Source: an uncultured Hymenobacter sp.
GTDB taxonomy: Bacteria > Bacteroidota > Bacteroidia > Cytophagales > Hymenobacteraceae
NCBI GenBank assembly: GCA_964277755.1
Contig: CAXYJY010000043.1
Coordinates: 14,237-78,236 of the forward strand
Length of the DNA: 64,000 nucleotides
Direction: 5' to 3'
Part shown: piece after piece, positions 1 to 64,000 of the stretch
How the letters are laid out: every line of letters begins with the position of its first letter
Numbering within the stretch: the first letter of the stretch is position 1
Notes under the pieces: model-generated
The model's input: only the letters and a program-made list of their open reading frames with translations
Told to the model about the DNA's origin: nothing
The model's database searches: none
Program-made: the position numbers and the translations under genes

Positions 1-1
1 C

Positions 2-253
2 GATGTGGGCGGCGAAGTGCTGGCCGTGAGCCAGTTTACACTGCTGGCCGATGCCCGCAAGGGCAACCGGCCTAGCTACACGGGCGCGGCCCCGCCCGCC
101 GTGGCTGAGCCCCTCTACCAGCGCTTCGTGGTGCTGGTGGCGCAGGAACTGGGCCGCCCGGTACCCACCGGCATCTTCGGGGCCGATATGCAGGTGCGCC
201 TGCTGAATGACGGGCCGGTGACGATAGTGCTCGACTCGCCAGCGGCCGCTTAG
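2..253 (+). CDS. dtd: D-aminoacyl-tRNA deacylase, 5'-truncated by window edge
   Basis: SQFTL motif, KGNRPSY, GxFGADMQVxLxNDGPVT C-terminus; frame open to window start. Confidence 0.93.
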
Positions 254-324
254 GTTGGTAGCGCTTACTACTTACTCAGGAAAAGCTGATGGCTGAAAGC
301 CAAGAGCTAACAATTTATAAAACA

Positions 325-669
325 ATGACCCTCGACCAAGCCCAAGCCACCGTAGACGAGTGGATTACGACCACTGGCGTGCGCTATTTCAGCGAGCTCA
401 CCAACATGGCCATCCTCACCGAAGAAGTAGGGGAGGTGGCCCGCCTCATTGCCCGGCAATACGGCGAGCAGTCGTTTAAGGAGTCGGACCGAGGCCGCGA
501 GCTGGGCGATGAGCTGGCCGACGTGCTTTTCGTTGTCATCTGCCTGGCCAACCAAACTGGCGTGAATCTCACCGACGCCCTGGCCCGCAACCTCGCCAAG
601 AAAACCCAGCGCGACGCCACTCGCCACCGCAACAACCCCAAGCTGACCAGCGGCGACGCCCCGGCCTAG
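325..669 (+). CDS. MazG-like nucleotide pyrophosphohydrolase
   Basis: LTEEVGEVAR and ELADVLFVVICLANQTG motifs; ATG 325 preferred over 289. Confidence 0.85.
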   Translation: MTLDQAQATVDEWITTTGVRYFSELTNMAILTEEVGEVARLIARQYGEQSFKESDRGRELGDELADVLFVVICLANQTGVNLTDALARNLAKKTQRDATRHRNNPKLTSGDAPA

Positions 670-1107
670 CTACGGCCGCACCCGAAAGCCCAGCACCTCC
701 CGCGTCGTGGTGTCGCGAAAGGTGACTTCGAGCAGCACGGGCGGCGGTTTTTGCAAAGAGTCCTGGGCTAGCGAAAAGCGGTAAAACCACGGCTCGCCCG
801 CGCCGTGCTCGGTCAGGTGCGTGCCAAAGGTGTAAAGCTCAATAGCTCGGCCGCGCCGCCGGCCTACCTGCCGCAGCGGCCGGGCGGCGGTGGCGAAGGC
901 AACCTGCGGTAGCCCGGCGCGCACCTCGGGGGCCAGGCGGCGATAGGCGGCCGGGTAGTCGGCGCGCAGCACTTCGGTAAGGAAGCGGTAGGCTACCTGC
1001 GCTTGCGTGGGTGCTACTGGGGCTTGCCAGCCGAAGCCCGCTGCCAGGCCGGCCACAGTCGCCAACAGCAGCCCGCTGCGATTGAAATAGGAATTGGCCA
1101 CGGCCAA
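670..1107 (-). CDS. Hypothetical protein with N-terminal signal/TM segment
   Basis: 145-aa ORF with hydrophobic N-terminus, co-oriented downstream of ftsB-like gene. Confidence 0.65.
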   Translation of the reverse strand: MAVANSYFNRSGLLLATVAGLAAGFGWQAPVAPTQAQVAYRFLTEVLRADYPAAYRRLAPEVRAGLPQVAFATAARPLRQVGRRRGRAIELYTFGTHLTEHGAGEPWFYRFSLAQDSLQKPPPVLLEVTFRDTTTREVLGFRVRP

Positions 1108-1166
1108 AAATACAACGGGGCGGCCCGGCTAGTGCCGAGCCGCCCCGTTGTGGGCAGTAGGTGCGC

Positions 1167-1484
1167 CTACTCATCTTCTTCCTTGGGTACCAGCACGAAT
1201 ACGTCCTCGCCGGGCCGCTTCATGAGGTACTTTTCGCGGGCAAATTTCTCTAGCAAGGCCGGCGAGCTCAAGAGCTCGGCACGGTCGTGCTTCACGGCCT
1301 CGATGCTCGACTGGTAGTACTCTTTTTCCGATTTCAGCTCGTGCCACTTGCGGTACATGTCGTACTGCTTGCTCACGTCGTTACCGTCGAAGAGCACCAT
1401 CCAGACCACGAAGGCCGTGCCGGTGAGGAAGTAGAAATTGCGCAGCACGCGCAAAATCGGGAAGAGAAAAGCCGGAGGACGCAT
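1167..1484 (-). CDS. FtsB/DivIC family septum formation initiator
   Basis: N-terminal TM, coiled coil, LEKFAREKYLMKRPGEDVF motif; follows eno. Confidence 0.88.
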   Translation of the reverse strand: MRPPAFLFPILRVLRNFYFLTGTAFVVWMVLFDGNDVSKQYDMYRKWHELKSEKEYYQSSIEAVKHDRAELLSSPALLEKFAREKYLMKRPGEDVFVLVPKEEDE

Positions 1485-1487
1485 TCC

Positions 1488-1557
1488 AATTGTTGATGGT
1501 TAGTTGTTAATGATTAATTGCTGGTAATTAACCATTAACAACTAACCATCAACAATT
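1488..1557. repeat. Inverted heptamer-periodic hairpin between eno and ftsB-like gene
   Basis: AATTGTTGATGGTTAGTTGTTAATGATTAATT and near-perfect reverse complement separated by 6 nt. Confidence 0.9.
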
Positions 1558-1561
1558 AAAA

Positions 1562-2842
<1,281 letters not shown>

Positions 2843-2861
2843 TTAAGGAGGGTGACAAGTG

Positions 2862-2869
2862 CAAATGTA
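2862..2869 (-). promoter_or_regulatory. Bacteroidota -7 promoter element (TACATTTG) for eno
   Basis: Matches TAnnTTTG about 30 nt upstream of eno start. Confidence 0.6.
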
Positions 2870-2876
2870 GCCGATA

Positions 2877-2990
2877 TGTAGCTTGGACTTTGTAGTCCGA
2901 GCGTGAGCGCAGCTCACATCCACGGGCGAAAGGTCTTCTCACGCAAGATGCGAGTTGCGCTCGCGCTCGGACTACAAAGTCCAAGCTACA
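2877..2990. repeat. GTAG-type REP doublet (REPIN-like)
   Basis: TGTAGCTTGGACTTTGTAGTCCGAGCG... and inverted copy ...CGCTCGGACTACAAAGTCCAAGCTACA; each arm carries its own hairpin. Confidence 0.88.
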
Positions 2991-4047
2991 GCTCAGCCAG
3001 CACCTCGCGCAGCCGCTCAAACAGCACCTCGTTACCATCTTGCCGATAGGCACTCAGCGCCGCCTCAAAGCGCGGTAGCTCCGCCAAAAACGCCCGCACA
3101 TTACCTGCCGTGATGGCCCCAAAATACCGCCCGTAGCCGCGCTTCTCAATCTCGGCCGCGTTCAGCCACTGCTCAAACTGCGCCGGAATGGGCACCGCGC
3201 ACACCGGCTTGTGCAAGTACACCGCCTCCGAAATCAACGAGAAGCCGCCATTCGTGAGCACCGCCCGCGCCCCGGCCAGCTCCGCGATGAAGCCGGCTTC
3301 GGAGAAAGGCCGCAGCAGCACATTGCCGTGCGTTTCGTCTTTGTTGAAGCCGTAGACCCGGAATTCCTGCTCGGGCAGCTGGCGCAGAATGTCAATCAAA
3401 TCGCCCTGCGTAGTGGCTGACTGATAAACCAGTACGTAGTCGCCCTTAGTCGGCTGCGCGGCCTGAATCTCAGGCCGGATGATGCTGGGCACCAGCGTTG
3501 TATTGTCGGCGTAGCGCAGGCGAAGCGGCAGCTCAAAAAAGGTAGTGATAAGATAATGCCGGGCGCGGGGCAGCTTGGCCCGCACGATATAGCGGGCCAG
3601 GTCGTAGTGCTCGCGCTCGGCGGCGGGCACCGTCACGTCGAGGTGGGCGCGGTTGATAATCTGCATGTTGTCGATGCTGATGACCGGTACCCGCAGCAGC
3701 TTGGCGTAGAAGTAGCTAAACGACTCAAAATCAGAAATTACGACCTCGGCCCGAAAGCCGTGCAGCAGTTGCCGGTACTGCCGGAAATTGACTTGCAGCG
3801 CCTCGGGCGCGGTGCGCAAGGTGAGGCCGATGGTGCGCGACTTCGACACCGTTAGCTCCTTGTAAGCCAGATGAAAGCCCTTGATTTCGAGCACCCGGCC
3901 GGGAAACGTCTTGTCGAGTAGCGTGAAGGCCCGCGAACTGCTGACCACCCGCACGTCGTGCCCTTCGGCTAAAAGCCAGGCAATGATGACTTTGCTGCGC
4001 GTGGCGTGGCCCAGGCCCTCGCCGGGCACTCCGTATAAGATGGTCAT
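2986..4047 (-). CDS. MJ1255/VC2487-family glycosyltransferase (GT-B fold)
   Basis: YGVPGEGLGHATRS, VISDFE, TNGGFSLISEA, QFEQWLNA motifs. Confidence 0.85.
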   Translation of the reverse strand: MTILYGVPGEGLGHATRSKVIIAWLLAEGHDVRVVSSSRAFTLLDKTFPGRVLEIKGFHLAYKELTVSKSRTIGLTLRTAPEALQVNFRQYRQLLHGFRAEVVISDFESFSYFYAKLLRVPVISIDNMQIINRAHLDVTVPAAEREHYDLARYIVRAKLPRARHYLITTFFELPLRLRYADNTTLVPSIIRPEIQAAQPTKGDYVLVYQSATTQGDLIDILRQLPEQEFRVYGFNKDETHGNVLLRPFSEAGFIAELAGARAVLTNGGFSLISEAVYLHKPVCAVPIPAQFEQWLNAAEIEKRGYGRYFGAITAGNVRAFLAELPRFEAALSAYRQDGNEVLFERLREVLAEL

Positions 4048-4115
4048 GGGAAAAGAAGGTGGGAGAAACACGGCAAAGTACGCGGCGGCGGGCTAGTCGG
4101 GCGGCCTGAAAGCGC

Positions 4116-4200
4116 CTGTCCTTGCAAGCGCAGCGAAGCAATCGCACCTGTTAAGCCGCGCCGCTCTGGTGCGATTGCTTCGCTGCGCTCGCAAGGACAG
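4116..4200. repeat. GTCC/GTCA-type REP doublet
   Basis: CTGTCCTTGCAAGCGCAGCGAAGCAATCGCACC and inverted arm GGTGCGATTGCTTCGCTGCGCTCGCAAGGACAG. Confidence 0.9.
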
Positions 4201-4206
4201 ACGGTA

Positions 4207-6015
4207 CTAAACCACCAGCTGAAAAAAAGCGCCCGGCCGATTATCCGTCGTTACCTGGCCGCCGAGCTGGGCGCTGAGGGCCAGAATGAGCTGCTGCCCA
4301 AACGAGCCCTCGGTTGCCTGCCACTGGCCAGGTGCGAAGCCGAGGCCGTTGTCCTCCACCTCCAGCAGCAGGCCGTTTGGGCTGGGCGCGCCGAGTAGCA
4401 CCCGCAGCCGGGGCCGGGCCACGCGGGCGTAGGCGTGCTTCATGGCGTTGGTAATTAGCTCATTGATAATGAGGCCCAGCGGTACGGCGCGCTCTACGTC
4501 GAGGGCGGGCAGGTCGAGGGTCAGCGCCAGGTCGAAGGTAGCCTCGTCGAAGCCGTAGGCCAGTAGTAAGTTTTCGAGCAGGGTGGTGAGGTAGGGGCGC
4601 ATATCGACGCGGGCCACATCGGTGGTTTGGTAGAGGTGCTGGTGCAGCAGGCCCATGGCCTCCACGCGCTGCCGGCCCTCGCGCACGGCGCGGGCGGCGG
4701 CGGCATCGGCCAGGCTACCCGACTGCAAATTGAGCAAGCTGCTCACGATGGCCAGGTTGTTTTTGACGCGGTGATTGAGCTCGCGCAGCAAGAGTTCAAG
4801 GCGATTGGCCTGCTCTTGAATACGCTCATTCTTAGCGCTAACGGTTTGGTTGGTAGCGTGCAGCTGGCCGTTGGCGCGGCGCAGGGCGCGGTACTGCCCG
4901 GCGCTGAGGGCCAGCAGGCCGGCCACCAGGGCCAGCCCGCCGCCCAGCGCCCACAGCTGGCGCTGCCGCCGGGTGTTTTCGCGGGCCAGGCCCGCGATGC
5001 GGGTTTGCTGCTGGCTTAGGCGGTAGGCGGCCTCGATGCGGGCCACGGCCTGGGTTTTTTCGAGGCGGTTGAGGCTGTCGTCCACGTCGCGCTTTTCTTC
5101 GAGTAGCCTGATGGCCAGCTGGTAGCGGCCGGCCGCCTGGTAGGCTTGCTCGGCGGCGGCCAGCGAGTTGCTGAGGCGGTGCGGGTCGCCGATGGCGCGG
5201 CCCAGTTGCAGGGCCGTGTCGGCGGTGGCCACGGCGCGGGCGGCCTGGCCCTGCTGCCGGTAGGCCCAGCTGAGCTGGCGGTAGGCGTGCTCCAGGCCGT
5301 TGCGGTTGGCCTGCGCCCGGTGCAGCGCCACCGCCCGCCGAAAGTAGCCGATGGCGGCCGGCAGGTCGTGGTCGAAATCCATGAGCAGCTGGCCGTAGTT
5401 GGCATAGGCCACGCCCAGCACCGAGGGCTGGAGGCGGTAATTGACTTCGAGCGCGATGGCCTGCCGGTAGCACCGGCGGGCCGAATCGGGCTGGTGCAAA
5501 TCGCGGTAGATAACGCCCTGGTTGAGCAGCGCCGCCACCATGCCCGCCGGGTAGCGGGCCTGCCGGGCCGTGGCCAGCGCCAGCTGCGCCTGCGCCAGGC
5601 CCTTGCGCAGCAGCGCGGCCACGCCCTGCGTGTCGGCCATGCGCTTGTAAGTCTGAGCGTTGAGGTTAAGCACGGCCGCTACTCCAGCCGGCCGGTGCTG
5701 GGCTTCAAACAGCGCCTGCGCCCGCTGCCCGTAGATGAAACTGGAATCGAACTCGCCCGCGTTGCGCAGCGCCGTGCCCAGCTGCAAGGCGCTCTGGGCC
5801 ACGCCGTAGCCGTAGCGCAGCCGCTGGCTGGCGCGCAGCAGCTGGCGGTTCAGGGCCAGTGCCGAGTCGTTGTTGCGCAGTAGCAGGCGGCGGCCCAGCG
5901 CTAGTTGCGCTCGTACCTGGGTGGTGTCGGCTAGGCGCGGCTGGCCGGCGGTGGCGGGCCGGGTAGCCAGCGCCAATAGCAGCAGACCAAGCAAAAAGAA
6001 GCGTGCAGCAGCCAC
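4207..6015 (-). CDS. TPR-containing membrane sensor histidine kinase (HisKA_2 type)
   Basis: Signal peptide, TPR-like helices, TM segment, ELNHRVKNNL H-box, ELITNAMKHA N-box, EVEDNGLG. Confidence 0.92.
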   Translation of the reverse strand: MAAARFFLLGLLLLALATRPATAGQPRLADTTQVRAQLALGRRLLLRNNDSALALNRQLLRASQRLRYGYGVAQSALQLGTALRNAGEFDSSFIYGQRAQALFEAQHRPAGVAAVLNLNAQTYKRMADTQGVAALLRKGLAQAQLALATARQARYPAGMVAALLNQGVIYRDLHQPDSARRCYRQAIALEVNYRLQPSVLGVAYANYGQLLMDFDHDLPAAIGYFRRAVALHRAQANRNGLEHAYRQLSWAYRQQGQAARAVATADTALQLGRAIGDPHRLSNSLAAAEQAYQAAGRYQLAIRLLEEKRDVDDSLNRLEKTQAVARIEAAYRLSQQQTRIAGLARENTRRQRQLWALGGGLALVAGLLALSAGQYRALRRANGQLHATNQTVSAKNERIQEQANRLELLLRELNHRVKNNLAIVSSLLNLQSGSLADAAAARAVREGRQRVEAMGLLHQHLYQTTDVARVDMRPYLTTLLENLLLAYGFDEATFDLALTLDLPALDVERAVPLGLIINELITNAMKHAYARVARPRLRVLLGAPSPNGLLLEVEDNGLGFAPGQWQATEGSFGQQLILALSAQLGGQVTTDNRPGAFFQLVV

Positions 6016-6163
6016 GGTTGGAAAAAGCAGGGGAATTAACCGCCCCGCAACGCCGCGAAAGTAGAGCGTTCGCCCAATAGCCCGGTTTCAGGCACTGCCA
6101 ACTACCTCAACGGGTCGGTGAACGACGCTAGGCGGTAAGCCGGGAAACTTACCTAAAACGCCA

Positions 6164-6277
6164 GTCATTGCGAGCGCAGCGAAGCAAACGCACCGGTTGA
6201 GCCGCGCCGTTCGGATTTCGCTCGGATTTCGCTAGGGTTCCGTTTGGGTGCGATTGCTTCGCTGCGCTCGCAATGAC
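6164..6277. repeat. GTCA-type REP doublet; spacer holds 11-bp tandem duplication TCGGATTTCGC x2
   Basis: GTCATTGCGAGCGCAGCGAAGCAA ... TTGCTTCGCTGCGCTCGCAATGAC. Confidence 0.9.
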
Positions 6278-6320
6278 AGGTGCAATTTAATTTAGTTGAA
6301 AATATCTGAGCAGTAATTTG

Positions 6321-7082
6321 TTAACGAAATAAAAACTGCTTCAAAAACGCCTCGCGGTATTGCCGGCCCAACGGCACTACTTGGCCGGCCACGGTGGCCT
6401 CGGCATCGGAAAAGCGCTCAACGCGCTGGATGTTGACCGCAAACGAGCGGTGCACCCGCACCAGCTGCGCGAAGTGCAGGCGCTCGAGCACCGCGCCCAG
6501 CGTGAGGCGCAGGGCGTATTTGCGGGTGGTGGTGCGCAGGGCGGTGTAGGTGTTGTCGGCCTCCAAAAGCAGAATATCGGCCAGCGGAATCCGCACAAAC
6601 TCGTGGTTGTCTTTGATAAAGACGTGGTCGTCGAGCTGGAGGATAGTGTCGCGGGTGAGGGCGTCGGGCGGGGTAGGGGCGGGCGGCGCGGGCGCGGCCG
6701 GGCGGGCTACTGTGTGCAGGGCCAGGGCCAGCGCGGTGCGCAGGCTGGCCGCCGACACGGGCTTGGGCAGGTAGGCGGCGGGCTGGGTAGTGAGGGCGCG
6801 GTCGAGGGTGGGCTGGTCGGCCAGGGCGGTGAGGTAGAGCAGCGGCACCGGGCGCACGGCCAGCAGGCGGCGGGCGGTTTCGATACCATCCCAGGGGCCT
6901 TGCAAATGGATGTCGCAGAGCACGCCCCCGATGCCGGGGTGCCGCTCGAACAACTCCAGCGCCTGCGGGCCGGTACCGGCAATGCCGACCACCTCGTAGC
7001 CTTCGGCGTGCAGGGTGGCGCGCAGGTCGAGGGCCAGCACGGCCTCGTCTTCGATAAGCAGGAGCTGAATAAGAGCGGGCAT
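6321..7082 (-). CDS. LytTR-family response regulator
   Basis: Receiver (IEDE, LCDIHL, YLPKP) plus LytTR domain (EADNTYT, RVHRSFAVN, VPLGRQYR). Confidence 0.93.
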   Translation of the reverse strand: MPALIQLLLIEDEAVLALDLRATLHAEGYEVVGIAGTGPQALELFERHPGIGGVLCDIHLQGPWDGIETARRLLAVRPVPLLYLTALADQPTLDRALTTQPAAYLPKPVSAASLRTALALALHTVARPAAPAPPAPTPPDALTRDTILQLDDHVFIKDNHEFVRIPLADILLLEADNTYTALRTTTRKYALRLTLGAVLERLHFAQLVRVHRSFAVNIQRVERFSDAEATVAGQVVPLGRQYREAFLKQFLFR

Positions 7083-7292
7083 AGACAGGCGGCCAACGGC
7101 GCGCGGCGCGGCCAAAGTTTCCGCGAAGCTACGGCCCCGTGCGGCCTGGCGCGGGGCGCGCTTCGCATACCAGCCGGGGGCCGCTCACTTACCACGGGGC
7201 GGTTTCTACTGCTTTTTGGCGGTGGGGCGGGCGGGACGCGGGCAATTTTAACACCGTAACACGGCTGGTTTTTATCCTGTACTTTCTGAGCT

Positions 7293-8840
7293 ATGTCCCT
7301 ATTTTCTACCCCAGCTGCCGGCCGCTTATTGGCGCTACTTTCGATAAGCTGGCTGGCGGGCGGCGCGGTGGCGCAGGCCCAGCGCGTGGGCATCGGCACC
7401 ACTGCGCCCACCCAGATGCTGGACGTGAACGGCACGCTGCGCGTGCGCGCTGCCGCCGGCAGCGGCGTGGGCCGCCTGCTGGGCGTGGCCGACGACGGCA
7501 CCCTGCAAGCCCAGCCGCCGCTGAGCGATATCACCGCCGCCGCCGCGCCAACGGCCCCGGCCAGCCTAGGCACCGTGGCTACCGAGACCGGGCCCATCGC
7601 GGTAGCGGTGCATCCGGCCGGCACCCGCGTGTTGGTGCTCAACACCACGGTCGGCAGCCTGCAAGCCTTCGACGTGAGCGGCAACGGCCGGCCCCTGAGC
7701 CAGGGCAGCGCGCCCACCGGCGGCGGGGCGGCGGCGCTGGCCCTGGACCCGGCCGGCACCCGCGCCTACGTGCTGAACGCGGCCGACAACACCCTGCAAG
7801 CCTACGCGCTGGGCAGCGGCGGCGTGCCCGTCAGCCTGGGTACCGTGGCTACCGGCAGCTCGCCCAAAGCCCTGGCTTTGAACGCGGCCGGCACCCGCCT
7901 CTACGTGCTGACGGGCTCGGGCCGCAGCTTGCAGGCCTTCGATGCTACCATCGGCGTGCCCACCAGCCTGGGCGCGGGCACTACTACCATCGCGCAGCCC
8001 AACGCACTGGCGTTGAACCCGGCCGGCACCCGCGCCTACGTGCTGAGCAGCAGCCAGCTCGAAACCTTCGACCTGAGCGGTGCCGCGCCCGCGAGCCTGG
8101 GGCCGGTGGCCACCAGCGGCGGGCTGGGTTTGGCGGTGAATGCGGCCGGCACCCGTGCCTACGTCAGCACCGGCGGCGGGGGGCAGCTCCAGGTATTTGA
8201 CCTCAGCGGCAATTTGCCCGCCAGCCTGGGCGCGGTGGCGGCGGGCACTGCGCCACAGGCGCTGGCCCTGGCCCCGGCCGGCACCCGCGCCTACGGGCTC
8301 GATTTTGCGGGCAGCGCGCTGCAAACCTTCGACCTTGGCGGCGCGGGGCTGCCCGCCGGCCTGGGCGCTACGCCCACCGGCAGCCTGCCGCAGGCGCTGG
8401 CGTTGAACCCGGCCGGCACCCGCGCCTACGTGGTCAATCTGGGCAATAACACTTTGCAAACCTACCAGGTGGGCACCGACCCGCCGCTGCTGGGCGTGGG
8501 CAGCAATGGCGCGCTGGCCGCCCTCGACCCGGCCACGCTGCCGGGGGCCAGCCTGGTGCCCCAGGCCTACGGCTCGGTGGGCGGCGATGGCACCGACTAC
8601 GGCGCGGCGGGCGGCTACACTATCGCGCACCTCGGCGCGGGCCGGTACCGCCTCAGCTTCGCGGCCGGGCCGCTCAGCACCGCCAACCTAGCCAATGCCG
8701 TGGTGACGGCCACGCTGTTTGGCGGCAGCGCGGGGCTGCTGAGCTACAACGGCGGCGTGGGCTACCTCGATGTGTTCACCTTCACGGCCGCCAGCGCGGC
8801 GGCCGACCGGGGGTTCAGCTTCACCCTGTACCTGCCCTAG
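7293..8840 (+). CDS. Secreted 7-bladed YVTN-like beta-propeller protein, paralog 1
   Basis: Signal peptide ending AQAQ, VGIGTTAPTQMLDVNG motif, 7 xxPAGTRAYV repeats, conserved C-terminal domain ending DRGFSFTLYLP. Confidence 0.85.
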   Translation: MSLFSTPAAGRLLALLSISWLAGGAVAQAQRVGIGTTAPTQMLDVNGTLRVRAAAGSGVGRLLGVADDGTLQAQPPLSDITAAAAPTAPASLGTVATETGPIAVAVHPAGTRVLVLNTTVGSLQAFDVSGNGRPLSQGSAPTGGGAAALALDPAGTRAYVLNAADNTLQAYALGSGGVPVSLGTVATGSSPKALALNAAGTRLYVLTGSGRSLQAFDATIGVPTSLGAGTTTIAQPNALALNPAGTRAYVLSSSQLETFDLSGAAPASLGPVATSGGLGLAVNAAGTRAYVSTGGGGQLQVFDLSGNLPASLGAVAAGTAPQALALAPAGTRAYGLDFAGSALQTFDLGGAGLPAGLGATPTGSLPQALALNPAGTRAYVVNLGNNTLQTYQVGTDPPLLGVGSNGALAALDPATLPGASLVPQAYGSVGGDGTDYGAAGGYTIAHLGAGRYRLSFAAGPLSTANLANAVVTATLFGGSAGLLSYNGGVGYLDVFTFTAASAAADRGFSFTLYLP

Positions 8841-8861
8841 CCGGGCTTCGCTCGCTGGCTT

Positions 8862-10412
8862 ATGCCGTCTTTTCGAAAACAACTTAGCTGCCTGCTGCTA
8901 GCCGCGCTGCTCGGGCCTGGGCCACTGGCCCAGGCCCAAAACGTGGGCATTGGCACCAGCGCGCCTACTCAGGCGCTGGATGTGAACGGGCAGGCGCGGG
9001 TGCGGGCCTTGCAGGCCGACGCGGCCGGCCAGCTAGTAGGCCTGGCGGCCGATGGCACCCTGCAAGCCCAGTCGCCCGTCTTCAGCACGGCCGCGCCGGC
9101 GTTTTTGCCCACGCCGCCCGCCGACCTGGGGGCGGTGGCCGCCAGCAATACGCCGCAGGCCATCGTGCTTGACCCAGCCCACCCACGCGCCTACGTGATA
9201 GGTCGCACCAGCAGCATAGACGGGCAGCTGGATGCCTACGACCTGGGGCTGAATGGCTTGCCCGTGCGGCGGGGCACGGTGCCCACGGGCCGGTCGCCGC
9301 GGGCGCTGGCGGTGCATCCGGCCGGCACCCGGCTGTACGTTACGAATACGACCGATAACACGCTGCAAACCTTTGATATCAGCGGCGGCGGCCTGCCCGC
9401 GAGCCTGGGCACGGTGCCCACGGGCCGCAATCCGGTGGCGCTAGCAGTAAACCCGACCGGCACCCGGCTGTACGTCACGAACCTCGACGATAATCGCTTG
9501 CAGACCTACGATATAACCGGCGGCGGCCTGCCCGTGAGTTTGGGCGTGGTGCGGACGGGCCGCAACCCGGTGGCGCTGGCGGTGCCCCCGGCCGGCACCC
9601 GCGCCTATGTGCTCAACTACTCGGGTAACACGCTCCAGGCCTTTGACCTGAGCGGCAGCTTGCCCGTGAGCCTCGACTCGATAGGCACCACCGGCAGCCC
9701 CACGGCCCTGGCGGTGAATACGGCCGGCACCCGTGCCTACGTGGTATCGCCCTACAATAACCTGGACACCTATAACCTGAATGGTAGTGCCTTGGTCAAA
9801 ATCGGCAGTGCCTACGTAGCTTTTTCGGCGCTTGGCGTGGTGCTCGACCCGACCGGGGCCCGCGCCTACGTGCTGCAGTATGCGCCGGGCAACCTGCGCA
9901 TCTATGACCTGAATGGGGGCGGCATCCCCATCAGCCTGGCGAATACGGGCCCACTGGCCCGCCCCACGGCGATGGCGATAAACCCGGCTGGCACCCGCGC
10001 TTACATAACTACCGTCGCCAGCACGCTCTACACCTTCGACCTTGGTAGCAGCCCCCGGCCGCTGGCTGTGAGCGCGGGCGGCGCAGCGGCTAGTCTGGGC
10101 GCGACGCCGCTGCCGGGGGCCGGGCGGCTGCCAGCCGCCTACGGCGCGGTGGGTAGCGGCGGTGCGGCGCTTGGGGCGGCCAGCGGCTTCGCGGTAACGC
10201 ACCCGGCCACGGGCGTCTATCGCCTCAGCTTCACGAGCAGCCCGCTCAGTACCACCGACCTAAATCAGGCGGCCACGGTAGCTACGCTGGCCGGCGTAGC
10301 GCCGGGTAGCGTGAGCTACCGCACCGGCCGCGGCTACGTGGAGGTGCTCACCTACGCGCCTGGTGGCACGGCCTTCGACCGGGGCTTCACCTTCAGCGTG
10401 ACGTTGCCTTAA
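8862..10412 (+). CDS. Secreted 7-bladed beta-propeller protein, paralog 2
   Basis: Same architecture: AQAQNVGIGTSAPTQALDVNG, 7 blades, DRGFTFSVTLP. Confidence 0.85.
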   Translation: MPSFRKQLSCLLLAALLGPGPLAQAQNVGIGTSAPTQALDVNGQARVRALQADAAGQLVGLAADGTLQAQSPVFSTAAPAFLPTPPADLGAVAASNTPQAIVLDPAHPRAYVIGRTSSIDGQLDAYDLGLNGLPVRRGTVPTGRSPRALAVHPAGTRLYVTNTTDNTLQTFDISGGGLPASLGTVPTGRNPVALAVNPTGTRLYVTNLDDNRLQTYDITGGGLPVSLGVVRTGRNPVALAVPPAGTRAYVLNYSGNTLQAFDLSGSLPVSLDSIGTTGSPTALAVNTAGTRAYVVSPYNNLDTYNLNGSALVKIGSAYVAFSALGVVLDPTGARAYVLQYAPGNLRIYDLNGGGIPISLANTGPLARPTAMAINPAGTRAYITTVASTLYTFDLGSSPRPLAVSAGGAAASLGATPLPGAGRLPAAYGAVGSGGAALGAASGFAVTHPATGVYRLSFTSSPLSTTDLNQAATVATLAGVAPGSVSYRTGRGYVEVLTYAPGGTAFDRGFTFSVTLP

Positions 10413-10430
10413 CTTATTACTTCCGTGATT

Positions 10431-11996
10431 ATGACCAGAACGCTACTCGCCGGCTACCTGCTGCTGGCCGCGCTACTCGGCACCGGGCCGCTGGCCCAGG
10501 CCCAGAACGTGGGCATCGGCACCAGCGCGCCTACCCAGGCGCTGGACGTGAACGGGCAGGCGCGGGTGCGCGGCCTGGCCGGCGACGCGGCCGGCCGCCT
10601 GCTGGGTTTGGCCGCCGATGGCACCCTGCAAGCCCAGCCGCCCGCCTTCAGCGCGGCAGCGCCGGCGGCCTTCGCGCAGCCCACCGGGCAGGCGGCGGTA
10701 GCTACCAGCGGCGCGCCGGTAGGGGTGGTGGTAAACGCGGCCGGCACCCGCGCCTTTGCCATCAACAATGGCGGAAACGCGCTGGAAACGTTTGACTTGA
10801 CCGGCGCAGGTCCGCCCCGCAAGATTGGTAGCCTGGCGCTAAACTATTACGGCCCGCAGGCGCTGAAACTAAATGCAGCCAGCACCCGGCTCTACGTTTT
10901 GCTAGATGTGGTGCTGTACACGTTCGACGTTAGCAGCGGCTTGCCGGTGCAGCTGGCGACCACCACCGTGGGCGCTACCGCGAGGGATATAGCATTGGAC
11001 GCAGCGGCCACTACCGCGTATGTACTGTCCGGCGGCCTTTTCTTTCTGAGCATTCCCTTGACTAGCAACGGCGTGCCGAGTAGTGCGCCGGGTAGCTACG
11101 TCTTTCTGAGCACGCCCCCCAATGGCACGATGTACAAGCTGGCGATGAACGCGGCGGGCACCCGCGCCTACATGCTGGTAGTCGGGGTGCGACCGGGACC
11201 TAATCAACTGTATCAATACAATATAAGCAGTGCCGGCTCCGCCACGATTGCGGGCAGCGTGCCGGTGAGCGGCCAGCCCGAGGCGCTGGTGCTGAATGCG
11301 GCCGGCACCCGCGCCTACGTCGTGAGCTCGGGTAGCAACACCCTGCAAACCTTCGACCTTGGCGGCGCAGGCCTGCCCACCAGCCTGGGCACCGTGCCCA
11401 CCGGCCAGAGCCCCGCCGCCGTGGCCCTGGACGCGGCCGGCACCCGCCTCTACGTGCCCAACACCGGCGATAATACCTTGCAGACCTACGACCTTGTCAT
11501 GGGCTTGCCCGTGTCCCGCGCCGTCAGCCCCACGGGCAGCGCGCCGCGGGCCGTGGCCACCGCGCCCACCGGCACGCAGCTCTACGTAGCCAACAGCGGC
11601 GATAATACGCTCCAGATTTTCGACCAGCAAAACCAGCCCCGGCCGCTGGCCGTGGGTGCCACCGGCGCGGCGGGCAGCCTGGGCGCGGGGGCACTGCCGG
11701 GGGTGGGGCGGCTGCCCGCCGCCTACGGCACGGTGAGCAGCGGCGGCGCGGCGGCCGGGTCGGGCGGGGCCTTCTCGGTAACGCATTCAACCACGGGCGT
11801 GTACCGGCTCAGCTTCACCGATAATCCGCTCAGCACTACCGACCTCAATCAGGCGGCGGTAGTGGCCACGCTGGCCAGCGCCGCGCCGGGCAGCGTGAGC
11901 TACCGCACCGGCCGCGGCTACGTGGAAGTGCTCACCTACGCGCCGGGCGGCGCGGCCACTGACCGCGATTTCACCTTCAGCGTGACGATACCCTAG
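10431..11996 (+). CDS. Secreted 7-bladed beta-propeller protein, paralog 3
   Basis: Same architecture; ends DRDFTFSVTIP; blades 2-4 more divergent. Confidence 0.85.
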   Translation: MTRTLLAGYLLLAALLGTGPLAQAQNVGIGTSAPTQALDVNGQARVRGLAGDAAGRLLGLAADGTLQAQPPAFSAAAPAAFAQPTGQAAVATSGAPVGVVVNAAGTRAFAINNGGNALETFDLTGAGPPRKIGSLALNYYGPQALKLNAASTRLYVLLDVVLYTFDVSSGLPVQLATTTVGATARDIALDAAATTAYVLSGGLFFLSIPLTSNGVPSSAPGSYVFLSTPPNGTMYKLAMNAAGTRAYMLVVGVRPGPNQLYQYNISSAGSATIAGSVPVSGQPEALVLNAAGTRAYVVSSGSNTLQTFDLGGAGLPTSLGTVPTGQSPAAVALDAAGTRLYVPNTGDNTLQTYDLVMGLPVSRAVSPTGSAPRAVATAPTGTQLYVANSGDNTLQIFDQQNQPRPLAVGATGAAGSLGAGALPGVGRLPAAYGTVSSGGAAAGSGGAFSVTHSTTGVYRLSFTDNPLSTTDLNQAAVVATLASAAPGSVSYRTGRGYVEVLTYAPGGAATDRDFTFSVTIP

Positions 11997-12073
11997 CTTT
12001 TGCGGCGGCCAGAAACCCGTCTTTTTCGCATTTGGCGGCCCTGGCGGCCGGCCTTTTTTTCTGCCTGAATTTT

Positions 12074-13603
12074 ATGCGTAACCTACTACTCGCTACTCTG
12101 CTAACGGCCACGCTGCTCGGCGCGGGCCAGGTGGCCCCGGCTCAGAATGTGGGCATCGGCACCAGCGCGCCCACCCAGACGCTGGACATCAACGGCAACC
12201 TGCGCGTGCAGGGCCTGGCGGGCAGCGGCCCGCACCTGCTAAGTACCACCGCCGATGGCACTTTGCAAGTGCAGCCGCCGCTACTCGGGGCCACCCTCAC
12301 GGCCGCTACTGCGCCCCTGAGTCTGGGTACCGTGCCCACCGGCAATGCGCCCGCCGCCCTGGCGTTGAACCCAGCCGGCACCCGCGCCTACGTGCTCAAT
12401 TCGTCGGATAATACCCTGCAAGTGTACGACCTGAGCAGCGGCGCGCTGCCCGTGAGTATGGGTACCGTGGGCACCAGCCCGTCGCCCTCGGCCCTGGCGG
12501 TGAACGCGGCCGGCACCCGCGCCTACGTCATCAACAACGACCAGACCGGCAAGCTCGATGTGTATGACATCAGCCGGGCGGGCCTGCCCACCAGCCTGGG
12601 CACCGTGGGGGCCAGCGCCTACGCCACGGGGCTGGCGCTGAACGCGGCCGGCACCCGCGCCTACGTAGGAACCAACGCGGCAGCGGTGCAGGTGTTCGAC
12701 CTCAGCGGTACGGGTCTGCCGGCTTTGCTGGGCAGCACGGCGGCGGGCGGCACGCCGCGCGCGCTGGCCACCAATCCGCTCGCCGACCGCCTGTACGTGG
12801 TTACCAGCGCCAATACCTTGCAGACCTACAGCACCAGCCCCGGCGTGCCCACCAGCCTGGGCACCGTGGCCACCGGCCAGAGCCCCGCCGCCGTGGCCGT
12901 AAACGCGGCCGGCACCCGCGCCTACGTGCTGAGCGCCACCGATGCCAGCCTGCGCGCCTACGACCTGAGCGGCGGCAGCGTGCCCACGCTGCTGGGCACG
13001 GCCACTACCGACGCCGCGCCCTCGGCCGTGGCCGTGTACCCGGCCGGCGGCCGGGTGCTGGTAGTGCATAATAGCCTCGTCGGGGCCACGCTGCGCAGCT
13101 ACGACGTGAGCGGCAGCACGCCCGCCAGCCTGGGCAGCGTGGCGCTGGCTGGCCTGTCGCGCGCGGTGGCCGTGAATGCCGCCGGCACCCGCGCCTACGC
13201 ACTGGCCGGCAATGCCTTGCAAACCTTCGACCTCGGCGGCGGGCCGCGGGTGGCGGTGGTCAATGCCGATGGCTCGCTAGGCAGCCTCGACCCCGCCCAG
13301 CTGCCCGGCTACGGGCGGCGGCCGGTGGCGCTGGGCTCGGTGGGCAGCGCGGGCACGCTCTACGCCACTACCGGCAACTATGCCGTGGCGCGCCAGAGCA
13401 CCGGCAGCTACCGCCTCACCTTTTCGCCCGCCAGCGGGCTGAGCACCCAGGATTTGACTACTGCCACCGTGGCAGCTACCCTCTTCAACTCGCCCGGCCT
13501 AGTAAGCTGCCGCCCCAATACGGGCTACGTGGAAATTTTCACCTATGACCCCACTGGCACGGCCGCCGACCGGGGCTTCAGCTTCAGCCTGACGCTGCCG
13601 TAG
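12074..13603 (+). CDS. Secreted 7-bladed beta-propeller protein, paralog 4
   Basis: Same architecture; AQNVGIGTSAPTQTLDING, ends DRGFSFSLTLP. Confidence 0.85.
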   Translation: MRNLLLATLLTATLLGAGQVAPAQNVGIGTSAPTQTLDINGNLRVQGLAGSGPHLLSTTADGTLQVQPPLLGATLTAATAPLSLGTVPTGNAPAALALNPAGTRAYVLNSSDNTLQVYDLSSGALPVSMGTVGTSPSPSALAVNAAGTRAYVINNDQTGKLDVYDISRAGLPTSLGTVGASAYATGLALNAAGTRAYVGTNAAAVQVFDLSGTGLPALLGSTAAGGTPRALATNPLADRLYVVTSANTLQTYSTSPGVPTSLGTVATGQSPAAVAVNAAGTRAYVLSATDASLRAYDLSGGSVPTLLGTATTDAAPSAVAVYPAGGRVLVVHNSLVGATLRSYDVSGSTPASLGSVALAGLSRAVAVNAAGTRAYALAGNALQTFDLGGGPRVAVVNADGSLGSLDPAQLPGYGRRPVALGSVGSAGTLYATTGNYAVARQSTGSYRLTFSPASGLSTQDLTTATVAATLFNSPGLVSCRPNTGYVEIFTYDPTGTAADRGFSFSLTLP

Positions 13604-13644
13604 GGCGGGACGGCATCAGTTTTCTTCTGGCAAAAATTATCGCT

Positions 13645-15162
13645 ATGAAACAGCTCTTTACCCCTGGCCGGCTGACGCAACGCCATTTGCATCAGTCCCT
13701 GGCCCTGCTGCTAGCCCTGCTGGCCGCCCCGGCCGCCGCCCAGACCCTGACGGCCACCAGCGGCACCGCCCTCACGGTGCAGAGCGGGGCGGTGCTCTAC
13801 GTAGAGGGCGGCCTGCAAACCGCCACCGGCGCTACCCTCACCAACGCCGGCACCGTGCAGCTCACCGGCGATTTTACCAACGCTGGCACGCTGGCCTCGG
13901 CGGGCACGCTGCTCTTTGGCGGCAGCCAGGACCAGACATTTGCGCCCGGCACGGCCAGCGTGGCCCACCTCACCGTGGCCAATACCGGCACGGCGGGCAG
14001 CAATCGCCTCTTCGTCTCCGCCGACCTCACGGTAAATAATGTGCTGACGCTGAGCCAGGGCCTGCTGCGCACCCAGGGCAGCGCGGGTGGCCCAGTGTTT
14101 ACGCTGGCGCTGCCCGTGGGCGGGCAGGTGGCGGGCGAGGCCCCCGGCCGCTACGTGCAGGGCCGCCTGCAAGTAGCACGCACGGCCGTGAGTGGTACCA
14201 ATATGTTCGATTTCTACAGCGGCCTGACCCTAAACCCCAACGGCCAGAACCTGGGCGGCGTGACCGTGACCCGCACCGCCGGCCTACAACAAGCTGGCAC
14301 GAGCTACGGCCAAAACGGCACCAATAAAGGCATCGACCGGGTGTGGCAGGTAGTGACGGAATTGCCCCTTAACCCGGCCAATCCCGCCGCCGTGGCCCTG
14401 AGCTGGGTCAGCGACAACGACAACGGCCTGAACCCCGCCGCGCCCGCCCAGCTCTGGCGGGCCGACCAGGCCAGCGGCCCCTGGGTGGCGCAGGGCGCGC
14501 CGGCTACCCCCGGCAGCAGCGCGGGCATCCGCACGCTGGCGGGCAGCGTGGCGCAGTTGGGCACGCTCACCGTGAGCGGCGTCAGCGCGCCGCTGCCGGT
14601 AACGCTTACCAGCTTCACGGCCAAGCCGCTGGGGGCGGATGCGCTTTTGAAATGGACGACCGCCTCGGAGCGCAACAACGACCACTTCGAGGTAGAAGCC
14701 AGCGCCGACGGGCAGCAGTTTCAGCGCATTGGCACGGTGGCCGGGCACGGTACTACCGCCCAAACCCACAGCTACCAGCTCACCGACCCGGCCATTGCCC
14801 GCTACGCCGCCGACCCGGTGTACTACCGCCTGCGCCAGGTAGACCTCGACGGCACCGCCAGCTACTCGCCGGTGCGCGCCGTGCGGGTGGCTGGCCTGGC
14901 TGATTTTGCCGCCCAGCTCTATCCTAATCCCGCCCGCGGCGGCGAAGTATCCAGCCTGCTCATTCGCACCACCGCGCCCGGCCTCGCCCGTTGGGAATTG
15001 CTCGATGCCCTCGGCCGCACCCTGGCCCGCCAGGAAACGGTGCTGGCCGCCGGGGCCACCACGCTGCCACTGGCGGCAGCTGGGGCGCTGGCTACCGGCG
15101 TGTACGTGGTGCGCATGCAGCAGGGCACGCAGCATAGCACGTTGAAGCTGGTGAAGGAGTAG
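13645..15162 (+). CDS. T9SS type A sorting-domain surface protein (adhesin-like)
   Basis: Signal peptide; LPVTLTSFTAK...WTTASERNNDHFEVE Ig-like module; LYPNP...LATGVYVVR...KLVKE CTD. Confidence 0.88.
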   Translation: MKQLFTPGRLTQRHLHQSLALLLALLAAPAAAQTLTATSGTALTVQSGAVLYVEGGLQTATGATLTNAGTVQLTGDFTNAGTLASAGTLLFGGSQDQTFAPGTASVAHLTVANTGTAGSNRLFVSADLTVNNVLTLSQGLLRTQGSAGGPVFTLALPVGGQVAGEAPGRYVQGRLQVARTAVSGTNMFDFYSGLTLNPNGQNLGGVTVTRTAGLQQAGTSYGQNGTNKGIDRVWQVVTELPLNPANPAAVALSWVSDNDNGLNPAAPAQLWRADQASGPWVAQGAPATPGSSAGIRTLAGSVAQLGTLTVSGVSAPLPVTLTSFTAKPLGADALLKWTTASERNNDHFEVEASADGQQFQRIGTVAGHGTTAQTHSYQLTDPAIARYAADPVYYRLRQVDLDGTASYSPVRAVRVAGLADFAAQLYPNPARGGEVSSLLIRTTAPGLARWELLDALGRTLARQETVLAAGATTLPLAAAGALATGVYVVRMQQGTQHSTLKLVKE

Positions 15163-15173
15163 GCGCGCCCTGA

Positions 15174-15377
15174 CGCGGGTAACCTCACGAGACCCCTATG
15201 GGGCTGGCCCCCTCTCCCGTGGAGAGGGGGAGCCAGACATTCATTTTTTAAATAAAGAAGGCCAGCAGCAGCGCTCCCGGCCTTCTTTATTTACTTGTCT
15301 GTCGTTTACTAGCGGTCGGCTCCCCCTCTCCACGGGAGAGGGGCCAGCCCCATAGGGGTCTCGTGAGGTTACCCGCG
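15174..15377. repeat. Long nested inverted repeat (MITE/REPIN-like, CCCCTCTCC type) between convergent genes
   Basis: About 60-bp arms CGCGGGTAACCTCACGAGACCCCTATGGGGCTGGCCCC... with internal hairpin AATAAAGAAGGCC/GGCCTTCTTTATT. Confidence 0.9.
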
Positions 15378-15378
15378 C

Positions 15379-16944
15379 CTACTGCACCAGCAATTTGCCC
15401 ACGCGCACGCGCCCCCCAGCCTCCAGCTGCACCAGGTACAAGCCCGCCGCCAGCTCTTGCAGCGGCAGCGGTACCTGGCGCGGGCCGGCCGGCTGCGCCT
15501 GATTAGTAAGCACGCGCACCAAGCGGCCGTTCTGGTCGAGCAGGCGCAAGCTCACGGGGCCAGCTTTTTCAAGGGTGAAGCTGGCGGTGGCGGAACCTAG
15601 CTCGGCGGGGTTGGGATGGAGGAGAAAGTCGTCGTCGGCCGCCGTGCTCACGGGCACTACGGCGCGGGTGGCCAGCGCCACGCTCTCATCGCCAGGCAGG
15701 TAGGGTACGATGTCGAAGTAGCCGAGCAGCATCTCGTCGGTGGTGTTTTCGCCCCACTGCACCTGCTGGGGTGGCGAGTTGGGCTGGCGCGGGTTGCTGG
15801 CGGTGTTGTCGTAGGTTACGTCGGCTTCGAGGCGGGCGCCGGCCGGTATTTTCTGCATGTTCAGGAAGCGGTAGTTGCCCTGCCAGCGGAAATTCCAGGA
15901 GTCGATTTTGGCCAGCTTGATGGTATCGCCGTTGGGCTTCACAGCCCAGATTTTCCACTTCTTGGCCAGCAAGTGCGAGTGCGGCAGCACCGAGAGCACG
16001 CTCACATTCTGCGGCACCGTCAGGCTGAAATGGAAGGTCTTGACCTGGTTGGCCGGAATCACGAACGGGCCGTTGGCGAGGCCGCTCCAGGGCTGGATGG
16101 CGGGCAGCGTCTGCACGTAGCGCGCCACCGGCTGGCGGCTGTAGAAGATGTTGAGCACCGACGAATCGGTCTGGGCCACGCTGGTGGGGCCATAGTGCAC
16201 CTGCACCAGCAGGCGGGCGTTTTTATAGAGCTTTTTGCCCAGACCGGTGGGGTAGAAGCGCGCCTGAGCGCCCGGCACCCAGCCCGCGAAGTTGTCCTCG
16301 ACGGTGGTAAAGCCGAAGCCGCCGAAGCTAGTGTAGCCGTAGCCGGGCGAAGCCGCGTCGAGCGCCGCGCCCTGGTTGGTGGTGTCGATGCCAATGATGG
16401 AATGGTGCACCAGGCTCTTGTTGCCGGGCCGGAACTCAATGGCCGACACGTCCTTATTGGCGGGCAGGGTCACGGGTAGCACAAAGACGCGGTACAAATC
16501 CTGGTTGTTGCCGGGGATGGTAAATTTCTGCGCCATCGGCACTACCAGGTCGGGCGTGCCGAGCTGCGAGCCGCTCGGGAAGGTGGGCACGGGCGGGGCC
16601 AGCGCGGGGTTGCCCTGCGGCATCCCGCCATCAACCCAATTCTTGATAAGCATGACCTCGGCGGTGCTCAGTACGTTCTCGTCGAGGTAGTGGCGGTAGT
16701 TGGGGTCGGGCTTCCAAGGTGGCATGTAGCCCGAGCCCGTCACGGCCTTGATAGTGAGGCCCCGGCTGGCTACGTCGGAGTAACTCAGCAGCGAAAACGG
16801 CGCTACCTCGCCTGGCCGGTGGCAGCGCGCGCAGTGGTTGTAGATGAGTGGCGCGATGTGCTCGCTGAAGTTGGGCGTGGTCTGGGCACGGCCGGGCAGG
16901 ACCAGGGCCAGCACCGCCAGCAGGAAGAATACTTGTTTCAGCAT
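15379..16944 (-). CDS. T9SS-secreted copper type II (PHM/DBH-like) monooxygenase-domain protein with monoheme cytochrome c motif
   Basis: CARCH motif; LVHHS, QVHYG, LPHSHL, TDEML copper-ligand pattern; LHPNP...GLYLV...KLLVQ CTD. Confidence 0.82.
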   Translation of the reverse strand: MLKQVFFLLAVLALVLPGRAQTTPNFSEHIAPLIYNHCARCHRPGEVAPFSLLSYSDVASRGLTIKAVTGSGYMPPWKPDPNYRHYLDENVLSTAEVMLIKNWVDGGMPQGNPALAPPVPTFPSGSQLGTPDLVVPMAQKFTIPGNNQDLYRVFVLPVTLPANKDVSAIEFRPGNKSLVHHSIIGIDTTNQGAALDAASPGYGYTSFGGFGFTTVEDNFAGWVPGAQARFYPTGLGKKLYKNARLLVQVHYGPTSVAQTDSSVLNIFYSRQPVARYVQTLPAIQPWSGLANGPFVIPANQVKTFHFSLTVPQNVSVLSVLPHSHLLAKKWKIWAVKPNGDTIKLAKIDSWNFRWQGNYRFLNMQKIPAGARLEADVTYDNTASNPRQPNSPPQQVQWGENTTDEMLLGYFDIVPYLPGDESVALATRAVVPVSTAADDDFLLHPNPAELGSATASFTLEKAGPVSLRLLDQNGRLVRVLTNQAQPAGPRQVPLPLQELAAGLYLVQLEAGGRVRVGKLLVQ

Positions 16945-16985
16945 AGCGTAAGTAACAGGTTTCGAGCTAATATATAAACGTGGCG

Positions 16986-17516
16986 TTACTTCTCAATAAA
17001 GCACCCCACCGGCTCGGTGCGCGGCACGGCCACCGGCCGGCCGGCCGCCAGGTCGGCCAGCGCCTCGGCCAGCTCGTGGTGCTGGCTCACGGTGCGGCGC
17101 TCGCCCAATGCGGCGTACCTATCATCGAGCCGGCCCTGGTATAAAATCCGGCCATCGGCCGCCATTACCAGCGCCTCGGGGGTAGCAGTGGCCTTGAAGC
17201 GGCGCGTGAGCTTTTGCTTGGGGTCGAGCTGCAAGGCAAACGGCACTGCGTACTTATTCTTAAACCCGGCCACCGACGCCGCCGTGGCCGTGCCGCCCGG
17301 GAACACGCCCACGAAGCGCACGCCCCGCGCCGCGTAGCGGGCGTGTAGCTCGCGCAAGGGCAGCGTGGCCTGCTGGCTGATGGGGCAGCTTTCGGCCAGA
17401 AATACGTACACCGTAAACGGCAGCTGCCGGCCGGGCGCGGGCGGCGAGCCCGCCCGGCCCACCTGCCCGCGCCCAACCAGCAGCGTAGTCAGGAACAAGA
17501 GTAAGAAATACTTCAT
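16986..17516 (-). CDS. Redoxin/thioredoxin-like periplasmic protein
   Basis: FLAESCPIS, ATATPEA, YQGRLDD, TEPVGCFI motifs; signal peptide. Confidence 0.85.
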   Translation of the reverse strand: MKYFLLLFLTTLLVGRGQVGRAGSPPAPGRQLPFTVYVFLAESCPISQQATLPLRELHARYAARGVRFVGVFPGGTATAASVAGFKNKYAVPFALQLDPKQKLTRRFKATATPEALVMAADGRILYQGRLDDRYAALGERRTVSQHHELAEALADLAAGRPVAVPRTEPVGCFIEK

Positions 17517-17603
17517 TGGCGGGCACCAAGCTACGATAAGTAGGTCAGTGACAGCCCAGACACGGCCGCCCGGCCCGAAGTTCCGGCCCGGCCGCCTCGC
17601 CGC

Positions 17604-18536
17604 TTACTTGAAGCTCGGGATGCGGAACTGCACGCCCAGCGATGGAATGAACGTGGCACCGCTGAACGAGGTAGTGCTGCCATCGACCAGCGTGAAGGTG
17701 CCGTAGTTCTGGTAGTAGAAGCTGAGGGCGGGCACGAAATACACGTATTTGTAGCCGATTTTGGCGTTCAGAAACAGGCCGTAGGACGAAAAGCTATTGC
17801 TTTGGCTGGGTAGCTCGGGCAGCACAGCCGTGCCGGCGCGGTTGTAGAGGTTATTGGGCCGAAAGCCGTAGCTCACCCACGAGTGGGCGTACACCGCACC
17901 GTAGCTGATGGCCCCGATGCTCTCCTCCGCGCCCAGCGACTGGCTGATGGTGAGCGGAATCACTAAGTCCTGGCGGGTGGCCGAAAGGCCCAGCAGATTG
18001 TTGAGGTCGCCGAGGAAGGCGATTTTGGGCAGGCCCGCGCGCTGAATGGCATATTGCAGCCCGATGCTGGCGTAGGTGGTGCCGCCGGTAGCGCCGCGCT
18101 CGGGGTTTTCGACCGAGCCGGTGGGGCCGAGCAGCTGGTAGGCCGCGTCGAACACGTGCGAGCCGAAGGCGTACTTGTAGCCCGCGTCGAGGCGCGGCAC
18201 GATGCCGTAGCGGATGCTGAAGTCGGAGGCCGGCTGCACCGGGTCGACGAGGTAGGCAAGGGCGGCGGTTTGCACCTGGCTCACGGCGTCAGAGTAGTTC
18301 ACCTTCTGGCCTTCTTCGGCCTGGGTGCCGAGCCTGCTGGCGGCCTCTTTTACGGCCGCGCCGGCCTTGGCGAGCGGCGCGGTGGCTACGTTGAAGCTCT
18401 GGTTATAGGCTACCCGAAACTCGCCCTGGGGCGTCACTTTGCCCGAAGTCGTGATGTTGCGCGGGGCCGTACAGGCGGCCATGGTGGCGAGAAGCGAAAG
18501 GGCGGCGAGGCGCGCGGCAGTAGAGTAGGTAGGCAT
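17604..18536 (-). CDS. Hypothetical lipoprotein / outer-membrane protein
   Basis: Lipobox-like LATMAAC; aromatic beta-strand-rich C-terminus. Confidence 0.7.
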   Translation of the reverse strand: MPTYSTAARLAALSLLATMAACTAPRNITTSGKVTPQGEFRVAYNQSFNVATAPLAKAGAAVKEAASRLGTQAEEGQKVNYSDAVSQVQTAALAYLVDPVQPASDFSIRYGIVPRLDAGYKYAFGSHVFDAAYQLLGPTGSVENPERGATGGTTYASIGLQYAIQRAGLPKIAFLGDLNNLLGLSATRQDLVIPLTISQSLGAEESIGAISYGAVYAHSWVSYGFRPNNLYNRAGTAVLPELPSQSNSFSSYGLFLNAKIGYKYVYFVPALSFYYQNYGTFTLVDGSTTSFSGATFIPSLGVQFRIPSFK

Positions 18537-18552
18537 AAACGATAAAAGGTAA

Positions 18553-18627
18553 TGTAGCGCAAGCTTTAGCTTGCGAACGGGCGACGGGTCCACCCAAACG
18601 AACCCGCAAGCTAAAGCTTACGCTACA
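18553..18627. repeat. GTAG-type REP doublet
   Basis: TGTAG-CGCAAGCT-TT-AGCTTGCG and inverted CGCAAGCTAAAGCTTACGCTACA. Confidence 0.85.
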
Positions 18628-18713
18628 CTCCGCGCCAAAACTAAAACCGGGCCAATGCCGCTATAAGCGCCCCAAAAACCCGTATTGCCCACCGCATTCC
18701 GGGCCTGCGGCCG

Positions 18714-18721
18714 TATCTTTG
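18714..18721 (+). promoter_or_regulatory. -7 promoter element TATCTTTG for FNR-ferredoxin operon
   Basis: Matches TAnnTTTG 30 nt upstream of ATG 18752. Confidence 0.65.
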
Positions 18722-18751
18722 TACTCATTCTAAATACTTAAATTTCCCGTA

Positions 18752-19771
18752 ATGCCCGAGATTGTTTCGACGGATATCTGCATCATCGGCGCTGGCCCCG
18801 TGGGCTTGTTTGCCGTGTTTGAAGCTGGCCTACTGAAGCTGCGCTGCCACGTGGTAGACGCCCTGCCGCAGCCCGGCGGCCAGCTCACCGAAATCTACCC
18901 CAAGAAGCCGATTTACGACATTCCGGGCTTCCCGGAGGTGCTGGCCGGTGACCTGGTCGACAACCTGATGAAGCAAATCGAGCCTTTCCACCCCACCTTC
19001 ACCCTGGGCGAGCGTGTCGAGCGCTTCGCGAAGCTGGAGGACGGTTCGTTTCAACTGTATACCACCGACGGCACCGAGATTCAGTGCAAGGCGGTGGCCA
19101 TCGCGGGTGGCCTGGGCTCATTCGAGCCGCGCAAGCCGGCCGTGGAAAATCTGGAGCGCTTTGAGGGCGGCAAAGGCGTGCATTACATGGTGCGCGACCC
19201 CGAGCACTTCCGCGACAAGAAAATTGTGATTGCGGGCGGCGGCGACTCGGCCCTCGACTGGACCAACTTCCTGGCCAACGTGGCTTCGGACGTGACGCTC
19301 GTGCACCGCGGCACTACCTTCCGCGGGGCCGCCGACTCGGCCGAGAAAGTGCAGAAGCTGCACGAAGCCGGCCGCATCAAGCTCGTGCTTAGCTCCAACG
19401 TGACGCACCTGCACGGCGACGACGAGATGCTCCAGCAAGTCACCATCACCGGCAATAACGGCCAGGCCGAAACCGTGCCCGTCGATGCCTTTGTGCCGCT
19501 GTTCGGCCTCACGCCCAAGCTTGGGCCCATCGGCGAGTGGGGCCTGGCCCTCGACAACGACGCGGTGGTAGTAAACACCCTGGACTACAGCACCTCGCTG
19601 CCCGGCGTGTACGCCATCGGCGACATCAACACGTACCCCGGCAAGCTCAAGCTCATCTTGTGCGGCTTCCACGAGGCGGCGCTCATGTGCCAGGGCGCGT
19701 TCAAGTACATTTACCCCGACAAAAAGTACACCCTCAAGTACACCACCGTAAACGGGGCACCGTCCCTTTAA
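18752..19771 (+). CDS. Ferredoxin--NADP(+) reductase (thioredoxin-reductase-like)
   Basis: IIGAGPVG, YPKKPIYD, GGGDSALDW, AIGDI motifs; no CxxC; adjacent ferredoxin. Confidence 0.9.
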   Translation: MPEIVSTDICIIGAGPVGLFAVFEAGLLKLRCHVVDALPQPGGQLTEIYPKKPIYDIPGFPEVLAGDLVDNLMKQIEPFHPTFTLGERVERFAKLEDGSFQLYTTDGTEIQCKAVAIAGGLGSFEPRKPAVENLERFEGGKGVHYMVRDPEHFRDKKIVIAGGGDSALDWTNFLANVASDVTLVHRGTTFRGAADSAEKVQKLHEAGRIKLVLSSNVTHLHGDDEMLQQVTITGNNGQAETVPVDAFVPLFGLTPKLGPIGEWGLALDNDAVVVNTLDYSTSLPGVYAIGDINTYPGKLKLILCGFHEAALMCQGAFKYIYPDKKYTLKYTTVNGAPSL

Positions 19772-19773
19772 GG

Positions 19774-19858
19774 GAGTTGAGAGTTAAGAGTTAAGAGTTA
19801 AGAGTTAGCCAGTTGGCAAATTTTTAACTCTTAACTCTCAACTCTTAACTCTTAACTC
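19774..19858. repeat. (GAGTTAA)n / (TTAACTC)n inverted heptamer hairpin
   Basis: About 5 heptamers in each orientation around a short spacer. Confidence 0.92.
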
Positions 19859-19862
19859 GATT

Positions 19863-20183
19863 ATGAGCGACGTTCGCATTTACGTAGAAGAAGCGCCCGG
19901 CCAGCGGCGCGAGCTGGAAGCACCCACCGACATGGGTTTGAGCCTCATGGAGCTGCTTAAGGCCAGCGACTACCCCATTCAGGCCACCTGTGGGGGCATG
20001 GCGCTGTGCGCCACCTGCCACGTGGAAGTGCTGGCCGGCCCCGCCCTGCCCGAGCCCAGCGACGACGAGTGGGCCATGCTCGACACGCTGCCCGTGCTGC
20101 ACGAAACCAGCCGCCTCAGCTGCCAGATTCGCCTCACGCCCCGCGTCGATGGGCTGGTAGTGCGCTTGGCCGAGGTGGAGTAA
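19863..20183 (+). CDS. 2Fe-2S ferredoxin
   Basis: CGGMALCATCHV and RLSCQ. Confidence 0.92.
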   Translation: MSDVRIYVEEAPGQRRELEAPTDMGLSLMELLKASDYPIQATCGGMALCATCHVEVLAGPALPEPSDDEWAMLDTLPVLHETSRLSCQIRLTPRVDGLVVRLAEVE

Positions 20184-20219
20184 AACGAGTGTGCTAAGCA
20201 GGCTCGCTGCTTAGCTTTA

Positions 20220-20265
20220 AAAATAACCAACCACTTTCGGGAATACCGAAGCGGTTGGTTATTTT
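20220..20265 (+). terminator. Probable intrinsic terminator after ferredoxin
   Basis: AAAATAACCAACC...GGTTGGTTATTTT stem-loop. Confidence 0.65.
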
Positions 20266-20317
20266 GCTTTAAACCATATCCCTGTGAGTAGCTAATTCGT
20301 AGTGCGGAGAAACTGGC

Positions 20318-20361
20318 CTTGAGAGAATACCATTAAAAACTTGAGAGAATACCATTAAAAA
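20318..20361. repeat. Perfect 22-bp tandem direct repeat
   Basis: CTTGAGAGAATACCATTAAAAA x2 about 100 nt upstream of ATG 20460. Confidence 0.92.
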
Positions 20362-20459
20362 GTAGCATCTTGTAGCCGCAAAGCGGCATTTAAAGGTATA
20401 CACACTGGTTGCTTCGTACTAACATCCTCATTTTCCCCTTCTTTTCATCAATTTTTGAC

Positions 20460-22430
20460 ATGACACACAAATACATTCCGGGAGTTGCTTTCGGCAAGCA
20501 ATTGCGGCAAGCGGGCCTCGCTGCCTTGCTATTGGGCAGTACCGCGTTAGTGGCGCAAGCACAGAACCTGAACTATACAGTTGCAGGTGCCACTAACACA
20601 ACGACCACTTACACCGACCTTGGTACCAGCGGTACTGCTATCACCACAGCCAACACTGATGATGATAACTCGGCAGTGCAGAATATAGGGTTCTCCTTTC
20701 CTTATAATGGCGCTACGTTTACCCAGTTTGTTTTGAACACCAATGGGTTTATCAAGCTAGGGGCAACTGCTCCTTCGGCTACGGCGATGTTTCTGCCAGA
20801 GGTAGCTAACCCAGCAGTAGTCAATCCTTTCAACAGCTCTGTCAACCCAAACATTATCGCCCCGTTCAATTTTGACCTGACGGCAAGCTCGACTGGTGGC
20901 ACCGAATACCGGGTGGCTACTACTGGCAGCGCAGGGTCACGCATCTGCACTATTCAGTGGAAGAATGTGGCCGATAAAGCTGCAACGGTGAGCACGCAGT
21001 ATGCCAACCTAAGCTTTCAGGTGCGCTTGTACGAGGCAACTGGCGTCATTGAGATGGTTTATAATACGGCTACGGCTGGTACCGGCACCGCCGGGGCACG
21101 TTATGCACAGGTGGGGTTGAAAGGAACAGCTACTGCCAATGGCCAGATTACGCAAGCATCTAAGCAGTCTGCCGATGCTTGGAGTGCAGCCACTTTCGTG
21201 GACTACTCAACGATTATTGCAAGCGGTGGGTACCTTAATACATTCAACTTCCGCCAAACGGTAACTCCCGATGCTGGTCGCACCTTGCGCTTTGCGCCCG
21301 TTGCTCCGCCAACAACCAATGACGCTGCCGTTGCAGCCGTTTACACACTAGGCAAACTACCTGTACCCGCTGGACTGCCACACGCAGTACAAGCAGTGAT
21401 TAACAATCCGGGTACTGGAGCGCTCACCAATCTGGTGGTTACGCTTAATGTAACGGGAGCCAATACGTTCAGCAATACACAGACTGTTGCCTCGCTGGCT
21501 TCTGGAGCCTCCACTACTGTAACGTTTGCTGGCTATCCAACCACCTTCGTAACAGGTACCAATACCGTGACTGTGACGGTACCTAGCGACGGTAACAATA
21601 CGAATAATTCGGCTGCCGTACAGCAAGCAGTTACGGGTAGCACCGGGGCGTTCTCCTACATCCCCAGCGACCAAACGAATACTTCTGGCAGCTTTGTGGT
21701 AGGAGCACCGACTACGGGCGGCATTTACGCCACCAAATACACCACGCAGCGGGCTGGTACGGTGACTTCCGTGAGCGTTTACTTGGGTAGCACTACTGCC
21801 TCTGCTAGTGCTGCTACATCGGTTGGCCAAACCGTGTATGGAGTTGTGTTATCTGCTGCAGGTGCCGTATTAGGCCAGTCGGCTAACTACGTCATTCAAT
21901 CCAGCGACATCGGTACCTACAAAACATTTACCATCACCACCCCACCCGCTATTACGGCTGGTAGCAGCTTCCTGGCTGGTTTGGCCCAGCCGGTTTATAC
22001 GGGTCTTCCTTACTATCCGGTAGTAATTCAAGCAGAAGCTCCTACGCGTAGCAATGCTTATTTCGGCGTCGCCATTGGTGGGGGCACTCCTACCGATTTG
22101 TCAACCACTAACGCTAGCTATGGCCGCCTCATGATGGAAGCCAACCTAAGTGTGACCCTGGCTACTTCCAAGGAGCTGCAGCGCGCTATCACGGTGTACC
22201 CCAACCCCTCGGAATCGGGTATCTTCAACCTCAATGTGCAAGCGGCTAACGCTGCAAACGGCCTGGGAGTAGAAGTAACCAACCAACTCGGCCAGCGCGT
22301 GTACACGGGCACAGCCCGCGACAACAACACGACTAAGCTTGACCTGAGCAACCTGGCCGCTGGCATTTACCACCTGCAAGTGCGCAACGGCGAAGAGTAC
22401 ACCTCAAGCCAGATTAGCATCGTGAAGTAA
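20460..22430 (+). CDS. T9SS type A sorting-domain surface protein, multi-domain, Thr/Ala-rich
   Basis: Signal peptide ending AQAQ; IGFSFPYNG domain; CARDB/Ig-like module; VYPNP...AGIYHLQV CTD. Confidence 0.88.
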   Translation: MTHKYIPGVAFGKQLRQAGLAALLLGSTALVAQAQNLNYTVAGATNTTTTYTDLGTSGTAITTANTDDDNSAVQNIGFSFPYNGATFTQFVLNTNGFIKLGATAPSATAMFLPEVANPAVVNPFNSSVNPNIIAPFNFDLTASSTGGTEYRVATTGSAGSRICTIQWKNVADKAATVSTQYANLSFQVRLYEATGVIEMVYNTATAGTGTAGARYAQVGLKGTATANGQITQASKQSADAWSAATFVDYSTIIASGGYLNTFNFRQTVTPDAGRTLRFAPVAPPTTNDAAVAAVYTLGKLPVPAGLPHAVQAVINNPGTGALTNLVVTLNVTGANTFSNTQTVASLASGASTTVTFAGYPTTFVTGTNTVTVTVPSDGNNTNNSAAVQQAVTGSTGAFSYIPSDQTNTSGSFVVGAPTTGGIYATKYTTQRAGTVTSVSVYLGSTTASASAATSVGQTVYGVVLSAAGAVLGQSANYVIQSSDIGTYKTFTITTPPAITAGSSFLAGLAQPVYTGLPYYPVVIQAEAPTRSNAYFGVAIGGGTPTDLSTTNASYGRLMMEANLSVTLATSKELQRAITVYPNPSESGIFNLNVQAANAANGLGVEVTNQLGQRVYTGTARDNNTTKLDLSNLAAGIYHLQVRNGEEYTSSQISIVK

Positions 22431-22455
22431 GGAAAGCTGCTTGGCAGCTCTTTGC

Positions 22456-22486
22456 AAAAAGGCCACCCAGGCGGGTGGCCTTTTTT
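22456..22486 (+). terminator. Intrinsic terminator
   Basis: AAAAAGGCCACCC-AGGC-GGGTGGCCTTTTTT. Confidence 0.85.
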
Positions 22487-22508
22487 ATGCGTCAGTAAAT
22501 CGAAAGTC

Positions 22509-22558
22509 AACCACTAAAAAAGCCCTGCCCGGTATCGGGCAGGGCTTTTTTAGTGGTT
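22509..22558 (-). terminator. Bidirectional intrinsic terminator after cold-shock gene
   Basis: AACCACTAAAAAAGCCCTGCCC...GGGCAGGGCTTTTTTAGTGGTT. Confidence 0.85.
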
Positions 22559-22577
22559 GGCCAAAGTAGGCACAACC

Positions 22578-22772
22578 TCAGATGCGGCGCACGTTCACGG
22601 CGTTCACGCCCTTGCGGCCGTCCTGGGTTTCAAACTCTACCTTGTCATTCTGCTGAATCTGCGCGCCGTTGAGGGCGGTAGCGTGCACGAAGAACTCTTC
22701 GCGGGTAGCATCGTCGGTGATGAAACCAAAGCCTTTGGTTTCATTGAAAAATTTTACGGTTCCGGTCTTCAT
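22578..22772 (-). CDS. Cold-shock protein
   Basis: GTVKFFNETKGFGFI (RNP1), FFVHAT (RNP2). Confidence 0.95.
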   Translation of the reverse strand: MKTGTVKFFNETKGFGFITDDATREEFFVHATALNGAQIQQNDKVEFETQDGRKGVNAVNVRRI

Positions 22773-22856
22773 AACCTGTCTTAAAAATGCGAACAACCGG
22801 CTACTGCGGGCTGGGCCAAGTCATACGGCCCGCCCGGCGTAGGGTTGAGTAGGCGG

Positions 22857-23093
22857 CTACTGGTGGTCGCGCCACTCGTACACCCACTTGGCCTGAATCT
22901 GCTCCAGGTGGCCTTCGGTCGACTGCTCGCGGGTGCCCGCGAAGTTGGGCAGCGTCAGTATCCAGTCCAGCAGCTCGGTAAAGCGGATGCGGTAGATTTT
23001 GGCCTCGGTGAAGTCGTCGCCAAACTTCTCGTAGAGCGCGATGGCAATGTCTTCGTGGTCGGCCCACTCGATGGGCGGCTCGTAATGGTTCAC
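22857..23093 (-). CDS. iscX: Fe-S cluster assembly protein IscX
   Basis: WADHEDIAIALYE, RFTELLDWILTLPNF, LEQIQAKW; GTG start at 23093. Confidence 0.88.
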   Translation of the reverse strand: MNHYEPPIEWADHEDIAIALYEKFGDDFTEAKIYRIRFTELLDWILTLPNFAGTREQSTEGHLEQIQAKWVYEWRDHQ

Positions 23094-23100
23094 GGCGGTT

Positions 23101-23200
23101 GAGTTATGAGTTTTAAGTTTTGAGTTCTGAGTTGGCCGTTTTGAGAAAGTGAGAAGCCAAACGCGGCAACTCAAAACTCAACACTTAAAACTCATAACTC
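23101..23200. repeat. (GAGTTTT)n-type inverted heptamer hairpin between fdx and iscX
   Basis: 34-bp arms with 2 mismatches. Confidence 0.92.
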
Positions 23201-23204
23201 TTAA

Positions 23205-23537
23205 TTAGTGGCCCAAGAAATTCTGGGGTGGGATGGTGACGACTACTTCCAGCGCCTCGTTGGGTAGCACGCACTGGCAGGCCAGGCGTGAGTTGAGGCG
23301 CGGGCTGATGGCGCGGTCGATAAAGTCTTCTTCCTTATCGGAAATCTCGGGCAGCTCATCCATACCCTTGTCCACGTAGATGTGGCAGGTACTGCACCCG
23401 CATACGCCGCCGCAGTTGTGCTGGAGCTGGATGCCGTTGTTGAGGGCCACGTCGAGCACCGACTCGCCGCTGGCGGCCACGTGCGTCTGGGCAGGCTGGC
23501 CGTCCTGAAATTGAAAGAGAATGGTGGAAGCTTGCAA
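23205..23537 (-). CDS. fdx: ISC-type 2Fe-2S ferredoxin
   Basis: HNCGGVCGCSTCHI, SRLACQC; adjacent iscX. Confidence 0.9.
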   Translation of the reverse strand: MQASTILFQFQDGQPAQTHVAASGESVLDVALNNGIQLQHNCGGVCGCSTCHIYVDKGMDELPEISDKEEDFIDRAISPRLNSRLACQCVLPNEALEVVVTIPPQNFLGH

Positions 23538-23574
23538 AATAAGGGAGGGCTCTGCGCGAGCCAGTTGGAAAGTA

Positions 23575-23582
23575 CAAAGTTA
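23575..23582 (-). promoter_or_regulatory. -7 element TAACTTTG for fdx-iscX, overlapping upstream stop codon
   Basis: Matches TAnnTTTG about 40 nt upstream of fdx start. Confidence 0.55.
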
Positions 23583-24383
23583 GGCAGGGCCGGGCGGGTA
23601 CACCGCCGCCGCCTGAACGCTCTGGCTGAGCTGGCTATAAAGCGTTTGCCAGGCCGGATGGTTGGTCAGGGCGACCGTGTGCGCCATTAGGGTAGGGGTA
23701 TCGTGGCGGGCGGCCGGGCCGGTTTGCACCACAAACGGGCCAGTGGGGGCGGCCAGGGCCTTGTCCACAGTTTCGCGCACCAGCGGGGCCAGCAGCTCAA
23801 AACTGAGCCCGGCCTCGGCCAGCAGCCGGTGCGCGATGCCCAGCGCGTGGTTGGTAAAGTTGCTGGCAAAAACGGCTCCCAAATGCAGCCGCAGCCGCTG
23901 GGTTGAGTCGAGCAGCTGCACCCGCTGGCTGAGGCTGCGCGCCAGCGCTAGCAGCGCAGCCTCGGTAGCCGCGTCGGCGGCCTCCACGAACAGCGGCACC
24001 GTGGGCCAGTTGATAGCCCGGCCAGGGCTGAAGGTCTGGAGCGGATACAGCACCCCGCCGCGCACCTGCGGCGCGGCCTCAAAAACAGAGAGCGGCAGCG
24101 CCCCGGCCACGTGCCCTACCTGCGCCCCGGCCGGCCAGGCCACACTGGCCAGCACCTCGGGCACGGCCGCGTCGGGCACGGCCAGCAGGTAGAGGTTGGC
24201 CGGGGGAAGGGATTGCGCAAGCGGTAGCGTTAGGGCCGGGCAAGGCTGCGGCAACTGGGCCGCCAGCGCGGCGGCGCTGCCCGGCGTGCGGCTGGCCACG
24301 AAGGCCACCGAGTGCCCGGCCGCCACCAGCGCCGGGGCCAGCGCCGCCGCTACCCGCCCCGCTCCAAAAAAACCAACGCGCAT
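23580..24383 (-). CDS. Rossmann-like and DUF2520 domain protein
   Basis: GAGRVA, LLAVPD, LYPLQTFS, LHLGAVFASNFTNH, QTGPAARHD. Confidence 0.88.
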   Translation of the reverse strand: MRVGFFGAGRVAAALAPALVAAGHSVAFVASRTPGSAAALAAQLPQPCPALTLPLAQSLPPANLYLLAVPDAAVPEVLASVAWPAGAQVGHVAGALPLSVFEAAPQVRGGVLYPLQTFSPGRAINWPTVPLFVEAADAATEAALLALARSLSQRVQLLDSTQRLRLHLGAVFASNFTNHALGIAHRLLAEAGLSFELLAPLVRETVDKALAAPTGPFVVQTGPAARHDTPTLMAHTVALTNHPAWQTLYSQLSQSVQAAAVYPPGPA

Positions 24384-24491
24384 AAGCCAGAAAAGCCAGT
24401 AGTAGCCGCTAAAAGAAGCTCTTGCCGGAAATTGTTTAAGGAAGTAGCGGCCCGCCCCTGCCGGCGGGTACTCTGAAACATTCAGGCAAGC

Positions 24492-24535
24492 AAAAGCCGG
24501 CTGCTTGCGCGCCTTGCGCCAAACCAGCCGGCTTT
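24492..24535 (-). terminator. Probable terminator after ccmF
   Basis: AAAAGCCGGCTG...CAGCCGGCTTT. Confidence 0.6.
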
Positions 24536-24557
24536 CGAGGCTTTCAGGTCAATACCT

Positions 24558-27146
24558 CTACGCTACGGCTTGCGGGCGGGCAGCCCCGGCGCGACCCTTG
24601 GCGGGCGCGGGGGCGGGCTTGGCCTTGGCGGTGCGGCGCTGCCGGATGCTGAGCGTGAGGCCCAGGCCCATGAGCAGGGTGCCGCCCCACAGCAGGTTGA
24701 TGAAGGGCTTTTCGGTGGCTTGCAGCACGATGTAGTCTTTGGCCGTGCTGCTCACGCCGAGCGTGAACTTGCCCTTCACGGGGTCTATCTGGTCGAGGGT
24801 GAGGCGGAGGCCCAGGTCCTCTACCTCATCGGGCACGCGGCCAATCTGGCGGTCGCGCAGCAGGAAAATGGGGTGGGCGTGGTACTGCCGGCCCTTCTCG
24901 CCGCTGATAATCATGTCGGCTTGCAGGGCAATGTCGCCGGGCTGGAGCTTGATGCCGGGCACCTCGTGCGCCTGCTCGATGGCCCGGAACACGGCGAAGT
25001 AGTCGTTCAAAAACAACGTATCGCCTACGCTCAGCTCGTGCGGCACGCTGGGGCTCCAGGGCTGCTCTTTGCGCGGGTCGGGCACGGAGGTAATGTGCGA
25101 GTAGATATCGTGGCTGGCAAAGTGCAGCAGCGCCGGCGAGGGCAGCAGGCCGCCCATCTCCTCATTGACCTGGGCGCGGGGGTAAAGCACGAAGCTCTCG
25201 CCCGTCTTGCGGTCTTCGTAGTTGACGCGGTAGTAGGTGTTCTCGGGGCGAATTTCCAGGGTGTCGCCGGTTTTGTAGTACACTTTGTCGCCGCGCTTGA
25301 TGTCGCCGCGCGCGATGGCCCGGTAGTCGTCGTCGGTGCGGTAAAGCAGCTGCGTGTTCACGTAGCCCGGCACGGTGGGCACGTCGAGGTACTGGCCGGT
25401 GTAGGTTACGTCGTACTTCTGCATGGGCACGGTTTCGTTGCGCAGCAGCAGCACGTTGTCGCGATTTTCCTCGGTGCTCATTTGCTGCGAAATAAGCTGG
25501 CCGGTTACGTTGCGCGAGATGGTGTTGGAGTAGCCTGCCGAGCCCAGCATGCCGAGTAGCATCAGGGCGATGCCTACGTGGGCCACTGCCCCGCCCGAGA
25601 GCGTGACGCCGCGCCGCCACAGCCCGAACAAGGTGCTCAAATTAGCCAGCAGGCCAAACAAGCCTGCCGCCAGCAGCACCGCGTAGGGCAGCGTGATGGT
25701 GTGCCCAAAGTAGCGCAGCAGCAGCACGCCCAGCGCCGTGCCCAGCAGCGAGAGCATCACGGTAGGGGCGAAAGCATTGATGACCGACGCCTTATCGTTG
25801 CGCTGCCACCACATCACCTGCCCGATGCCCGAGAGCAGGGCAATGAGCACGCCGCTCCAGAGCTGAATGCGGGTATAAAACGAAACCTGGTCGGCCGGCA
25901 AAGCCAGATTGGCCTTAACGCCGAAGAAGCCCAGGAAGGCTTTATAAACCGGAATGCTGGTCGTAAACACCACCTGGAAGGCGGCCAAACACAGCACCGT
26001 GGCCCCCACGAACACCCACAGTTCGGGCGAGTAGGCGCTCAGCTCTTTCTCCGAAATCGGAATTTCCTTCCAGCGGCGCACCAGCAGCACCACGGCCAGC
26101 ACGGTGAAGAAGCCGAGGTAAATCAGCAATTGCCCCGACAAACCGAGGTCGGTAAACGAATGCACCGAGGCCGAGCCCAGCACCCCGCTGCGGGTGAGGA
26201 AGGTAGCGTAAAGCACCAGTACGAACGTGGCCACCACCAAGGCAAACGAGGTGCGCAGCCCGATGCGGCGCTTCTGCCACAGCACCATGCCGTGCAGCGC
26301 CGCGATGAGCACCAGCCAAGGAATGAACACGGCGTTCTCCACGGGGTCCCAGTTCCAGTAGCCGCCGAAGTTCAGCGTCTCGTAGGCCCAATACGCGCCC
26401 ATCATGATGCCTACGCCCAGCACCGCGCCGCCTAGCGACGTCCACGGCAAAGCGGGCTTGACCCAGGTAGTCAGCTCTTTTTTCCAGAGGCCCGCGATGG
26501 CGAAGGCAAATGGCACTAGCGTGAGCGCAAAGCCCAGAAACAGCGTGGGCGGGTGAATCACCATCCAGTAGTTCTGGAGCAGGGCGTTGAGCCCGGTGCC
26601 GTCTTTGGGCACGAAGTCGGGCTGGGTTTTCCACACCGGCAGGTCGGTGAGGAAGTCGCGCAGCAAGATGAAAGGCGAGGAGCCCACCTTGGTGCCGCCC
26701 ACCACGACGCCCAGAATCATGCTCACCAAGAAGGCTTGCACCGAGGCGAAAATGGCCAGCACCGGGGCTTCCCAGCTGCGGTTGAATTTCATAATGCCCA
26801 GCCCGATGAGCACGTGCCAGAATATCCAGAGCAGGAAACTGCCCTCCTGGCCTTCCCAGAAGCAGGAAATGATGTAGTACACCGGCAGGTGGTTCGACGA
26901 GTGCGACCAGGCGTAGTAGTACTCGTAGCGGTGCTCGGCGATGATGTTGAACAAGCACACCACCACGCCCAGCACCGCCGCGCCGTGCACGAAAAACGCG
27001 CCCCGCGCCAGGCGCAGCCAGCTGGCATCGGCCTCGCCGAGCGCCCGGCCCCGCGCCGCCTGAAAATAGCCGTAGGCCGACACCGCCGCCGCCACGAAAG
27101 CCAGAATAACGCTGGCCTGACCGAGATTTCCGATAAGTAAATTCAC
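24558..27146 (-). CDS. ccmF: Cytochrome c heme lyase CcmF
   Basis: WEGQEGSFLLW, IHPPTLFLG, WAYETLNFGGYWNWDPVEN, LTRSG, SVHSF. Confidence 0.93.
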   Translation of the reverse strand: MNLLIGNLGQASVILAFVAAAVSAYGYFQAARGRALGEADASWLRLARGAFFVHGAAVLGVVVCLFNIIAEHRYEYYYAWSHSSNHLPVYYIISCFWEGQEGSFLLWIFWHVLIGLGIMKFNRSWEAPVLAIFASVQAFLVSMILGVVVGGTKVGSSPFILLRDFLTDLPVWKTQPDFVPKDGTGLNALLQNYWMVIHPPTLFLGFALTLVPFAFAIAGLWKKELTTWVKPALPWTSLGGAVLGVGIMMGAYWAYETLNFGGYWNWDPVENAVFIPWLVLIAALHGMVLWQKRRIGLRTSFALVVATFVLVLYATFLTRSGVLGSASVHSFTDLGLSGQLLIYLGFFTVLAVVLLVRRWKEIPISEKELSAYSPELWVFVGATVLCLAAFQVVFTTSIPVYKAFLGFFGVKANLALPADQVSFYTRIQLWSGVLIALLSGIGQVMWWQRNDKASVINAFAPTVMLSLLGTALGVLLLRYFGHTITLPYAVLLAAGLFGLLANLSTLFGLWRRGVTLSGGAVAHVGIALMLLGMLGSAGYSNTISRNVTGQLISQQMSTEENRDNVLLLRNETVPMQKYDVTYTGQYLDVPTVPGYVNTQLLYRTDDDYRAIARGDIKRGDKVYYKTGDTLEIRPENTYYRVNYEDRKTGESFVLYPRAQVNEEMGGLLPSPALLHFASHDIYSHITSVPDPRKEQPWSPSVPHELSVGDTLFLNDYFAVFRAIEQAHEVPGIKLQPGDIALQADMIISGEKGRQYHAHPIFLLRDRQIGRVPDEVEDLGLRLTLDQIDPVKGKFTLGVSSTAKDYIVLQATEKPFINLLWGGTLLMGLGLTLSIRQRRTAKAKPAPAPAKGRAGAARPQAVA

Positions 27147-27166
27147 AGGCAAACTAATTTTTCTTG

Positions 27167-27174
27167 CAAAGGTA
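27167..27174 (-). promoter_or_regulatory. -7 element TACCTTTG upstream of ccmF
   Basis: Matches TAnnTTTG 21 nt upstream of GTG 27146. Confidence 0.6.
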
Positions 27175-27225
27175 CCGCCCGCGGCGGGGTGGGGGTGCGG
27201 TTGGTGGGTAGCGTTAGTTTAGGAC

Positions 27226-27343
27226 CGTCATGCTGAGCGGAGCGCAGCGAAGTCGAAGCATCTCTACCGCATCGTTACAGGCGTCAGGAGTTAGTTCACC
27301 GGTAGAGATGCTTCGACTCCGCTGCGCTCCGCTCAGCATGACG
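27226..27343. repeat. CGTC-type REP doublet
   Basis: CGTCATGCTGAGCGGAGCGCAGCGAAGTCGAAGCATCTCTACC and inverted arm. Confidence 0.92.
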
Positions 27344-27381
27344 ATACTTGGACAAGATGGCTTTCTGAACGGGATTACCGC

Positions 27382-28488
27382 CTAGTACCCCGGCGTACTC
27401 AGCGGCAGCAGTAAATGCTCGGTAAACGTGGCCCCGCGTACGGGGCGGCAGGTTACGTCCACCGCTACTTTGCTCAGGCCGGCATCGCGCCAGGGCTGGG
27501 CGTAGAGGCGGGCGCGCGGCACGTCGCCGGGCTGGTTGGTAAGGCTCAGGGCGCGCAGCAGGTTCCCGTTTTGCGGATTGGTGACGAGAAAGCTGACGTA
27601 GGCCCCGCGCGGGTAGCGCGCCAGTGGCAAATCGAGAAACGACGTGCCGCCGTCGATGGCGCCCGCATACACGGGCTTGAGCTTGCTGTAGCCCACCCAC
27701 TGCTGCTTGAGCAGGGCGGGCGGCTCGGGAGCATCGTCGTTTTCGGCCACTACCTGGTAAAGGTACTGGCCCACGCCGGGCAGCGTATCGGTGATGGTGT
27801 AACTGGCTCGCCGCGCGCCGTACACGTTGCGCGTGATGTGTACCCGCCGGATTTCGGTGGCCCGAAACCCGCGCTGCTCGCGCCGCAGCACCCGGCAGTG
27901 CGTGGCCGTGGGCAGCGAGTCGGGCACCTCCCAGCTCAGCTCGATGAGGCGGCTGGTGCCGGGTGCGGTGTCCGGAATGCCAGGCGCGGGCACGGCGGGC
28001 AGGCCCCGCGCCCGGCCGCTCACTTGCAGCGTGAAGGTGCAGTAGTCTTTGAGGTAGCCATCGACGTCGAGCAGGTAGGGCACGCCCGCTTGCAGGTCGG
28101 GTAGCGTCACAAACAAGTCGTCCTGCGTGCCGAAGGAGATGCACGACAAAATGCGGTAGGTAGCCGGCTCGCACGGCGGGCCCGTGAGCACTACCAGCTG
28201 CACGCCACGCACGTCGCGGCAGCGCTGCCCGCCGATGTTCACGTAGTAGGTGCCCGCCGTGGGCGGCCGAAACTCAAACCACTGGTCGTTGTGGTACTCG
28301 ATGCATCGGCCCGTCAGGCGCTCGTCTACGCAGCTCGGCTGCACGGTGCAGCCGGTGGTAGTGGAGGTGATAGTTTCCTCGGCGCGTAGCGAGCGGCGGT
28401 TTTCGATGTTGTCGTTGGCCACCTGGGCGCGGGCGGCCAGGCTGAGCCCACAAATAACCCCGGCTGTCATGCTGAGCTTGCGAAGCAT
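27382..28488 (-). CDS. Hypothetical secreted protein (Cys-rich PPC-like domain plus FN3/Ig-like domain)
   Basis: MLRKLSMTAGVICGLSLAARAQ signal peptide; NDQWFEF, YLLDVDGY, IELSWEV motifs; start uncertain (28545/28488/28470). Confidence 0.75.
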   Translation of the reverse strand: MLRKLSMTAGVICGLSLAARAQVANDNIENRRSLRAEETITSTTTGCTVQPSCVDERLTGRCIEYHNDQWFEFRPPTAGTYYVNIGGQRCRDVRGVQLVVLTGPPCEPATYRILSCISFGTQDDLFVTLPDLQAGVPYLLDVDGYLKDYCTFTLQVSGRARGLPAVPAPGIPDTAPGTSRLIELSWEVPDSLPTATHCRVLRREQRGFRATEIRRVHITRNVYGARRASYTITDTLPGVGQYLYQVVAENDDAPEPPALLKQQWVGYSKLKPVYAGAIDGGTSFLDLPLARYPRGAYVSFLVTNPQNGNLLRALSLTNQPGDVPRARLYAQPWRDAGLSKVAVDVTCRPVRGATFTEHLLLPLSTPGY

Positions 28489-28554
28489 GCCGTCACGTTG
28501 GAACGAACCAAGAAAGCGTGATAGGATGCTTCGCAAGCTCAGCATGACAGCCGG
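28460..28554. repeat. GTCA-type REP doublet overlapping the 5' end of the hypothetical gene
   Basis: CCGGCTGTCATGCTGAGCTTGCGAAGCAT ... ATGCTTCGCAAGCTCAGCATGACAGCCGG. Confidence 0.9.
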
Positions 28555-28588
28555 AATTAGGGTAGGAAAAGTGAATTGCCGCGCCAGC

Positions 28589-29026
28589 TTACAGCTTGGC
28601 CGTCGCGGGCGGGGTTTCCTTGCCTAGGTCCTTCTCCACGTATTTGCTGGGGCACTTGGTCAGAATCTGGTCGGCCACGAAGACGTTGTCTTTCATCGCG
28701 CCCACGATTACTACCTGCTCCGACTTGTCAAGGTCGGCCGGGGCGGGGTTGTGGTACACTACGCGCTGGGCCACATTCAGCGTATCAACCAGCGTGAAGG
28801 CGAAGAAATTGGGGTCACGCCGGGCGTCGTATTCCAGCCCGATGGGCTGCTTCTCGGCGTTGCGGGGCAGCGTGCCCACCACGTGTACCTTATTGGCATT
28901 GCCGGCCGCCGCTTGCAGCCGCGCCTCGGCAAAGGTGACGTAGGAGCTGGCCCCCGACATCGTGCTAATAATGACCCCCACCGCCGCCGCGATGATGAGC
29001 AGGATAAAGATGTGCGTCTTCTTCAT
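28589..29026 (-). CDS. ccmE: Heme chaperone CcmE, CxxxY variant
   Basis: N-terminal TM, OB-fold, ILTKCPSKY. Confidence 0.92.
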   Translation of the reverse strand: MKKTHIFILLIIAAAVGVIISTMSGASSYVTFAEARLQAAAGNANKVHVVGTLPRNAEKQPIGLEYDARRDPNFFAFTLVDTLNVAQRVVYHNPAPADLDKSEQVVIVGAMKDNVFVADQILTKCPSKYVEKDLGKETPPATAKL

Positions 29027-29070
29027 AAGTTACTGTAACAACGTTCTAGCCTGAGAAGTGTCCGGGCGGT

Positions 29071-29165
29071 TGTCCTTGCGAGCGCAGCGAAGCAATCGCA
29101 CCAGAGCTGGGCGGCTGAATGGCGCACTCAGCAGGTGCGATTGCTTCGCTGCGCTCGCAAGGGCA
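29071..29165. repeat. GTCC-type REP doublet (inverted relative of 4116 copy)
   Basis: TGTCCTTGCGAGCGCAGCGAAGCAATCGCACC ... GGTGCGATTGCTTCGCTGCGCTCGCAAGGGCA. Confidence 0.9.
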
Positions 29166-29170
29166 GACGC

Positions 29171-29416
29171 TTAGTTATTTACCTCGCGCTCTAGCCGGCT
29201 CACCTTGCCATCGAGCCGGATGAGGTACACCAGCAGCCCCGTCACGATGATGACGAGCACCAGCACTACCACGTAGATTTTGCCGCTGGCGCGCAGGGCG
29301 TCGGCCATTTCGGGCTCGGCGGCGGGAGCTTGGGCGAAGGCTGCGCCGGCCAGCAGCAGCAGGGGCAGCAGCAGGGCCACGGCCCGGCTAAGCCAGTTGT
29401 TTTTCTTGCTTTTCAT
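29171..29416 (-). CDS. ccmD: CcmD-family small membrane protein
   Basis: MADALRASGKIYVVVLVLVII...YLIRLDGKVSRLE; between ccmC and ccmE. Confidence 0.75.
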   Translation of the reverse strand: MKSKKNNWLSRAVALLLPLLLLAGAAFAQAPAAEPEMADALRASGKIYVVVLVLVIIVTGLLVYLIRLDGKVSRLEREVNN

Positions 29417-30065
29417 AAATCTTCTCTTTCACAAAGGCAAAGCGACAAGCCACTTCCGTAATCCAGACGCCGAGTAGCGTCCAGCCAATTACGGCGGGGT
29501 AAAATACCATCCGCATGGCGCTATCGAGGTCGTACTTCGAGAAGCCGGGGTTGCCGCCCATGCCGGGGTGCAGCGAGGCCTCGGCCAGACGGGGCATGAT
29601 GAACAGCAGCGGAATGGCCGCCGAAAACGCAAAAATATTGTAGATAGCCGACAAGCGCGCCCGCTGCTGCTCGTCGCGCACCGAGCCGCGCAGCACCAGG
29701 TAGGCCGCGTAGATGAGCATGGTTACGGCCGCGCCGTTGAGCTTCACGTCGGTCGTCCACCAGGTGCCCCAGGTGTAGCGCGCCCAGAGGCTGCCCGTGA
29801 GCAAGCCCAGCACGCCCAGCAAAATGCCCGTTTTGGCCGACTCGTGGGCCAGCGTATCGAGGCGCGTGCTGGGGTCGCGCAGGTAGCGGATGGAGTTGAT
29901 AACCGAGGCCAGCAGGATGATGGTCATGCCAAACCACATCGGCACGTGGAAGTAGAGGTTGCGCTCCGTCTCGTTGAGGATGGCCAGGCGCGGCACGTGG
30001 CCCAGGAAGCCCATCGCTACTGTGTAGAGCAGCAGCACGATGGTCAGGTATTTCCACCACTTCAT
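29388..30065 (-). CDS. ccmC: Heme exporter protein C
   Basis: YFHVPMW, WARYTWGTWWTTDVKL (WWD), SLHP histidines. Confidence 0.92.
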   Translation of the reverse strand: MKWWKYLTIVLLLYTVAMGFLGHVPRLAILNETERNLYFHVPMWFGMTIILLASVINSIRYLRDPSTRLDTLAHESAKTGILLGVLGLLTGSLWARYTWGTWWTTDVKLNGAAVTMLIYAAYLVLRGSVRDEQQRARLSAIYNIFAFSAAIPLLFIMPRLAEASLHPGMGGNPGFSKYDLDSAMRMVFYPAVIGWTLLGVWITEVACRFAFVKEKIYEKQEKQLA

Positions 30066-30092
30066 AGGGGGGTGAGAGTTAAGAGTGAGTAG

Positions 30093-30728
30093 TTAAGAGT
30101 TAGCTGGTTTGGCGCTGGCTACGCAGCCTACCACGCCAAACAGCGGGTCGCCGTATTTGGGTTGGTGGGCGTACACCTCAGTCGGGCCAAAGCCGCCGGC
30201 GGCGAAATACTGCTGCACCAGCGCCACGTGGCCGCGGTCGTCGAGGGCCTGCCAGGCATACACGGCCTTGTCAGGAAAGCAGCGGTTGGAAAACGTGACC
30301 ACCAGCGGCGCGCCCGGCCGCAGCACCCGCGCCAATTCGGCAAACACCGCCGCTGGCTGCGTGAGGTACTGCACCGACACGCAGATGCCCGCCCCGTCGA
30401 ACTCGCCGTCGGTGTAGGGCAGGCGTGGGTTCTCGTTGAGGTTCTGCACGATGCCCGGCTCGGTAAGGCGCGGGTTCTGGGCTAGCTCGCGGGCATTCAT
30501 GCCCAGGCCGGCCACGCGGCGGTAGGGCACTTCAGCGGGCAGGTGGCTCACCCAACTGCTCATCAGGTCGAGCACCGCGCCGCCGGCCGGCAGCAGCTGC
30601 CGGTAGAGCTGCGTCACCGCCGCCACGGCCGCCGCGTCGATGTGCGTTACGAGCCGCTCGAAGCGGTAAAACTCCTGGTCAGGAGCTTCATCGCGCCGCG
30701 AAAATGCCTGGGGAGGAAGGTTTAACAT
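30093..30728 (-). CDS. Class I SAM-dependent methyltransferase
   Basis: FYRFERLVTHID, VLDLMSSWVSHLP, VSVQYLTQP, TFSNRCFPDKA. Confidence 0.87.
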   Translation of the reverse strand: MLNLPPQAFSRRDEAPDQEFYRFERLVTHIDAAAVAAVTQLYRQLLPAGGAVLDLMSSWVSHLPAEVPYRRVAGLGMNARELAQNPRLTEPGIVQNLNENPRLPYTDGEFDGAGICVSVQYLTQPAAVFAELARVLRPGAPLVVTFSNRCFPDKAVYAWQALDDRGHVALVQQYFAAGGFGPTEVYAHQPKYGDPLFGVVGCVASAKPANS

Positions 30729-30772
30729 CTAGTGTTAGTAGGGAGCAAAGTTGCTTAAAAAGTCGTCTTTTC

Positions 30773-30888
30773 GTCATGCTGAGCGAAGCGCAGCGGAGTC
30801 GAAGCATCTCTACCGGAGAACTAACCTTTACGCTTAGCAACGAAGTGGTAGAGATGCTTCGGCTGCGCTGCGCTCCGCTCAGCATGAC
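30773..30888. repeat. CGTC-type REP doublet
   Basis: GTCATGCTGAGCGAAGCGCAGCGGAGTCGAAGCATCTCTACC and inverted arm. Confidence 0.9.
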
Positions 30889-30897
30889 CGAAAAAAA

Positions 30898-31575
30898 CTA
30901 GCTGCGCCACAAAAACGGGAATAATACATAGGACACCGCCCCCACAATAAAGTTCAAGGCCACGAGCGTTAGCACGGGGCCCTGGCTGACATCCCAGGGT
31001 AGCCCGTCGAGAGCGTTCTTGCTGATTTTGATGACGATAAGCAGCACGGGCACCAGCACTGGCAAGCCCAGCACCGCCAGCAGCGTGCCGCCCCCGGCCT
31101 GCCCCGCCCGCGCCGCGATGCCCGACACCAGCGTGAGCGACGAGGCCAGACTCACGGTGCCCAGCGCCACATTGGCCGCGAAAAGGGGCATGTTCTGCAC
31201 CGGGTTGCCGAGCAGCAGTGTGTAGAGCAGTAGCCCCGGCCCGGCCAGCGCCAGCAGCAGCAAGGCGTTGTAGAAGATTTTGGCTAGAATCACGGCCTCG
31301 GGCCGCGCCACCGTGTAGTAGTACAGGCGCAGCCCGGCCGGCTCCTGCGCCAGCCCGCGCCCCGCCGCGCCCAGCGCCGCGAAGAGCAGAATTATCCAGA
31401 ACAGCGCATTCCAGGCCGGGGCCGGTGGCAGCCCGCCGCGCGAGGTAAAGCTGAGGTAGCTCACGTATACCGTGCCGCCTACGTAGAGCAGCAGGCCCGC
31501 CAGGGCGGTGCGCTGCCGCCATTCGAGGCGCAGGTCTTTTAGCAATAAATGCCAGATTTCGGCGGGTAGCGACAC
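30898..31575 (-). CDS. ccmB: Heme exporter protein B
   Basis: LLKDLRLEWR, WNALFWIILLFAA, LLAVLGLPVLVP; GTG start supported by TATCTTTG box at 31580-31587. Confidence 0.88.
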   Translation of the reverse strand: MSLPAEIWHLLLKDLRLEWRQRTALAGLLLYVGGTVYVSYLSFTSRGGLPPAPAWNALFWIILLFAALGAAGRGLAQEPAGLRLYYYTVARPEAVILAKIFYNALLLLALAGPGLLLYTLLLGNPVQNMPLFAANVALGTVSLASSLTLVSGIAARAGQAGGGTLLAVLGLPVLVPVLLIVIKISKNALDGLPWDVSQGPVLTLVALNFIVGAVSYVLFPFLWRS

Positions 31576-31645
31576 GCCGCAAAGATACGGCAGGCAGCGG
31601 GGCGGTGGGAGCGTGCCCGGCCGCCGCAGTAGCAACGGCGCAGCC

Positions 31646-32794
31646 TTACTCGTGAGCCACGCGAATTATTTGCGTAGCGCCGCCCTGGCGCACCGCGAGC
31701 AGGTACAGGCCCGCTGGCAGCGCCGCCACGTCGGGCATAGCCATGGTGCTGGCCCCGGCTGGCACCGTGGCGTTGTGCTGGCGCACCACGCGGCCTACAG
31801 CGTCGTGCAGCGTCAGCTGGAGCGGGCCGGCTTGCTGGGTAGTTAAGCTAATAGTAAGCCGATTGCTAAAGGGCACAGGGGCGGCCTCGACGCTGAAGCC
31901 AGCGGCCCGGCCGCCCGCAGTGGCCAAGGGCGTGGCCTCCAGAATCATAATGTCATCGACAAACAGGCTCGACGCGCTGGCCGGGCTGGTCGCATGAAAC
32001 CCCACAAAGTAAATGCCACTGGTCGGCGGTGTAAAGCGCAGTACCTGGCCCGCCCCCACCAAAGCATACGTAGTATTGGTAATGGCGGAATTAGTAAACA
32101 GCAGCTGGCTTTGCCCAGCCGGCGTGGCTGCCGGGCCGGCTTTCACTTCCAGCGCCTGGGGGGCCGTGCCGGCCAGCGCCCGGTAGCTGAACATGAGCTG
32201 GTACGTCTTACTGGCCTGCATCGCCAGGTCGGTGGTGAAAAACCAGTCGTCGGCCGCCTGCGTAGCGCTGCCAGTATACTGCATCACGTTGGCCGGCGAC
32301 TTGGCATACGTGGAGGCCACGTTGGCCCAGCCGTGCCCGTCGTTGTTGGCGTCGAGCACGCTATAGTTCATGGGCAAAGTAGGTGCGCTGGTATTATCAA
32401 ACGTTTCAAGATAAGGCCAGGCCGTAACAGGGTAGGACCGGGTCGTAAAAGTGAGGCCGCACGTTTGCGCGCTTTGGCTGCCCGGGCTACACGTATTGTA
32501 GGCACACACCCAATAAGTTGTATTCGGCACAAGGCCCGGCAGCGTCACGGGCAGACTGGTGCTGCTATAGACGATTGCAAGGACAGGAGGTACGCCTAGG
32601 GGAGCATACATTATATGGTAAGCAGTAGCGTTGGCTGGCCCGGTGAGAGACACTGTGGCGCTAGACATAGTAATATTGAAAGCCGTCAGGCTGGTCGGGG
32701 CCGGGCAGGTGGTTTGGGCCTGGGCGAGCAGGCTCGTACCAAACATCAGCCAGATAGCCAACCAGAAGCGATAAAGCGAGTAGCAGTTTGCCAT
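31646..32794 (-). CDS. T9SS type A protein with FN3 and cleaved-adhesin/choice-of-anchor-J-like domains
   Basis: CPAPTSLTA FN3; YLETFD...DANNDGHGW...ADDWFFT; PVPFSN...AGLYLL CTD. Confidence 0.85.
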   Translation of the reverse strand: MANCYSLYRFWLAIWLMFGTSLLAQAQTTCPAPTSLTAFNITMSSATVSLTGPANATAYHIMYAPLGVPPVLAIVYSSTSLPVTLPGLVPNTTYWVCAYNTCSPGSQSAQTCGLTFTTRSYPVTAWPYLETFDNTSAPTLPMNYSVLDANNDGHGWANVASTYAKSPANVMQYTGSATQAADDWFFTTDLAMQASKTYQLMFSYRALAGTAPQALEVKAGPAATPAGQSQLLFTNSAITNTTYALVGAGQVLRFTPPTSGIYFVGFHATSPASASSLFVDDIMILEATPLATAGGRAAGFSVEAAPVPFSNRLTISLTTQQAGPLQLTLHDAVGRVVRQHNATVPAGASTMAMPDVAALPAGLYLLAVRQGGATQIIRVAHE

Positions 32795-32872
32795 AGAGCA
32801 GGGGAAAGAGCCTTGGAAAATTGGTAAGTAGAAGCAAGATACTTGAATACCTGTAAGTAGTTGACTTTTTGC

Positions 32873-32906
32873 AAAAAAAAACGCCTTCCATTGCGGGAAG
32901 GCGTTT
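32873..32906 (-). terminator. Intrinsic terminator after Omp85-family gene
   Basis: A9-CGCCTTCC...GGAAGGCG-TTT. Confidence 0.8.
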
Positions 32907-32928
32907 AAAGTCAGACTAAGAGCAAGGC

Positions 32929-35900
32929 CTAAAAGTCGTGTCCCAGCGTGAGATAGGGCTTGGGGCCGGTGCGCGTGTAGTTCTCCTCGCCCCAGGCCAG
33001 GTCAAACTTGGTGTAGAAGCCCAGCATGGTAGTGCGCACGCCCACGCCGTAGCCGATGAGCAGCGGGTTTCGGAAGTTGATGACCGTGCCCGAGAAGAAA
33101 GTATTATTCTTGAATGCCACCGTGTTGTTAGAGTTACTTTCGCTGAACGGATTGCCGCCCGAATAAGCCGTGCCGGCATCCACGAAGCCCGTGAACTGCA
33201 AATTGCGGAAGAAGCCTGAGTAGATGGGCCGGCGCGATAGATACTGCACGATGGGAAAGCGCAACTCACTGTTGAAGAGTACGTAGCTGCGGCCAGTGCG
33301 TTTGCTCAGGTCAAAGCCCCGCAGGTTGGTCACGAACTGCTGCGTGAAGAGGCTCGTGGGGTCGGGCGTAGGCGTCAGCAACTGCTGGTCGGCGTACTTC
33401 TGAAACAGCCAGTTGTCCATACCGCCGAGGCGGAAGGTCTGAGCATTGGGCCCAAAGAAGGTGCCGAAGCTGGCTCGGTTGGCCCACACCAGTTGGCGAT
33501 GCACCTTCTGGTAGTGGCGCAGGTCAATGTAAAACTTGCCGAAGTTGCCCTGCTTGTTACCAAGCTGGTAATCTTGCAGAATACCCATTTTGAGGCGGGT
33601 GCCCACCAGCATATTCACGCCCGTGGCCCGCGAGTTGTCAAACACCAACTCGGCGTTGTAGCCCAAGTAGTTCACGCTGTTGTCGAGTACGGTGCTGGCG
33701 TCGCCGGTCTGGGTGCGCGACATGGTTTCGAACAGCGGACCGCCGCGCAGGCTCAGGTTATGGGTGAAGGGGTAGGCGATGGTGGGCGCTACCTGGTGGC
33801 GGCCGTAGCGCGTGAGGCCAGGGCTATTTGATTGCGTATTAAAGAAATATGCCTGCTTGCGATACGTGATACCCCAGTCGAGGCGGTGCGTGAGGTTGGT
33901 GTAGGACAGGCTGATGTTGCTGGTGCGCAAGTCGAGCTGCCCAAACACGTTGGCCTGAATGCGCTGGTTCTCAAACGCATCCGACAAATTGGCCTGGAGC
34001 GACACGCCAAAGCCCAGCAGCGGGTCCACGGCGATGCCCGTCAGCAGGTTGTCGGCCATAAAGCGCGTGTCGTAGCGGTAGGGGCCGGCTAGGGCGGGCG
34101 CGGCGGGCTTAGTGGCTACCGGCGTCGCGGCCTTCACCCCGCGCCGGGGCCGCACCGGGATGGCCGGGTCGTCGTCTTCCTCAAACTGGTAGTTGTTGGG
34201 ATTCACCTTGTTGCTGCCCCGGCGCTTGGCCGACGAGGCCGGCACGCCGTTGTCGGGATTGGCCGGCGCGGGGGCCGGCTGGGTGGCCACGGGCGCGGTG
34301 GCTTTCACGGGCATTGGCGCGGGCTGCGAGCGAGCCTCCAGTATCTGCTGGCGCGATGTCTTACCCAAAAACATCTCGGTGGGCAGCTCATACTTGGGGT
34401 AGAGGTAGAGCAGGTCGCGGGCCTGCACCGAGGCTACCAGCGCCAGCGCCTGGCTGGTAGCATTGTAGTCAAAGTCCTGAACGTTAGACGAAAAATTGGT
34501 AACCGGCTGGCGCTGCCCCGTGCGGCGCGAGTAGCGGTACACGCTGCGCACCCCGCTTTCCTCCCCCAGATACAGAATCTCATCATCTGAAATCGGCCGG
34601 GGGCGCGTCTCGTTTGAAATGGTGCTCACCAGCGTTTCCACTGGCTTGGCCCGCCCGTCGAGGTGGTACAAGAACAGGTCGTAGTTGTTCACCACGTTCG
34701 GAAACGACGCCGGCCGCGCCCGCCCCGTCGAGTCGAGGTAGCGGTTGGAGCTGAACACGATGGCCTGCCCGCCGGGCAAGAACATGGCCTGCTGGTCGTC
34801 AAACAGGTCGTCGGTCAGCTTTTCGGGGCGGCGGCTGCCGGCTTTCAGCAGGTAAATATCGTTTTGCCCATCCTTGATGGCGCTGAACACGAGCGCCTTG
34901 CCATCGGGCGAGTAGTTCAGGTCGAGTACCTGGTCGTAGGTGTCGAAGATGGTAGTGGGCCGGCTCAGGCGGATGGCCCCGCGCACGCGGCTCAGCAGGC
35001 CGTCGCCGGCCGCGTCGCGCAGGTGCAGGGCCATACGGCCCTGGCTTAGTTCGGCCACGGCCACCTGGCCATTGCCGCGCCAGGCCAGCGCGGGCAGGCG
35101 GCCTTCTATCTGCTGGTCAGGGGTTTTGTAGCCGCCGTGCAGCAGCGTGCGGCGGTGCGAGCCGTCGCGGTTGGCTACTACCACGCGGTAGCGGCCCTGG
35201 TCGTTTACGGCGTAGGCCACCTGCTGCCCGTTGGGGCTGAGTACGGGCTGCGAGAATAGCTCCAGCCCACGGCGGTTGCGCGAGCTGCGGCGGGCATCGT
35301 CGGCCAGCTGCGCGCGGGCCTCGATGGCGGGCTGCTTGTTGAGCTCGCGGTAGTAATTGACCCAGTTGCGCAGAAATACCTTGAACGGCACGTTCAGCGA
35401 CGAGCTGATGCCTACCTCCACGTCGCGCGTAATGCGCGTGAGGTTCAGGATGTTCTGCACCGCGCCGTAGCCGTAGCGCTCGGCCACGTAGTTCCAGATG
35501 CTCTGGCCCGCCAGCTGCGGGTTGCGCACGAAGAAGGGCGCCGTGCGGTTGCCGGTGGGGTACTCGCGCACCATGTCGCGCATGTAGGCATCCATGTCCA
35601 CGCTCCAGCCCTCGGCCGCGTAGGCCGAGGCCCCGCCGATAAACCAGTCGGGTAGTTGCAGCAGGTAGTTGCTTTGCAGCACTTCGCGCAGCGAGCCGCC
35701 GTACATCATGTCATTGAGCAGCACCTGCGTTATCTGCTGGCTCATATCGCGCTTAAAGTCGGTTTGCCGGCCCGTGAAGGCAATTTCGACCTTGCTCATG
35801 CGCGCCAGCTGGGCCTCGCCGCCGTTCACCGAGCTGGGCAGCGGCAAGTTGATGTTGCTCTGGCGCAGGTCCCCCACCGAATTGTAGAGCATCAGCGTGG

Positions 35901-36267
35901 TTTTGCTGTAGGGGTAGTACCCTACCAGCGCCGTAATGCGCTGAAGCTCCTGCTCGGCGTACTCGGCGGCGCGGCGCGCGCTGGCCTCGCCCCCGCCGTA
36001 GAAGTACACGTTGAAATTCTGGGTCGAGTAGAACTGCCAGTCGAAGTTCTTGTACTGCACCCGCACCCGCCCAAAGGGCTCCTGCGCCGACTGCGCCCGC
36101 GCCGCCGGGCTGCCCAGCAGCGCCGCCCCGGCCAGGGCCAGCACCCCGGCCCGCCTGTTTATCTGTAAAAAGCCGGCAGCCGCCCGGCAGCGTTCGAGGA
36201 AAAACTTCACGATAAGAAAGGGCAGAGGTAAAGCAAAGAAGGAAAAACGGCCGCCGGAAGCTGCCAT
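32929..36267 (-). CDS. Omp85/BamA-family outer-membrane protein with peptidase-MA-like N-domain and PD40/WD40 (TolB-like) propeller
   Basis: FSQPVLSPNG and YSPDGKALVFS PD40 repeats; LRGF, FVDAG, terminal GHDF beta-signal; start uncertain. Confidence 0.85.
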   Translation of the reverse strand: MAASGGRFSFFALPLPFLIVKFFLERCRAAAGFLQINRRAGVLALAGAALLGSPAARAQSAQEPFGRVRVQYKNFDWQFYSTQNFNVYFYGGGEASARRAAEYAEQELQRITALVGYYPYSKTTLMLYNSVGDLRQSNINLPLPSSVNGGEAQLARMSKVEIAFTGRQTDFKRDMSQQITQVLLNDMMYGGSLREVLQSNYLLQLPDWFIGGASAYAAEGWSVDMDAYMRDMVREYPTGNRTAPFFVRNPQLAGQSIWNYVAERYGYGAVQNILNLTRITRDVEVGISSSLNVPFKVFLRNWVNYYRELNKQPAIEARAQLADDARRSSRNRRGLELFSQPVLSPNGQQVAYAVNDQGRYRVVVANRDGSHRRTLLHGGYKTPDQQIEGRLPALAWRGNGQVAVAELSQGRMALHLRDAAGDGLLSRVRGAIRLSRPTTIFDTYDQVLDLNYSPDGKALVFSAIKDGQNDIYLLKAGSRRPEKLTDDLFDDQQAMFLPGGQAIVFSSNRYLDSTGRARPASFPNVVNNYDLFLYHLDGRAKPVETLVSTISNETRPRPISDDEILYLGEESGVRSVYRYSRRTGQRQPVTNFSSNVQDFDYNATSQALALVASVQARDLLYLYPKYELPTEMFLGKTSRQQILEARSQPAPMPVKATAPVATQPAPAPANPDNGVPASSAKRRGSNKVNPNNYQFEEDDDPAIPVRPRRGVKAATPVATKPAAPALAGPYRYDTRFMADNLLTGIAVDPLLGFGVSLQANLSDAFENQRIQANVFGQLDLRTSNISLSYTNLTHRLDWGITYRKQAYFFNTQSNSPGLTRYGRHQVAPTIAYPFTHNLSLRGGPLFETMSRTQTGDASTVLDNSVNYLGYNAELVFDNSRATGVNMLVGTRLKMGILQDYQLGNKQGNFGKFYIDLRHYQKVHRQLVWANRASFGTFFGPNAQTFRLGGMDNWLFQKYADQQLLTPTPDPTSLFTQQFVTNLRGFDLSKRTGRSYVLFNSELRFPIVQYLSRRPIYSGFFRNLQFTGFVDAGTAYSGGNPFSESNSNNTVAFKNNTFFSGTVINFRNPLLIGYGVGVRTTMLGFYTKFDLAWGEENYTRTGPKPYLTLGHDF

Positions 36268-36313
36268 CCGTGCAAGTTTGGCCCGGCGTTGTCCAAACGT
36301 TTTAAAGGTAGGC

Positions 36314-37411
36314 TTATTTCTTGGGTAATTCAGCAGGGTATAACTTATGGTAACGCGCCAGGTCGGCCTCGGGCCAGATTTCGCCCTGGCCAGCCAGAAA
36401 ATTGGCCATCAACTGGGCCAGGCGCGGGGCCAGCGACACGCCCTTGGAACCGAAGCCGCCGAAGACACTCAGCCACGGCAAGGCCGGGTGGCGGCCCAGC
36501 AGCGGGCGGCGGTCGCGCACGGCGGGGCGCACCCCGCGCCGCAGCCCCCGCACCCGGTAGGGTAGGGGCGTGAGGCCCGCCAGACGCGCCAGTAGCTCAG
36601 TTTCACCGTCTTCCGAGCCGGCCGGCGCGAAGGGCGGCCACCGATAGGTAGCGCCCACCCGAAACTGCCCCGCCCCGTCGGGCACCACGTAGGCACCCCG
36701 ATTGAGCACCTGGTCCGGGCTTAAGCCGGGTACTTCTACTGCCAGTACCTCGCCCTGGTTGGGGGTGAGAGGCAGCCAGCTGAAATGCGGGCAGCCGAGC
36801 GCAGCCGCGCCCTGGCAGCACACCACCTGCCGGGCGCGCACCCGGCCCGGCGCGTAAGTCACGCCCCCCGCGTCGCTAACTACGTTTTCCCAGCTAAAAG
36901 TTTCGGCGCGTAGCCAGCCTTCGGCCGCACCCTGCCGGGCCAGGGCGGCCAGCAGCTCGGCCACCCGCACGTAGCCGCCTCCGCGCAGCCACGCGCCGCC
37001 GTGCGGGGCCAGCAGCCCCGGCCGCTCGATGGGCGCGGTGTCTATGCTGGTCACGAAGCTCGCCCACGGGTCTTGGGCGGCGCGGGCCAGCATCTGCTGC
37101 TGCTCCTGCACTGAGCCAAAAACCTTGAGAATGTTGGTTTCGGCCAGAAACTCGGCACCCAGCTCGCGGCTCAGCTCCTGGTAGTAGGCTACGGCGTAGG
37201 ACAGGGTTTCGAGCGCCCGCCAGGTGAGCGCGAAGCGCTTGCCGGCCACGGGGTTCATAAGGCCGGCCGCCACCCGCGAGGCGGCGTCGGGCCGGGGCTC
37301 GTCGTACACCAGCACGCGGAATCCGCGCCCGCGCAGCTCGCGGGCCAGTGCCGCCCCCGCAATGCCGTGGCCGACGAGCAGGTAGTCGTAAAGGTCAAAA
37401 TCGGAAGTCAT
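36314..37411 (-). CDS. FAD-dependent oxidoreductase (DAO family)
   Basis: VGHGIAG, SRVAAGLMNP, GVRPAVRDRRP, GFGSKG. Confidence 0.88.
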   Translation of the reverse strand: MTSDFDLYDYLLVGHGIAGAALARELRGRGFRVLVYDEPRPDAASRVAAGLMNPVAGKRFALTWRALETLSYAVAYYQELSRELGAEFLAETNILKVFGSVQEQQQMLARAAQDPWASFVTSIDTAPIERPGLLAPHGGAWLRGGGYVRVAELLAALARQGAAEGWLRAETFSWENVVSDAGGVTYAPGRVRARQVVCCQGAAALGCPHFSWLPLTPNQGEVLAVEVPGLSPDQVLNRGAYVVPDGAGQFRVGATYRWPPFAPAGSEDGETELLARLAGLTPLPYRVRGLRRGVRPAVRDRRPLLGRHPALPWLSVFGGFGSKGVSLAPRLAQLMANFLAGQGEIWPEADLARYHKLYPAELPKK

Positions 37412-37424
37412 GGCGGGCAAGATA

Positions 37425-37453
37425 ATGAGTGGATGAGTGGGTTGGTGGATGAG
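37425..37453. repeat. Degenerate (ATGAGTGG)n octamer repeat
   Basis: Reverse complement of 37563-37600 repeat. Confidence 0.75.
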
Positions 37454-37469
37454 AGAAGGGACGACGGTT

Positions 37470-37557
37470 GTCATGCTGAACGCAGTGAAGCATCTCTGCC
37501 GCTTCGGCCCAACTGTTCAACGAAGCGATAGAGATGCTTCACTGCGTTCAGCATGAC
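37470..37557. repeat. GTCA-type REP doublet
   Basis: GTCATGCTGAACGCAGTGAAGCATCTC ... GAGATGCTTCACTGCGTTCAGCATGAC. Confidence 0.92.
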
Positions 37558-37562
37558 CGTAC

Positions 37563-37600
37563 CATCCACTCATCCACTCATCCACTCATCCACTCATCCA
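37563..37600. repeat. (CATCCACT)4.75 octamer microsatellite
   Basis: Four perfect units plus partial, directly before TACCTTTG promoter box at 37602. Confidence 0.92.
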
Positions 37601-37614
37601 ATACCTTTGCGCTC

Positions 37615-38259
37615 ATGCTCCGCATTGTCAGCTTCACCTTCAACGGCTTCGCCGAAAATACTTATCTGCTCATCGACGAGGCCACGCGCGCCACGGCCGT
37701 CGTGGACCCCGGCATGTACAGCCGCGCCGAGCAGCAAACCCTGCGCGACTACATCAGCCAGCACCAGCTCGATGTGCAATATCTACTCAACACGCACGCC
37801 CATATCGACCACGTGCTGGGCAATGCCTTCGTGCTGAGCACTTACCCCGGCATTCCCTTCCTGTTGCACCCGCTCGACCTGCCCACGCTACGGGCCGTGC
37901 CCACCTACGCCGGGCCCTATGGCTTCGGGGCCTACGAGCCGGCCGAGCCCACGGGCGAGCTGGCGGCCGGGCAGGTTATCAAGCTGGGCGAAAGTGAGTT
38001 GGAAGTGCGTTTCGCGCCCGGCCACGCGCCGGGCCACGTCGTGTTCTACGACGCGGCGGGCGGGCAGCTGGCGGGCGGCGACGTGCTGTTCAAAAGCAGT
38101 ATCGGCCGCACCGACCTGCCGGGTGGCGACCACAACACGCTCATCCGCAGCATCAAAACTGAGCTGCTGACCTTGCCCGACGCCACGGTAGTATACCCCG
38201 GCCACGGCCCCAGCACTACCATCGGGGCCGAGCGGCGCTCGAACCCGTTTTTAACTTAG
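37615..38259 (+). CDS. MBL-fold metallo-hydrolase (glyoxalase II-like)
   Basis: THAHIDHVLG, PGHAPGH, GDVLF, GRTDLPGG, YPGHG. Confidence 0.92.
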   Translation: MLRIVSFTFNGFAENTYLLIDEATRATAVVDPGMYSRAEQQTLRDYISQHQLDVQYLLNTHAHIDHVLGNAFVLSTYPGIPFLLHPLDLPTLRAVPTYAGPYGFGAYEPAEPTGELAAGQVIKLGESELEVRFAPGHAPGHVVFYDAAGGQLAGGDVLFKSSIGRTDLPGGDHNTLIRSIKTELLTLPDATVVYPGHGPSTTIGAERRSNPFLT

Positions 38260-38270
38260 TTTTTACGCCT

Positions 38271-38295
38271 GTCATGCTGACGAAGGAAGCATCTT
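38271..38295. repeat. Solo/half REP arm
   Basis: GTCATGCTGACGAAGGAAGCATCTT resembles one arm of the GTCA family; no inverted partner seen. Confidence 0.55.
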
Positions 38296-38380
38296 ATCAC
38301 GGTGGCTTTTGCCAGTAATTATAAATTTCAGCAATGCGGAAGTGATAACATCCAGCGTTGCACCTAGCACTAATCTTCGC

Positions 38381-39187
38381 TTGAAACGACACCTCCCCAA
38401 CGCCCTTACCTGCGTCAATTTGCTCTGCGGCTGCATCGCCCTTACCTTCATTTTTGGGGGCAACCTCGTGGTGGCGGCCTATTTCGTGGGCATCGCGGCC
38501 GTGGCCGACTTCTTCGACGGGCTGGTGGCGCGGGCGCTACGCGTGTCGTCGCCCATCGGCAAAGACCTGGATTCGCTGGCTGATATGGTGTCGTTTGGAG
38601 TGGTGCCGGGGGCAATATTGTATACGTTGCTTTCAAGTCCTGGTGTCAGCCCTTTCAATGTAGTGCCCGGTTCTTCTGCAGATTTCATTGCTGTAAAATA
38701 TAGTTATGGTAGCTCTGCATCGTTACTGCATCTTGAGTTGCTCATACCTTACTTAGGCTTTGTCGTCAGCATTTTCTCAGCACTGCGCCTTGCCAAATTC
38801 AATAACGATACTCGTCAAACGACCTCTTTTATTGGGCTGCCTACGCCAGCTTGTACGCTGGTAGTGGCCTCACTGCCCCTCATTTTGGCGCATGACGTAT
38901 TCAATCTGGAAACAATTATTCGTAACCCTTGGGTGCTCATATGCCTCACGGTGCTGCTTTCGGGCCTGCTGGTGGCCGAGCTGCCGCTCTTCGCCCTGAA
39001 ATTTAAGAACCTACAGTGGCGCGGCAACCGCCGGCGGTTTATTTTTGTAGGGCTGGCGTTGGGGCTGGTGCTGTGGCTAAAGGCGGCGGGCGTGCCGCTG
39101 GCGGTGCTGCTCTACGTGCTGCTGTCGATACCCGGCCGGGTGCGCAGCCGCGACGCCGCTGAGGCGGCCCCAGCCAAGCCGCAATAA
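38381..39187 (+). CDS. pssA: CDP-diacylglycerol--serine O-phosphatidyltransferase
   Basis: PNALT, DFFDGLVAR, GKDLDSLADMVSFG, LRLAKFN, FIGLPTPA; TTG start inferred. Confidence 0.88.
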   Translation: MKRHLPNALTCVNLLCGCIALTFIFGGNLVVAAYFVGIAAVADFFDGLVARALRVSSPIGKDLDSLADMVSFGVVPGAILYTLLSSPGVSPFNVVPGSSADFIAVKYSYGSSASLLHLELLIPYLGFVVSIFSALRLAKFNNDTRQTTSFIGLPTPACTLVVASLPLILAHDVFNLETIIRNPWVLICLTVLLSGLLVAELPLFALKFKNLQWRGNRRRFIFVGLALGLVLWLKAAGVPLAVLLYVLLSIPGRVRSRDAAEAAPAKPQ

Positions 39188-39297
39188 TTTCAGCCCGTGC
39201 GCAGTTAGCAAGGGCGCGGCCGGAACCTGGCGCGAATGCTTCAGGTTGGGGCCGGGCGGCCCGGCCGGGCTAGTATGCAGTAAATCAGCGGTTGTCT

Positions 39298-42200
39298 ATG
39301 CCAAAAATTTTCCTCTCTGTCTGGGCTCTGGTAGTGTTGCTGGGCGGCGGGCTGCCGGCCCATGCCCAAAGCGGCGAGCAAACCGCCCCCGCCCGCGTGA
39401 GCTGGGGCGGCTACGCGCAGCTGCCCGCCGCCAACGGTACCACCCGCAAGGTGCCCACCTTCCGCGAAGCCTACCACGGGCCGGGCGAGCTGGTGGGCAC
39501 CTTCACGCTGCGGGTGCCCGGCACCGTGGCCACTGGCACCCTGCGCGATGCCGTGTACGAGCCCTTCCCGGCCGCCGACGCGGCCCTGCTGAGCGCCGCC
39601 ACGCTCACGGCCGCGCCGGGCGTGCGCCTGCGCTTCGGCTACGAGGCGCGCCGGCCCTACAGTTACGTGCTGGTGCAGCCCGCCCGCCGCAACCCCCAGA
39701 CCGGGCAGCCCGAGCGGTTGGTGTCCTTTACTTACGCCTACCAGACCGATGGGGGCGGAGCCAACCGCCCCACGGCCCCGGTCGCCCGGCCGCACAACAT
39801 CCAGACGTCGGTGCTGAACAGCGGCGATTGGTTTAAAATCGGGGTGCCCACCAGCGGCATGTATAAGCTCGACCGCGACGCGCTCGGCAAGCTGGGCATC
39901 AACACCGGCGCTACCGACCCACGCCGCATTCAGGTGTATGGCAACGCCACGGGGATGTTGCCCCAGGCCAACGCCGCCCCCCGCCCCGACGACCTAGTAG
40001 AGAATAACGTGTTGCTGGTGAACGACAACAACGACGCCACCTTCGACGCCAACGAGTTTATTTTGTTCTACGCGCCGGGGCCGCATACCTGGGCCATCGA
40101 CAGCACCAACAAGGTGCCCACCAGCTTCCGCCACCTCAACAACGTGTACTCCGACACGGCCTACTATTTTGTGCGGGTAGGGCCGGCGGCCGGGCGGCGC
40201 GTGCCCACGGCCGCCGCGCCGGCCGGGCAGCCCACGGGCGCGCCCATCACTACGTTTATGGACCGCCGCTTCTACGAGCGCGATTTGGTTAATCTGATGC
40301 ACTCAGGCCGGCACTGGCTGGGCGAAACTTTCAGCGCTGGCTCTTCGCAAAGCTTCATCTTCAGCGCCGATGGCCAGCCCGCCCTTACCGACCTGGTGGT
40401 GGGTAGCCCGGCCCGCCTGCGGGTGGCCGTGGCGGCGGCCACGTTGCAGCCCTCGGCCTTTCAGGTCAGCCTCAACGGAGCCGCGCTGCCGGGCAGCACG
40501 GCGATTACGCCGCTCTCGAACGCGGCTTTCAGTACGGTAGCCAATACCAACGTCGGCACTTACACCACGGCCATTACCAGCGCCACGAATGAGCCGCAGG
40601 TGACGCTGAATTTCCTGGCGTCCGACCCTACGGCGTCCGGCTACCTCGACTACCTCGAGCTGCTGGTGCAGCGCCAGCTGCGCCTGAGCGGCTCGGCGTT
40701 GGAGTTTCGGGCAATCGCGCTGCGCGGGGCGGGCTCGGTGGGCACCTACACGGTCGACAATGCCGGCGGGGCGCAGGTGTGGGAAGTAACCAACCCGCGC
40801 CGCCCGCGCGCGCAGGCGCTCAGCAACGGCAGCTTCGTGGCCTACACCGACTCGGTGCGCGAGTACGTGGCGTTTCAGCCCAATGGCAGCTTTCCCACGC
40901 CCCGGCCCTTCGGCCGCGTGGCTAACCAAAACCTGCACGCCCTCAACGTGAGCGGCGACCTAGATTTGGTTATCGTGACTTACCCGGCCTTCCGGCGGCA
41001 GGCCGAGCGCCTGGCCCAGCACCGCCGCGACAACAACGGCCTGAAAGTAGAGGTAGTGACGACCAGGCAGATATACAACGAGTACAGCTCGGGCGCGCAG
41101 GACGTGACGGCCATCCGCGACCTGATGAAGCAGGTGTACGACCGCAACCCCGACCCCAGCGTGCGCCGCAACTACCTGCTGCTGTTCGGCGATGCGTCGT
41201 TCGACTACAAGTCCTCGGCCTTCAACGACCAAAGCCAGCAGCCCGGCTGGTGGAAAAGCCGCCGCCCTTTCAAGGTCATCGACGCCGACTTGTACAACCA
41301 GAATATGGTGCCGACCTACGAGTCGCGCGAGTCATTCTTGCCGGTGGCCGGCTATCGCGACAATGCGGAAGGCGTGTCGTCGTACTCCTCAGAAGACTAC
41401 TACGGCCTGCTCGACGATAACGAGGGCCGGTGGGAAGAGTTTGGGGTGGGTGCCTACGAGTCGTGCGACATCGGCATCGGCCGCCTGCCGGTGCGCCCCC
41501 CGCGCGACCGCCGCGAGCAGGCCACCAACGACGACCAGGCCCGCCAGGTGGTCGATAAGATTATCGCCTACGACGCTACCGCCAGCTTTGGCAAGTGGCG
41601 CAACCGCATGACGCTCACCGCCGACGACAACGACCCCAACATCGGCATGGCGTTCACCATCGAGTCGGAAACGGACTTTGCCCCCGAAATCCAGAAAGAC
41701 GAGCCGGCCTACAACATCCGCAAGGCCTACCTCGACCTGTACCCGCAGGTGAGCGTGGCGGCCGGGCAGCGCTCGCCGGCCGCCGAGGCGGCCATCAACG
41801 ATGCCCTCGACCAGGGCTCACTGCTGATTGGCTACACCGGCCACGGCGGCCCCACCGGCCTCGCCGACGAGCGCATCATCACCACGGCCTCGTTGCAAGC
41901 CCTCACCAACCAGAATCGGCTCACGTTCTTCGTCACCGGCACCTGCGACCTCAGCACCTACGACAACCCCGAGCTAACCTCGGCCGGCGAAACCGTGCTG
42001 ACCGACAACGTGACCGGCGGCGCGGTAGGGCTGTTTACGACTACGCGGGTAGTGTATGCGAATTTTAACACGCAGCTGGTGAAGTCGTTCTACGGCCAGG
42101 TGCTGTCGCGCAACGCGGCCGGCGACCTGCCGCTCATCGGCAATGCCAGCCGCATGGCTAAGATAACGGCCGGCCCCAGCGGCGACCTCAACAACCGCAA

Positions 42201-43335
42201 CTACACCCTGCTAGCCGACCCCACCACCCGCCTGGCCTACCCCCGGCAGCGCGTGGTTATCGACTCCATCAACGGCCGCAAGGTAGCGTCGGTACTGGTG
42301 AGCCTCGACACGCTGAAGGCCCTGAGCCAGGCCCGCGTGAGCGGCCACATCGAAAACCGGGGCGCGTTTAACGCGGGCTTCAACGGCACGGCCGACATCA
42401 CGATTTTTGATAAAGCCAATACCGTGAACACCCTCGGTGACCAGGGCGGCGTGCCCACCCCGGTGCAGGTGCAGGAAACGGTAGTGTACAGCGGGCAGGC
42501 GCGCGTGAGCAGCGGGCGCTTCAGCGTGAAGTTCATCGTGCCCAAGGACATCAACTACAGCCCTGGCCTGGGCAAAATCAGCCTCTACGCCGCCGACTAC
42601 ACCGCCAAGACCGACGCCCAGGGCTACCAGCTGGTGCCCATCGGCGGGGCGGCCAAAAACGCGCCCGGCGACACCACGCCCCCCGAGGTGCGGCTGTTTA
42701 TGGACGACGACTCGTTTGTGTCGGGCGGCCTCACGGGCGTGAATACGCTGCTGCTGGGCAAGCTCTTCGACCTTTCGGGCATCAATACCTCCAACGCCGG
42801 CGTGGGCCACGAGCTCACGGCTACCCTCGACAACGACCCCGCCAAGCTGGTTATCGTGAACGACTCGTACACGGCGGCCGTCAACGACTTCACCCGCGGC
42901 CAGATTCGCTACAATTACCGCAGCCTCGCGCCCGGCCCGCATACTATTAAGGTGAAAGCCTGGGATACCTATAATAACTCGGCAGAAGGCACCGTGGAGT
43001 TTATCGCGGCCCAGAAGGAAAGCCTGGCCCTCGACCACGTGCTGAACTACCCCAATCCGTTCAGCAACACTACCACGTTTCACTTCGACCACAACCGCGC
43101 CGGGCAGGAGCTCGACGTGCAGGTGCAGATATTCACGGTGGCTGGCCGCCTGGTGAAAACCCTGCACGCGAACGTGATGACCAGCACCTCGCACGACAAG
43201 ACGATAACCTGGAATGGCCGCGACGACTACGAAGACCAGCTGGCGCGCGGCGTGTACGTGTACCGGATTTTGGTGCGGTCGACTGCTGATAGCCAGCAGG
43301 TTAGTAAATTTGAAAAATTAGTGCTATTAAATTAG
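39298..43335 (+). CDS. porU: T9SS sortase PorU (C25 peptidase)
   Basis: VLNSGDWFKI, LLLFGDASFDYK, YTGHGG (His), TGTCD (Cys), LNYPNPF CTD; upstream of porV. Confidence 0.96.
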   Translation: MPKIFLSVWALVVLLGGGLPAHAQSGEQTAPARVSWGGYAQLPAANGTTRKVPTFREAYHGPGELVGTFTLRVPGTVATGTLRDAVYEPFPAADAALLSAATLTAAPGVRLRFGYEARRPYSYVLVQPARRNPQTGQPERLVSFTYAYQTDGGGANRPTAPVARPHNIQTSVLNSGDWFKIGVPTSGMYKLDRDALGKLGINTGATDPRRIQVYGNATGMLPQANAAPRPDDLVENNVLLVNDNNDATFDANEFILFYAPGPHTWAIDSTNKVPTSFRHLNNVYSDTAYYFVRVGPAAGRRVPTAAAPAGQPTGAPITTFMDRRFYERDLVNLMHSGRHWLGETFSAGSSQSFIFSADGQPALTDLVVGSPARLRVAVAAATLQPSAFQVSLNGAALPGSTAITPLSNAAFSTVANTNVGTYTTAITSATNEPQVTLNFLASDPTASGYLDYLELLVQRQLRLSGSALEFRAIALRGAGSVGTYTVDNAGGAQVWEVTNPRRPRAQALSNGSFVAYTDSVREYVAFQPNGSFPTPRPFGRVANQNLHALNVSGDLDLVIVTYPAFRRQAERLAQHRRDNNGLKVEVVTTRQIYNEYSSGAQDVTAIRDLMKQVYDRNPDPSVRRNYLLLFGDASFDYKSSAFNDQSQQPGWWKSRRPFKVIDADLYNQNMVPTYESRESFLPVAGYRDNAEGVSSYSSEDYYGLLDDNEGRWEEFGVGAYESCDIGIGRLPVRPPRDRREQATNDDQARQVVDKIIAYDATASFGKWRNRMTLTADDNDPNIGMAFTIESETDFAPEIQKDEPAYNIRKAYLDLYPQVSVAAGQRSPAAEAAINDALDQGSLLIGYTGHGGPTGLADERIITTASLQALTNQNRLTFFVTGTCDLSTYDNPELTSAGETVLTDNVTGGAVGLFTTTRVVYANFNTQLVKSFYGQVLSRNAAGDLPLIGNASRMAKITAGPSGDLNNRNYTLLADPTTRLAYPRQRVVIDSINGRKVASVLVSLDTLKALSQARVSGHIENRGAFNAGFNGTADITIFDKANTVNTLGDQGGVPTPVQVQETVVYSGQARVSSGRFSVKFIVPKDINYSPGLGKISLYAADYTAKTDAQGYQLVPIGGAAKNAPGDTTPPEVRLFMDDDSFVSGGLTGVNTLLLGKLFDLSGINTSNAGVGHELTATLDNDPAKLVIVNDSYTAAVNDFTRGQIRYNYRSLAPGPHTIKVKAWDTYNNSAEGTVEFIAAQKESLALDHVLNYPNPFSNTTTFHFDHNRAGQELDVQVQIFTVAGRLVKTLHANVMTSTSHDKTITWNGRDDYEDQLARGVYVYRILVRSTADSQQVSKFEKLVLLN

Positions 43336-43450
43336 GTTATTTGTGAGTTACTTGGCCGCTTAAATAGGATTACCTCGCATTAGCTAATTTCACTTTTAAA
43401 TAGGGTTATTCACCTGTTTTCTGCCGCGTTCGCCCGTTTTACCAAACCCC

Positions 43451-44629
43451 ATGACCTTGACTTTTTCTCGTTCGCTGGCCGTAGTGCCGGTGCTTTTGCT
43501 GGGGGCTTCGGCGGCTCTGGCCCAGAACCACACCATCACCACGGCCGTGCCGATTCTGACGCTGGCGCCCGACGCCCGCGGGTCGGCGCTGGGTGAAGCG
43601 GGGGCGGCTACCTCGCCCGATGCCAACGCCGCGTTTTACAACCCCGGCAAGCTGGGCTTCGTGCCCTACAAGTACTCCTTCTCGCCCAGCTACTCGCCCT
43701 GGCTGCGCAAAGTGACCGATGACATGAGCCTGAGCTACCTCTCGGGCTACGGTAAGGTGGGCGAGCGTGGCGCGTTCGCGGCCTCGCTCATGTACTTCAG
43801 CATGGGCCAGATAGACTACCGCGACGGCAGCAATCTGCCCAGCGGTAGCTTCAACCCCAAGGAGTACGCCGTGTCGGTATCGTATGGCCAGCGCCTGGGT
43901 GAGAACTTCGGCATCGGCATCTCGGCGCGCTACGTGCGCTCGAACCTTATCGGGTCTTACGCTGGCAACGACGCGCAGTCGGGCAACTCGTTTGCCGCCG
44001 ACCTTGGCGCGTACTACAGCAAGGAAATGGGCCAGTACAACGTGGCCTTCGGCGCGTCGATTTCCAACATCGGCAACAAGATGGTGTACCGCGACGCCGC
44101 CACGTCGAGCTTCCTGCCCACTACGCTGCGCCTGGGCACGGCCATCACCCGCGAGCTTGACCCCTACAACAAAATCACCTTCGTGCTCGACGCTACCAAG
44201 CTGCTCGTGCCCTCGCCCTATTACGACGATAGCAAGCCTTCGAACGACCCTGGCGTAAAAGCCCGGAATACCGAGCGCCAGCAGCAGGGCATCGTGTCGG
44301 GCATCTTCAGCTCGTTTAGCGATGCGCCGGGCGGGTTTAAGGAGGAGATGCAGGAAATCAACCTGGGTGGCGGCCTGGAGTACGCCTATGACAATAAAAT
44401 CATGGCCCGCGCCGGCTATTTCTACGAGAACCGCTACAAGGGCGACCGCCAGTACTTCTCGTTTGGCCTGGGCGCGCGCCTGTCGGTGTTCGGCGTCGAT
44501 GGCACGTACCTGGTGCCCAACTCGTCGGCCAACCCGCTGGCCGAGACCATCCGCGTCTCGCTGCACTTCAACCTGGAGAAGCTGGCCGACGCCTTCAGTG
44601 ACGGCGGCACCGGCGGCGCTACAAACTAA
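43451..44629 (+). CDS. porV: T9SS outer-membrane shuttle PorV
   Basis: ITTAVPILTLAPDARGSALGEAG, YSPWLRKV, RAGYFYE, NPLAETIRVSL. Confidence 0.96.
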   Translation: MTLTFSRSLAVVPVLLLGASAALAQNHTITTAVPILTLAPDARGSALGEAGAATSPDANAAFYNPGKLGFVPYKYSFSPSYSPWLRKVTDDMSLSYLSGYGKVGERGAFAASLMYFSMGQIDYRDGSNLPSGSFNPKEYAVSVSYGQRLGENFGIGISARYVRSNLIGSYAGNDAQSGNSFAADLGAYYSKEMGQYNVAFGASISNIGNKMVYRDAATSSFLPTTLRLGTAITRELDPYNKITFVLDATKLLVPSPYYDDSKPSNDPGVKARNTERQQQGIVSGIFSSFSDAPGGFKEEMQEINLGGGLEYAYDNKIMARAGYFYENRYKGDRQYFSFGLGARLSVFGVDGTYLVPNSSANPLAETIRVSLHFNLEKLADAFSDGGTGGATN

Positions 44630-44778
44630 ACGCCCGGCTCGGGGTTTATCCCCTGCCGCTGTCATGTGCAAGTTATCAACGCCTGCTCCAGCTTCTGGGG
44701 CAGGCGTTGTTGTGTGGGAGGCCTGAGAAAGGCGGCGCTTTACTTTTGCTACTTTCCGCTCCAAGCTTAGTCTCTCCT

Positions 44779-46065
44779 GTGCTCAACCGCCTGCTGCCGC
44801 CCCCGCCCCAGCCGTTTACCTCCATCATTTTGCCCACGCCCGAGGTGCGCCACCTGCCCAATGGGGCCCGGCTGCATTTGCTGGCCAATGCTGCCCAGCC
44901 CGTATTGCGCCTGCAGGTGGTGCTGCCCGCCGGCAAGCGCCAGGAGCCGGCTCCTGGCCTAGCCCAACTAGCCGCCCGCCTGCTCACCGAGGGCACCGCC
45001 ACGCGCACGGCTCGCCAGCTAGCCGACGAGGTAGCCTTCTACGGGGCTTCTTTGGAATGCGAGGCCGGGCCCGACCGTGCCACGCTCACGCTCTACTGCC
45101 TGGCGCGGCACCTGCCCGCCCTGCTGCCGCTGGTGCAGGAGGTGCTGGCCGCGCCAGCCTTCGGCGAGCCCGAGCTGCCCCAAATGAAAACCCGCATCAG
45201 CCAGAGCATGCGGGTCGAACGCCAGAAAACCAGCTTCCGGGCTACCGAAGAGTTTAATAAGCAGCTCTTTGGGGAGGAGGCAGCCTACGGGCGGCCTTTC
45301 AGCGAAGCATCATTTGGCCAGATTACGGCCGATGAATTGCGCGCCTTCCACGCCGCCGCCTATGCGCCGGCTGGGGCCGAGTTATTCTTGAGCGGCGACG
45401 TAGCCGCCTATGCCGAGGCCGTGGCCGAGGTGCTGGGCCAGTGGCAGCCGGTAGCCGGCGCCCCGGCAGAAGCGCCAATTGCTGCGCCGCTACCGGCTGC
45501 CCACCCCACGGGCCTGGTGTTGGTGCCGGTCGAGGGGAGCATTCAGGCGTCCATCCGGGTGGGGCGGCGCTGGCCGGCCCTCACCGCCGCCCAGACGCCT
45601 GAGCTACTGCTGCTGGTGAAGGTGCTGGGCGGCTACTTCGGCTCGCGGCTGATGAAGAACATCCGCGAAGACAAGGGCTATACCTACGGCATTCATGCCA
45701 GCGTGGTGGCTCGCGAGCAGGCCACTACGCTGGTTATCGGCACCGATGTCAATGGTGACCGCGCCGACGCTACCCGCCGGGAAATAGCCCATGAACTGGA
45801 GCGCCTGCAAACCGAGCTGCTTGCCGACGAAGAGCTCGAAATTGTCAAAAACTACACCCTGGGCAAGCTGCTGGGCGAAACGGCCACCGTGTTTGAGCAG
45901 GCCGACAAATACCGCCACATAATTCTACAGCACCTGCACCCCGACTACTACCCGCGCCTAGTACAGCAAACCCAGGCCGCCACCGCCGCCAGCCTGCAAG
46001 CCCTGGCCCGCACCTACCTCAGCCCCGCCGATATGCTGACCGTGGTGGCGGGCGGCAATGGGTAA
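44779..46065 (+). CDS. M16-family peptidase subunit, probably non-catalytic
   Basis: LPNGARL, LGGYFGSRLMKNIREDKGYTYG; HxxEH absent; GTG start supported by TACTTTTG at 44741. Confidence 0.85.
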   Translation: MLNRLLPPPPQPFTSIILPTPEVRHLPNGARLHLLANAAQPVLRLQVVLPAGKRQEPAPGLAQLAARLLTEGTATRTARQLADEVAFYGASLECEAGPDRATLTLYCLARHLPALLPLVQEVLAAPAFGEPELPQMKTRISQSMRVERQKTSFRATEEFNKQLFGEEAAYGRPFSEASFGQITADELRAFHAAAYAPAGAELFLSGDVAAYAEAVAEVLGQWQPVAGAPAEAPIAAPLPAAHPTGLVLVPVEGSIQASIRVGRRWPALTAAQTPELLLLVKVLGGYFGSRLMKNIREDKGYTYGIHASVVAREQATTLVIGTDVNGDRADATRREIAHELERLQTELLADEELEIVKNYTLGKLLGETATVFEQADKYRHIILQHLHPDYYPRLVQQTQAATAASLQALARTYLSPADMLTVVAGGNG

Positions 46066-46072
46066 GTAGGCG

Positions 46073-46429
46073 CTATCCCACTACCGCCTTTTCCAGCGTT
46101 TGCAGTAGCTCCTCCATCTTATCAGCGTAAGAATTAACAGTCGCAAGGCCCGTGCGGGCTTCCTCTATCTGGCCGCGCTGGTACTGCTGCACTAATGCCT
46201 GGCCGGCTTGCAGCGTGGCTTGCAGGGCTTGCTCGAGGGCGCGCACCTCGGGGCGGGCGGCGTAGTGGGGCTTCACGACGGTAGCGAGCCACTGGCCGAA
46301 AGGATTATCAGCCAGCGAAAACAGCGCCGCGTCGGCCTCGCGCACGCCGTAGAGCACCGAGCGCAGGCGCGACTTAAAGAGGACTTGCTTAATCCTGGCT
46401 TGTTGAAAATCCAACGTAGAAAGGGCCAT
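46073..46429 (-). CDS. Small helical protein resembling a CZB domain without the zinc ligands
   Basis: FKSRLRSVLYG, NPFGQW, PEVRAL pattern similar to CZB; His/Cys ligands not seen. Confidence 0.6.
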   Translation of the reverse strand: MALSTLDFQQARIKQVLFKSRLRSVLYGVREADAALFSLADNPFGQWLATVVKPHYAARPEVRALEQALQATLQAGQALVQQYQRGQIEEARTGLATVNSYADKMEELLQTLEKAVVG

Positions 46430-47207
46430 GCGCAGCAGCTGGGTGCCGGGTGGCAGCGCCAGAATAACAAATACAGGAGGAAAGCAGACGGCGCTAAGCC
46501 AGTAGTGGGGGGGGCGGCCGCCAGGGCCCCTGGCCGGGAGGTGGTTGATAAATAGGATTTCGAGGCGGGGGGGGCTAGGTTGGCCGTGGTGGATAGCAGC
46601 CGGGCCCCCGCCCGCTCGGTAGGAGCGGCCCCACTAATAGCCGCCCTCCAACCAAGCTTACCACCGGCCCCGGTGGCAGGTGTGGCCTGCCGGGGTGGCC
46701 AGTGGCGGCGGGCGGCGGGGTGGCCGATGGGGGAGTGAAATGCATACGAAAAGGGAAAAGGCTTGGTGGTAAAGTACTACAGGACCAAGCCGTTGGGCTT
46801 AGCCATGCGCGTTGCGCTACCGCGTTGCCTACCAATTCCAAAGATACGGCCTGGCTCCGTAGCACCCGGCAAGTGCCACCCGCGCGAGCGGCACTTGCCG
46901 GGTGCTACGGAGCCAGGCCGCGCCAGCCGCCCCACGTGGCAGCGTTATGCCACGGCTTAGCTACTGCCGCTAAGCTGCCGCCAGCCCCGGCGCGGGCTAC
47001 GTACTAATGCGGTATTCGCCAGCCAGCGCGTAGGTAACCGCCGCGCTGGCCGGCGTCTGGTTCGGCCGGGGCAGCCCCGGCTGCCCGGCGCACTGGCCGA
47101 GCCAAAATACCAATAAATACTATTATTGAATAAGTAGTTACCGGTTGGGCGGGTAGCGGGCGCGAAGATAATTTTGTCTTGCTTTTATCGTAGTTCACTA
47201 TCTCGCT

Positions 47208-47555
47208 ATGCAAGTTCGCGTCGAAAGGCTGCCTCAGGGCTGCCTGCTTATCCTGCACCCTGGTGCCACCAGCTACCGGCCACTGGCTCAGGCGCTACGC
47301 GACATCGCGCGTGGCCCGGTGGCCAGTGTGTGGGTCGATTGCCGCCACGTGTCGGCGCTACCAGCCAAAGTAGTGCAGGCCCTGCGCCGCGTGGCCGCCT
47401 GCCTGTGGCAGCGCGGCGGGCACTTGATAGTGTGCCATTTGCCCGCTACCGCCCGCGCCGCGCTCACGGCCGATGCCCACCAGCCCCTGGCCGCCTCACT
47501 ACTCGATGCCCAGCTCTACGGCCTGACTTGCCCTCGGCCCGAAACGAATAACTAG
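47208..47555 (+). CDS. STAS/anti-sigma-antagonist-like protein
   Basis: VWVDCRHVSAL...LWQRGGHLIVCHL pattern. Confidence 0.6.
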   Translation: MQVRVERLPQGCLLILHPGATSYRPLAQALRDIARGPVASVWVDCRHVSALPAKVVQALRRVAACLWQRGGHLIVCHLPATARAALTADAHQPLAASLLDAQLYGLTCPRPETNN

Positions 47556-47752
47556 TGCCCAGGGCCTGCGCTGGGTGCAGTAGCTTCTAGGTAATATACA
47601 ACTTCGTCTATTGTCAGGCGGCCTAATGCAAACTGGTTGAGCACTTGCCGATGCGCTGGTGCGACTTCCAGTGCAAAGCCATTCTTGTAAGAAATAGCGG
47701 CGCTGATGAGTGCCTGGCGGTTCTTTTCGGTAGCAGCAGAAATAGTAGTCAT
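47552..47752 (-). CDS. Small hypothetical protein, VbhA-antitoxin-like shape
   Basis: 66 aa, R..A..A..., FALGRLTIDEVVYYL; weak similarity only. Confidence 0.4.
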   Translation of the reverse strand: MTTISAATEKNRQALISAAISYKNGFALEVAPAHRQVLNQFALGRLTIDEVVYYLEATAPSAGPGH

Positions 47753-48095
47753 GATAAAACGGGTGGTTTAGGTAGAGTTTGTAAGTTAAAGTTAGAAAAT
47801 AAAAGTCGACAGTTATACTGTTTTCGTACAATTATTTTTAAAAATAACTTTCTGCTTTCTGGCAGCGGCCTACCACCCCAGCGGCTGCGGGAGTGCGCCA
47901 GCGGCTAGGCGGTACCAACTTATAGTGGTCCCATGCCGGCCGGGCAGTCAAGTATGGCTGGCTAAGAACCTTGCTAATAGTGGATTGGTAATAACGGTTT
48001 GGTGCTAAGGTCACCGAGGCTATGGTAGCGCTCAGTACAGGAGAGCTTACCGTCGAGAGGCAGCGCTACAACTATCACCCCAACGCGAGCAGCGG

Positions 48096-48380
48096 TTTGT
48101 GTAACCTGCGCCAAACAAATAGCTCCGCATCAACTACGCGGATATCCTGTACGTGGAGGGGCTGAACAGCTACGTGCTGCACCTGCCCTACGAGCGCATC
48201 GCTACCTGCCAGACCCTGGAGGAGCTGGCCGACTCGCTGCCGCAACCGCCGTTTATGCGGGTGCATAAGTCTTTCACCAGGAGCCTTTAATACGTGTGAC
48301 TGCTCGACTGCAACATGCTCTGCGTGTAGGATAAGCTTGTTCCCGTCAGCGATACCTGCCGCGAGGCCCGGTACCAAGTG
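48096..48380 (+). pseudogene. Degraded LytTR DNA-binding domain
   Basis: One frame reads FV*PAPNK*LRINYADILYVEGLNSYV...LPQPPFMRVHKSFTRSL*YV*LLDCNMLCV*DKLVPVSDTCRE; five in-frame stops. Confidence 0.82.
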
Positions 48381-48449
48381 GGGCGCAGCGGCCAGGGTAG
48401 GTGAGCCCTGCTGCGGTGGGGGAGGAGCGCACTGCGGCACGTGACAAAA

Positions 48450-48468
48450 TGTTTACTTATGCTCAACA
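48450..48468. promoter_or_regulatory. Candidate operator, copy 1 (TGTTTACTTATGCTCAACA)
   Basis: 15/19 identical to 60550-60568; about 100 nt upstream of MFS gene. Confidence 0.65.
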
Positions 48469-48565
48469 AGCGCACGCAATTTATTAACGCAGATACAACC
48501 CAGCCACAACCAGCCACGCTAAGTTAAAGCCCAATTTTGCCTACCGAAAATACCAGCCGGTAGTC

Positions 48566-49897
48566 ATGGTTAAGCTTTTTCCCTCTACACCGTTACAACG
48601 CTGGCAGTTGCGCACGGCCGCCGGGCTGTTTGTGGGCTACAGCGCCTACTACCTGTGCCGCTCCAACCTGGCGGTGGCCGCGCCGCTGCTCATCCGCGAG
48701 TTTGGCAGCCAGGGACTCAATAAAGAAGTGATGGGCGAAATCGCCTCGCTGGGCGTGCTGTGCTACGCCGCGGGCAAAGTGGTGAATGGCGCGCTGGGCG
48801 ACCTGATTGGCGGCAAGCGCATTTTCCTGCTGGGTATGGTGGGCGCCGTGGTGGCCACGGTGGTTTTCGGGCTGGGGCAGGGCTTGGCGGTGTTCTTCGG
48901 GGCGTGGGCCGTGAATCGGCTAATCCAAGCGATGGGCTGGGCCGGGCTGGTCAAAATCACGGCCAACTGGTTTTCGTACCGCTCCTACGGCAAGATAATG
49001 GGGCTGCTCAGCATCAGCTACTTGGCGGGCGACATCGTGGCCAAGCTAACCCTGGGCCAGCTTTTGGCGCTGGGCGTGGGCTGGCGCGGGCTGTTTGGGG
49101 CGGCGGCGGGCGCGCTGGCGCTGGTGGCGCTGGCCACCTGGCTCACCCTGGCCCCCACGCCCGCCAGCGTGGGGTTGCCCGACCCGCCCACCAATCCCGA
49201 CAGCTTGTTTAACGACAAAACCCAGGCCGGGCAAACCACCGCGCTGCGGGTGCTGCTGGGCACGTACTTCCGCAGCCCCGCTTTTCTGCTGATGCTGGGG
49301 TTATCGTTCGGTCTCACGGCGCTCAAGGAAGCGCTCAGCTTCTGGATACCGACCTACCTGGTGGAGGCGGCGCACCTCTCCGAAAGCGAGGCCTCGCAGT
49401 ACAGCGCGCTGTACGCGGCTTTCGGCATCGCCTCGACGCTCGGGGCGGGCTACCTCTCCGATGCCTGGCTGCGCGGGCAGCGGGGGCCGCTGCTGCTAGT
49501 GGCGAGCCTGGGCTTGGTGCCCGCGCTGTGGCTGATGGCCCAGCCTGCTACCGGCCTCCTGCTGCCGCTGGTGCTCACCTCGCTCGCGGGGCTGCTGCTG
49601 CTGGGGCCCTACTCGTTTCTGGCCGGGGCCATGTCCCTCGACCTCGGGGGGCGGCAGGGCGCGGCCACGGCGGCCGGCCTCATCGACGCGGTGGGCTACG
49701 CCGGAAGCACCGGCGCGCTGTGGCTGACCGGCCGGCTGGCCGAGCGCCAGGGCTGGGGCGCGGCCTTTCTGGCGCTGGCCGGGCTGGCGGCGGCCACGGC
49801 CGTGGCCGCCCTGGTCTTCTATTACACGCAGGAGCGGCGGCCCCGCCAAGCGGCTGCGCGCGAGGTACTGGCAGTCGTGCCGGCTGTTGACTTATAA
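48566..49897 (+). CDS. MFS transporter, organophosphate:Pi antiporter (GlpT/UhpT-like)
   Basis: YLCRSNL, GKVVNGALGDLIGGK, QAMGW, NWFS...GKIMG, AAGLIDAVGYAG. Confidence 0.88.
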   Translation: MVKLFPSTPLQRWQLRTAAGLFVGYSAYYLCRSNLAVAAPLLIREFGSQGLNKEVMGEIASLGVLCYAAGKVVNGALGDLIGGKRIFLLGMVGAVVATVVFGLGQGLAVFFGAWAVNRLIQAMGWAGLVKITANWFSYRSYGKIMGLLSISYLAGDIVAKLTLGQLLALGVGWRGLFGAAAGALALVALATWLTLAPTPASVGLPDPPTNPDSLFNDKTQAGQTTALRVLLGTYFRSPAFLLMLGLSFGLTALKEALSFWIPTYLVEAAHLSESEASQYSALYAAFGIASTLGAGYLSDAWLRGQRGPLLLVASLGLVPALWLMAQPATGLLLPLVLTSLAGLLLLGPYSFLAGAMSLDLGGRQGAATAAGLIDAVGYAGSTGALWLTGRLAERQGWGAAFLALAGLAAATAVAALVFYYTQERRPRQAAAREVLAVVPAVDL

Positions 49898-50182
49898 GAA
49901 AAAACGGGCCACAATTAGGTAACGATTTGATGACTGCCCGGCGACACTGGCCAGGCGAGCCGCCCGGAACTTTGCTTCTATAAAACAGGACTTTTCGGGG
50001 TGGCTAGCCAGCTGGCTCTTTGATAAAAACCGGCCGCTGGCGAGCAGCCCGGTGCGGGCCTGTGACGCTCGCATACTGCTTTTGCGCTTCTTCCTCTCTG
50101 GCCGGCTGGTGGCTCCCCAGCCGGCCGCTCAGGGCACGGGCGGCCCGCGCCGGGTGGTTTAGCTTTTCAATATTCTTGGTTT

Positions 50183-50779
50183 ATGGATAGCATTATGAAG
50201 CTGGTAATCAGTCCGCAACAGGCGGTGGCGCAGGTGTTCGGCTTGTACGAAACGCGCGGCGGGGCCGACTACATCGGCGAGCCGGTGTCGCAGCTCGAGC
50301 ACATGTGGCAGGCCGCCGCGCTGGCCGAGGCCGCCGGGGCCGACGACGAGGTAGTGCTGGCCGCCTTCTTCCACGACCTGGGCCACCTCTGCGCCCCCGA
50401 CCCGGCCGCCGAGTCGATGGCCGGCTTCGGGGCTGTGAACCACGAAAAGCTGGGGGCCGACTACCTGCGGGCGCGGGGGTTTTCGGCGCGCGTAGCGCGG
50501 CTGGTCGAAAGCCACGTGCAAGCCAAGCGCTACCTCACTTACCAGTACCCCAGCTACCTGCGGCAGCTTTCGGAGGCCAGCCTGGCCACGCTCACCTTCC
50601 AGGGCGGGCCGATGAGCGCGGCCGAGGCCGCCGCCTTCGAGCAAGACCCCGATGCCGACCTCATCCTGCAACTGCGGCAGTGGGACGAGCAGGCCAAGGA
50701 AGTCAACCAGCCGGTGGGCCGCCTGGCTCGCCTCAAGGAGCTGGCGCTGCGGCATTTGCTGAGCCAATCGGCAAGCTAA
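50183..50779 (+). CDS. PhnZ-like HD-domain diiron oxygenase (phosphonate-degradation associated)
   Basis: YIGEPVSQLEH, FHDLGH, NHEKLG, ESHVQAKRYL, LSEAS, RQWDEQAK; alternative start 50195. Confidence 0.88.
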   Translation: MDSIMKLVISPQQAVAQVFGLYETRGGADYIGEPVSQLEHMWQAAALAEAAGADDEVVLAAFFHDLGHLCAPDPAAESMAGFGAVNHEKLGADYLRARGFSARVARLVESHVQAKRYLTYQYPSYLRQLSEASLATLTFQGGPMSAAEAAAFEQDPDADLILQLRQWDEQAKEVNQPVGRLARLKELALRHLLSQSAS

Positions 50780-50784
50780 AAACC

Positions 50785-50812
50785 AGCCGCCGCCCGCGGC
50801 CGGGCGGCTTTT
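50785..50812 (+). terminator. Possible weak terminator/attenuator between HD gene and susC
   Basis: AGCCGCC...GGCGGCT followed by TTT. Confidence 0.45.
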
Positions 50813-50844
50813 CGCGCACTACTCACATCCACTTCTTTCTTTTT

Positions 50845-53800
50845 ATGCGGAGTATCTACAAGCAAGTTTCGGTGCTGGGGCTTGGGCTGGCTTTGGGGCT
50901 GGCCCCGCGCCTAGCGCTGGCCCAAAGCGCCCTCGGCGGCACCATCACCGACGATAAAAAGCAGCCGCTGCCCGGCGCGAGTGTGGTGATAAAAGGTACC
51001 AGCAAGGGCACGACCACCGACGCCAACGGGCACTTCTCGCTGCCCACGCAGCCCGGCGACGTGCTGGTTATCAGCTCGCTGGGCACGGTGACGCAGGAAG
51101 TGACGGTGGGCAGCCAAAGCAGCCTCACCGTGGCGCTCGCCGCCGACAACAAGCAGCTCGACGAGGTGGTAGTGACCGCGCTGGGCGTGAAAAAGGAGGT
51201 GCGCAAAATCGGCTACGCGGTGCAGGAGCTCAACGGCGAGGACATCGTGAAGGCCCGCGACCCCAACCCCATCACCGGCCTCACGGGCAAGATTGCCGGG
51301 CTCTCGGTGGGCCCGTCGGCCGAGCTGCTGCGCGCCCCCAACGTGCTGTTGCGCGGCAACGCGGTGGGCCTGTACGTGGTCGATGGCTTCCCGATAAACA
51401 CCGACACCTGGAACATCAGCCCCGACGATATCGAAACCTACACCGTGCTGAAAGGGCCGGCCGCCGCCGCCCTCTACGGCAACCGGGCCATCGCGGGGGC
51501 CATCCTCATTACCACCAAAAAGGGCAACCGCAACAAGAAGGGCTTCACGGTGGAGCTCAATAGCAGCAACGTCATTCAATCGGGCTTCCTGGCATTTCCG
51601 CGCTTGCAGGACTCCTACGGGCCGGGCGAGAACACGCAGTACCAGTTCGTAAACGGCAAGGGCGGCGCGCCGGGCGGCGTGGATGGCGACTACGATGTGT
51701 GGGGGCCGTATTTCGCGGGCCAGCTCATTCCGCAGTACGACTCGCCCATCGTGAACGGCGTGCGCCAGGGCACGCCCTGGGTGGCACGGGGCAAAAACAA
51801 CTTGCGCAACTTCCTGCGCCCGGGCTTTCAGACCAATAACAACCTCGCGCTGAGCGCCAACGGCGATACCTATACTACGCGCTTCTCGGTATCGCAGCAA
51901 AAGCAGAACAGCATCGTGCCCAACACGGGCCTCAATATCGTCAATTTCAACCTGTACGGCGGCTTCAACCCGAGTCCGCGCTTCAAGATTGAAGCCAACG
52001 TCAACTTCAACCGGCAGTTCACCGACAACTTCCCCGACGTGGACTACGGCCCCAACAGCCTGCTTTACAACGTGGGCATCTGGACGGGGGCCGACTGGGA
52101 CGTGAACGCGCCCGACATTCGGGGCATCTGGCAGCCGGGGCAGGTGGGCACGCAGTCGGTATTTGCCGAGTACCAGCGCTACCACAACCCCTGGCTGGTG
52201 GTGGAGAAATGGAAGCGCGGGCACTACAAAAACGACATCTACGGCTACCTCACCGGTAATTTCAAGATTGATAATCACCTGAGCGCCACGCTGCGCACCC
52301 AAATCAATACCTACGGCCTGCTGCGCACCGAGCAAATGCCATTTTCGGCCCACCCCTACGGCCGCGAGGGCAACCTGGGCGACTACCGCGAAGACCGCCG
52401 CAACCTGTTCGACAACAACGCGGAGGGCTTTTTGAGCTACAACTACGACCTGGGCGGCGCGCAGAAGTTCTTCAACCTGAGCGGCCTGGTGGGCGGCAAC
52501 GTCCGCAACTTCACCTACAACTCGAACTGGACCTCGACCGACTACCTCAACGTGCCCGAGGTGTACTCGTTCAGCAACTCGCTGAACCCGGTGCAGAGCA
52601 CGAGCTTCAGTTCGCAGATGCGGGTGCTGAGCGCCTACTACTCGCTCGACCTGAGCCTGGGCAAGTACGCCACGCTGTCGAGCACGGGGCGCGTGGACCG
52701 CACCTCGGCCTTGCGCGTGCCCACCAGCTTTTTCTATCCCAGCGTGTCGCTGGCCTCGGTGGTGTCCGACTACGTGAAGCTGCCAGCGGCTATTTCCTTC
52801 CTGAAGGTGCGGGCCTCCTACGCCAACATTCGGGACGGGGGCACGGCTACCAGCATCGGGCCGGCCCCGTTCAACTCGATTACCGCCCTGGGCGGGCAAA
52901 CGCTGGCCAGCAACCCCAGCACCGACCCGCTGTTCTACAATCCGCTGGGGTACGGCAACGTGTATGCCTCGCCTTATAATGGCCCCACCTACGCGCTGCA
53001 ATCCTTTTATACGACTAGCAAGCCCTACAACAACCAAACGGCGGGCTACGGTACCAATAACCTCTTCACGCCCGGCATTCAGCCCACGACCCGCGTAAAC
53101 TACGAGCAGGGCGTGGACGTCAAGTTTCTGCAAAACCGTCTGGGCCTGAGCTTCACCGCTTTCCAATACGTGAACGGGCCGGCCATCCTGGCCAACCCCA
53201 CCTCGACCGCTACGGGCTACACGACGCAGTACGTCAACGCCCTGAAAACCAAGACTACCGGGTATGAAGTCAGCCTGACCGGCACGCCCGTGCAGAACGC
53301 CAACGGCTTTGGTTGGGACGTGCTGGTGAACTACTCGACCTTCACCCCCAAGTACCTGGAGCTGCCCAGCGGCCAGCAGTACTACAACACGTTCTTCCAG
53401 CAGGGCGACCGCACCGATAAGTTTTACGGCACGGCCTTCGTGCGCACGCCCGACGGGCAGATTGTGAACGACGCGGGCGGCAAGCCCCTGGCCAACCCGG
53501 TAGCGCAGTATTTGGGCAACCTGAACGCCAAGTTCAACTGGAGCATCTACAACAAGTTTCACTATAAGTCGCTGGCGCTGGCCTTCCAGTTTGATGGCGC
53601 GGTGGGCGGCGTGACCACCGATTATATGTTCCGCCAGACCATGCGTGGCGGGCGCAATATCCTCACCGCCGAGGGTGCCCTCGGCGATGCCCGTTACCAG
53701 GACTGGTCGAACTACGGCAAAACTGGCTACTCCGGCACCTACGTGGGCGAGGGCGTGCAGGTGGCCAACGGGGCCAGCATCAACTACGACTCGCAGACGG

Positions 53801-54150
53801 GCGCCATCCTCAACGGCGACGCCCTGCGCTTCAGCCCCAACACGACCAAAGCCTTCGTGCAAGACTACGTGAGCCGCTACTACGGCGTGGCCGAGGCCAG
53901 CCTGATGAGCAAGACCTTCGCCAAGCTGCGCGAAGTAACCGTGACCTACGAGCTGCCGCGCACGCTGCTCAGCAATGGCTTCATTCAGAAGGTATCGGTG
54001 TCGCTCATCGGCCGCAACCTGCTGTATTTCTACGGCGACAAGCGCTTCCGCGACGTGGACATCGACCAGTACAACGGGGCCGTGTCGCAGACGGGCTTGC
54101 AGTCGCCCACGGTGCGCAGCTACGGGCTGAATCTGAACGCTACTTTTTAA
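50845..54150 (+). CDS. SusC/RagA TonB-dependent transporter
   Basis: LPGASVVIKGT, LDEVVVTALG, VLKGPAAAALYG, ILITTKKG, C-terminal YGLNLNATF. Confidence 0.96.
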   Translation: MRSIYKQVSVLGLGLALGLAPRLALAQSALGGTITDDKKQPLPGASVVIKGTSKGTTTDANGHFSLPTQPGDVLVISSLGTVTQEVTVGSQSSLTVALAADNKQLDEVVVTALGVKKEVRKIGYAVQELNGEDIVKARDPNPITGLTGKIAGLSVGPSAELLRAPNVLLRGNAVGLYVVDGFPINTDTWNISPDDIETYTVLKGPAAAALYGNRAIAGAILITTKKGNRNKKGFTVELNSSNVIQSGFLAFPRLQDSYGPGENTQYQFVNGKGGAPGGVDGDYDVWGPYFAGQLIPQYDSPIVNGVRQGTPWVARGKNNLRNFLRPGFQTNNNLALSANGDTYTTRFSVSQQKQNSIVPNTGLNIVNFNLYGGFNPSPRFKIEANVNFNRQFTDNFPDVDYGPNSLLYNVGIWTGADWDVNAPDIRGIWQPGQVGTQSVFAEYQRYHNPWLVVEKWKRGHYKNDIYGYLTGNFKIDNHLSATLRTQINTYGLLRTEQMPFSAHPYGREGNLGDYREDRRNLFDNNAEGFLSYNYDLGGAQKFFNLSGLVGGNVRNFTYNSNWTSTDYLNVPEVYSFSNSLNPVQSTSFSSQMRVLSAYYSLDLSLGKYATLSSTGRVDRTSALRVPTSFFYPSVSLASVVSDYVKLPAAISFLKVRASYANIRDGGTATSIGPAPFNSITALGGQTLASNPSTDPLFYNPLGYGNVYASPYNGPTYALQSFYTTSKPYNNQTAGYGTNNLFTPGIQPTTRVNYEQGVDVKFLQNRLGLSFTAFQYVNGPAILANPTSTATGYTTQYVNALKTKTTGYEVSLTGTPVQNANGFGWDVLVNYSTFTPKYLELPSGQQYYNTFFQQGDRTDKFYGTAFVRTPDGQIVNDAGGKPLANPVAQYLGNLNAKFNWSIYNKFHYKSLALAFQFDGAVGGVTTDYMFRQTMRGGRNILTAEGALGDARYQDWSNYGKTGYSGTYVGEGVQVANGASINYDSQTGAILNGDALRFSPNTTKAFVQDYVSRYYGVAEASLMSKTFAKLREVTVTYELPRTLLSNGFIQKVSVSLIGRNLLYFYGDKRFRDVDIDQYNGAVSQTGLQSPTVRSYGLNLNATF

Positions 54151-54175
54151 GGAGTAGCTGACATTGAAAACGCTT

Positions 54176-54269
54176 GTCATGCTGAACGCAGTGAAGCATC
54201 TCGCGTGGTGAAGTAATCTCTAACGTCAGCAACGAAGCGAGCGAGATGCTTCACTGCGTTCAGCATGAC
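54176..54269. repeat. GTCA-type REP doublet
   Basis: GTCATGCTGAACGCAGTGAAGCATCTCGC ... GCGAGATGCTTCACTGCGTTCAGCATGAC. Confidence 0.92.
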
Positions 54270-54303
54270 CCGAACAAGTAACTGTCAGCTCTGCATCATC
54301 CCT

Positions 54304-55887
54304 ATGAAAAATATCTTCAAAACCGCTGCCCTCCTGGGCCTACTCACCCTCTCGGCCACGAGCTGTAATAAGACGCTCGACGAGCTGACCATCAATGAAA
54401 ACAAGCCTAACGCCGTGCCGGCCTCGCTGCTGCTCACGGGCGTGCTCAACGATGCCTACGAGGCACCCAACGGCAGCTACGAGGTTTGGAACCAGTACTA
54501 CCTCAACAACTACGACTACTACGGCAACAACCGCTACGACTTCGGCAGCGGCACGGCCTTCTACACCACACTCAAGAACGTGGGTTTGATGGAGCAGCAG
54601 GCCCTAGCGGCCGGCTCGCCGGCCACCAATCCTTATGCGGCGCTGGGCAATTTCTTCCGGGCTTACCTCTTCACCCGCATGAGCTTGCAAATGGGCGACG
54701 TGCCGCTGAGCCAGGCCCTGCTGGGCCTCGACAACCTGACGCCCGCCTACGACGCGCAGAAGGCCGTGTTCGTGCAGTCGTTTAAGTGGCTGGAGCAGGC
54801 CAATGCCGACCTCACGACGCTCATCGCCAGCGGCACCACTACCGTGAACGGCGATATTTATTTCAACGGTAATCTGCGCCAGTGGCAGAAAGTGGTGAAC
54901 GCGCTGCGCCTGCGTCTGCTGCTGCACCTGAGCAAGAAAACCGGCGACGCCGACCTCAACGTGGCCGGCCAGTTTGCGGCCATCGTGGGCAACCCCACCA
55001 AGTACCCCATCATGACCAGCAACGCCGACAACATGCAGTACGTGTTCGTGTCGGCCACCAACAACTTCTACCCCAACAACAACCGCAACTTTGGGCAGGA
55101 CGGCTCGCGCAAGAATATGTCGGCCACCTACGTGGGCCTGCTCACGCAGCTGCAAGACCCGCGCGTGTACGCCACCTGCGAGCCCGCCCGCTACCTGGTC
55201 GATACCCAGGGCCAGAGCTCGACCAGCTACGCCTCCTTCGTGGGGGCCGATGCCGGCCTCGACCTAGGTGTGATGTATAACAACGCCGGCCAGGGGCGTT
55301 ACTCGTTTCTGAACCGCTACCGCTACTTCCGCACCCTGCTGGGCGAGCCCAGCATCCAGATTGGCTACCCCGAGCAGTGCCTCAACATCGCCGAAGGCAT
55401 CAACCGGGGCTGGCTGAGCGGCGGCAACGCCGAGACGTACTACACGGCCGGCATTCAGGCCTCGATGGCTTCGTACAGCCTGCCCACCAGTGGTACCTAC
55501 ACCGCTTATTTCTACCGCCCCGGCTCGACGGACGTCACCAACACCGGCAACTACGATACCTATAACATCCCCGTCAGCTACGCCACCTACTACGCCCAGA
55601 GCGGCGTGCAGTACGCGGGCGGCAGCACCGGCCTGACCCAGATTTTGCAGCAGAAATACCTGGCTTTGTTCCGCCACTCGGGCCTGGAGGCGTACTACAA
55701 CTACCGCCGCACCGGCGTGCCCACTTTCACTACCGGCGCGGGCACTGGCAACAGCGGCCGCATCGCGCTGCGCTTCCGCTACCCCGCTTCCGAGCGCACG
55801 GCCAATACCACGAATTACCAGGCCGCGCTGGCCAGCCAGTACGGCGGCAACGACGACATCAACGGCGTGATGTACGTGCTGAAGTAG
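54304..55887 (+). CDS. SusD/RagB family lipoprotein
   Basis: Lipobox ATSC, MGDVPLSQA, QWQKVVNALRLR, QQKYLALF, NYRRTG, RFRYP. Confidence 0.94.
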   Translation: MKNIFKTAALLGLLTLSATSCNKTLDELTINENKPNAVPASLLLTGVLNDAYEAPNGSYEVWNQYYLNNYDYYGNNRYDFGSGTAFYTTLKNVGLMEQQALAAGSPATNPYAALGNFFRAYLFTRMSLQMGDVPLSQALLGLDNLTPAYDAQKAVFVQSFKWLEQANADLTTLIASGTTTVNGDIYFNGNLRQWQKVVNALRLRLLLHLSKKTGDADLNVAGQFAAIVGNPTKYPIMTSNADNMQYVFVSATNNFYPNNNRNFGQDGSRKNMSATYVGLLTQLQDPRVYATCEPARYLVDTQGQSSTSYASFVGADAGLDLGVMYNNAGQGRYSFLNRYRYFRTLLGEPSIQIGYPEQCLNIAEGINRGWLSGGNAETYYTAGIQASMASYSLPTSGTYTAYFYRPGSTDVTNTGNYDTYNIPVSYATYYAQSGVQYAGGSTGLTQILQQKYLALFRHSGLEAYYNYRRTGVPTFTTGAGTGNSGRIALRFRYPASERTANTTNYQAALASQYGGNDDINGVMYVLK

Positions 55888-55905
55888 AGTGCTCGCCGGG
55901 CGCGG

Positions 55906-56026
55906 ACCTCACCCCCTAGCCCCCTCTCCAAAAAAGAGGGGGAACTAGTTTTTAGCTATGGCTTCTAGAAGCTAGAACTAGGGCTAGTCCCCCCTCTTTT
56001 TTGGAGTGGGGGCTAGGGGGTGAGGT
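55906..56026. repeat. CCCCTCTCC-type REP doublet
   Basis: ACCTCACCCCCTAGCCCCCTCTCCAAAAAAGAGGGGG and inverted arm. Confidence 0.88.
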
Positions 56027-56061
56027 TCACGCAAGACGAGCCTACCAAAACCTTTTTCAAA

Positions 56062-57159
56062 ATGAAGCTCCTCCTCACCGCCGCTTTCGCCGCCCTCACC
56101 CTCGCCGCCCAGGCCCAGACTACCCCCAGGCTGCGCACCGAAAACGTGGTGCTCATCACCCTCGACGGCATGCGCTGGCAGGAAATATTCGGCGGGGCCG
56201 ACACCGCGCTGTTTCGCCAGAGCAAGCACTACTACACCGACCGCAAAACGCTGCACAAGGACTTTGGCCAAGCCACGCCCGAGCAGCGTCGCCAAGTGCT
56301 GATGCCCTTTTTGTGGGGCACCGTGGCCCAGCAGGGGCAGCTCTATGGCAACCGCCCGGCCGGCAGCCTGGTCAACATCACGAATACCATGCGCTTCTCG
56401 TACCCCGGCTACAACGAAATCCTGACCGGGGCCGCCGACGATGCCCGCATCCACAGCAACGACCCGCTCGACAACCCCAACAAGTCGGTGCTGGAAGTGC
56501 TGAGCCAGCAGCCCGCCTTCAAAGGCAAGGTAGCCGCCTTCGGCTCGTGGGAGGCCTTCCCCTACATCCTCAACGAAAAGCGCAGCAACCTGCCCGTGAA
56601 CGCCGGCCAGCGCCTGGCCACGGGCAAAAACCTCACGCCGGGCGAGCAATTGCTTAATCAGCTGGAGGTAGCCTCGCCCAGCCCGTTTGGCGAGGAGCGG
56701 CTTGATGCCTTCACCTACGGCTACGCGCTCGAATACCTGAAGAAAAACAAGCCCCGCGTGCTCTACGTGGGCTTTGGCGACACCGACGACTGGGCTCACG
56801 GCGGCGAGTACGGCGCGTATCTGCATTCGGCGCAGTACACCGACGGCTTCATTCGGCAGCTGTGGGAGTATTTGCAAAGCGACCCGCAGTACCGGGGTAA
56901 AACCACGCTGCTGCTCACCACCGACCACGGCCGCGGCCCGGCCGGCACCCAGTGGCAGCACCACGGCCGCGAGGTAGCCGGGGCCGACCAAATCTGGCTG
57001 GCCGCCCTCGGCCCCGACACGCCCGCCCTGGGCATGGCCACCACCGGCCAGCTCTACCAAAACCAGGTGGCCGCCACCCTAGCCGCGCTGCTGGGCCAAC
57101 CCTACGCGCCCACGCCCGCTACGGGCAAGCCCGTGCCGGCGGTGCTGGGGCAGAAGTAG
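56062..57159 (+). CDS. Secreted alkaline-phosphatase-superfamily enzyme A
   Basis: Signal peptide AQAQ; TLDGMRW, FSYPGY, DTDDWAH, TTDHG, QHHG. Confidence 0.88.
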   Translation: MKLLLTAAFAALTLAAQAQTTPRLRTENVVLITLDGMRWQEIFGGADTALFRQSKHYYTDRKTLHKDFGQATPEQRRQVLMPFLWGTVAQQGQLYGNRPAGSLVNITNTMRFSYPGYNEILTGAADDARIHSNDPLDNPNKSVLEVLSQQPAFKGKVAAFGSWEAFPYILNEKRSNLPVNAGQRLATGKNLTPGEQLLNQLEVASPSPFGEERLDAFTYGYALEYLKKNKPRVLYVGFGDTDDWAHGGEYGAYLHSAQYTDGFIRQLWEYLQSDPQYRGKTTLLLTTDHGRGPAGTQWQHHGREVAGADQIWLAALGPDTPALGMATTGQLYQNQVAATLAALLGQPYAPTPATGKPVPAVLGQK

Positions 57160-57178
57160 TTGCGTTTGTCATACGGTC

Positions 57179-57274
57179 GTCATGCAGAGCGCAGCGAAGC
57201 ATCTCGCGTGTTAGCGTCTGCCAACGTCAGGGTTTACTGCGCTACGCGAGATGCTTCGCTGCGCTCTGCATGAC
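57179..57274. repeat. CGTC-type REP doublet
   Basis: GTCATGCAGAGCGCAGCGAAGCATCTCGCG ... CGCGAGATGCTTCGCTGCGCTCTGCATGAC. Confidence 0.92.
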
Positions 57275-57289
57275 CTTGCTTTATAGTTT

Positions 57290-58528
57290 ATGAAAAGCAC
57301 TCTCCTCTTCCTCCTCACCTTGCTGAGCCTCGCCGCCCACGCCCAGCCGCGCGCCCGCAAGGTGGTCTTTATCATCGCCGACGGCATCCCGGCCGACGTG
57401 CTGGAAAAAGCCACCACGCCGAACATCAGAAAAGTAATCGCCAGCGGTACCTACCTGCCCGCCTACGTGGGCGGCGGCCTCGGCACGTATACCCAAACGC
57501 CCACTATCTCGGCCCCCGGCTACATGGACCTCATCACCGGCACCTGGGGCTACAAGCACAACGTGTGGGACAATGCCGTGCAGGCCCCCAACTACCAGTA
57601 CAAGAATATTTTTCGCCTGCTGAAAGAAGTCCGGCCGACCGCTAAAATCGGTATTTTCTCGACCTGGCTCGACAACCGCACCAAGCTCGTGGGCGAGGGC
57701 CTGCCCGCCGCCGGCAACCTGAAATTTGACTACCACGCCGATGGCTATGAGCTCGACACCGTGGCCTTTCGGCACGACAAGGGCAGCCTCTACACCCACG
57801 CCATCGACGATAGGGTAGTGGCCGAAGCCGCCCAGTGCCTGCGCCAAAATGCCCCCGACCTGAGCTGGATTTACCTGGAGCATACCGACGACATCGGCCA
57901 CCGCTACGGCGACAGCCCGCAGCAGCAGCAGGCCCTGGCCTACCTCGATGCCCAGGTGGGCCAGGTGTGGGCCGCCCTGCAAGCGCGCACCCGGCAGCAC
58001 GCCGAAGACTGGCTGCTGGTGCTCACCACCGACCACGGCCGCGACGCCGCCACTGGCCGCAATCACGGCGGGCAGTCGGCACGCGAGCGCGCCACCTGGC
58101 TGGTGCTGAGTACCAAAGACGCGAACGCCTACGCCCGCCGCCCGCCCGTGGCCATCGTGGATGTGCTGCCCACTATTGCCCGCTTTATGCAACTGCCGCT
58201 GTCCGAGGATACCCAGCGCGAGCTCGACGGCGTGCCGCTCATCGGGCCCGTATCGCTGGCGCAGCCCGTGGCCACGGCCACGCCCGACAGCCTGCGCCTA
58301 CGCTGGACGGCCCTGAGCACCCGCCCCGAAAAAGTGAAGGTATGGGTGGCTACCACCAATAATTTCAAAACCGGCGGCCCCGACCAGTACCGCCTGCTGG
58401 CCACCGTGCCGCTGGCCCGTCAGCGCCTGGCCATCAGCCGCCAGCAGGCCGGGTTGGCGAATTATGAAATCGTGAAGCTTGTGCTCGAAGGGGAGCAGAA
58501 TACAGTTAATTACTGGCTGCTGCCGTAG
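57290..58528 (+). CDS. Secreted alkaline-phosphatase-superfamily enzyme B (NPP-like) with C-terminal Ig-like domain
   Basis: IIADGIP, TISAPGY, EHTDDIGH, TTDHG, NHGG. Confidence 0.88.
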   Translation: MKSTLLFLLTLLSLAAHAQPRARKVVFIIADGIPADVLEKATTPNIRKVIASGTYLPAYVGGGLGTYTQTPTISAPGYMDLITGTWGYKHNVWDNAVQAPNYQYKNIFRLLKEVRPTAKIGIFSTWLDNRTKLVGEGLPAAGNLKFDYHADGYELDTVAFRHDKGSLYTHAIDDRVVAEAAQCLRQNAPDLSWIYLEHTDDIGHRYGDSPQQQQALAYLDAQVGQVWAALQARTRQHAEDWLLVLTTDHGRDAATGRNHGGQSARERATWLVLSTKDANAYARRPPVAIVDVLPTIARFMQLPLSEDTQRELDGVPLIGPVSLAQPVATATPDSLRLRWTALSTRPEKVKVWVATTNNFKTGGPDQYRLLATVPLARQRLAISRQQAGLANYEIVKLVLEGEQNTVNYWLLP

Positions 58529-58575
58529 AAAACGGCTGAGTGGGGCTACGACAAGTTTTTCAGAATCTTACCCTG

Positions 58576-59745
58576 ATGAAGCGCATGAAAAAAGTCGTCT
58601 TGTTATTGGCTCTGCTGCGCGCGGCCCTGGGGCTGGCCCAGGCGCAAGCTACCTCGTTTAAGACGGAGAACGTCATTCTGGTTACCATCGATGGGCTGCG
58701 CTGGCAGGAGGTGTTTGGTGGGGCCGACTCGGTGGCGCTGCGCCGCCGGCCCCGTGCCTTCAGCCTGCCCGTGCTGCGGGCAGCGGCCCCCACGCAGGCA
58801 GCCGCCCGGCGCCGGGCGCTGCTACCGTTTTTGTGGAGTGCTGTGGCTGCGCAGGGTCAGCTCTATGGTAGCCGCGCCTACGGCAACTACCTCAACGTGA
58901 CCAATAAGGCCTGCCTCTCGTACCCCGGCTACAACGAAATGCTGACCGGCTTCATCGCCGATAAAAGCATTCGCAACAACGCCTGTGTCTTCAACCCCAA
59001 CGCCACGGTGCTGGAGGTTATCGGCCGCCACCCGTCCTTTCGGCAGCAAGTGCAGGTGTACGGCTCCTGGCAGGCGTTTCCCTACATCCTGAACGCCCCG
59101 CGCAGCGGCCTGCCCGTGAATGCGGGCTGGCAGCCCGCCACCGGCCCCGGCCTCTCGGCCCGCGAGCTGGCCCTCAATGCGCAGCTCGGGGCCGTGCCCG
59201 CCGCCGCGCGCGGCCCCGAGCGCCCCGACTCGCTCACCTTCGGCTACGCTTTCGCGCAGCTCCGGCGCACGCACCCGCGGGTGCTGTACCTGGCGTTGGG
59301 CGACACCGACGAGTACGCCCACGCCGGCCAGTACGCGGCCTACGCGCAGGCTGCCCAGCGCGCCGACCAGTATCTGGCCCAGCTCTGGGCCTACGTGCAA
59401 AGCGACCCGCACTACCAAGGCAAAACCACGCTGCTCGTCACCACCGACCACGGCCGGGGCCGCAACGCCTGCGGCTTCTGGACGCAGCACAGCCGTTGGC
59501 TATCTGGCTCCGACCAAACTTGGCTGGCCGTGCTCGGCCCCGACACCCCGCCCACCGGCGAGCAGCGGGCCCCCGGCCAGCTCTACCAGCACCAATTGGC
59601 CCAAACCATCGCTACCCTGCTGGGTGTGCCGTACGCGCCCGGCAAGCCCACGGGCGCGCCCATCGAAGGTATTTTGGGCCGCCCGCCGCTGGCTGCGGCA
59701 GTTAGCGAGGCTGCCCCCGCTGCCAGCGTCGCGCCGCTGCGTTAG
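58576..59745 (+). CDS. Secreted alkaline-phosphatase-superfamily enzyme C, paralog of enzyme A
   Basis: ENVILVTIDGLRWQEVFGGAD, LSYPGYNE, DTDEYAH, TTDHGRG. Confidence 0.88.
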   Translation: MKRMKKVVLLLALLRAALGLAQAQATSFKTENVILVTIDGLRWQEVFGGADSVALRRRPRAFSLPVLRAAAPTQAAARRRALLPFLWSAVAAQGQLYGSRAYGNYLNVTNKACLSYPGYNEMLTGFIADKSIRNNACVFNPNATVLEVIGRHPSFRQQVQVYGSWQAFPYILNAPRSGLPVNAGWQPATGPGLSARELALNAQLGAVPAAARGPERPDSLTFGYAFAQLRRTHPRVLYLALGDTDEYAHAGQYAAYAQAAQRADQYLAQLWAYVQSDPHYQGKTTLLVTTDHGRGRNACGFWTQHSRWLSGSDQTWLAVLGPDTPPTGEQRAPGQLYQHQLAQTIATLLGVPYAPGKPTGAPIEGILGRPPLAAAVSEAAPAASVAPLR

Positions 59746-59782
59746 GCTGGGCAGCGGCGCGACGCTGGCTAAGATAGTTGTG

Positions 59783-60535
59783 CTACCCCTTGAAAACCAG
59801 CGCTGGGGCCAGCGCAGCTTGCAGCTGCTGGTGCAGCTCGACCAGCGAATCTAGCAGGCCATCATGAGGGTAGGCGGCTAGCTGCGCGTGGGTGTGGGTA
59901 CCGTTTACCAAACCCAGGCTGCGGGCGCAGCCGGCGCGGCGGCCCGATTCGAGGTCGGAAGGCGTGTCGCCCACGTTCCAGACTTGGCACGGGTCGGTGA
60001 TGCCAAATACCTGCATGGCCCGCTGAATCATGAGCGGGGCGGGGCGGCCCTCGGCCACCTCATCGCTGCTGATAGACACGTCGATAACCGAGTAGCGGTT
60101 GCCCCGGCGCTGGGCGTCGAGGTTCACGTCCCAGCCCAGGCGGTGCAGGATAATGTCTGTCACCTCGCGGTAAAAACCCGTGGTGAGCGCGATGCGGATG
60201 CCCTGGCTGCGGAGGTACGCGAACAACTCCAGGCAGCCCTCGGTAGGTAGCACCGGCTGGGTGCGGTAGTGGTTTTCCAGTACCTCCCGAAACACCTGGT
60301 ACGAGCGCTCGACGTGGGGCGTCAGCTCGGCCAGCGCAGTTGCGGCACCCAGCTGCTCGCGCCAGAACTGCTCAAACACGGCCCGCTTGGCCTGCCCCTG
60401 CACGGCCAGGATGCGAGCGGCCGAGGCCCGCAGGCCGGTAGCGACGGCGGCCTGGGCAAAGCAGGCCTCTACCTCGTGCGCGTCGCGCACGGTGGTACCG
60501 GCCATGTCGAAAATGATGAGTTGCGGTGCGTCCAT
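59783..60535 (-). CDS. Phosphonatase-like HAD hydrolase (PhnX-like)
   Basis: FDMAGTT (DxAGT), cap QGQAK lysine, TTGF, GRPAP, VGDTPSD. Confidence 0.87.
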   Translation of the reverse strand: MDAPQLIIFDMAGTTVRDAHEVEACFAQAAVATGLRASAARILAVQGQAKRAVFEQFWREQLGAATALAELTPHVERSYQVFREVLENHYRTQPVLPTEGCLELFAYLRSQGIRIALTTGFYREVTDIILHRLGWDVNLDAQRRGNRYSVIDVSISSDEVAEGRPAPLMIQRAMQVFGITDPCQVWNVGDTPSDLESGRRAGCARSLGLVNGTHTHAQLAAYPHDGLLDSLVELHQQLQAALAPALVFKG

Positions 60536-60549
60536 AAACTAAAACTTAC

Positions 60550-60568
60550 TGTTTACTAATAGGCAACA
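60550..60568. promoter_or_regulatory. Candidate operator, copy 2 (TGTTTACTAATAGGCAACA)
   Basis: Palindrome with 2 mismatched pairs; abuts TACATTTG -7 box (60567-60574, minus) of HAD gene; in divergent HAD/XRE region. Confidence 0.72.
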
Positions 60569-60646
60569 AATGTACACGCCAGTGCCAGCCCGACTTGTTG
60601 CCAGGGCAGCACCTTTGCGTTATGTTTTTGTGCCGAACTTGCCCGC

Positions 60647-61222
60647 ATGAAGCACGACAAGCTGAGTTTAATCGGCCTCCGCATCCTGGAGTTGCGCAAG
60701 GCTAAAAAGATGAGCTTGCGCGAACTGGCCAAGCGTAGCGGCCTGTCGGCCGGCCTGCTCTCCAAAATTGAGAACTTTCGCACTGTGCCCTCGCTCGGCG
60801 TGCTGGTCGAAATCGCCAACTCGCTGGAAGTCGACGTAGCGGTGCTGGTCAGGAACATCAACGGCAACCCGGCCGCGCCCTACCTGCTGGTGCGCGCCGG
60901 TGAGGGCCGCTCCGAGCAGCGCGAAGATTCTAAAGGCTTGCTCTATAAATATTTGCTTTCGCAAGACCTGGGTGCCTACACGCTGCGCGTGAATGAAGTC
61001 CACATCAGTCCGCAGACGTACCGCAAGCCGCTTTCTACCAATGCCCTCGAACTGCTGCACGTGCTGGAAGGCACGGTACAGTACGGTTTCAAGGACGAGG
61101 AAGTGACCCTGGGGCCCGGCGACACGCTGTACTTCGATGGGCTGGCCGCCCACTCGGTGCGCAACGCTACCGAGCAGCCTGCCCGGCTGTTTAAGGTGTA
61201 CCTGCTGCGCCCCACCGACTAA
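60647..61222 (+). CDS. XRE-family HTH regulator with cupin domain
   Basis: LRELAKRSGLSAGLLSKIEN...PSL; ELLHVLEG, GDTLYFDG, HSVRN. Confidence 0.92.
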   Translation: MKHDKLSLIGLRILELRKAKKMSLRELAKRSGLSAGLLSKIENFRTVPSLGVLVEIANSLEVDVAVLVRNINGNPAAPYLLVRAGEGRSEQREDSKGLLYKYLLSQDLGAYTLRVNEVHISPQTYRKPLSTNALELLHVLEGTVQYGFKDEEVTLGPGDTLYFDGLAAHSVRNATEQPARLFKVYLLRPTD

Positions 61223-61343
61223 AGTAACGCAACTAAGAGCCGGTGAGATGTTGTAAAAATAACGTAGCCGTAACGCTTAGTGCGTTTCATTGGCGGCAAC
61301 GACTAGTAGGTTTGTGTGGCGGTATCAATCAGCCCATTTGGCC

Positions 61344-62498
61344 ATGCACAATTCGTTTGATGTAATCATAGTGGGCGCGGGCGCGCTGGGGGCCTTTCAC
61401 GCCTATTTTGCCTTGCAAAAGGGCCTGCGGGTGCTGCTGCTTGAAAAAGATGCCCGCCCGATGGAAGCCACCGTGCGCAACTTCGGGCAGATTATCACCT
61501 CGGGCATGGCCGAGGGCGAGTGGTTCGACTACGCCCGCGTGAGCCTTGCCACGTACCAGAAAATTCAGGCTGAGTACGACATTTCTATTCGCCAGAACGG
61601 CTCGCTCTACCTGGCCTCGACGCTGCTCGAAATGCAGGTACTGGAAGAGAAGCACGCGCGATACCAAGCCATCAACTACCCCTCGCGGGTGCTCACGGCC
61701 GCGCAGTGCCAGCAGCGGCTGCCCGCCGTGCAAGCCAGCTACTGCGTGGGCGGCCTGCTGTTTGAGCAAGAGGTCACGGCCGAGCCCGACCAGTTGATTC
61801 ACCGCCTGTTGGCCTACCTGGTGGCCCGCTTTCAGCTCGACTACCGCCCCGCCACGCCGGTGCGCGAGGTGACGACCAGCGACGCGGGCGCTACCGTAAT
61901 TGACGCGCGTGGCCAGCGCTACACGGCCGCCCAGGTGCTGGTGTGCAACGGCCGCGACTGCCAGCTGCTCTTCCCCGATGTGTTCGCGCAGAGCGACTTG
62001 CAGCTCGTGAAGCTGCAAATGCTGGCTACCTACCCGCTGCCGCAGGTGCGGCTGCCAGGCTCGGTGCTCACGGGCCTGAGCTTGCGGCGCTACGCGGCCT
62101 TCAAGGCGTGCCCGTCGTTCGGCGCGCTAATGGCCGAGGACATGGCCCCCGACCTGCGCGAATGGGGCATTCACCTCCTGTTTAAGCAGGCCGTAGACGG
62201 CTCCATCATCATCGGCGATACCCACGAATACGCCGACTTGGCCCAAGCCGCTAACCTGGATTTCAACAACGCTGACCACCTCAACCAGCTGATGCTGCGC
62301 GAAGCCCGACGCATCGTGGACCTGCCCGACTGGCGCATGCAGCGCGCCTGGAATGGCTACTACACCCAGAGCAAGTCGGCCGAGGTATTTCGACATTCGC
62401 CCGACCCGCGCATCCACATTGTCACAGGCATCGGCGGCAAAGGCATGACGAGCGCCTGCGGCTTTGCGCAGCAGCACGCAGGGCAGCTATGGGGTTAG
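61344..62498 (+). CDS. FAD-dependent oxidoreductase, phosphonate-associated clade
   Basis: VGAGALG, ATVRNFGQI, KLQML, LTGLSLRRY, IIGDTHEY, GIGGKGMT. Confidence 0.87.
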   Translation: MHNSFDVIIVGAGALGAFHAYFALQKGLRVLLLEKDARPMEATVRNFGQIITSGMAEGEWFDYARVSLATYQKIQAEYDISIRQNGSLYLASTLLEMQVLEEKHARYQAINYPSRVLTAAQCQQRLPAVQASYCVGGLLFEQEVTAEPDQLIHRLLAYLVARFQLDYRPATPVREVTTSDAGATVIDARGQRYTAAQVLVCNGRDCQLLFPDVFAQSDLQLVKLQMLATYPLPQVRLPGSVLTGLSLRRYAAFKACPSFGALMAEDMAPDLREWGIHLLFKQAVDGSIIIGDTHEYADLAQAANLDFNNADHLNQLMLREARRIVDLPDWRMQRAWNGYYTQSKSAEVFRHSPDPRIHIVTGIGGKGMTSACGFAQQHAGQLWG

Positions 62499-62806
62499 AA
62501 GGCGTGAAACAGGGAGGCCAGTAGCAGCGGTAGCCAGCACAACTCACTCCGCTGCTGTGCGCAAGGCTAGTGCGAACCCGACCTGAGATGCGCAGCGACG
62601 GGGTAAGGTATAGTCGCTCACCTGAAGCGCACGGAAAGAAGGCACCGGCAGCGTGGCTAGCGGGGTGCACCCGCCGAGCTGCACAGCTACCCTTGGGGAG
62701 GCGTGGCCAAAGTTGCTGGCCAGCACCACGTACTTGCCGGGGGCAGTAGCGGCTACCAGCATGGGCAGTTGGTCAGCTTTATCGGCGCGGTATCCGATAG
62801 GAGCCG

Positions 62807-63295
62807 TTATAATCCCTCCGGCGTCAGGCCGGGGTAGCTAGCCAGGCCCGGGTGGTCGGCCGGCCGGCGGCCCAGAGGCCAATGAAACTGGCGGTCGGCT
62901 GCCGCGATGGCCACTTCGTTGATGCTGGCCTCGCGCCGCTGCATCAGGCCCTGCCCGTCAAACTCCCACTGCTCGTTGCCGTAGGCCCGAAACCACTGGC
63001 CCTGCGCATCGTGGTACTCGTACTGGAAGCGCACGGCAATGCGGTTGCCGTGAAAGGCCCACAGCTCCTTGATAAGCCGGTACTCCTGCTCCCGGTCCCA
63101 CTTGCGGGTAAGAAAAGCCTCGATGGCCGCCCGGCCCGTGAAAAAATCACTGCGGTTGCGCCACTGGCTGCCGGGGGTGTAGGCCAGGGCTATCTGGCTG
63201 GGGTCGCGGGAGTTCCAGGCGTCCTCCGCAGCGCGGGTCTTCTGGACGGCCGTCTCGAAGGTGAACGGGGGCAAGGGGGGGCGAACGTCGGGCAT
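62807..63295 (-). CDS. DUF1348 / NTF2-like protein
   Basis: [47 protein letters not shown]. Confidence 0.9.
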
Positions 63296-63346
63296 GTGAG
63301 CAAGGAAAGTGAGGGAGTACCGTCGAAATCTCGGCGGCGAACAAAA

Positions 63347-63368
63347 GTAGATAAACCGGTCAGTATAC
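63347..63368. promoter_or_regulatory. Possible TetR operator in divergent intergenic region
   Basis: Imperfect palindrome GTAGATAAACCGGTCAGTATAC; TACTTTTG -7 box at 63382. Confidence 0.45.
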
Positions 63369-63415
63369 TCCAAGTCTAGTGTACTTTTGCGGCCGGGGCT
63401 ACTACTGCTTTTCGT

Positions 63416-64000
63416 ATGTCTGTCTTTTCGTTTCCCGGGATTGCGCCGGGCAAATCGGCGGCTCGCCAGCGCATTTTGGCTGCCGCGCACCACTTATTTT
63501 ATACCCAGGGCATTCGGGCCACGGGCATTGAGGAGTTGCTCACGGTGGCCAACGTGGCCCGCATGTCGTTCTACAAGCATTTTCCTTCCAAGCAGGCCTT
63601 GGTACTGGCCTTTCTGCAGGAGCGGCATCAGCACTGGCAGCAGCAGCTGGAGCAGCAAGCCAAGGCGCGGGCCCACACACCGGGCGGCGAGCTGCGTGCC
63701 GTATTCGAGGTGCTGGCGGCGTGGTTTGCGGAGGATGGCTTTCGAGGTTGTGCGTTTATCAACACCGTTTTAGAAACGGCCGACCCGCATACGCAGGAGC
63801 ACCACTTGGCACGGGCGCACAAGCAAGTGCTACGGGAATATCTGGCGGGCCTGTTGCGAGCCACGCAGTTTCCGGACCCCGACCACGGGGCCGCCCTGTT
63901 GCTGCTGCTCATCGATGGGGCCATCGTACGTGCCCAGCTAGGCGACGGCCCGGCGGCGGCTCGGCAGGCACAAGCCTTGGCCGCGCTGGTGCTGGCCGGC
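63416..64000 (+). CDS. TetR/AcrR family regulator, 3'-truncated by window edge (absent from ORF track)
   Basis: [25 protein letters not shown]...[16 protein letters not shown]; FRGCAFIN. Confidence 0.92.

Follow-up and report, generated by a model that had tools for sequence, protein, structure and literature searches.

Given that four fibre-like proteins lacking a T9SS sorting domain are encoded directly ahead of a protein that carries one, we questioned whether the five gene products form a single surface system and how such a system would be induced. The initial annotation of this 64,000-nucleotide stretch of DNA (hereafter the window) had proposed an inducible surface appendage whose interchangeable propeller-bearing subunits depend on, or assemble with, the sorting-domain protein, an interpretation that our analysis partly supports. 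Our preferred reading, to which we assign a probability of roughly 55%, is a cassette induced through a sensor, with an exchangeable slot for fibre adhesins that lack the C-terminal sorting domain (CTD), served by a T9SS-delivered partner, E.

The gene layout was confirmed from the open reading frames and orthologue starts. A sensor histidine kinase (4207..6015, minus strand; Pfam HisKA_2 at 84 bits, TPR_12, HATPase_c) and a response regulator with receiver and LytTR domains (6321..7082, minus strand; Response_reg 51.8 bits, LytTR 56.1 bits; the reading frame reaches 7115, with the ATG at 7082 matching the orthologues) are divergent from five tightly spaced, co-oriented genes, A-E. On the plus strand lie the fibre-like paralogues A (7293..8840, 515 aa), B (8862..10412, 516 aa), C (10431..11996, 521 aa from its ATG in a frame open from GTG 10425) and D (12074..13603, 509 aa from an ATG picked by comparison with relatives P0006 and P0008, in a frame open from TTG 12032), followed by E (13645..15162, 505 aa). 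With the orthologue-supported starts, the intergenic gaps are 21, 18, 77 and 41 nt. A convergent neighbour, F (15379-16944, minus strand), lies beyond E, and the window flanks hold housekeeping genes encoding, among others, enolase, a glycosyltransferase and a redoxin. The host bacterium is leaf-associated and of Hymenobacter type; in plant RNA runs totalling about 7.7 billion letters, only three partial reads of the locus occurred.

The architecture originally described for A-D holds: each protein starts with a Sec signal peptide and continues with a VGIGT module of 44 aa, a propeller of seven YVTN blades and a C-terminal domain of 100 aa, and pairwise identities are 45-48%. In B (all plus strand) these parts are the VGIGT module (residues 27-70, 8940..9071), which begins where signal peptidase is predicted to cut (AQA|QN), the beta-propeller (residues 71-416, 9072..10109; seven blades of 45-73 bits) and a C-terminal beta-sandwich domain that we call the tip (residues 417-516, 10110..10409). 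All four proteins read [signal peptide]-AQ/Q-[NR]VGIGTxAPTQxLD[VI]NG, and their AQA|Q junction agrees with the Q-rule for Bacteroidetes signal peptidase I substrates (PMC5837995). The shared C-terminal domain ends in DR[GD]F[ST]F..[LI]P throughout, but the AYG portion of the proposed motif is ALG in D. As noted initially, none of the four carries a T9SS CTD (Pfam and NCBIfam, E <= 0.01), and their C-terminal domain belongs to a different family. The full-length proteins of this type that are known come from a narrow clade of about nine relatives.

E begins with a signal peptide and ends in a type A sorting domain (residues 425-505; TIGR04183 scores 33.1 bits, above its cut-off of 23; Pfam PF18962 gives only 16.9 bits, under its cut-off). 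Its AlphaFold model (mean pLDDT 85.4) resolves into an all-beta N-domain (residues 33-312, 13741-14580, plus strand), an FN3/Ig-like domain (residues 316-415, 14590-14889, plus strand) and the CTD, modelled as a terminal beta-sandwich (residues 421-505, 14905-15159, plus strand). The claim that E is the single T9SS cargo stands for the operon but not for its surroundings, as F also carries a type A CTD (29.1 bits); together with a further CTD protein at 31649-33001, it suggests that the T9SS is active. The N-domain found no informative structural or sequence match, with Foldseek returning only partial matches of Ig, FN3 or PorU type (TM <= 0.24), and the role of E is therefore deduced from gene position only.

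That position is conserved. The E family comprises >585 homologues, the named ones almost all from Hymenobacter, and a close E homologue lies beside same-strand fibre genes in 18/18 evaluable loci, with at least one fibre gene preceding E and E almost always last in the cluster. These loci include all seven E homologues sampled from isolate genomes, which have unrelated flanks and comprise one on a plasmid, L027 and the metagenome-assembled genome (MAG) closest to the window, and 8/8 close E genes on metagenome contigs with >=1.4 kb of upstream sequence. An E subgroup of 40% identity sits directly upstream of fibre genes in four more species. Among more distantly related E-like proteins (160-370 bits), most lack a neighbouring fibre gene. 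The linkage is asymmetric: in the sequence covered, no E accompanies six of 11 fibre-anchored Hymenobacteraceae loci, several of those contigs ending short, so not all fibres need an adjacent E. Most fibres beside other E genes carry the fibre N-terminal domain PF26696 (PTL_trimer), which precomputed Pfam lists did not report for the window's own proteins or their close relatives P0001-P0009. Rather than a one-off, the locus is thus one instance of a genus-wide three-part cassette of sensor, fibres and E whose central fibre genes differ from locus to locus, apparently without previous characterization.

Such recurrence bears directly on whether A-D and E act together. We consider it unlikely that they are co-regulated and physically independent, A-D being secreted or periplasmic binders and E a separate T9SS adhesin, lectin or enzyme, with no docking or piggy-back export, their common operon reflecting no more than a need for both under one condition. 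E does have a complete export signal of its own, some fibre loci have no E, and the conserved Trp/Asp-rich positions of the E N-domain (GIDRxW, W254, D259, W271 and W280) could provide E with its own ligand site; however, an 18/18 adjacency across unrelated flanks, and also on a plasmid, is tighter than co-regulation alone usually gives. E moreover remains 52-68% identical among the cross-species homologues listed while the adjacent fibres are swapped, as expected for a part contacting a conserved end.

Closer inspection of the propellers suggests where the variation within A-D lies. With a blade HMM built from their 28 blades, each of A-D contains exactly seven (34-73 bits, no other significant blade), as first described, but the number is not a family constant: by reading of its sequence, the 564-aa orthologue of B in the closest MAG has eight AGTRAY-type blades. 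Between B and C, identity across N-module, propeller and C-domain is 89, 36 and 80%; the corresponding values are 80, 44 and 83% for B and its closest-MAG orthologue and 84, 60 and 79% for C and its orthologue, with the flanking kinase, regulator and F 91-94% identical between the two genomes. The propeller is an inserted cassette, because 201-aa relatives (P0197, P0199 and P0200) lack it and run from the signal peptide through VGIGT module and linker straight to the C-domain. One such protein takes the place of D in a syntenic locus, with an E homologue directly after it. Conserved termini, diverging propellers and propeller-less versions together bear out the idea of interchangeable propeller-bearing subunits, and the fast-diverging propeller is likely a ligand-binding cassette.

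This mosaic pattern also speaks to a simpler account, which we judge improbable, in which A-D are ordinary periplasmic YVTN/lactonase-type propellers, either enzymes or YncE-like binders, and their fibre features are incidental linkers. They match Pfam Lactonase PF10282 (31.9-42.9 bits, cut-off 21.7), the TIGR02276 YVTN repeat (cut-off passed in B and C) and NCBIfam YncE and PQQ-associated propeller models, and JGI names their relatives 'DNA-binding beta-propeller fold protein YncE'. They also combine a type I signal peptide with the absence of a CTD, and in Bacteroidota proteins with such a peptide and neither CTD nor lipobox are normally periplasmic or in the outer membrane. The specific-family matches nevertheless fall far under their curated cut-offs (YncE 16-22 bits against 400; 6-phosphogluconolactonase <=42 bits against 370), with no equivalog model reached, and the best solved relative of the A-D profile is no enzyme but the surface-layer YVTN propeller of Methanosarcina mazei (PDB 1L0Q, E = 3.4e-28). 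Incidental linkers would also be at odds with N- and C-modules that are more conserved than the propeller, exist without it, are common to S74 fibres and share a predicted tail-fibre-type fold.

Both terminal modules link A-D to fibres, in keeping with their description as fibre-like. The VGIGT module, which in B weakly matches PHROG 3269 'tail protein', is found again in Hymenobacter proteins ending in Peptidase_S74, both at their start and internally, and it precedes propellers inside long S74 fibres such as L024 5783-7849. In the relatives P0010, L012 (11723-13186), L023 and L024, module and propeller are joined to DNLGNHTATQNLNL repeats and Peptidase_S74, a C-terminal intramolecular chaperone that Pfam did not detect in A-D. 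The tip of B is modelled by AlphaFold at medium confidence (mean pLDDT 73.6) as an all-beta domain with residues 1-25 disordered. A Foldseek search with this model returned 36 BFVD matches at E <= 1e-3 (TM about 0.65) to phage tail-fibre and tailspike proteins, the tightest at an rmsd of 1.9-2.5 A over about 95 residues; the best PDB matches, the phiAB6 (E = 5e-3) and Pam1 tailspikes, are weaker. The tip is thus predicted to fold like phage tail-fibre and tailspike domains. It is present in 442 representative proteins, lies at the last residues in nearly all matches listed and terminates hundreds of modular Bacteroidota fibre-like proteins. Descent from the tail-fibre module of a former prophage or tailocin would fit this predicted fold and the PHROG matches, but is very improbable given the Sec signal peptides on A-D, which are unusual for virion tail fibres, the housekeeping flanks, the dedicated two-component system with its conserved candidate operator, and the finding that 11 gene-called loci, covered up to 10 kb per side, hold no annotated virion-structural or lysis genes, fibre genes aside, with mobile-element genes in two loci only (P63C, a transposase and a resolvase on plasmid L028; transposases in L030).

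The preferred reading of an induced cassette draws further on the regulatory genes. As read from its sequence, the kinase comprises an N-terminal hydrophobic segment, a TPR region (about residues 40-345), one transmembrane helix (about residues 363-384), HisKA_2 and HATPase_c, and its TPR part is predicted to be periplasmic because it lies between the hydrophobic segment and the helix. Kinase orthologues adjoin fibre and E genes in L001, L025 (H. monticola) and L045, which also encode regulator orthologues (91% identical in L001). A tandem direct repeat, TTCGCATACCA / CTCACTTACCA (7162..7194, plus strand, 22 nt start-to-start), precedes the ATG start codon of A by about 100 nt and is a candidate LytTR operator. 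L001 (22 nt), L025 (21 nt) and L045 (22 nt) have the pair in the equivalent position, with a consensus of about CTCRCWTACCA, one mismatch in some copies and 21-22 nt phasing; 0.02 such paired sites would be expected per window by chance. Orthologous kinase, regulator and repeat thus stand upstream of three unrelated fibre genes, and LytTR regulators of AgrA type bind to a pair of direct repeats ahead of their promoters (PMC4227749). This conservation in three lineages lends support to the proposal that the system is inducible. Just downstream of the repeats, the T-rich block TTTCTACTGCTTTTT (7203..7217, plus strand), a possible promoter element, hardly varies between the window, L001 and L025, with a similar block in L045; no sigma-70-type or other recognizable promoter was found at the locus, and terminator-like hairpins were no more frequent than by chance. 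Most clusters adjoin sensors or regulators: beside the TPR-HisKA_2/LytTR pairs of L025 and L045, these are a TPR-HisKA_3/GerE pair (L023), 7TMR-DISM proteins (L024 and L030) and a hybrid kinase-AraC protein (L028).

Collectively, these findings suggest how the cassette might operate. It would consist of a sensor and regulator, a slot of one to five Sec-exported, CTD-less fibre-like genes and the terminal T9SS cargo E, the slot of the window holding four paralogues built from a VGIGT stem module, a variable propeller and a tail-fibre-type tip. The periplasmic TPR domain of the kinase would sense an envelope or environmental cue, and the phosphorylated regulator would bind the tandem repeat ahead of A to switch on A-E. 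A-D would then cross the inner membrane via Sec, with cleavage at AQA|Q, while E would be exported by the T9SS. Its extracytoplasmic role would be to serve the fibres, most probably by docking or carrying their conserved N-terminal module at the cell surface. Propellers and tips would thereby face outward as adhesins, possibly as trimers. That the E family as a whole might act as T9SS-delivered docks or carriers, by which tail-fibre-like CTD-less proteins reach and stay on the Bacteroidota surface, is a more tentative extension, which we regard as possible rather than probable; type A CTD cargo may be released instead of anchored, and to our knowledge co-export or docking of CTD-less partners is no established T9SS feature. 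If true, this would amount to a two-partner route to surface display, and several cassettes per genome, each with its own sensor and a recombining fibre slot, would provide a switchable adhesin repertoire.

Individual parts of the cassette resemble known systems. The receptor-binding protein of Staphylococcus phage phi11, Gp45, is built as stem, five-bladed propeller and tower; compared by layout, A-D have the same order of short N-terminal stem, beta-propeller and small C-terminal beta domain, but with seven YVTN blades, a signal peptide and a cellular origin. 1L0Q, to which the propeller is closest in sequence among solved structures, is an extracellular surface protein, yet it is archaeal, has PKD domains after the propeller and lacks both the VGIGT module and the tail-fibre tip. 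E resembles gingipain-type T9SS type A cargo in its signal peptide and C-terminal type A sorting domain. The Porphyromonas gingivalis FimS/FimR system pairs a TPR-sensor kinase with control of surface appendages, and the TPR region of the window's kinase weakly matches NCBIfam HK_Porph_FimS (24.7 bits, cut-off 600). AgrCA-type LytTR systems share the receiver-LytTR regulator beside a tandem direct repeat, whereas the kinase here is of HisKA_2 (HWE-like) rather than AgrC-like type and peptide-signal genes are absent from the locus.

The closest characterized analogue is the MAT (mosaic adhesive trimer) fibre superfamily of Bdellovibrio bacteriovorus (PMC10769870). Like A-D, MAT fibres are cell-encoded, Sec-exported and phage-tail-fibre-like, form multi-paralogue repertoires, and combine a conserved N-terminal domain straight after the signal peptide with mosaic C-terminal tips (PMC10769870). 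As in Hymenobacter fibres, there are members with S74 and members in which a beta-sandwich tip takes its place (PMC10769870). The recurring MAT capping-loop motif V-G-G/N-pi-x-x-P-x-x-x-L (PMC10769870) resembles VGIGTxAPTQxL of A-D, in which the G-to-P spacing is one residue longer. The MAT fibres belong to another phylum, have no detected sequence homology to A-D and lack a propeller, a dedicated two-component system and a conserved T9SS partner gene; their N-domain of about 130 aa compares with 44 aa in A-D and about 80 aa in PTL_trimer-type relatives, and this short module makes homology unlikely. Surface location and trimer structures are experimental for MAT fibres (PMC10769870), whereas A-D are known from sequence and predicted models. 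The MAT N-domain has been proposed to bind an unidentified cell-surface element (PMC10769870), and, if the tentative extension to the whole E family is correct, E would be a candidate for the kind of surface receptor postulated for these fibres.

Judged from its closest relatives, the window appears to derive from a Hymenobacteraceae bacterium, the nearest being the MAG GCA_022701825.1, in which the first of the four fibre-like paralogues (A) is 84% identical and the kinase, the regulator and the convergent neighbour F are 91-94% identical. The region has a GC content of 0.65-0.72; the DNA runs containing the locus are plant metagenomes, and four RNA runs, chosen by species label alone, yielded three partial reads from it. 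A histidine kinase with TPR repeats, HisKA_2 and HATPase_c (4207-6015, minus strand) and a receiver-LytTR response regulator (6321-7082, minus strand, divergent from A) face five co-oriented genes, the fibre-like A-D and the T9SS cargo E, with gaps of 21, 18, 77 and 41 nt, which bears out the divergent pair and tightly spaced array described in the initial annotation. The kinase gene is bracketed by two copies of a palindromic REP/MITE-like element, one right after its stop and the other between kinase and regulator, where the gap measures 305 nt as against only ~128 nt in the nearest MAG; its three copies lie at 4120-4196, 6166-6275 and 29074-29162, with inverted arms of the form C[AC]TTGC[GA]AGCGCAGCGAAGCAA, six of which were observed versus 0 expected by chance.

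Each of A-D, which are mutually 45-48% identical, comprises a type I signal peptide ending AQ/Q, the motif [NR]VGIGTxAPTQxLD[VI]NG, seven YVTN-type blades plus a C-terminal domain (C-domain) of ~100 residues that is conserved, so that the shared architecture claimed for the four paralogues holds. A clean 28-blade HMM found exactly seven blades in each and no other match, and an eighth "blade" in the C-domain, matched at 37-41 bits, proved to be an artefact of iterative HMM inclusion that disappeared with this model. The claim of exactly seven blades is therefore correct for A-D but not for the B orthologue of the nearest MAG (8285-9979 of locus L001; 564 aa), in which we read eight AGTRAY-type blades, indicating that blade number is not fixed in the A-D family. 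A-D are members of the YVTN propeller class, and their best solved propeller relative is the YVTN propeller of the archaeal surface-layer protein 1L0Q (E = 3.4e-28). Pfam and NCBIfam revealed no T9SS CTD in A-D, and no S74 domain was found in them.

A search with B returned only about nine full-length relatives, all within one narrow clade, together with longer Hymenobacter proteins (P0010 and P0034) in which DNLGNHTATQNLNL-type repeats and a Peptidase_S74 chaperone, the hallmark of trimeric phage fibres, come after the VGIGT module and propeller. In other Hymenobacter genomes, long fibres likewise carry a VGIGT...DGTL module directly before a mid-protein LVIVD/YVTN propeller (for example L024 5783-7849). 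The medium-confidence model of the C-domain (mean pLDDT 73.6; at least 70 in 78 of 120 residues) matched 36 phage proteins in BFVD by Foldseek at E <= 1e-3 with TM ~0.65, the tightest alignments reaching an rmsd of 1.9-2.5 A over ~95 residues, and many of the matches are annotated as tail fibre or tailspike (Achromobacter phage Axy24, Syn5, S-TIM5 and Pectobacterium phage Q19); the best PDB matches, to the phiAB6 and Pam1 tailspikes, were weaker. The Foldseek comparison proposed for this domain thus led to phage fibres, and the earlier term "fibre-like" is backed both by these matches and by the module and propeller common to S74 proteins.

Profile searching with the C-domain returned 442 representative proteins; in nearly all of those listed the domain runs to the final residues, and in the 15 C-domain sequences that we read it closes modular Bacteroidota-type proteins, mostly after another VGIGT-type module. 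Natural proteins of 201 aa consist of signal peptide, VGIGT module, linker and C-domain only, and one of them stands fourth in a syntenic array, with an E homologue as the very next gene; their existence shows the propeller to be a cassette inserted into a conserved N- and C-terminal scaffold. On sequence and modelled structure, A-D appear to be built from tail-fibre parts, with the propeller as an insert. Precomputed domain matches in the fibres beside E genes were PF26696 PTL_trimer, which, judging by shared sequence, probably covers the GIGTxAPDASAxLD..KGLLxPR N-domain, ALK_LTK_GRD, LVIVD or Peptidase_S74. The ALK/LTK glycine-rich domain (PF12810, 41-54 bits), otherwise from animal receptor kinases, occurs in several of these fibres (L025 8326-9966, L024 5783-7849, L029 and L030).

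Within the window, B and C are 89% identical in the N-module and 80% in the C-domain versus 36% in the propeller. Between the window and the nearest MAG, the N-module, propeller and C-domain are 80%, 44% and 83% identical for B, 84%, 60% and 79% for C, 93%, 82% and 91% for A, and 80%, 84% and 92% for D, within flanks conserved at 91-94%. Conserved ends with rapidly replaced middles are the pattern expected of exposed binding modules on a common attachment scaffold, and the suggestion that the propeller-bearing subunits are interchangeable gains from both the B-C comparison and the propeller-less 201-aa versions.

E carries a type A CTD by TIGR04183 (33.1 bits versus a cut-off of 23) and by sequence is predicted to be a type A T9SS cargo. 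Its description as the single T9SS cargo is right as regards A-D, which have no CTD, but not as regards the convergent F (15379-16944, minus strand), which also has a type A CTD. Close to its N-terminus F has a haem-type CxxCH motif, CARCH, and it also matches the copper type II monooxygenase C-domain weakly; its 94% identity to the nearest-MAG counterpart makes it far better conserved than the fibre genes are. At 31649-33001 (minus strand) a third protein has a CTD like that of E, scoring 61.5 bits against the CTD portion of the E profile, and lacks the E N-domain. The model of E is confident (mean pLDDT 85.4) and comprises an all-beta N-domain, an FN3/Ig-like domain and the CTD. Foldseek of E against the PDB gave only Ig/FN3/PorU-type partial matches, a sequence-profile comparison with the PDB gave CTD-level matches only and one with PHROGs no match, so that the N-domain had no informative match in any of them.

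More than 585 E homologues were found; where a source is named it is almost always Hymenobacter, a genome holds several, and identity to E among the listed homologues from beyond the window's own clade is 52-68%. Seven were sampled from isolate genomes with their neighbours not inspected beforehand; in all seven, one to four fibre genes on the same strand precede E, which closes the cluster, the flanks are unrelated and one cluster lies on a plasmid. Together with one further locus (L027), the nearest MAG, the window itself and 8/8 close E genes on metagenome contigs with enough upstream sequence, this places 18/18 close E genes beside fibre genes. In H. glaciei, H. negativus, H. cyanobacteriorum and one uncultured Hymenobacter, members of a ~40%-identity E subgroup sit directly upstream of fibre genes, and the H. 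glaciei fibre neighbour carries the C-domain of A-D. More distant E-like proteins are mostly without a linked fibre gene, and six of 11 fibre-anchored Hymenobacteraceae loci have no E within the stretches examined. The linkage is asymmetric: the conservation anticipated initially holds when counted from close E genes, but not when counted from fibres.

In an uncultured Hymenobacter MAG, an E-like gene upstream of a VGIGT-propeller gene (L008 3574-5073) is split over three frames, through either pseudogenization or assembly errors. In L043 two distant E-like genes stand in tandem and no fibre gene is close by, and the E N-domain lies inside a much larger protein at L012 16829-20152; this domain therefore has uses beyond the fibre cassette. 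None of the VGIGT proteins from loci of Chryseobacterium, Chitinophagaceae and Bacteroidia (L014, L016, L019 and L021) has an E-family neighbour, the sole marginal E-HMM match being N-terminal only (L019, E = 2e-4). Four paralogous secreted proteins starting Q[VI]G[IF]NTxxPKATLDI in Chryseobacterium sp. ERMR1:04 (L016 9554-15781) adjoin several ORFs with, by eye, LuxR/GerE helix-turn-helix-like C-termini and no E-family gene, so Hymenobacter seems not to be alone in having regulated arrays with related N-terminal modules. A 174-aa VGIGT protein of a Chitinophagaceae MAG (L014 2252-2776) ends in ...LPDLRG..., which we take to be a phage tail-collar-type motif, and a 236-aa VGIGT protein of a Bacteroidia MAG (L019 9926-10636) ends differently; across Bacteroidota the VGIGT start is joined to many different C-terminal modules.

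Most fibre-E clusters are adjoined by sensors or regulators, and an orthologous TPR-HisKA_2 kinase and LytTR regulator are placed divergently in the same way in H. monticola (L025) and a metagenome locus (L045). The regulator-to-fibre intergenic regions of the window, L001, L025 and L045 share a tandem direct repeat (consensus ~CTCRCWTACCA, one mismatch in some copies; phasing 21-22 nt) followed by a T-rich block; chance alone would give 0.02 paired sites per window, and single sites are at chance level (4 found versus 2.7 expected). Downstream of the repeat, the fibre slot holds entirely different genes in the three lineages, four propeller fibres in the window, one PTL/glycine-rich fibre in H. 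monticola and a 338-aa VGIGT protein in the metagenome locus, followed in all three by E. The usual spacer between LytTR repeats is ~12 nt. AgrA-type LytTR regulators bind two direct repeats upstream of promoters (PMC4227749). These features support predicted control of the fibre-E genes by the two-component system, with a conserved regulator-operator-E frame around a swappable fibre slot, and lend weight to the earlier word "inducible", since the operator-like repeat and the kinase/regulator pair are kept across lineages. A second exact CTCACTTACCA, at 50534, was rejected as unpaired and inside a coding region. No sigma-70-like promoter was found, no convincing TAnnTTTG was seen among Bacteroidota promoter motifs judged by eye only, and terminator-like hairpins were at chance level (7 found versus 5.5 expected).

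We favor, at a probability of roughly 0.55, a model of regulated, surface-displayed fibre adhesins served by E. The LytTR regulator would bind the tandem repeat; from established knowledge, E would be exported by T9SS and A-D by Sec with cleavage before Gln, as in the Bacteroidetes Q-rule for signal peptidase (PMC5837995). The fibres would then trimerise and reach the cell surface, E would dock or carry them via their conserved N-terminus, and the propellers would bind an external ligand. Co-regulation of A-D and E without physical association is the foremost rival, and with close E genes keeping to fibre genes in 18/18 cases we consider it unlikely, if worth keeping in view. Somewhat less probable again is that A-D are ordinary periplasmic propeller proteins, a reading compatible with their CTD-less state and at odds with ends that are better conserved than the propeller; what was found would then amount to no more than an array of unusual make-up, paralogues beside a conserved neighbour. 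A prophage or tailocin remnant is very improbable, being contradicted by the signal peptides of A-D, the housekeeping flanks and the absence of annotated virion-structural or lysis genes, fibre genes apart, from every neighbourhood table, where mobile elements are represented only by P63C, transposase and resolvase genes (plasmid locus L028) and by transposases (L030).

If the surface-adhesin model is true, the cassette would be a modular adhesin system made of phage tail-fibre parts, placed under dedicated sensors and diversified by binding-cassette swaps between conserved ends. That CTD-less fibres pair strictly with a T9SS cargo was unexpected, and the pairing would point to a display route for proteins without a T9SS signal, which to our knowledge is absent from current T9SS models. 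Leaves, soil, ice and air all harbour abundant Hymenobacter species, and as far as we know little is described of how they attach to surfaces or other cells. Cultivable carriers (H. monticola, for example), together with the conserved operator and the 201-aa protein as a minimal form, put the idea within reach of direct test.

A limited literature search (PF26696/PTL_trimer, Hymenobacter tail fibre with T9SS, Bacteroidota S74, tail-fibre-like proteins with type IX) found nothing on this class. The closest characterised analogue appears to be the Bdellovibrio MAT fibre superfamily, whose members have a signal peptide and then a conserved N-domain with a V-G-G/N-pi-x-x-P-x-x-x-L loop motif, carry S74 and non-S74 tips, including beta-sandwich tips, that are swapped, and have an N-domain proposed to bind an unidentified surface receptor (PMC10769870). 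The cassette resembles this superfamily on paper without being a demonstrated member: it belongs to another phylum, A-D have a much shorter N-module, the propeller insert is new, and the cassette has a dedicated two-component system and a T9SS partner.

What the first reader, a model, noticed from the sequence alone, without database searches (positions are those of the whole stretch)
15379..17516. T9SS-exported heme-c/copper monooxygenase-like enzyme with a separate redoxin partner
Seen: one protein carries CARCH, the full PHM/DBH-type ligand pattern (HH+H for CuH, HxH+M for CuM) and a T9SS CTD; the upstream gene is a signal-peptide redoxin (CPIS...GC). Established: eukaryotic copper type II monooxygenases need ascorbate; in some bacteria redoxin, cytochrome and monooxygenase domains are fused, with unknown function. 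Inference: a cell-surface oxygenase with a built-in heme electron relay, matured by the Ccm system encoded 8 kb away and then secreted. A c-type cytochrome passing through T9SS would be notable. Substrate unknown.
Basis: partly seen in the sequence, partly recalled or inferred. Interest (0 to 1): 0.62.

Follow-up and report, generated by a model that had tools for sequence, protein, structure and literature searches.

The report
Exported haem-copper monooxygenase with redoxin partner
A Hymenobacter-type bacterium encodes a relative of the animal copper enzymes that make noradrenaline and amidated hormones, with its own cytochrome c and a cell-surface export tag. It is paired with a small two-cysteine thiol protein, the family is very large, and I found no published study of it.

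Summary

**The enzyme.** ORF 15379-16944(-) has four parts:
- a signal peptide;
- a monohaem cytochrome c domain (C38-x-x-C41-H42, Met74);
- a PHM/DBH-fold two-copper core (H180/H181/H250 and H322/H324/M405);
- a type-A T9SS C-terminal domain.

The AlphaFold model matches PHM (Foldseek E 2e-13). All ten ligands are kept in 136 of 151 family representatives.

**The partner.** The upstream 176-aa redoxin is adjacent on the same strand in 62 of 80 loci from several phyla. It is fused to the enzyme in 9 of the 269 family proteins examined. Its constant cysteines are C44 and C172, not a CxxC pair. It belongs to the uncharacterised 2CVB/2YWI/3U5R subgroup.

**Machinery.** The window holds Ccm-type haem-attachment genes plus PorU and PorV; SprA lies elsewhere in the genome.

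**Points added here.**
- PHM's peptidyl-glycine anchor residues are absent, so peptide amidation is unlikely.
- The redoxin has no export tag, and none of the fused forms found carries one.
- This is the only CxxCH protein among about 127 predicted T9SS cargoes in this genome.

Substrate, electron source and actual secretion remain inferred. This scan had already noted the family on at least eight other genomes. I found no published study of it.

The parts
15379..16944 (-). Gene for the 521-aa haem-copper enzyme: signal peptide, cytochrome c domain, PHM/DBH-type core, linker, T9SS CTD
   Evidence: ORF. 93% identical orthologue in a Hymenobacter MAG and thousands of relatives. AF2 model with pLDDT 80.
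16885..16944 (-). Sec signal peptide (residues 1-20), with likely cleavage ...GRA|QTT
   Evidence: Read from the sequence: a hydrophobic h-region, then A-Q. 'AQ' is conserved at this position in alignment A1. No signal-peptide predictor was available.
16585..16881 (-). Monohaem cytochrome c domain (residues ~22-120): C38-A-R-C41-H42, Met74 in the invariant MPPW motif
   Evidence: Invariant in A1. CxxCH kept in 144-145 and Met74 in 149 of 151 representatives. Pfam Cytochrome_CBB3 scores 18.2 bits here and 34.1 and 37.1 bits in relatives P0241 and P0254. Helical in the model, with low pLDDT at the empty haem site.
15670..16572 (-). Two-domain PHM/DBH-fold copper core (residues ~125-425). CuH = H180, H181, H250; CuM = H322, H324, M405
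   Evidence: Foldseek: the top 31 PDB hits are PHM and human DBH, E 2e-13 to 1e-9, TM about 0.6-0.65 on the target. Relative P0385 aligns to PHM at E 4.4e-6, with its HH, QxHY and HxH motifs in register with PHM's. Conservation.
15382..15630 (-). Type-A T9SS C-terminal sorting domain (residues ~439-521), preceded by a disordered linker (426-438)
   Evidence: TIGR04183 scores 29.1 against a cut-off of 23. The A1 profile hits solved T9SS CTDs 8glj_D and 8glk_D. β-sandwich in the model, and the linker has pLDDT below 50.
16986..17516 (-). Gene for the 176-aa exported thioredoxin-fold partner (C44-P-I-S47 ... G171-C172); it has no CTD
   Evidence: Pfam Redoxin 36.2 bits. The family profile hits 2cvb_A at 1e-24, 2ywi_A at 3e-20 and 3u5r_E at 2e-16 over full length. 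AF2 pLDDT 90.8, with the same three entries as best Foldseek hits. C44, P113 and C172 are invariant.
24558..30065 (-). Ccm-type (System I-like) cytochrome c maturation genes: CcmF 24558-27152, CcmE 28589-29026, CcmC 29388-30065
   Evidence: Pfam Cytochrom_C_asm, CcmF_C and CcmE. All fall below NCBIfam equivalog cut-offs, so they are divergent.
39292..44629 (+). T9SS sortase PorU (ORF 39292-43335) and outer-membrane shuttle PorV (ORF 43451-44629)
   Evidence: NF033707 scores 1207 bits and NF033710 scores 435 bits, both over their cut-offs, at C43:54047-57565 and C43:57750-58811. These map to window 39811-43329 and 43514-44575.

Best explanation
The pair encodes an exported oxygen-activating copper enzyme and its dedicated thiol partner.

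**The enzyme.** It is made with a Sec signal peptide. In the periplasm it receives one covalently bound haem c at C38/C41/H42, with Met74 as the likely sixth ligand, from the Ccm-type system encoded nearby. It also receives two copper ions, in a PHM/DBH-type core.

**Chemistry, by analogy with PHM and DBH.** CuM (H322, H324, M405) binds O2 and hydroxylates a C-H bond. CuH (H180, H181, H250) supplies the second electron. The fused cytochrome c takes the place of ascorbate as the one-electron feeder of CuH.

**Export.** The C-terminal type-A domain directs the folded holo-protein through the T9SS (SprA, PorV, PorU) to the cell surface or the medium.

**The partner.** The upstream thioredoxin-fold protein works through C44 and C172 and stays in the periplasm. 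In this organism it most likely acts on the enzyme before export. It could prime or reduce the metal centres, keep the CxxCH thiols reduced for haem attachment, or deliver Cu(I). In lineages without T9SS, where it can be fused to the enzyme, it may be the standing reductant.

**Substrate.** Unknown, and probably not a glycine-extended peptide.

**Shown:** domain architecture, ligand conservation, fold, gene linkage and fusions, and the presence of the machinery. **Inferred:** haem and copper occupancy, the direction of electron flow, the redoxin's role, and secretion.
For: - **Fold:** the AF2 model (pLDDT 80) finds PHM and DBH as its top 31 PDB matches, with E down to 2e-13.
- **Sequence link to PHM:** relative P0385 matches PHM at E 4.4e-6. 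Its HH, QxHY and HxH motifs align with PHM's VHHML, QVHYG and HTHHLGK stretches, which by published numbering hold H107/H108, H172 and H242/H244.
- **Ligands:** all ten are invariant in A1 and present in 136 of 151 representatives. The residues aligning with PHM's Tyr in DTYFC and Gln in QVHYG (Y79 and Q170 by recalled numbering) are largely conserved here as Y151 and Q248.
- **Pfam:** relatives pass the cut-offs for Cu2_monooxygen (P0281, 42.1 against 30), Cu2_monoox_C and Cytochrome_CBB3.
- **CTD and T9SS:** the CTD is over the TIGR04183 cut-off. SprA, PorU and PorV are present. About 127 CTD ORFs occur in the genome. Longer relatives place PKD/Ig stalk domains before strong CTDs, which is typical of surface cargo.
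- **Ccm genes** lie in the window.
- **Redoxin linkage:** it is adjacent on the same strand in 62 of 80 loci from Bacteroidota, Planctomycetota, Verrucomicrobiota, Latescibacterota, Acidobacteriota, Armatimonadota and others. It is the only conserved neighbour. It is fused N-terminally in 8 proteins and C-terminally in 1.
- **Pre-export role:** the redoxin has no CTD, and none of the 9 fused proteins has one, while 227 of the 269 family proteins on hand do.
Against: - No coordinates were returned, so Fe-to-CuH distance and ligand geometry were not measured. pLDDT is below 50 around the haem motif.
- The protein's own Pfam scores for the copper and cytochrome domains are below the cut-offs.
- Once exported, a haem c domain has no obvious electron source. 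The relay idea then needs an external reductant.
- The fusions with the redoxin would fit a standing electron-donor role better than a maturation role.
- The fused sample is small (9 proteins).
- Some family members have lost copper ligands (P0302, P0303, P0346, P0357), so not every member is catalytic.
Confidence: 0.6

Rival explanations
1. The redoxin is the steady-state electron donor: cytoplasmic thioredoxin passes electrons through a CcdA/DsbD-type membrane protein to redoxin C44/C172, then to haem c, CuH and CuM. The enzyme would do its real work in the periplasm. The CTD would serve later disposal or display, or a minor pool.
For: Fusions of redoxin, cytochrome and copper core in one chain occur in both orders. 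Linkage is equally strong in CTD forms (38 of 49 assessable loci) and non-CTD forms (24 of 29). The redoxin's nearest characterised relatives are reducing periplasmic thiol-disulfide oxidoreductases such as ResA, DsbE and StoA.
Against: In this genome the enzyme carries a valid CTD and the redoxin carries none. No fused form found has a CTD. The canonical second cysteine of CxxC is missing here and in half the family. Thiol-to-haem one-electron transfer without a flavin or metal mediator is unusual (general knowledge).
Confidence: 0.25
2. The redoxin is purely a maturation factor. It would be either a dedicated CcmG/ResA-like reductase for the enzyme's CxxCH motif or a Cu(I) chaperone using C44/C172. 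It would play no part in turnover.
For: The window enzyme's only cysteines are the CxxCH pair, so any thiol exchange with it must target that motif. No canonical DsbE/CcmG scores over its cut-off in the genome. The redoxin is periplasmic while the enzyme is exported. Two invariant cysteines could bind Cu(I), as other thioredoxin-fold copper chaperones of the Sco type do (general knowledge).
Against: Permanent fusion of a maturation factor to its client is uncommon, yet fusion arose in both orders. The Sco-type CxxxC...H motif is absent. Other cytochromes c in the genome are matured without such a partner (the enzyme is single-copy).
Confidence: 0.3
3. The redoxin protects rather than feeds the enzyme. 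It would act as a peroxiredoxin-like scavenger of the H2O2 released when the copper site turns over uncoupled, with C44 as the peroxidatic and C172 as the resolving cysteine.
For: Pfam AhpC-TSA scores 34.4 bits. Peroxiredoxins (PrxQ/BCP, 1-Cys Prx) appear among the weaker Foldseek matches. One paper treats the C-terminal cysteine of 2ywi as a possible resolving cysteine (PMC3091736).
Against: The peroxiredoxin PxxxT/SxxC context is absent: the sequence here is V-F-L-A-E-S-C44. The best matches are TlpA/ResA-like proteins, not peroxiredoxins. After export the enzyme would be out of the redoxin's reach.
Confidence: 0.1
4. It is a bacterial orthologue of PHM that amidates glycine-extended peptides, for example a secreted peptide or RiPP.
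For: Same fold, same six copper ligands and similar second-sphere residues as PHM.
Against: The position aligned with PHM's carboxylate anchor R240 is S/G/A across the family, and the N316 equivalent is hydrophobic (PHM numbering and roles from established structures). No precursor-peptide gene, lyase (PAL) gene or other conserved neighbour was found among ORFs of 90 aa or more in 80 loci.
Confidence: 0.04

Closest known systems
Peptidylglycine alpha-hydroxylating monooxygenase (PHM, catalytic core of PAM; PDB 1PHM, 1OPM, 3MLL)
   Same: Two β-sandwich domains. A CuH site with HH+H and a CuM site with HxH+M, with similar spacing. The QxHY and DEM motifs are conserved. Best structural match: E 2e-13, TM 0.65 on the target.
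   Different: About 17% identity. There is no R240/N316 peptide-carboxylate anchor and none of PHM's disulfides, since this protein has only the two haem cysteines. It carries a fused cytochrome c where PHM uses soluble ascorbate. It is bacterial, carries a T9SS tag and has a thiol-protein partner.
Dopamine beta-hydroxylase (human DBH, PDB 4ZEL) and its relatives MOXD1 and tyramine beta-monooxygenase
   Same: The same copper core (Foldseek E 7e-12). DBH also has an extra N-terminal domain placed ahead of the catalytic core.
   Different: DBH's N-terminal domain is a DOMON β-sandwich, not a c-type cytochrome. DBH is ascorbate-driven and sits in the vesicle lumen.
Cellobiose dehydrogenase cytochrome domain feeding lytic polysaccharide monooxygenases (a working analogy only)
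   Same: A secreted haem domain acts as a one-electron shuttle to an extracellular copper oxygenase.
   Different: The folds are unrelated. The haem is type b rather than c. The donor and the copper enzyme are separate proteins. There is no evidence here for a polysaccharide substrate.
Thioredoxin-like proteins TTHA0593 (2CVB/2YWO), Geobacillus 2YWI and Sinorhizobium SMc02350 (3U5R)
   Same: Full-length match including the active-site C-P and the C-terminal (V/I)-G-C-x-I motif. Profile E values are 1e-24 to 2e-16, and these are the best Foldseek hits.
   Different: Their depositors give them no function. 2CVB and 2YWI carry C-N-H-C-P, whereas here it is S-C-P-I-S. They were not checked for a copper-enzyme neighbour.
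ResA, CcmG/DsbE and StoA (periplasmic or extracytoplasmic apocytochrome and protein-disulfide reductases)
   Same: The thioredoxin-fold core, the cis-proline, an exported location and a link to cytochrome c.
   Different: They match only over the core (residues ~36-120). They need CxxC, whereas here the motif is CxxS with a far C-terminal cysteine. DsbE scores 13.5 bits against a cut-off of 123.

Membership tests
PHM/DBH copper type II monooxygenases (Pfam PF01082 + PF03712) | Two-domain β-sandwich catalytic fold | tested here: met
   The AF2 model's top 31 PDB hits are PHM and DBH: E 2e-13, probability 1.00, TM 0.57-0.65 on PHM.
PHM/DBH copper type II monooxygenases (Pfam PF01082 + PF03712) | CuH ligands HH...H and CuM ligands HxH...M | tested here: met
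   H180, H181, H250, H322, H324 and M405 are invariant in A1 and kept in 145-150 of 151 representatives. The first five are in register with PHM's corresponding His motifs through relative P0385. That alignment ends before PHM's Met ligand (M314), so its equivalence with M405 rests on the shared DEM motif and was not aligned here.
PHM/DBH copper type II monooxygenases (Pfam PF01082 + PF03712) | Score over Pfam's gathering cut-offs | tested here: inconclusive
   The window protein scores 20.4 on PF03712 against a cut-off of 23 and gets no PF01082 hit. Relatives pass: P0281 scores 42.1 against 30 and 24.1 against 23, and P0339 scores 34.5 against 23.
PHM/DBH copper type II monooxygenases (Pfam PF01082 + PF03712) | Ascorbate as the electron donor | not testable with these tools
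   This needs an enzyme assay. The fused cytochrome c suggests a different donor.
PHM proper (EC 1.14.17.3) | Peptidyl-glycine carboxylate anchor (R240, with N316 and Y318) | tested here: not met
   Position 318 is S/G/A, position 407 is L/V/I/F, and position 409 is Y or F in only about two thirds of members. The alignment to PHM runs through, and PHM residue roles come from published structures.
c-type cytochrome (monohaem, His/Met type) | CxxCH haem-attachment motif | tested here: met
   C38-A-R-C41-H42 is invariant and present in 144-145 of 151 representatives, most of the rest being N-terminally truncated. These are the only cysteines in the protein.
c-type cytochrome (monohaem, His/Met type) | Distal methionine ligand | tested here: inconclusive
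   Met74, in the motif Y-M-P-P-W, is kept in 149 of 151. That it ligates the iron is an inference.
c-type cytochrome (monohaem, His/Met type) | Export signal plus a haem-attachment system in the genome | tested here: met
   An N-terminal signal peptide is read from the sequence. CcmC, CcmE and CcmF lie in the window.
c-type cytochrome (monohaem, His/Met type) | Covalently bound haem | not testable with these tools
   This needs haem staining, a pyridine haemochrome assay or mass spectrometry.
T9SS type-A cargo | C-terminal sorting domain over the TIGR04183 cut-off, at the extreme C-terminus | tested here: met
   29.1 bits against 23, covering residues 443-521. The profile matches solved CTDs 8glj_D and 8glk_D. 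A disordered linker precedes it.
T9SS type-A cargo | T9SS machinery present (SprA translocon, PorV, PorU) | tested here: met
   SprA 2186 bits, PorU 1207 bits and PorV 435 bits, all over their cut-offs.
T9SS type-A cargo | Actual secretion and CTD removal | not testable with these tools
   This needs secretome proteomics in wild type against T9SS mutants.
Thioredoxin-fold redoxins (TlpA/ResA-like; 2CVB/2YWI/3U5R subgroup) | Thioredoxin fold with cis-proline | tested here: met
   AF2 pLDDT 90.8. Foldseek hits 2ywo and 2cvb at E 3e-11 with TM 0.72. P113 is invariant. Pfam Redoxin scores 36.2 against a cut-off of 26.6.
Thioredoxin-fold redoxins (TlpA/ResA-like; 2CVB/2YWI/3U5R subgroup) | CxxC redox motif | tested here: not met
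   The motif here is C44-P-I-S47. Position 47 is C in 30, S in 21, T in 7 and A in 2 of 60 partners. The invariant second cysteine is C172.
Thioredoxin-fold redoxins (TlpA/ResA-like; 2CVB/2YWI/3U5R subgroup) | C-terminal G-C-x-I motif shared with 2CVB, 2YWI and 3U5R | tested here: met
   It is aligned. G171 and C172 are invariant in A2.
Peroxiredoxins (AhpC/TSA) | PxxxT/SxxC peroxidatic motif | tested here: not met
   The sequence is T-V-Y-V-F-L-A-E-S-C44, with no Thr or Ser at position -3. Peroxiredoxins appear only as weak structural matches.

The most novel reading that the evidence does not exclude
The pair is the working unit of a new, ascorbate-independent way of driving PHM-class copper monooxygenases. 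A two-cysteine thiol protein and a built-in cytochrome c would feed or arm the copper sites. In Bacteroidota the holo-cytochrome would be carried through the T9SS to act as an extracellular oxidative enzyme on an environmental substrate, such as plant- or polymer-derived compounds, drawing on outside reductants. I found no report of a c-type cytochrome as T9SS cargo or of a cytochrome-driven PHM-type enzyme, so it may be the first of each.
Probability: 0.25. Interest if true: 0.8.

Novelty: new variant of a known kind. Interest (0 to 1): 0.6.

Why it matters
PHM/DBH-type enzymes are textbook animal enzymes driven by ascorbate. This window holds a member of a very large bacterial family: 4,575 clusters at 50% identity score E ≤ 1e-30. 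The family keeps the full catalytic apparatus but swaps the electron supply for a covalent cytochrome c and a dedicated thiol protein.

Working it out would bring several gains:
- a new electron-delivery solution for copper oxygenases;
- a likely new C-H hydroxylation activity of unknown substrate, spread across soil, water and plant-associated bacteria;
- a test of whether the T9SS can export a folded, cofactor-loaded cytochrome c.

The split between an exported enzyme and a periplasmic partner is a concrete puzzle that simple genetics could resolve.

Tried and rejected
- **PDB sequence searches with the window enzyme.** Both the protein itself and the 26-sequence profile found only T9SS CTDs. 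The link to PHM came instead from the fold search and from relative P0385.
- **NCBIfam.** It has no family for the core; only the CTD is recognised.
- **Literature.** Six full-text searches covered bacterial PHM/DBH homologues, Cu2_monooxygen in bacteria, and c-type cytochromes as T9SS cargo. None found a relevant paper; one candidate I read proved irrelevant. A seventh search gave nothing relevant. An eighth, on the PDB entries, showed only that 2YWI is an uncharacterised protein with a C-terminal cysteine.
- **Other conserved neighbours.** I clustered 758 ORFs from 80 loci. Only the redoxin recurs. The 329-aa upstream ORF recurs in Hymenobacter but in the opposite orientation, so I dropped it from the unit.
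- **A second CTD ORF with CxxCH in the genome (C47:28478-30445).** Its motif lies in a spurious N-terminal ORF extension, upstream of the real signal peptide.
- **A link between CxxC versus CxxS in the redoxin and CTD presence.** None was found.
- **Domain order as a mirror of electron flow.** This is weakened by P0322, which has the redoxin at the C-terminus.
- **Promoter and terminator scan.** Results were at chance level, and sigma-70 rules do not suit Bacteroidota.
- **Model coordinates.** None are returned, so no metal-to-metal distances could be measured.
Full report
**What is there.** The finding covers two adjacent minus-strand ORFs: 15379-16944 (521 aa) and, 41 bp upstream, 16986-17516 (176 aa). 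The larger protein is 93% identical to a protein from a Hymenobacter MAG. It has thousands of relatives, most annotated only as 'T9SS type A sorting domain-containing protein' and a few as 'ascorbate-dependent monooxygenase' or 'mono/diheme cytochrome c family protein'. The genome is complete by marker genes and holds one copy.

**Domain evidence for the enzyme.**
- By itself the protein gives only sub-threshold Pfam hits for Cu2_monoox_C (20.4 bits, cut-off 23) and Cytochrome_CBB3 (18.2 bits, cut-off 27). It gives an above-threshold NCBIfam hit for the T9SS type-A domain (29.1 bits, cut-off 23).
- A 26-sequence alignment (A1) shows these residues as invariant: C38, C41, H42, M74 (in Y-M-P-P-W), H180, H181, H250, H322, H324 and M405.
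- An AlphaFold2 model built on A1 (pLDDT 80, pTM 0.67) has four parts. These are a helical N-terminal domain, two β-sandwich domains, a disordered linker (426-438) and a C-terminal β-sandwich.
- Foldseek against the PDB returns PHM and human DBH as the top 31 hits: E 2e-13 to 1e-9, TM about 0.6-0.65 on PHM. Nothing comparable follows.
- A family member, P0385, matches rat PHM by plain phmmer at E 4.4e-6. Its VVHHIL, QMHYH and PHMHLLGK stretches align with PHM's TVHHML (H107/H108), QVHYG (H172) and HTHHLGK (H242/H244). The window protein carries the same motifs: LVHHSI, QVHYG and PHSHLLAK.
- Other members pass Pfam's own cut-offs for Cu2_monooxygen, Cu2_monoox_C and Cytochrome_CBB3.
- Across 151 representatives of 50%-identity clusters, all ten ligands are present in 136. 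Most exceptions are truncated fragments, and a handful have lost copper ligands.
- The equivalents of PHM Y79 and Q170 are also largely conserved, as Y151 and Q248.

The ligand pattern is therefore real, homologous to PHM/DBH, and far beyond chance.

**What it is not.**
- The position aligned with PHM's R240, which clamps the peptide's C-terminal carboxylate, is S/G/A across the family.
- The N316 equivalent is hydrophobic.
- No precursor peptide, lyase or other gene travels with the enzyme.

I therefore do not file it as a PHM orthologue, and I expect Gly-extended peptides to be poor substrates.

**Haem.** The window protein has exactly two cysteines, both in CxxCH. A signal peptide (…GRA|QTT, read by eye) places the protein in the periplasm. 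Divergent but recognisable CcmC, CcmE and CcmF genes sit 7 to 12.5 kb away. Covalent haem binding is thus well supported as a prediction, but it is untested.

**Export.**
- The CTD is at the extreme C-terminus, behind a disordered linker.
- The genome has SprA. PorU and PorV lie in this same window, in ORFs 39292-43335 and 43451-44629.
- With a CTD profile that I built and iterated on all genome ORFs, about 127 ORFs end in a CTD. Only this one has a genuine CxxCH; a second hit is an ORF-extension artefact.
- In longer relatives, PKD/Ig-type stalk domains sit between the enzyme and a strong CTD, as in typical surface cargo.
- Relatives outside Bacteroidota end right after the copper core and have no CTD.
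- I found no paper describing a c-type cytochrome as T9SS cargo. The library is limited, so this is not proof of absence.

**The partner.**
- The 176-aa protein has a leader peptide and no lipobox cysteine.
- It scores above the cut-off for Pfam Redoxin and models as a thioredoxin fold with pLDDT 90.8.
- In 80 loci fetched from one-genome-per-species contigs, a homologue lies on the same strand directly upstream in 55 and directly downstream in 7. The rate is similar for CTD forms (38 of 49 assessable) and non-CTD forms (24 of 29). The phyla include Bacteroidota, Planctomycetota, Verrucomicrobiota, Latescibacterota, Acidobacteriota and Armatimonadota.
- It is the only recurrent neighbour.
- Natural fusions exist: redoxin-cytochrome-copper core in eight proteins, and copper core-redoxin in one, P0322.
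- Its invariant residues are C44, D98, P113 (the cis-proline), Y126, G128, G171 and C172. The canonical second cysteine of CxxC (position 47) is C, S, T or A.
- The family profile matches three structural-genomics proteins over their whole length, including the C-terminal G-C-x-I motif: 2CVB/2YWO (E 1e-24), 2YWI (3e-20) and 3U5R (2e-16). ResA, DsbE and StoA match only over the core.
- None of the three has an assigned function. One paper notes 2YWI's C-terminal cysteine as a possible resolving cysteine (PMC3091736).

**How it most likely works.** The enzyme is exported by Sec, receives haem c from the Ccm-type system and takes up two coppers. It is then moved by the T9SS to the surface or the medium. 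CuM activates O2 and hydroxylates a C-H bond. CuH supplies the second electron and is recharged by the fused cytochrome c. All of this is inferred from homology and from the invariable fusion.

The redoxin's role is the open point.
- Fusions favour a standing reductant.
- In this organism, though, the redoxin lacks a CTD, and no fused form among the 269 family proteins on hand carries a CTD, while 227 of those proteins do.
- I therefore favour a periplasmic, pre-export role here: reductive priming, haem-motif reduction or Cu(I) delivery.
- The fused sample is small, with only nine proteins.
- What reduces the haem after export is unknown. An external reductant would be needed.

**Distribution and novelty.**
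- A profile search of 1.84 billion cluster representatives gives 4,575 proteins at E ≤ 1e-30.
- In an even sample of 301 Bacteroidota genomes, 21 have the gene, so its distribution there is patchy.
- Literature searches found no study of the family.
- This scan has already noted the same family on at least eight other genomes, with similar conclusions. My tests agree independently.
- New points from this window are the missing peptide anchor, the mutual exclusion of CTD and fused redoxin in the sample, the unique status among this genome's T9SS cargo, and PorU/PorV in the same window.

**Limits.**
- No model coordinates were available, so there are no metal distances.
- No signal-peptide predictor was available.
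- PHM residue roles and numbering come from published structures as I recall them, not from a tool result.

Noticed in passing
window 39292-44629 (+): The T9SS sortase PorU (1347-aa ORF) and the shuttle PorV (392-aa ORF) sit side by side about 22 kb from the cargo gene. Both score far over their NCBIfam cut-offs.
   Followed up: partly
window 24558-30065 (-): The Ccm-type cluster is divergent. CcmF (864 aa), CcmE and CcmC pass Pfam but fall well below NCBIfam equivalog cut-offs. A 387-aa ORF (27382-28545) between CcmF and CcmE matches no family. No DsbE/CcmG scores over its cut-off anywhere in the genome.
   Followed up: partly
window 17604-18593 (-): A 329-aa ORF with a lipoprotein-like leader (…LLATMAAC) matches no Pfam or NCBIfam family. 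It lies next to the redoxin in Hymenobacter relatives too (62-64% identity) but is inverted there, so it is probably not part of the unit.
   Followed up: partly
window 18752-20183 (+): A thioredoxin-reductase-type flavoprotein (339 aa) is followed by a 2Fe-2S ferredoxin (106 aa), facing away from the redoxin side. Both are cytoplasmic and are not conserved next to the module elsewhere.
   Followed up: no
P0367, P0241, P0258, P0254 (family members): Several members have unusual architectures. P0367 is redoxin-cytochrome-copper core fused to an FGE-sulfatase domain. P0241 is a tandem double enzyme with EF-hands. P0258 carries a C-terminal Kunitz domain. P0254 is a double redoxin-enzyme repeat. 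These may hint at protein or peptide substrates.
   Followed up: no
P0302, P0303, P0346, P0357, P0269, P0299: These full-length family members have several copper ligands replaced (for example H180R, H322Q, M405L/A/Q) while the haem motif is kept. They may be non-catalytic derivatives.
   Followed up: no
L027, L055, L061, L075: These loci hold two tandem copies of the enzyme gene. In L027, L061 and L075 a single redoxin gene lies between the copies; L055 shows no redoxin hit.
   Followed up: no
window 7293-15162 (+): Four tandem paralogous β-propeller (lactonase-like or YVTN-type) proteins are followed by a T9SS-CTD protein that converges on the enzyme gene. Another note of this scan covers them, and they are not conserved next to the module.
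   Followed up: no

Follow-up and report, generated by a model that had tools for sequence, protein, structure and literature searches.

Two similar palindromes in a phosphonate locus

Phosphonates are a large organic phosphorus pool, and a Hymenobacter gene cluster for their predicted uptake and cleavage raises the question of whether its several promoters answer to one local regulator. An earlier note on this DNA had proposed two 19-mers, one at each end of the cluster, as shared operators of the XRE-cupin protein encoded next to the second. In the window, the whole 64,000-nucleotide stretch that we analysed, we found both 19-mers again in the places given for them (sites 1 and 2, Table 1), identical at 15/19 positions and with 12.1 kb between them, and profile searches returned the same gene context: MFS, HD, SusC/D, phosphatases, divergent HAD and XRE-cupin. 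The MFS permease resembles AepP, itself a GlpT-related permease (PMC8316502), and the family TIGR03364, to which the downstream oxidase belongs, has been identified as PbfD (PMC10590968). Orthologue alignments and the promoter position place the true start of the oxidase gene at ATG 61344, not at TTG 61290.

Table 1. Genes, putative operators and candidate promoter boxes of the locus (window coordinates; promoter-relative positions count from the inferred transcription start)
Feature	Position	Strand	Details
Putative operator 1A (site 1), TGTTTACTTATGCTCAACA	48450-48468		Upstream of MFS; -94 to -76; 23.4 bits
Weak operator-like element 1B, TATTAACGCAGATACAACC	48482-48500		32 bp after 1A; -62 to -44
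Candidate MFS -7 box, CAATTTTG	48532-48539	+	nAnnTTTG at the same place in 14/14 orthologues
GlpT/AepP-like MFS organophosphate permease	48566-49897	+	PF07690; GlpT/PgtP-type NCBIfam matches below cut-offs
Putative operator 3A, TGTTGACTTATAAGAAAAA	49885-49903		Overlaps MFS stop codon; -94 to -76 of HD-susCD promoter; 24.3 bits
Auxiliary putative operator 3B, TGATGACTGCCCGGCGACA	49928-49946		-51 to -33; conserved; degenerate in this genome
Candidate -7 box of HD-susCD-phosphatase operon, GAACTTTG	49967-49974	+	TTTG core in 14/14 Hymenobacter loci
PhnZ-like HD-domain phosphonate oxygenase	50183-50779	+	TIGR03276, 213.9 bits, just below the cut-off of 214.6
SusC-like TonB-dependent transporter	50911-54150	+	Pfam CarbopepD_reg_2, Plug
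SusD-like lipoprotein	54265-55887	+	Pfam SusD-like_2
Three alkaline-phosphatase-superfamily genes	56020-57159, 57290-58528, 58540-59745	+	Pfam Phosphodiest, Sulfatase, Metalloenzyme
PhnX-like HAD hydrolase (phosphonatase-like)	59783-60535	-	TIGR03351, 174 bits, below the cut-off of 218.9; Pfam HAD
Putative operator 2 (site 2), TGTTTACTAATAGGCAACA	60550-60568		-6 to +13 of HAD promoter; -72 to -54 of XRE promoter; 30.6 bits, the top matrix match of the genome
HAD -7 box, TAcaTTTG	60567-60574	-	2-nt overlap with operator 2; CAAAnnTA in 24/25 loci
Candidate XRE-cupin -7 box, CACCTTTG	60610-60617	+	Conserved block in alignment
XRE-cupin transcription factor P0001, proposed binder	60647-61222	+	191 aa; HTH_3 1.1e-11, Cupin_2 7.1e-11
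Module 4A, ATAAC-N6-GTAAC	61257-61275		-62 to -44 of oxidase promoter; conserved in 15 loci and in genus g4
Putative operator 4B, CGTTTCATTGGCGGCAACG	61283-61301		-36 to -18 of oxidase promoter; degenerate in this genome
Oxidase -7 box, TAGGTTTG	61307-61314	+	5 nt after 4B; TAnnTTTG (TTTA in one locus) in 15/15 Hymenobacter loci
PbfD-like FAD oxidase	61344-62498	+	TIGR03364, 386 bits against a cut-off of 285

Both 19-mers are imperfect palindromes with perfect TGTT...AACA ends, the first having 5/9 and the second 7/9 symmetric pairs. Their likeness alone is within chance expectation: random 19-mers of the window have a mean of 2.1 partners matching at 15/19 or better, and 57% have at least one. 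The degenerate pattern given in the earlier note has exactly two matches, sites 1 and 2, in the window and in the whole 5.63-Mb genome, a circular result because the pattern was built from those two sites. It is conservation and specificity that lift the pair above chance.

The motif is conserved across species and confined to the locus

Phylogenetic footprinting, the test by which the proposal could have fallen, found that orthologous loci keep the motif at each end of the cluster. Site 2 keeps its place and is near-invariant across the syntenic loci (17/17) and a further set (25/25), all 19 of its positions being conserved in up to 42 loci and its flanks being variable. Scanning with a matrix (symmetrised consensus TGTTTmC-N5-GkAAACA, core TGTT-N11-AACA) yielded two more conserved putative operators, 3A over the MFS stop codon, ahead of the PhnZ-like gene, and 4B in the XRE-oxidase gap, raising the two-site proposal to at least four operator positions. 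In the 5.63-Mb genome, three of the four best matrix matches fall within the locus (30.6, 24.3 and 23.4 bits), each exceeding the maximum of a reversed-genome control (21.7 bits); the two out-of-locus matches above that maximum lie inside AT-rich ORF starts. By this genome-wide scan, the predicted regulon of the motif is confined to neighbouring genes.

Putative operators hold fixed positions relative to -7 boxes

We inferred all promoter positions from matches to the -7 box, which occupies -12 to -5 (PMC9723704); the nAnnTTTG form is enriched 4.7-fold upstream of genes in this genome. The HAD -7 box adjoining site 2 proved genuine and conserved, and the span of operator 2 over the HAD promoter agrees with the repressor position proposed for it; the same operator lies 79 nt upstream of the XRE ATG. 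At the oxidase promoter, 4B scores 8.3 bits here, the 99.987th percentile of the window, and is strong in other species (for example AGTTTCCTATTAGGCAACA, 25 bits); it is present in 25/25 loci and reaches at least 8 bits in 24 of them.

The MFS, HD, susCD and phosphatase genes had been described as one run; the gene order stands, but MFS and the HD-susCD run have separate promoters. Site 1 is conserved and fixed in place, but its location upstream of MFS is no occlusion position. Of 14 orthologous loci, 11 have their best 1A site beginning at -94 and one at -95; in two it is shifted by 11 bp, and one has none. Operator 3A is kept in 16/16 MFS-carrying loci, and from its start to the G of the -7 box (GAmCTTTG in 13/14 Hymenobacter loci, GTCCTTTG in one) the distance is exactly 90 nt in 13/14 genomes and 79 nt in the other. 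A centre at -85, as for the strong operators of MFS and HD, would be unusual under simple occlusion and recalls a class-I activator position.

Weaker operator-like elements follow on the promoter side, reaching -33. The matrix score of 1B is only 0.6 bits (99.88th percentile of the window), with weak score peaks at fixed registers; the element is conserved in register with the MFS -7 box and overlaps xxAAC direct repeats of 11-bp period (48484-88, 48495-99, 48506-10). In locus L028 the 3B orthologue, TGGTGACTAATCGGCGACA, reaches 15.6 bits; it agrees at 16/19 positions with TGTTGACTAATAGGCAACA, a form composed from the site-2 variants that were observed. Neither the MFS nor the HD promoter has a TTTG -33 element, and conserved xxAAC repeats are found there instead.

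The XRE-cupin protein is the probable binder

P0001 combines an XRE/HTH_3 domain (PF01381, E 1.1e-11, residues 13-66; five helices in the AF2 model) with a cupin domain (PF07883, E 7.1e-11, residues 119-184) that also gives a weak AraC_binding match (E 3e-4). Foldseek matched its AF2 model (pLDDT 83) best to the XRE-cupin structure 1Y9Q (E 2.6e-13). XRE-cupin orthologues, about 40% identical overall, all have the recognition helix GLLSKIENFRTVPSL unchanged; also invariant are the cupin residues R92, G97, Y100, G142, G158, D159, F163, H169 and Y185.

Among 201 family genomes, the set with the regulator and the set with the PbfD-like oxidase are the same 18. Since none of the 201 genomes searched has the locus without the regulator, this co-occurrence does not tell the regulator apart from the remainder of the island. 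Beyond this gene context, and also outside the phylum, the motif adjoins XRE-cupin orthologues of 35-53% identity. When we scanned 17 distant orthologue loci (L067-L087; 4-6.5 kb each), the best matrix match lay within 300 bp upstream of the XRE gene in 10; the remaining seven are mainly the most distant homologues or loci lacking an intergenic stretch upstream. In a Bacteroidota MAG the motif stands beside a 50%-identity orthologue in a phnA/phnY/pbfA context; in another Hymenobacteraceae genus, a 35%-identity orthologue with a pbfA-like gene has the perfect palindrome ACTTTGTTTAATAATAATAAACAAAGT; and in Victivallales (Lentisphaerota), orthologues of 41-42% identity have tandem sites with a TTGACTAATATTCAA core 30 bp apart. 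The locus-confined motif, the co-occurrence, the sites beside orthologues elsewhere and the invariant recognition helix together support, at the level of sequence comparison, the earlier assignment of the XRE-cupin protein as the regulator of the motif.

We also compared P0001 with regulators of known type. It is not a PuuR orthologue, scoring 30.1 bits on NCBIfam NF007408 against a cut-off of 211. Pfam shows HTH_3-type and cupin domains only, excluding a LysR-type AEP regulator (AepR/PhnR), and a GntR-type PUL repressor (AusR-like; operator TKGTN2-3ACMA) was rejected since P0001 has no GntR domain and the motif differs.

A model for one local regulon

We consider it likely that the 19-mers are operators of the locus-encoded XRE-cupin protein and define one local regulon of at least four, probably five, promoters. 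The factor would bind TGTTTmC-N5-GkAAACA, most likely as a dimer, at the promoters of MFS (1A), HD-susCD-phosphatases (3A, 3B), HAD and XRE (2) and the PbfD-like oxidase (4B). Sharing these operators would place outer-membrane uptake, inner-membrane uptake and C-P cleavage in a single regulon. At HAD and the oxidase the predicted operator lies over the core promoter, where bound protein should keep RNA polymerase out. At MFS and HD, where the strong operator keeps its helical phase to the -7 box, repression would have to work through cooperative occupation of the weak proximal sites or by hindering an activator.

By analogy, the XRE-cupin protein is probably a ligand-released repressor: a small molecule in the cupin domain would free it from DNA, as in characterised XRE-cupin factors. 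Candidate ligands, guessed from the gene neighbourhood only, are 2-aminoethylphosphonate (AEP), its 1-hydroxy derivative and phosphonoacetaldehyde.

Alternative readings

The placement of 1A and 3A invites a reading in which the XRE-cupin protein represses HAD and the oxidase and, as an AraC-like switch, activates MFS and HD-susCD from the phase-locked -85 site, possibly using the TAAC modules at -62 to -34 when ligand-bound. We regard this as unlikely, though it has evidence behind it: a start at exactly -94 holds in 11/14 genomes for 1A and in 13/14 for 3A, and of the four exceptions three are displaced by exactly 11 bp; the MFS and HD promoters have conserved xxAAC repeats in place of the -33 element; the rest of the genome shows no enrichment of these repeats, a pointer to a local binder; and the cupin domain has its weak AraC_binding match. 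Against it, characterised XRE-cupin factors are all inhibitors (PMC7901475), the distant orthologues that still have the palindrome show no TAAC modules upstream, and phase-locking is equally expected under cooperative or looping repression.

A broader proposal, to which we give a similarly low chance, is a cross-phylum aminophosphonate sensor that goes beyond simple repression and acts from the -85 sites with the xxAAC arrays. Ligand-bound XRE-cupin protein may engage the arrays in an AraC-like switch, or it may gate a phosphate-starvation regulator, giving AND logic (phosphate low and phosphonate present); its ligand may be AEP, 1-hydroxy-AEP or phosphonoacetaldehyde. As a further step, the fold likeness of P0001 to the HTH-plus-cupin phosphonate enzymes HppE, HEPD and MPnS may reflect shared phosphonate-binding-cupin ancestry.

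Much less probable is a regulator encoded at a distance, such as a PhoB/OmpR-type phosphate-starvation reporter, that binds the palindrome or, failing that, the xxAAC 11-bp repeats and leaves the XRE-cupin protein to bind something else. In its favour, two xxAC units spaced at 11 bp can be made out in the 19-mer, arrays of 11-bp period with two to four xAAC repeats each stand at -62 to -34 of three promoters and ahead of susC in genus g4, a like array precedes a TonB-dependent receptor at C25:79292, and phosphorus-regulated SusCD loci are known in Flavobacterium (PMC8115612). But the palindrome is locus-confined and travels with the XRE-cupin gene to other phyla and gene contexts, unlike the TAAC arrays; 3A and 4B retain both palindromic arms and only one "direct repeat" unit; symmetric substitutions are seen, as in AGTT...AACT; the repeat arrays are not enriched genome-wide; and the genome has no pstB above the family cut-off to anchor a Pho regulon. 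We rejected a Pho box as the identity of the 19-bp palindrome itself, as 3A and 4B do not have two direct-repeat units and the motif is absent elsewhere in the genome.

Chance resemblance among AT-rich promoter sequences in a GC-rich genome, to which the commonness of 15/19 identity and the overlap of the right edge of site 2 with a -7 box conserved in any case might point, is refuted for practical purposes by the conservation of every position between variable flanks, the two further conserved sites that fit the same matrix, the top genomic rank of the matrix matches and the recurrence of the motif beside the regulator across phyla.

Significance and comparison with known systems

The favoured model, a local XRE-cupin repressor, offers a testable regulon that joins outer-membrane capture and inner-membrane transport to two C-P cleavage routes, and the ligand of the cupin domain would be a handle on the true substrate of an unusual SusCD locus. 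The motif could serve for annotating similar loci in Bacteroidota and Lentisphaerota and possibly as a part for a phosphonate biosensor. To our knowledge, SusCD-type phosphorus loci of Bacteroidota have been described only within the phosphate-starvation response. GntR-type regulators of aminophosphonate catabolism are known. Substrate-specific LysR-type regulators of this catabolism have also been described, in Proteobacteria (PMC8316502), and our literature search found no XRE-cupin-type regulator described for a phosphonate uptake or breakdown pathway. The advance is incremental, because local XRE-cupin repressors with palindromic operators are an established principle, unless the phase-locked -85 architecture works in a new way.

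PuuR of E. coli is a putrescine-responsive XRE-cupin repressor of a catabolic cluster, released by an amine-type ligand; it shares its domain architecture and, by analogy, probably its regulatory logic with P0001 and differs in operator and pathway. XRE-cupin factors are dimeric local repressors of neighbouring metabolic genes that bind palindromic motifs in the intergenic region by their own gene (PMC7901475). Our comparison set was Pseudomonas PauR, PsdR, ErfA, PA0535, PA1359, PA1884 and PA4987 (Trouillon et al. 2021, PMC7901475). P0001 resembles them, on the model of 1Y9Q, in pairing an XRE helix-turn-helix at its N-terminus with a cupin sensor at its C-terminus. It also shares with them a predicted palindromic motif with a site in the intergenic region by its own gene, and a small predicted local regulon of uptake and catabolic genes that moves as a unit. 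Unlike them, it is only distantly related, with Pfam matches at domain level only; its host is a member of the Bacteroidota with -33/-7 promoters; its locus couples SusCD-type outer-membrane uptake to phosphonate catabolism ("phosphon" is absent from PMC7901475); and two of its putative operators are phase-locked at -94 to -76 and not over the promoter.

Within Bacteroidota, a close parallel in layout is AusR, the GntR-family repressor of an alginate PUL in Zobellia galactanivorans (PMC7641319). AusR is likewise encoded in the PUL that it regulates. Its operators, which occur singly, in pairs or in threes, overlap the TAnnTTTG -7 box where a promoter is strongly repressed and are farther off at the promoter of AusR itself; their motif is otherwise nearly absent from the genome. 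The two differ in regulator family (GntR/FadR versus XRE-cupin) and operator; AusR serves a polysaccharide substrate and was tested experimentally, whereas the Hymenobacter regulator is a prediction. AepR, PhnR and PalR, the LysR-type regulators of 2-aminoethylphosphonate catabolism in Proteobacteria, are similarly encoded beside AEP uptake and degradation genes, the AepP permease included (PMC8316502), but they belong to an unrelated family of activators with no SusCD link, in contrast to a probable XRE-cupin repressor. Finally, the PusCD phosphate utilisation loci of Flavobacterium belong to the PHO regulon and are induced by phosphate depletion, with no local XRE-cupin regulator or operator described for them (PMC8115612), whereas the Hymenobacter locus appears to carry its own.

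Conserved putative operators at the phosphonate locus

An earlier note had read two similar 19-mers, one on the MFS side of the locus (site 1, operator 1A) and one in the spacer between the divergent HAD and XRE genes (site 2, operator 2), as a shared operator. Reading the sequence directly, we found both where claimed, identical at 15 of 19 positions. We dropped this raw similarity as evidence, because such partners are common: a random 19-mer of the window has a mean of 2.1 others at 15/19 or better. The degenerate pattern proposed with the claim matches only these two sites in the window and, exactly, in the 5.63-Mb source genome, which is a circular test. Both sites are imperfect palindromes (5 of 9 symmetric pairs for site 1, 7 of 9 for site 2), so counts of exact palindromic dyads upstream of distant orthologues gave nothing above shuffles; matrix scanning, used there instead, succeeded.

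Phylogenetic footprinting, the check suggested for the shared operator, bore it out. In a family sample of 201 genomes, XRE-cupin orthologues of at least 69% identity occur in 16 other genomes, together with one 35% homologue. All 16 share the syntenic cluster and all 16 have site 2 (consensus TGTTkACwAATATGCAACAAA). When the HAD-XRE spacers were aligned with MAFFT, operator 2 and an adjoining CAAAnnTA proved almost invariant, flanked by unconserved stretches of 14-18 nt toward the HAD ATG and about 35 nt on the other side. Across 25 further species-level loci, site 2 is located 96-99 nt ahead of the XRE ATG in 23, and 64 and 72 nt ahead of it in the two that diverge most; the adjoining box is present in 24. 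Scanning the loci with a matrix derived from site 2, we found three more conserved positions: 1A, 3A and 4B, the last degenerate in the window but strong in other loci (as in AGTTTCCTATTAGGCAACA). Symmetrising the matrix of 47 sites gave TGTTTmC-N5-GkAAACA, and symmetric variants such as AGTT...AACT occur among the sites, as expected of sites bound by a dimer.

Features of the locus and its predicted regulatory elements
Feature	Position	Strand	Sequence	Remarks
GlpT/AepP-like MFS permease	48566-49897
PhnZ-like HD oxygenase	50183-50779			TIGR03276, 213.9 bits
SusC and SusD	50911-55887
Three alkaline-phosphatase-superfamily genes	56020-59745
PhnX-like HAD hydrolase	59783-60535	minus		divergent
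XRE-cupin regulator	60647-61222
FAD oxidase, PbfD-like	61344 (start)			TIGR03364, 386 bits
Operator 1A (site 1)	48450-48468		TGTTTACTTATGCTCAACA
Operator 2 (site 2)	60550-60568		TGTTTACTAATAGGCAACA
Operator 3A	49885-49903		TGTTGACTTATAAGAAAAA	overlaps MFS stop codon, upstream of HD gene
Operator 3B	49928-49946
Operator 4B	61283-61301			between XRE and oxidase
HAD promoter, -7 box	60574-60567	minus	TAcaTTTG	inferred start ~60562; operator 2 at -6 to +13
XRE promoter, -7 box	60610-60617		CACCTTTG	inferred start ~60622; operator 2 at -72 to -54
Oxidase promoter, -7 box	61307-61314		TAGGTTTG	inferred start ~61319; 4B at -36 to -18
MFS promoter, -7 box	48532-48539		CAATTTTG	inferred start ~48544; 1A at -94 to -76
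HD-susCD promoter, -7 box	49967-49974		GAACTTTG	inferred start ~49979; 3A at -94 to -76, 3B at -51 to -33
XRE-promoter half-site	60595-60602		TTGTTGCC	-27 to -20 of XRE promoter
xxAAC repeats	48484-48510, 49919-49945, 61259-61274			before three -7 boxes

We then scanned the whole genome with the symmetric matrix, taking the reversed genome (maximum 21.7 bits) as control. The best match is site 2 (30.6 bits), with 3A (24.3) and 1A (23.4) within the top four; 4B stands at the 99.987th percentile of the window. All outside matches above the control fall in AT-rich first codons of ORFs. Given these ranks, the motif is local rather than that of a global regulator. Two outside matches, one in the first codons of a CrtI-like ORF (C36:47605, 24.3 bits; MFTKKQK...) and one at the beginning of a short AT-rich ORF (C52:10141, 23.1 bits), were judged to be chance and rejected as regulon members.

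The phosphonate cluster itself is patchy, occurring in 17 of 201 sampled Hymenobacteraceae genomes with the regulator present every time, a distribution that suggests an accessory island moving as a unit. In several species (loci L032-L036), the interval of about 3 kb that separates susD from the second phosphatase-family gene contains nothing that matches the window's first phosphatase paralogue; the enzyme set therefore varies while regulator and operators stay constant. In another locus (L037, genome G072), a GC-rich, REP/MITE-like palindromic element of about 150 bp (GGCGCCTCACCCCCCGG...CCGGGGGGTGAGGCG) sits between the XRE stop and the promoter module made up of 4B and 4A, a conserved ATAAC-N6-GTAAC; despite this insertion, the module is intact beside the oxidase gene.

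The motif follows the XRE-cupin gene

The 18 genomes, of 201, that have the regulator are exactly those that have the PbfD-like oxidase, and none of the 201 has a natural locus without the regulator, leaving nothing against which to test co-occurrence. A stronger argument is that the motif goes with the regulator gene while everything else changes. In a Bacteroidota MAG (regulator identity 50%), phnA, phnY and pbfA are the gene's neighbours, and the spacer upstream of it holds two sites 30 bp apart. Between the regulator and a pbfA-like gene of a third Hymenobacteraceae genus (35%) lies a perfect palindrome, ACTTTGTTTAATAATAATAAACAAAGT. For Victivallales (41-42%), we found tandem copies of the core TTGACTAATATTCAA 30 bp apart, in the spacer between the regulator gene and a divergent one for an EamA-type membrane protein; against the phosphonate-associated family TIGR03340, that protein scores far under the cut-off. 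Among 17 more distant orthologue loci (L067-L087), the best matrix match of the whole 4-6.5 kb locus lies at most 300 bp upstream of the XRE gene in 10; of the other seven, most either belong to the most distant homologues or lack an intergenic stretch upstream. Furthermore, the DNA-reading helix and turn, GLLSKIENFRTVPSL, is invariant across regulator proteins of about 40% overall identity. Judging from these comparisons, the 19-mer sites are most likely operators of the locus's own XRE-cupin protein. A neighbouring TetR gene (63416-) was rejected as the regulator, being kept beside the locus in no orthologue.

XRE-cupin factors have been described as local inhibitors of neighbouring metabolic genes that bind palindromic motifs as dimers, always with a site adjacent to their own gene (PMC7901475), and the pattern predicted here fits that behaviour. 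In an AF2 model of the 191-aa regulator P0001 (m1d828e3d25df, pLDDT 83), five helices at the N-terminus precede a cupin barrel; among PDB folds, the XRE-cupin structure 1Y9Q matches it best. The next-best matches are the phosphonate enzymes HppE, HEPD, MPnS, PhpD and Psf4 (E 1e-8 to 1e-11, TM 0.35-0.4, 15-20% identity), which have an HTH-like-plus-cupin build in common with P0001; this likeness probably concerns architecture alone. An HppE-like iron site in the cupin domain is unsupported, because of the candidate metal triad only H169 is invariant across the regulator lineage and H138 and E141 vary.

Operator positions at the predicted promoters

The Bacteroidota sigma-A -7 box TAnnTTTG spans -12 to -5 (PMC9723704). 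Regions upstream of this genome's genes are 4.7-fold enriched in nAnnTTTG, and all promoter positions were inferred from -7-box matches. The repressor position ascribed to site 2 at the HAD gene proved correct, operator 2 overlapping the inferred start. The longest ORF for the oxidase opens at TTG 61290. Both the conserved promoter and alignments of orthologues indicate that the true start is the downstream ATG; from there the protein begins MHNSFDVIIVGAG..., as is normal for a FAD-binding N-terminus.

At its own promoter the XRE-cupin regulator has a distant operator only, like AusR (PMC7641319). The half-site near this promoter and GGCAACAA in operator 2, separated by 26 bp, make up an 8-bp inverted repeat. 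Only the closest relatives (the window's own locus, L025 and partly L026) keep this half-site, which could be an additional element of autoregulation.

The spacing between operator and box is fixed in 11 of 14 genomes for 1A and 13 of 14 for 3A. Three of the four exceptions deviate by precisely 11 bp (79 rather than 90 nt at the HD promoter of L026, H. setariae; operator start at -83 rather than -94 at the MFS promoter of L037 and L038), and the fourth genome (L032) lacks 1A. We read the 11-bp exceptions as natural deletions of one helical turn that preserve the helix face; helical phase therefore appears to matter. An alternative distal MFS promoter, with a HAD-like -7 box fused to 1B, a weak element after 1A, was rejected: an acceptable TAnnTTTG stands at that place in roughly half of the orthologues only, and the TT preceding TG seems to belong to an extended operator (TTTGTT...AACAAA).

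Mode of regulation

The XRE-cupin protein likely represses, and would be released by a ligand. Bound repressor would directly occlude the HAD and oxidase promoters; repression of MFS and HD-susCD would involve cooperative binding to one strong distal site together with weak proximal ones reaching the -33 region. Candidates for the latter are weaker operator-like elements between 1A or 3A and the -7 box, also readable as xxAAC repeats of 11-bp period at -62 to -34.

The protein probably responds to AEP, (R)-1-hydroxy-AEP or phosphonoacetaldehyde as effector, a guess from neighbour genes only: the regulator lineage sits beside PbfD/PhnX-like, PbfA, PhnA/PhnY and PhnZ-like genes, whose routes all meet at these compounds. 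The TIGR03364 oxidase belongs to the PbfD family, which forms phosphonoacetaldehyde from aminophosphonates (PMC10590968).

The main rival to repression is a dual repressor/activator, an AraC-like switch; an operator phase-locked at -85 and the absence of -33 elements would suit it, and we nonetheless hold it to be unlikely. Two to four xxAAC direct repeats stand at fixed phase before three of the -7 boxes, and also before susC in a second genus (L039 ~7785-7830, L040 ~8270-8315). These arrays could be weak auxiliary operators or response-regulator-type activator sites. A Pho-type response regulator might act on them; the searches that follow lend this no support. One similar array, the only one elsewhere in the genome, lies on another contig (C25:79292-79360; L119 ~3290-3360): three tandem 22-bp repeats CCAACAATTCnnTAACC, then GAACTTTG, upstream of a TonB-dependent receptor (CarboxypepD_reg/OMP_b-brl_4) whose neighbours showed no phosphorus-related function. 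Genome-wide, the arrays are not enriched: the three-repeat-plus-box pattern gave 8 matches versus 5 in the control, arrays of at least five repeats 11 versus 20, and a 24-nt module matrix 143 versus 156. Nor does the genome hold a pstB over cut-off to anchor a Pho regulon; its best PstB (TIGR00972) match scores 154 bits against a cut-off of 343. Going by this, the high-affinity PstSCAB transporter seems to be missing, which has also been reported of many Flavobacterium strains (PMC8115612). A TAAAC-N3-GTTTA palindrome was not found in two loci of another genus (g4).

Comparison with known systems

Among the papers searched, there was no relevant one joining phosphonate, XRE, cupin and regulator, and none joining XRE-cupin with SusC loci. 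The AEP regulators described in PMC8316502 are LysR-type, and phosphorus-related SusCD loci (PusCD) have been described as PHO-regulon members (PMC8115612). The XRE-cupin local regulator is already known as a kind; since the papers searched offer no XRE-cupin/phosphonate case, what is new here is such a regulator with a defined predicted operator and a new target pathway, conserved, as far as sequence comparison tells, across two phyla.
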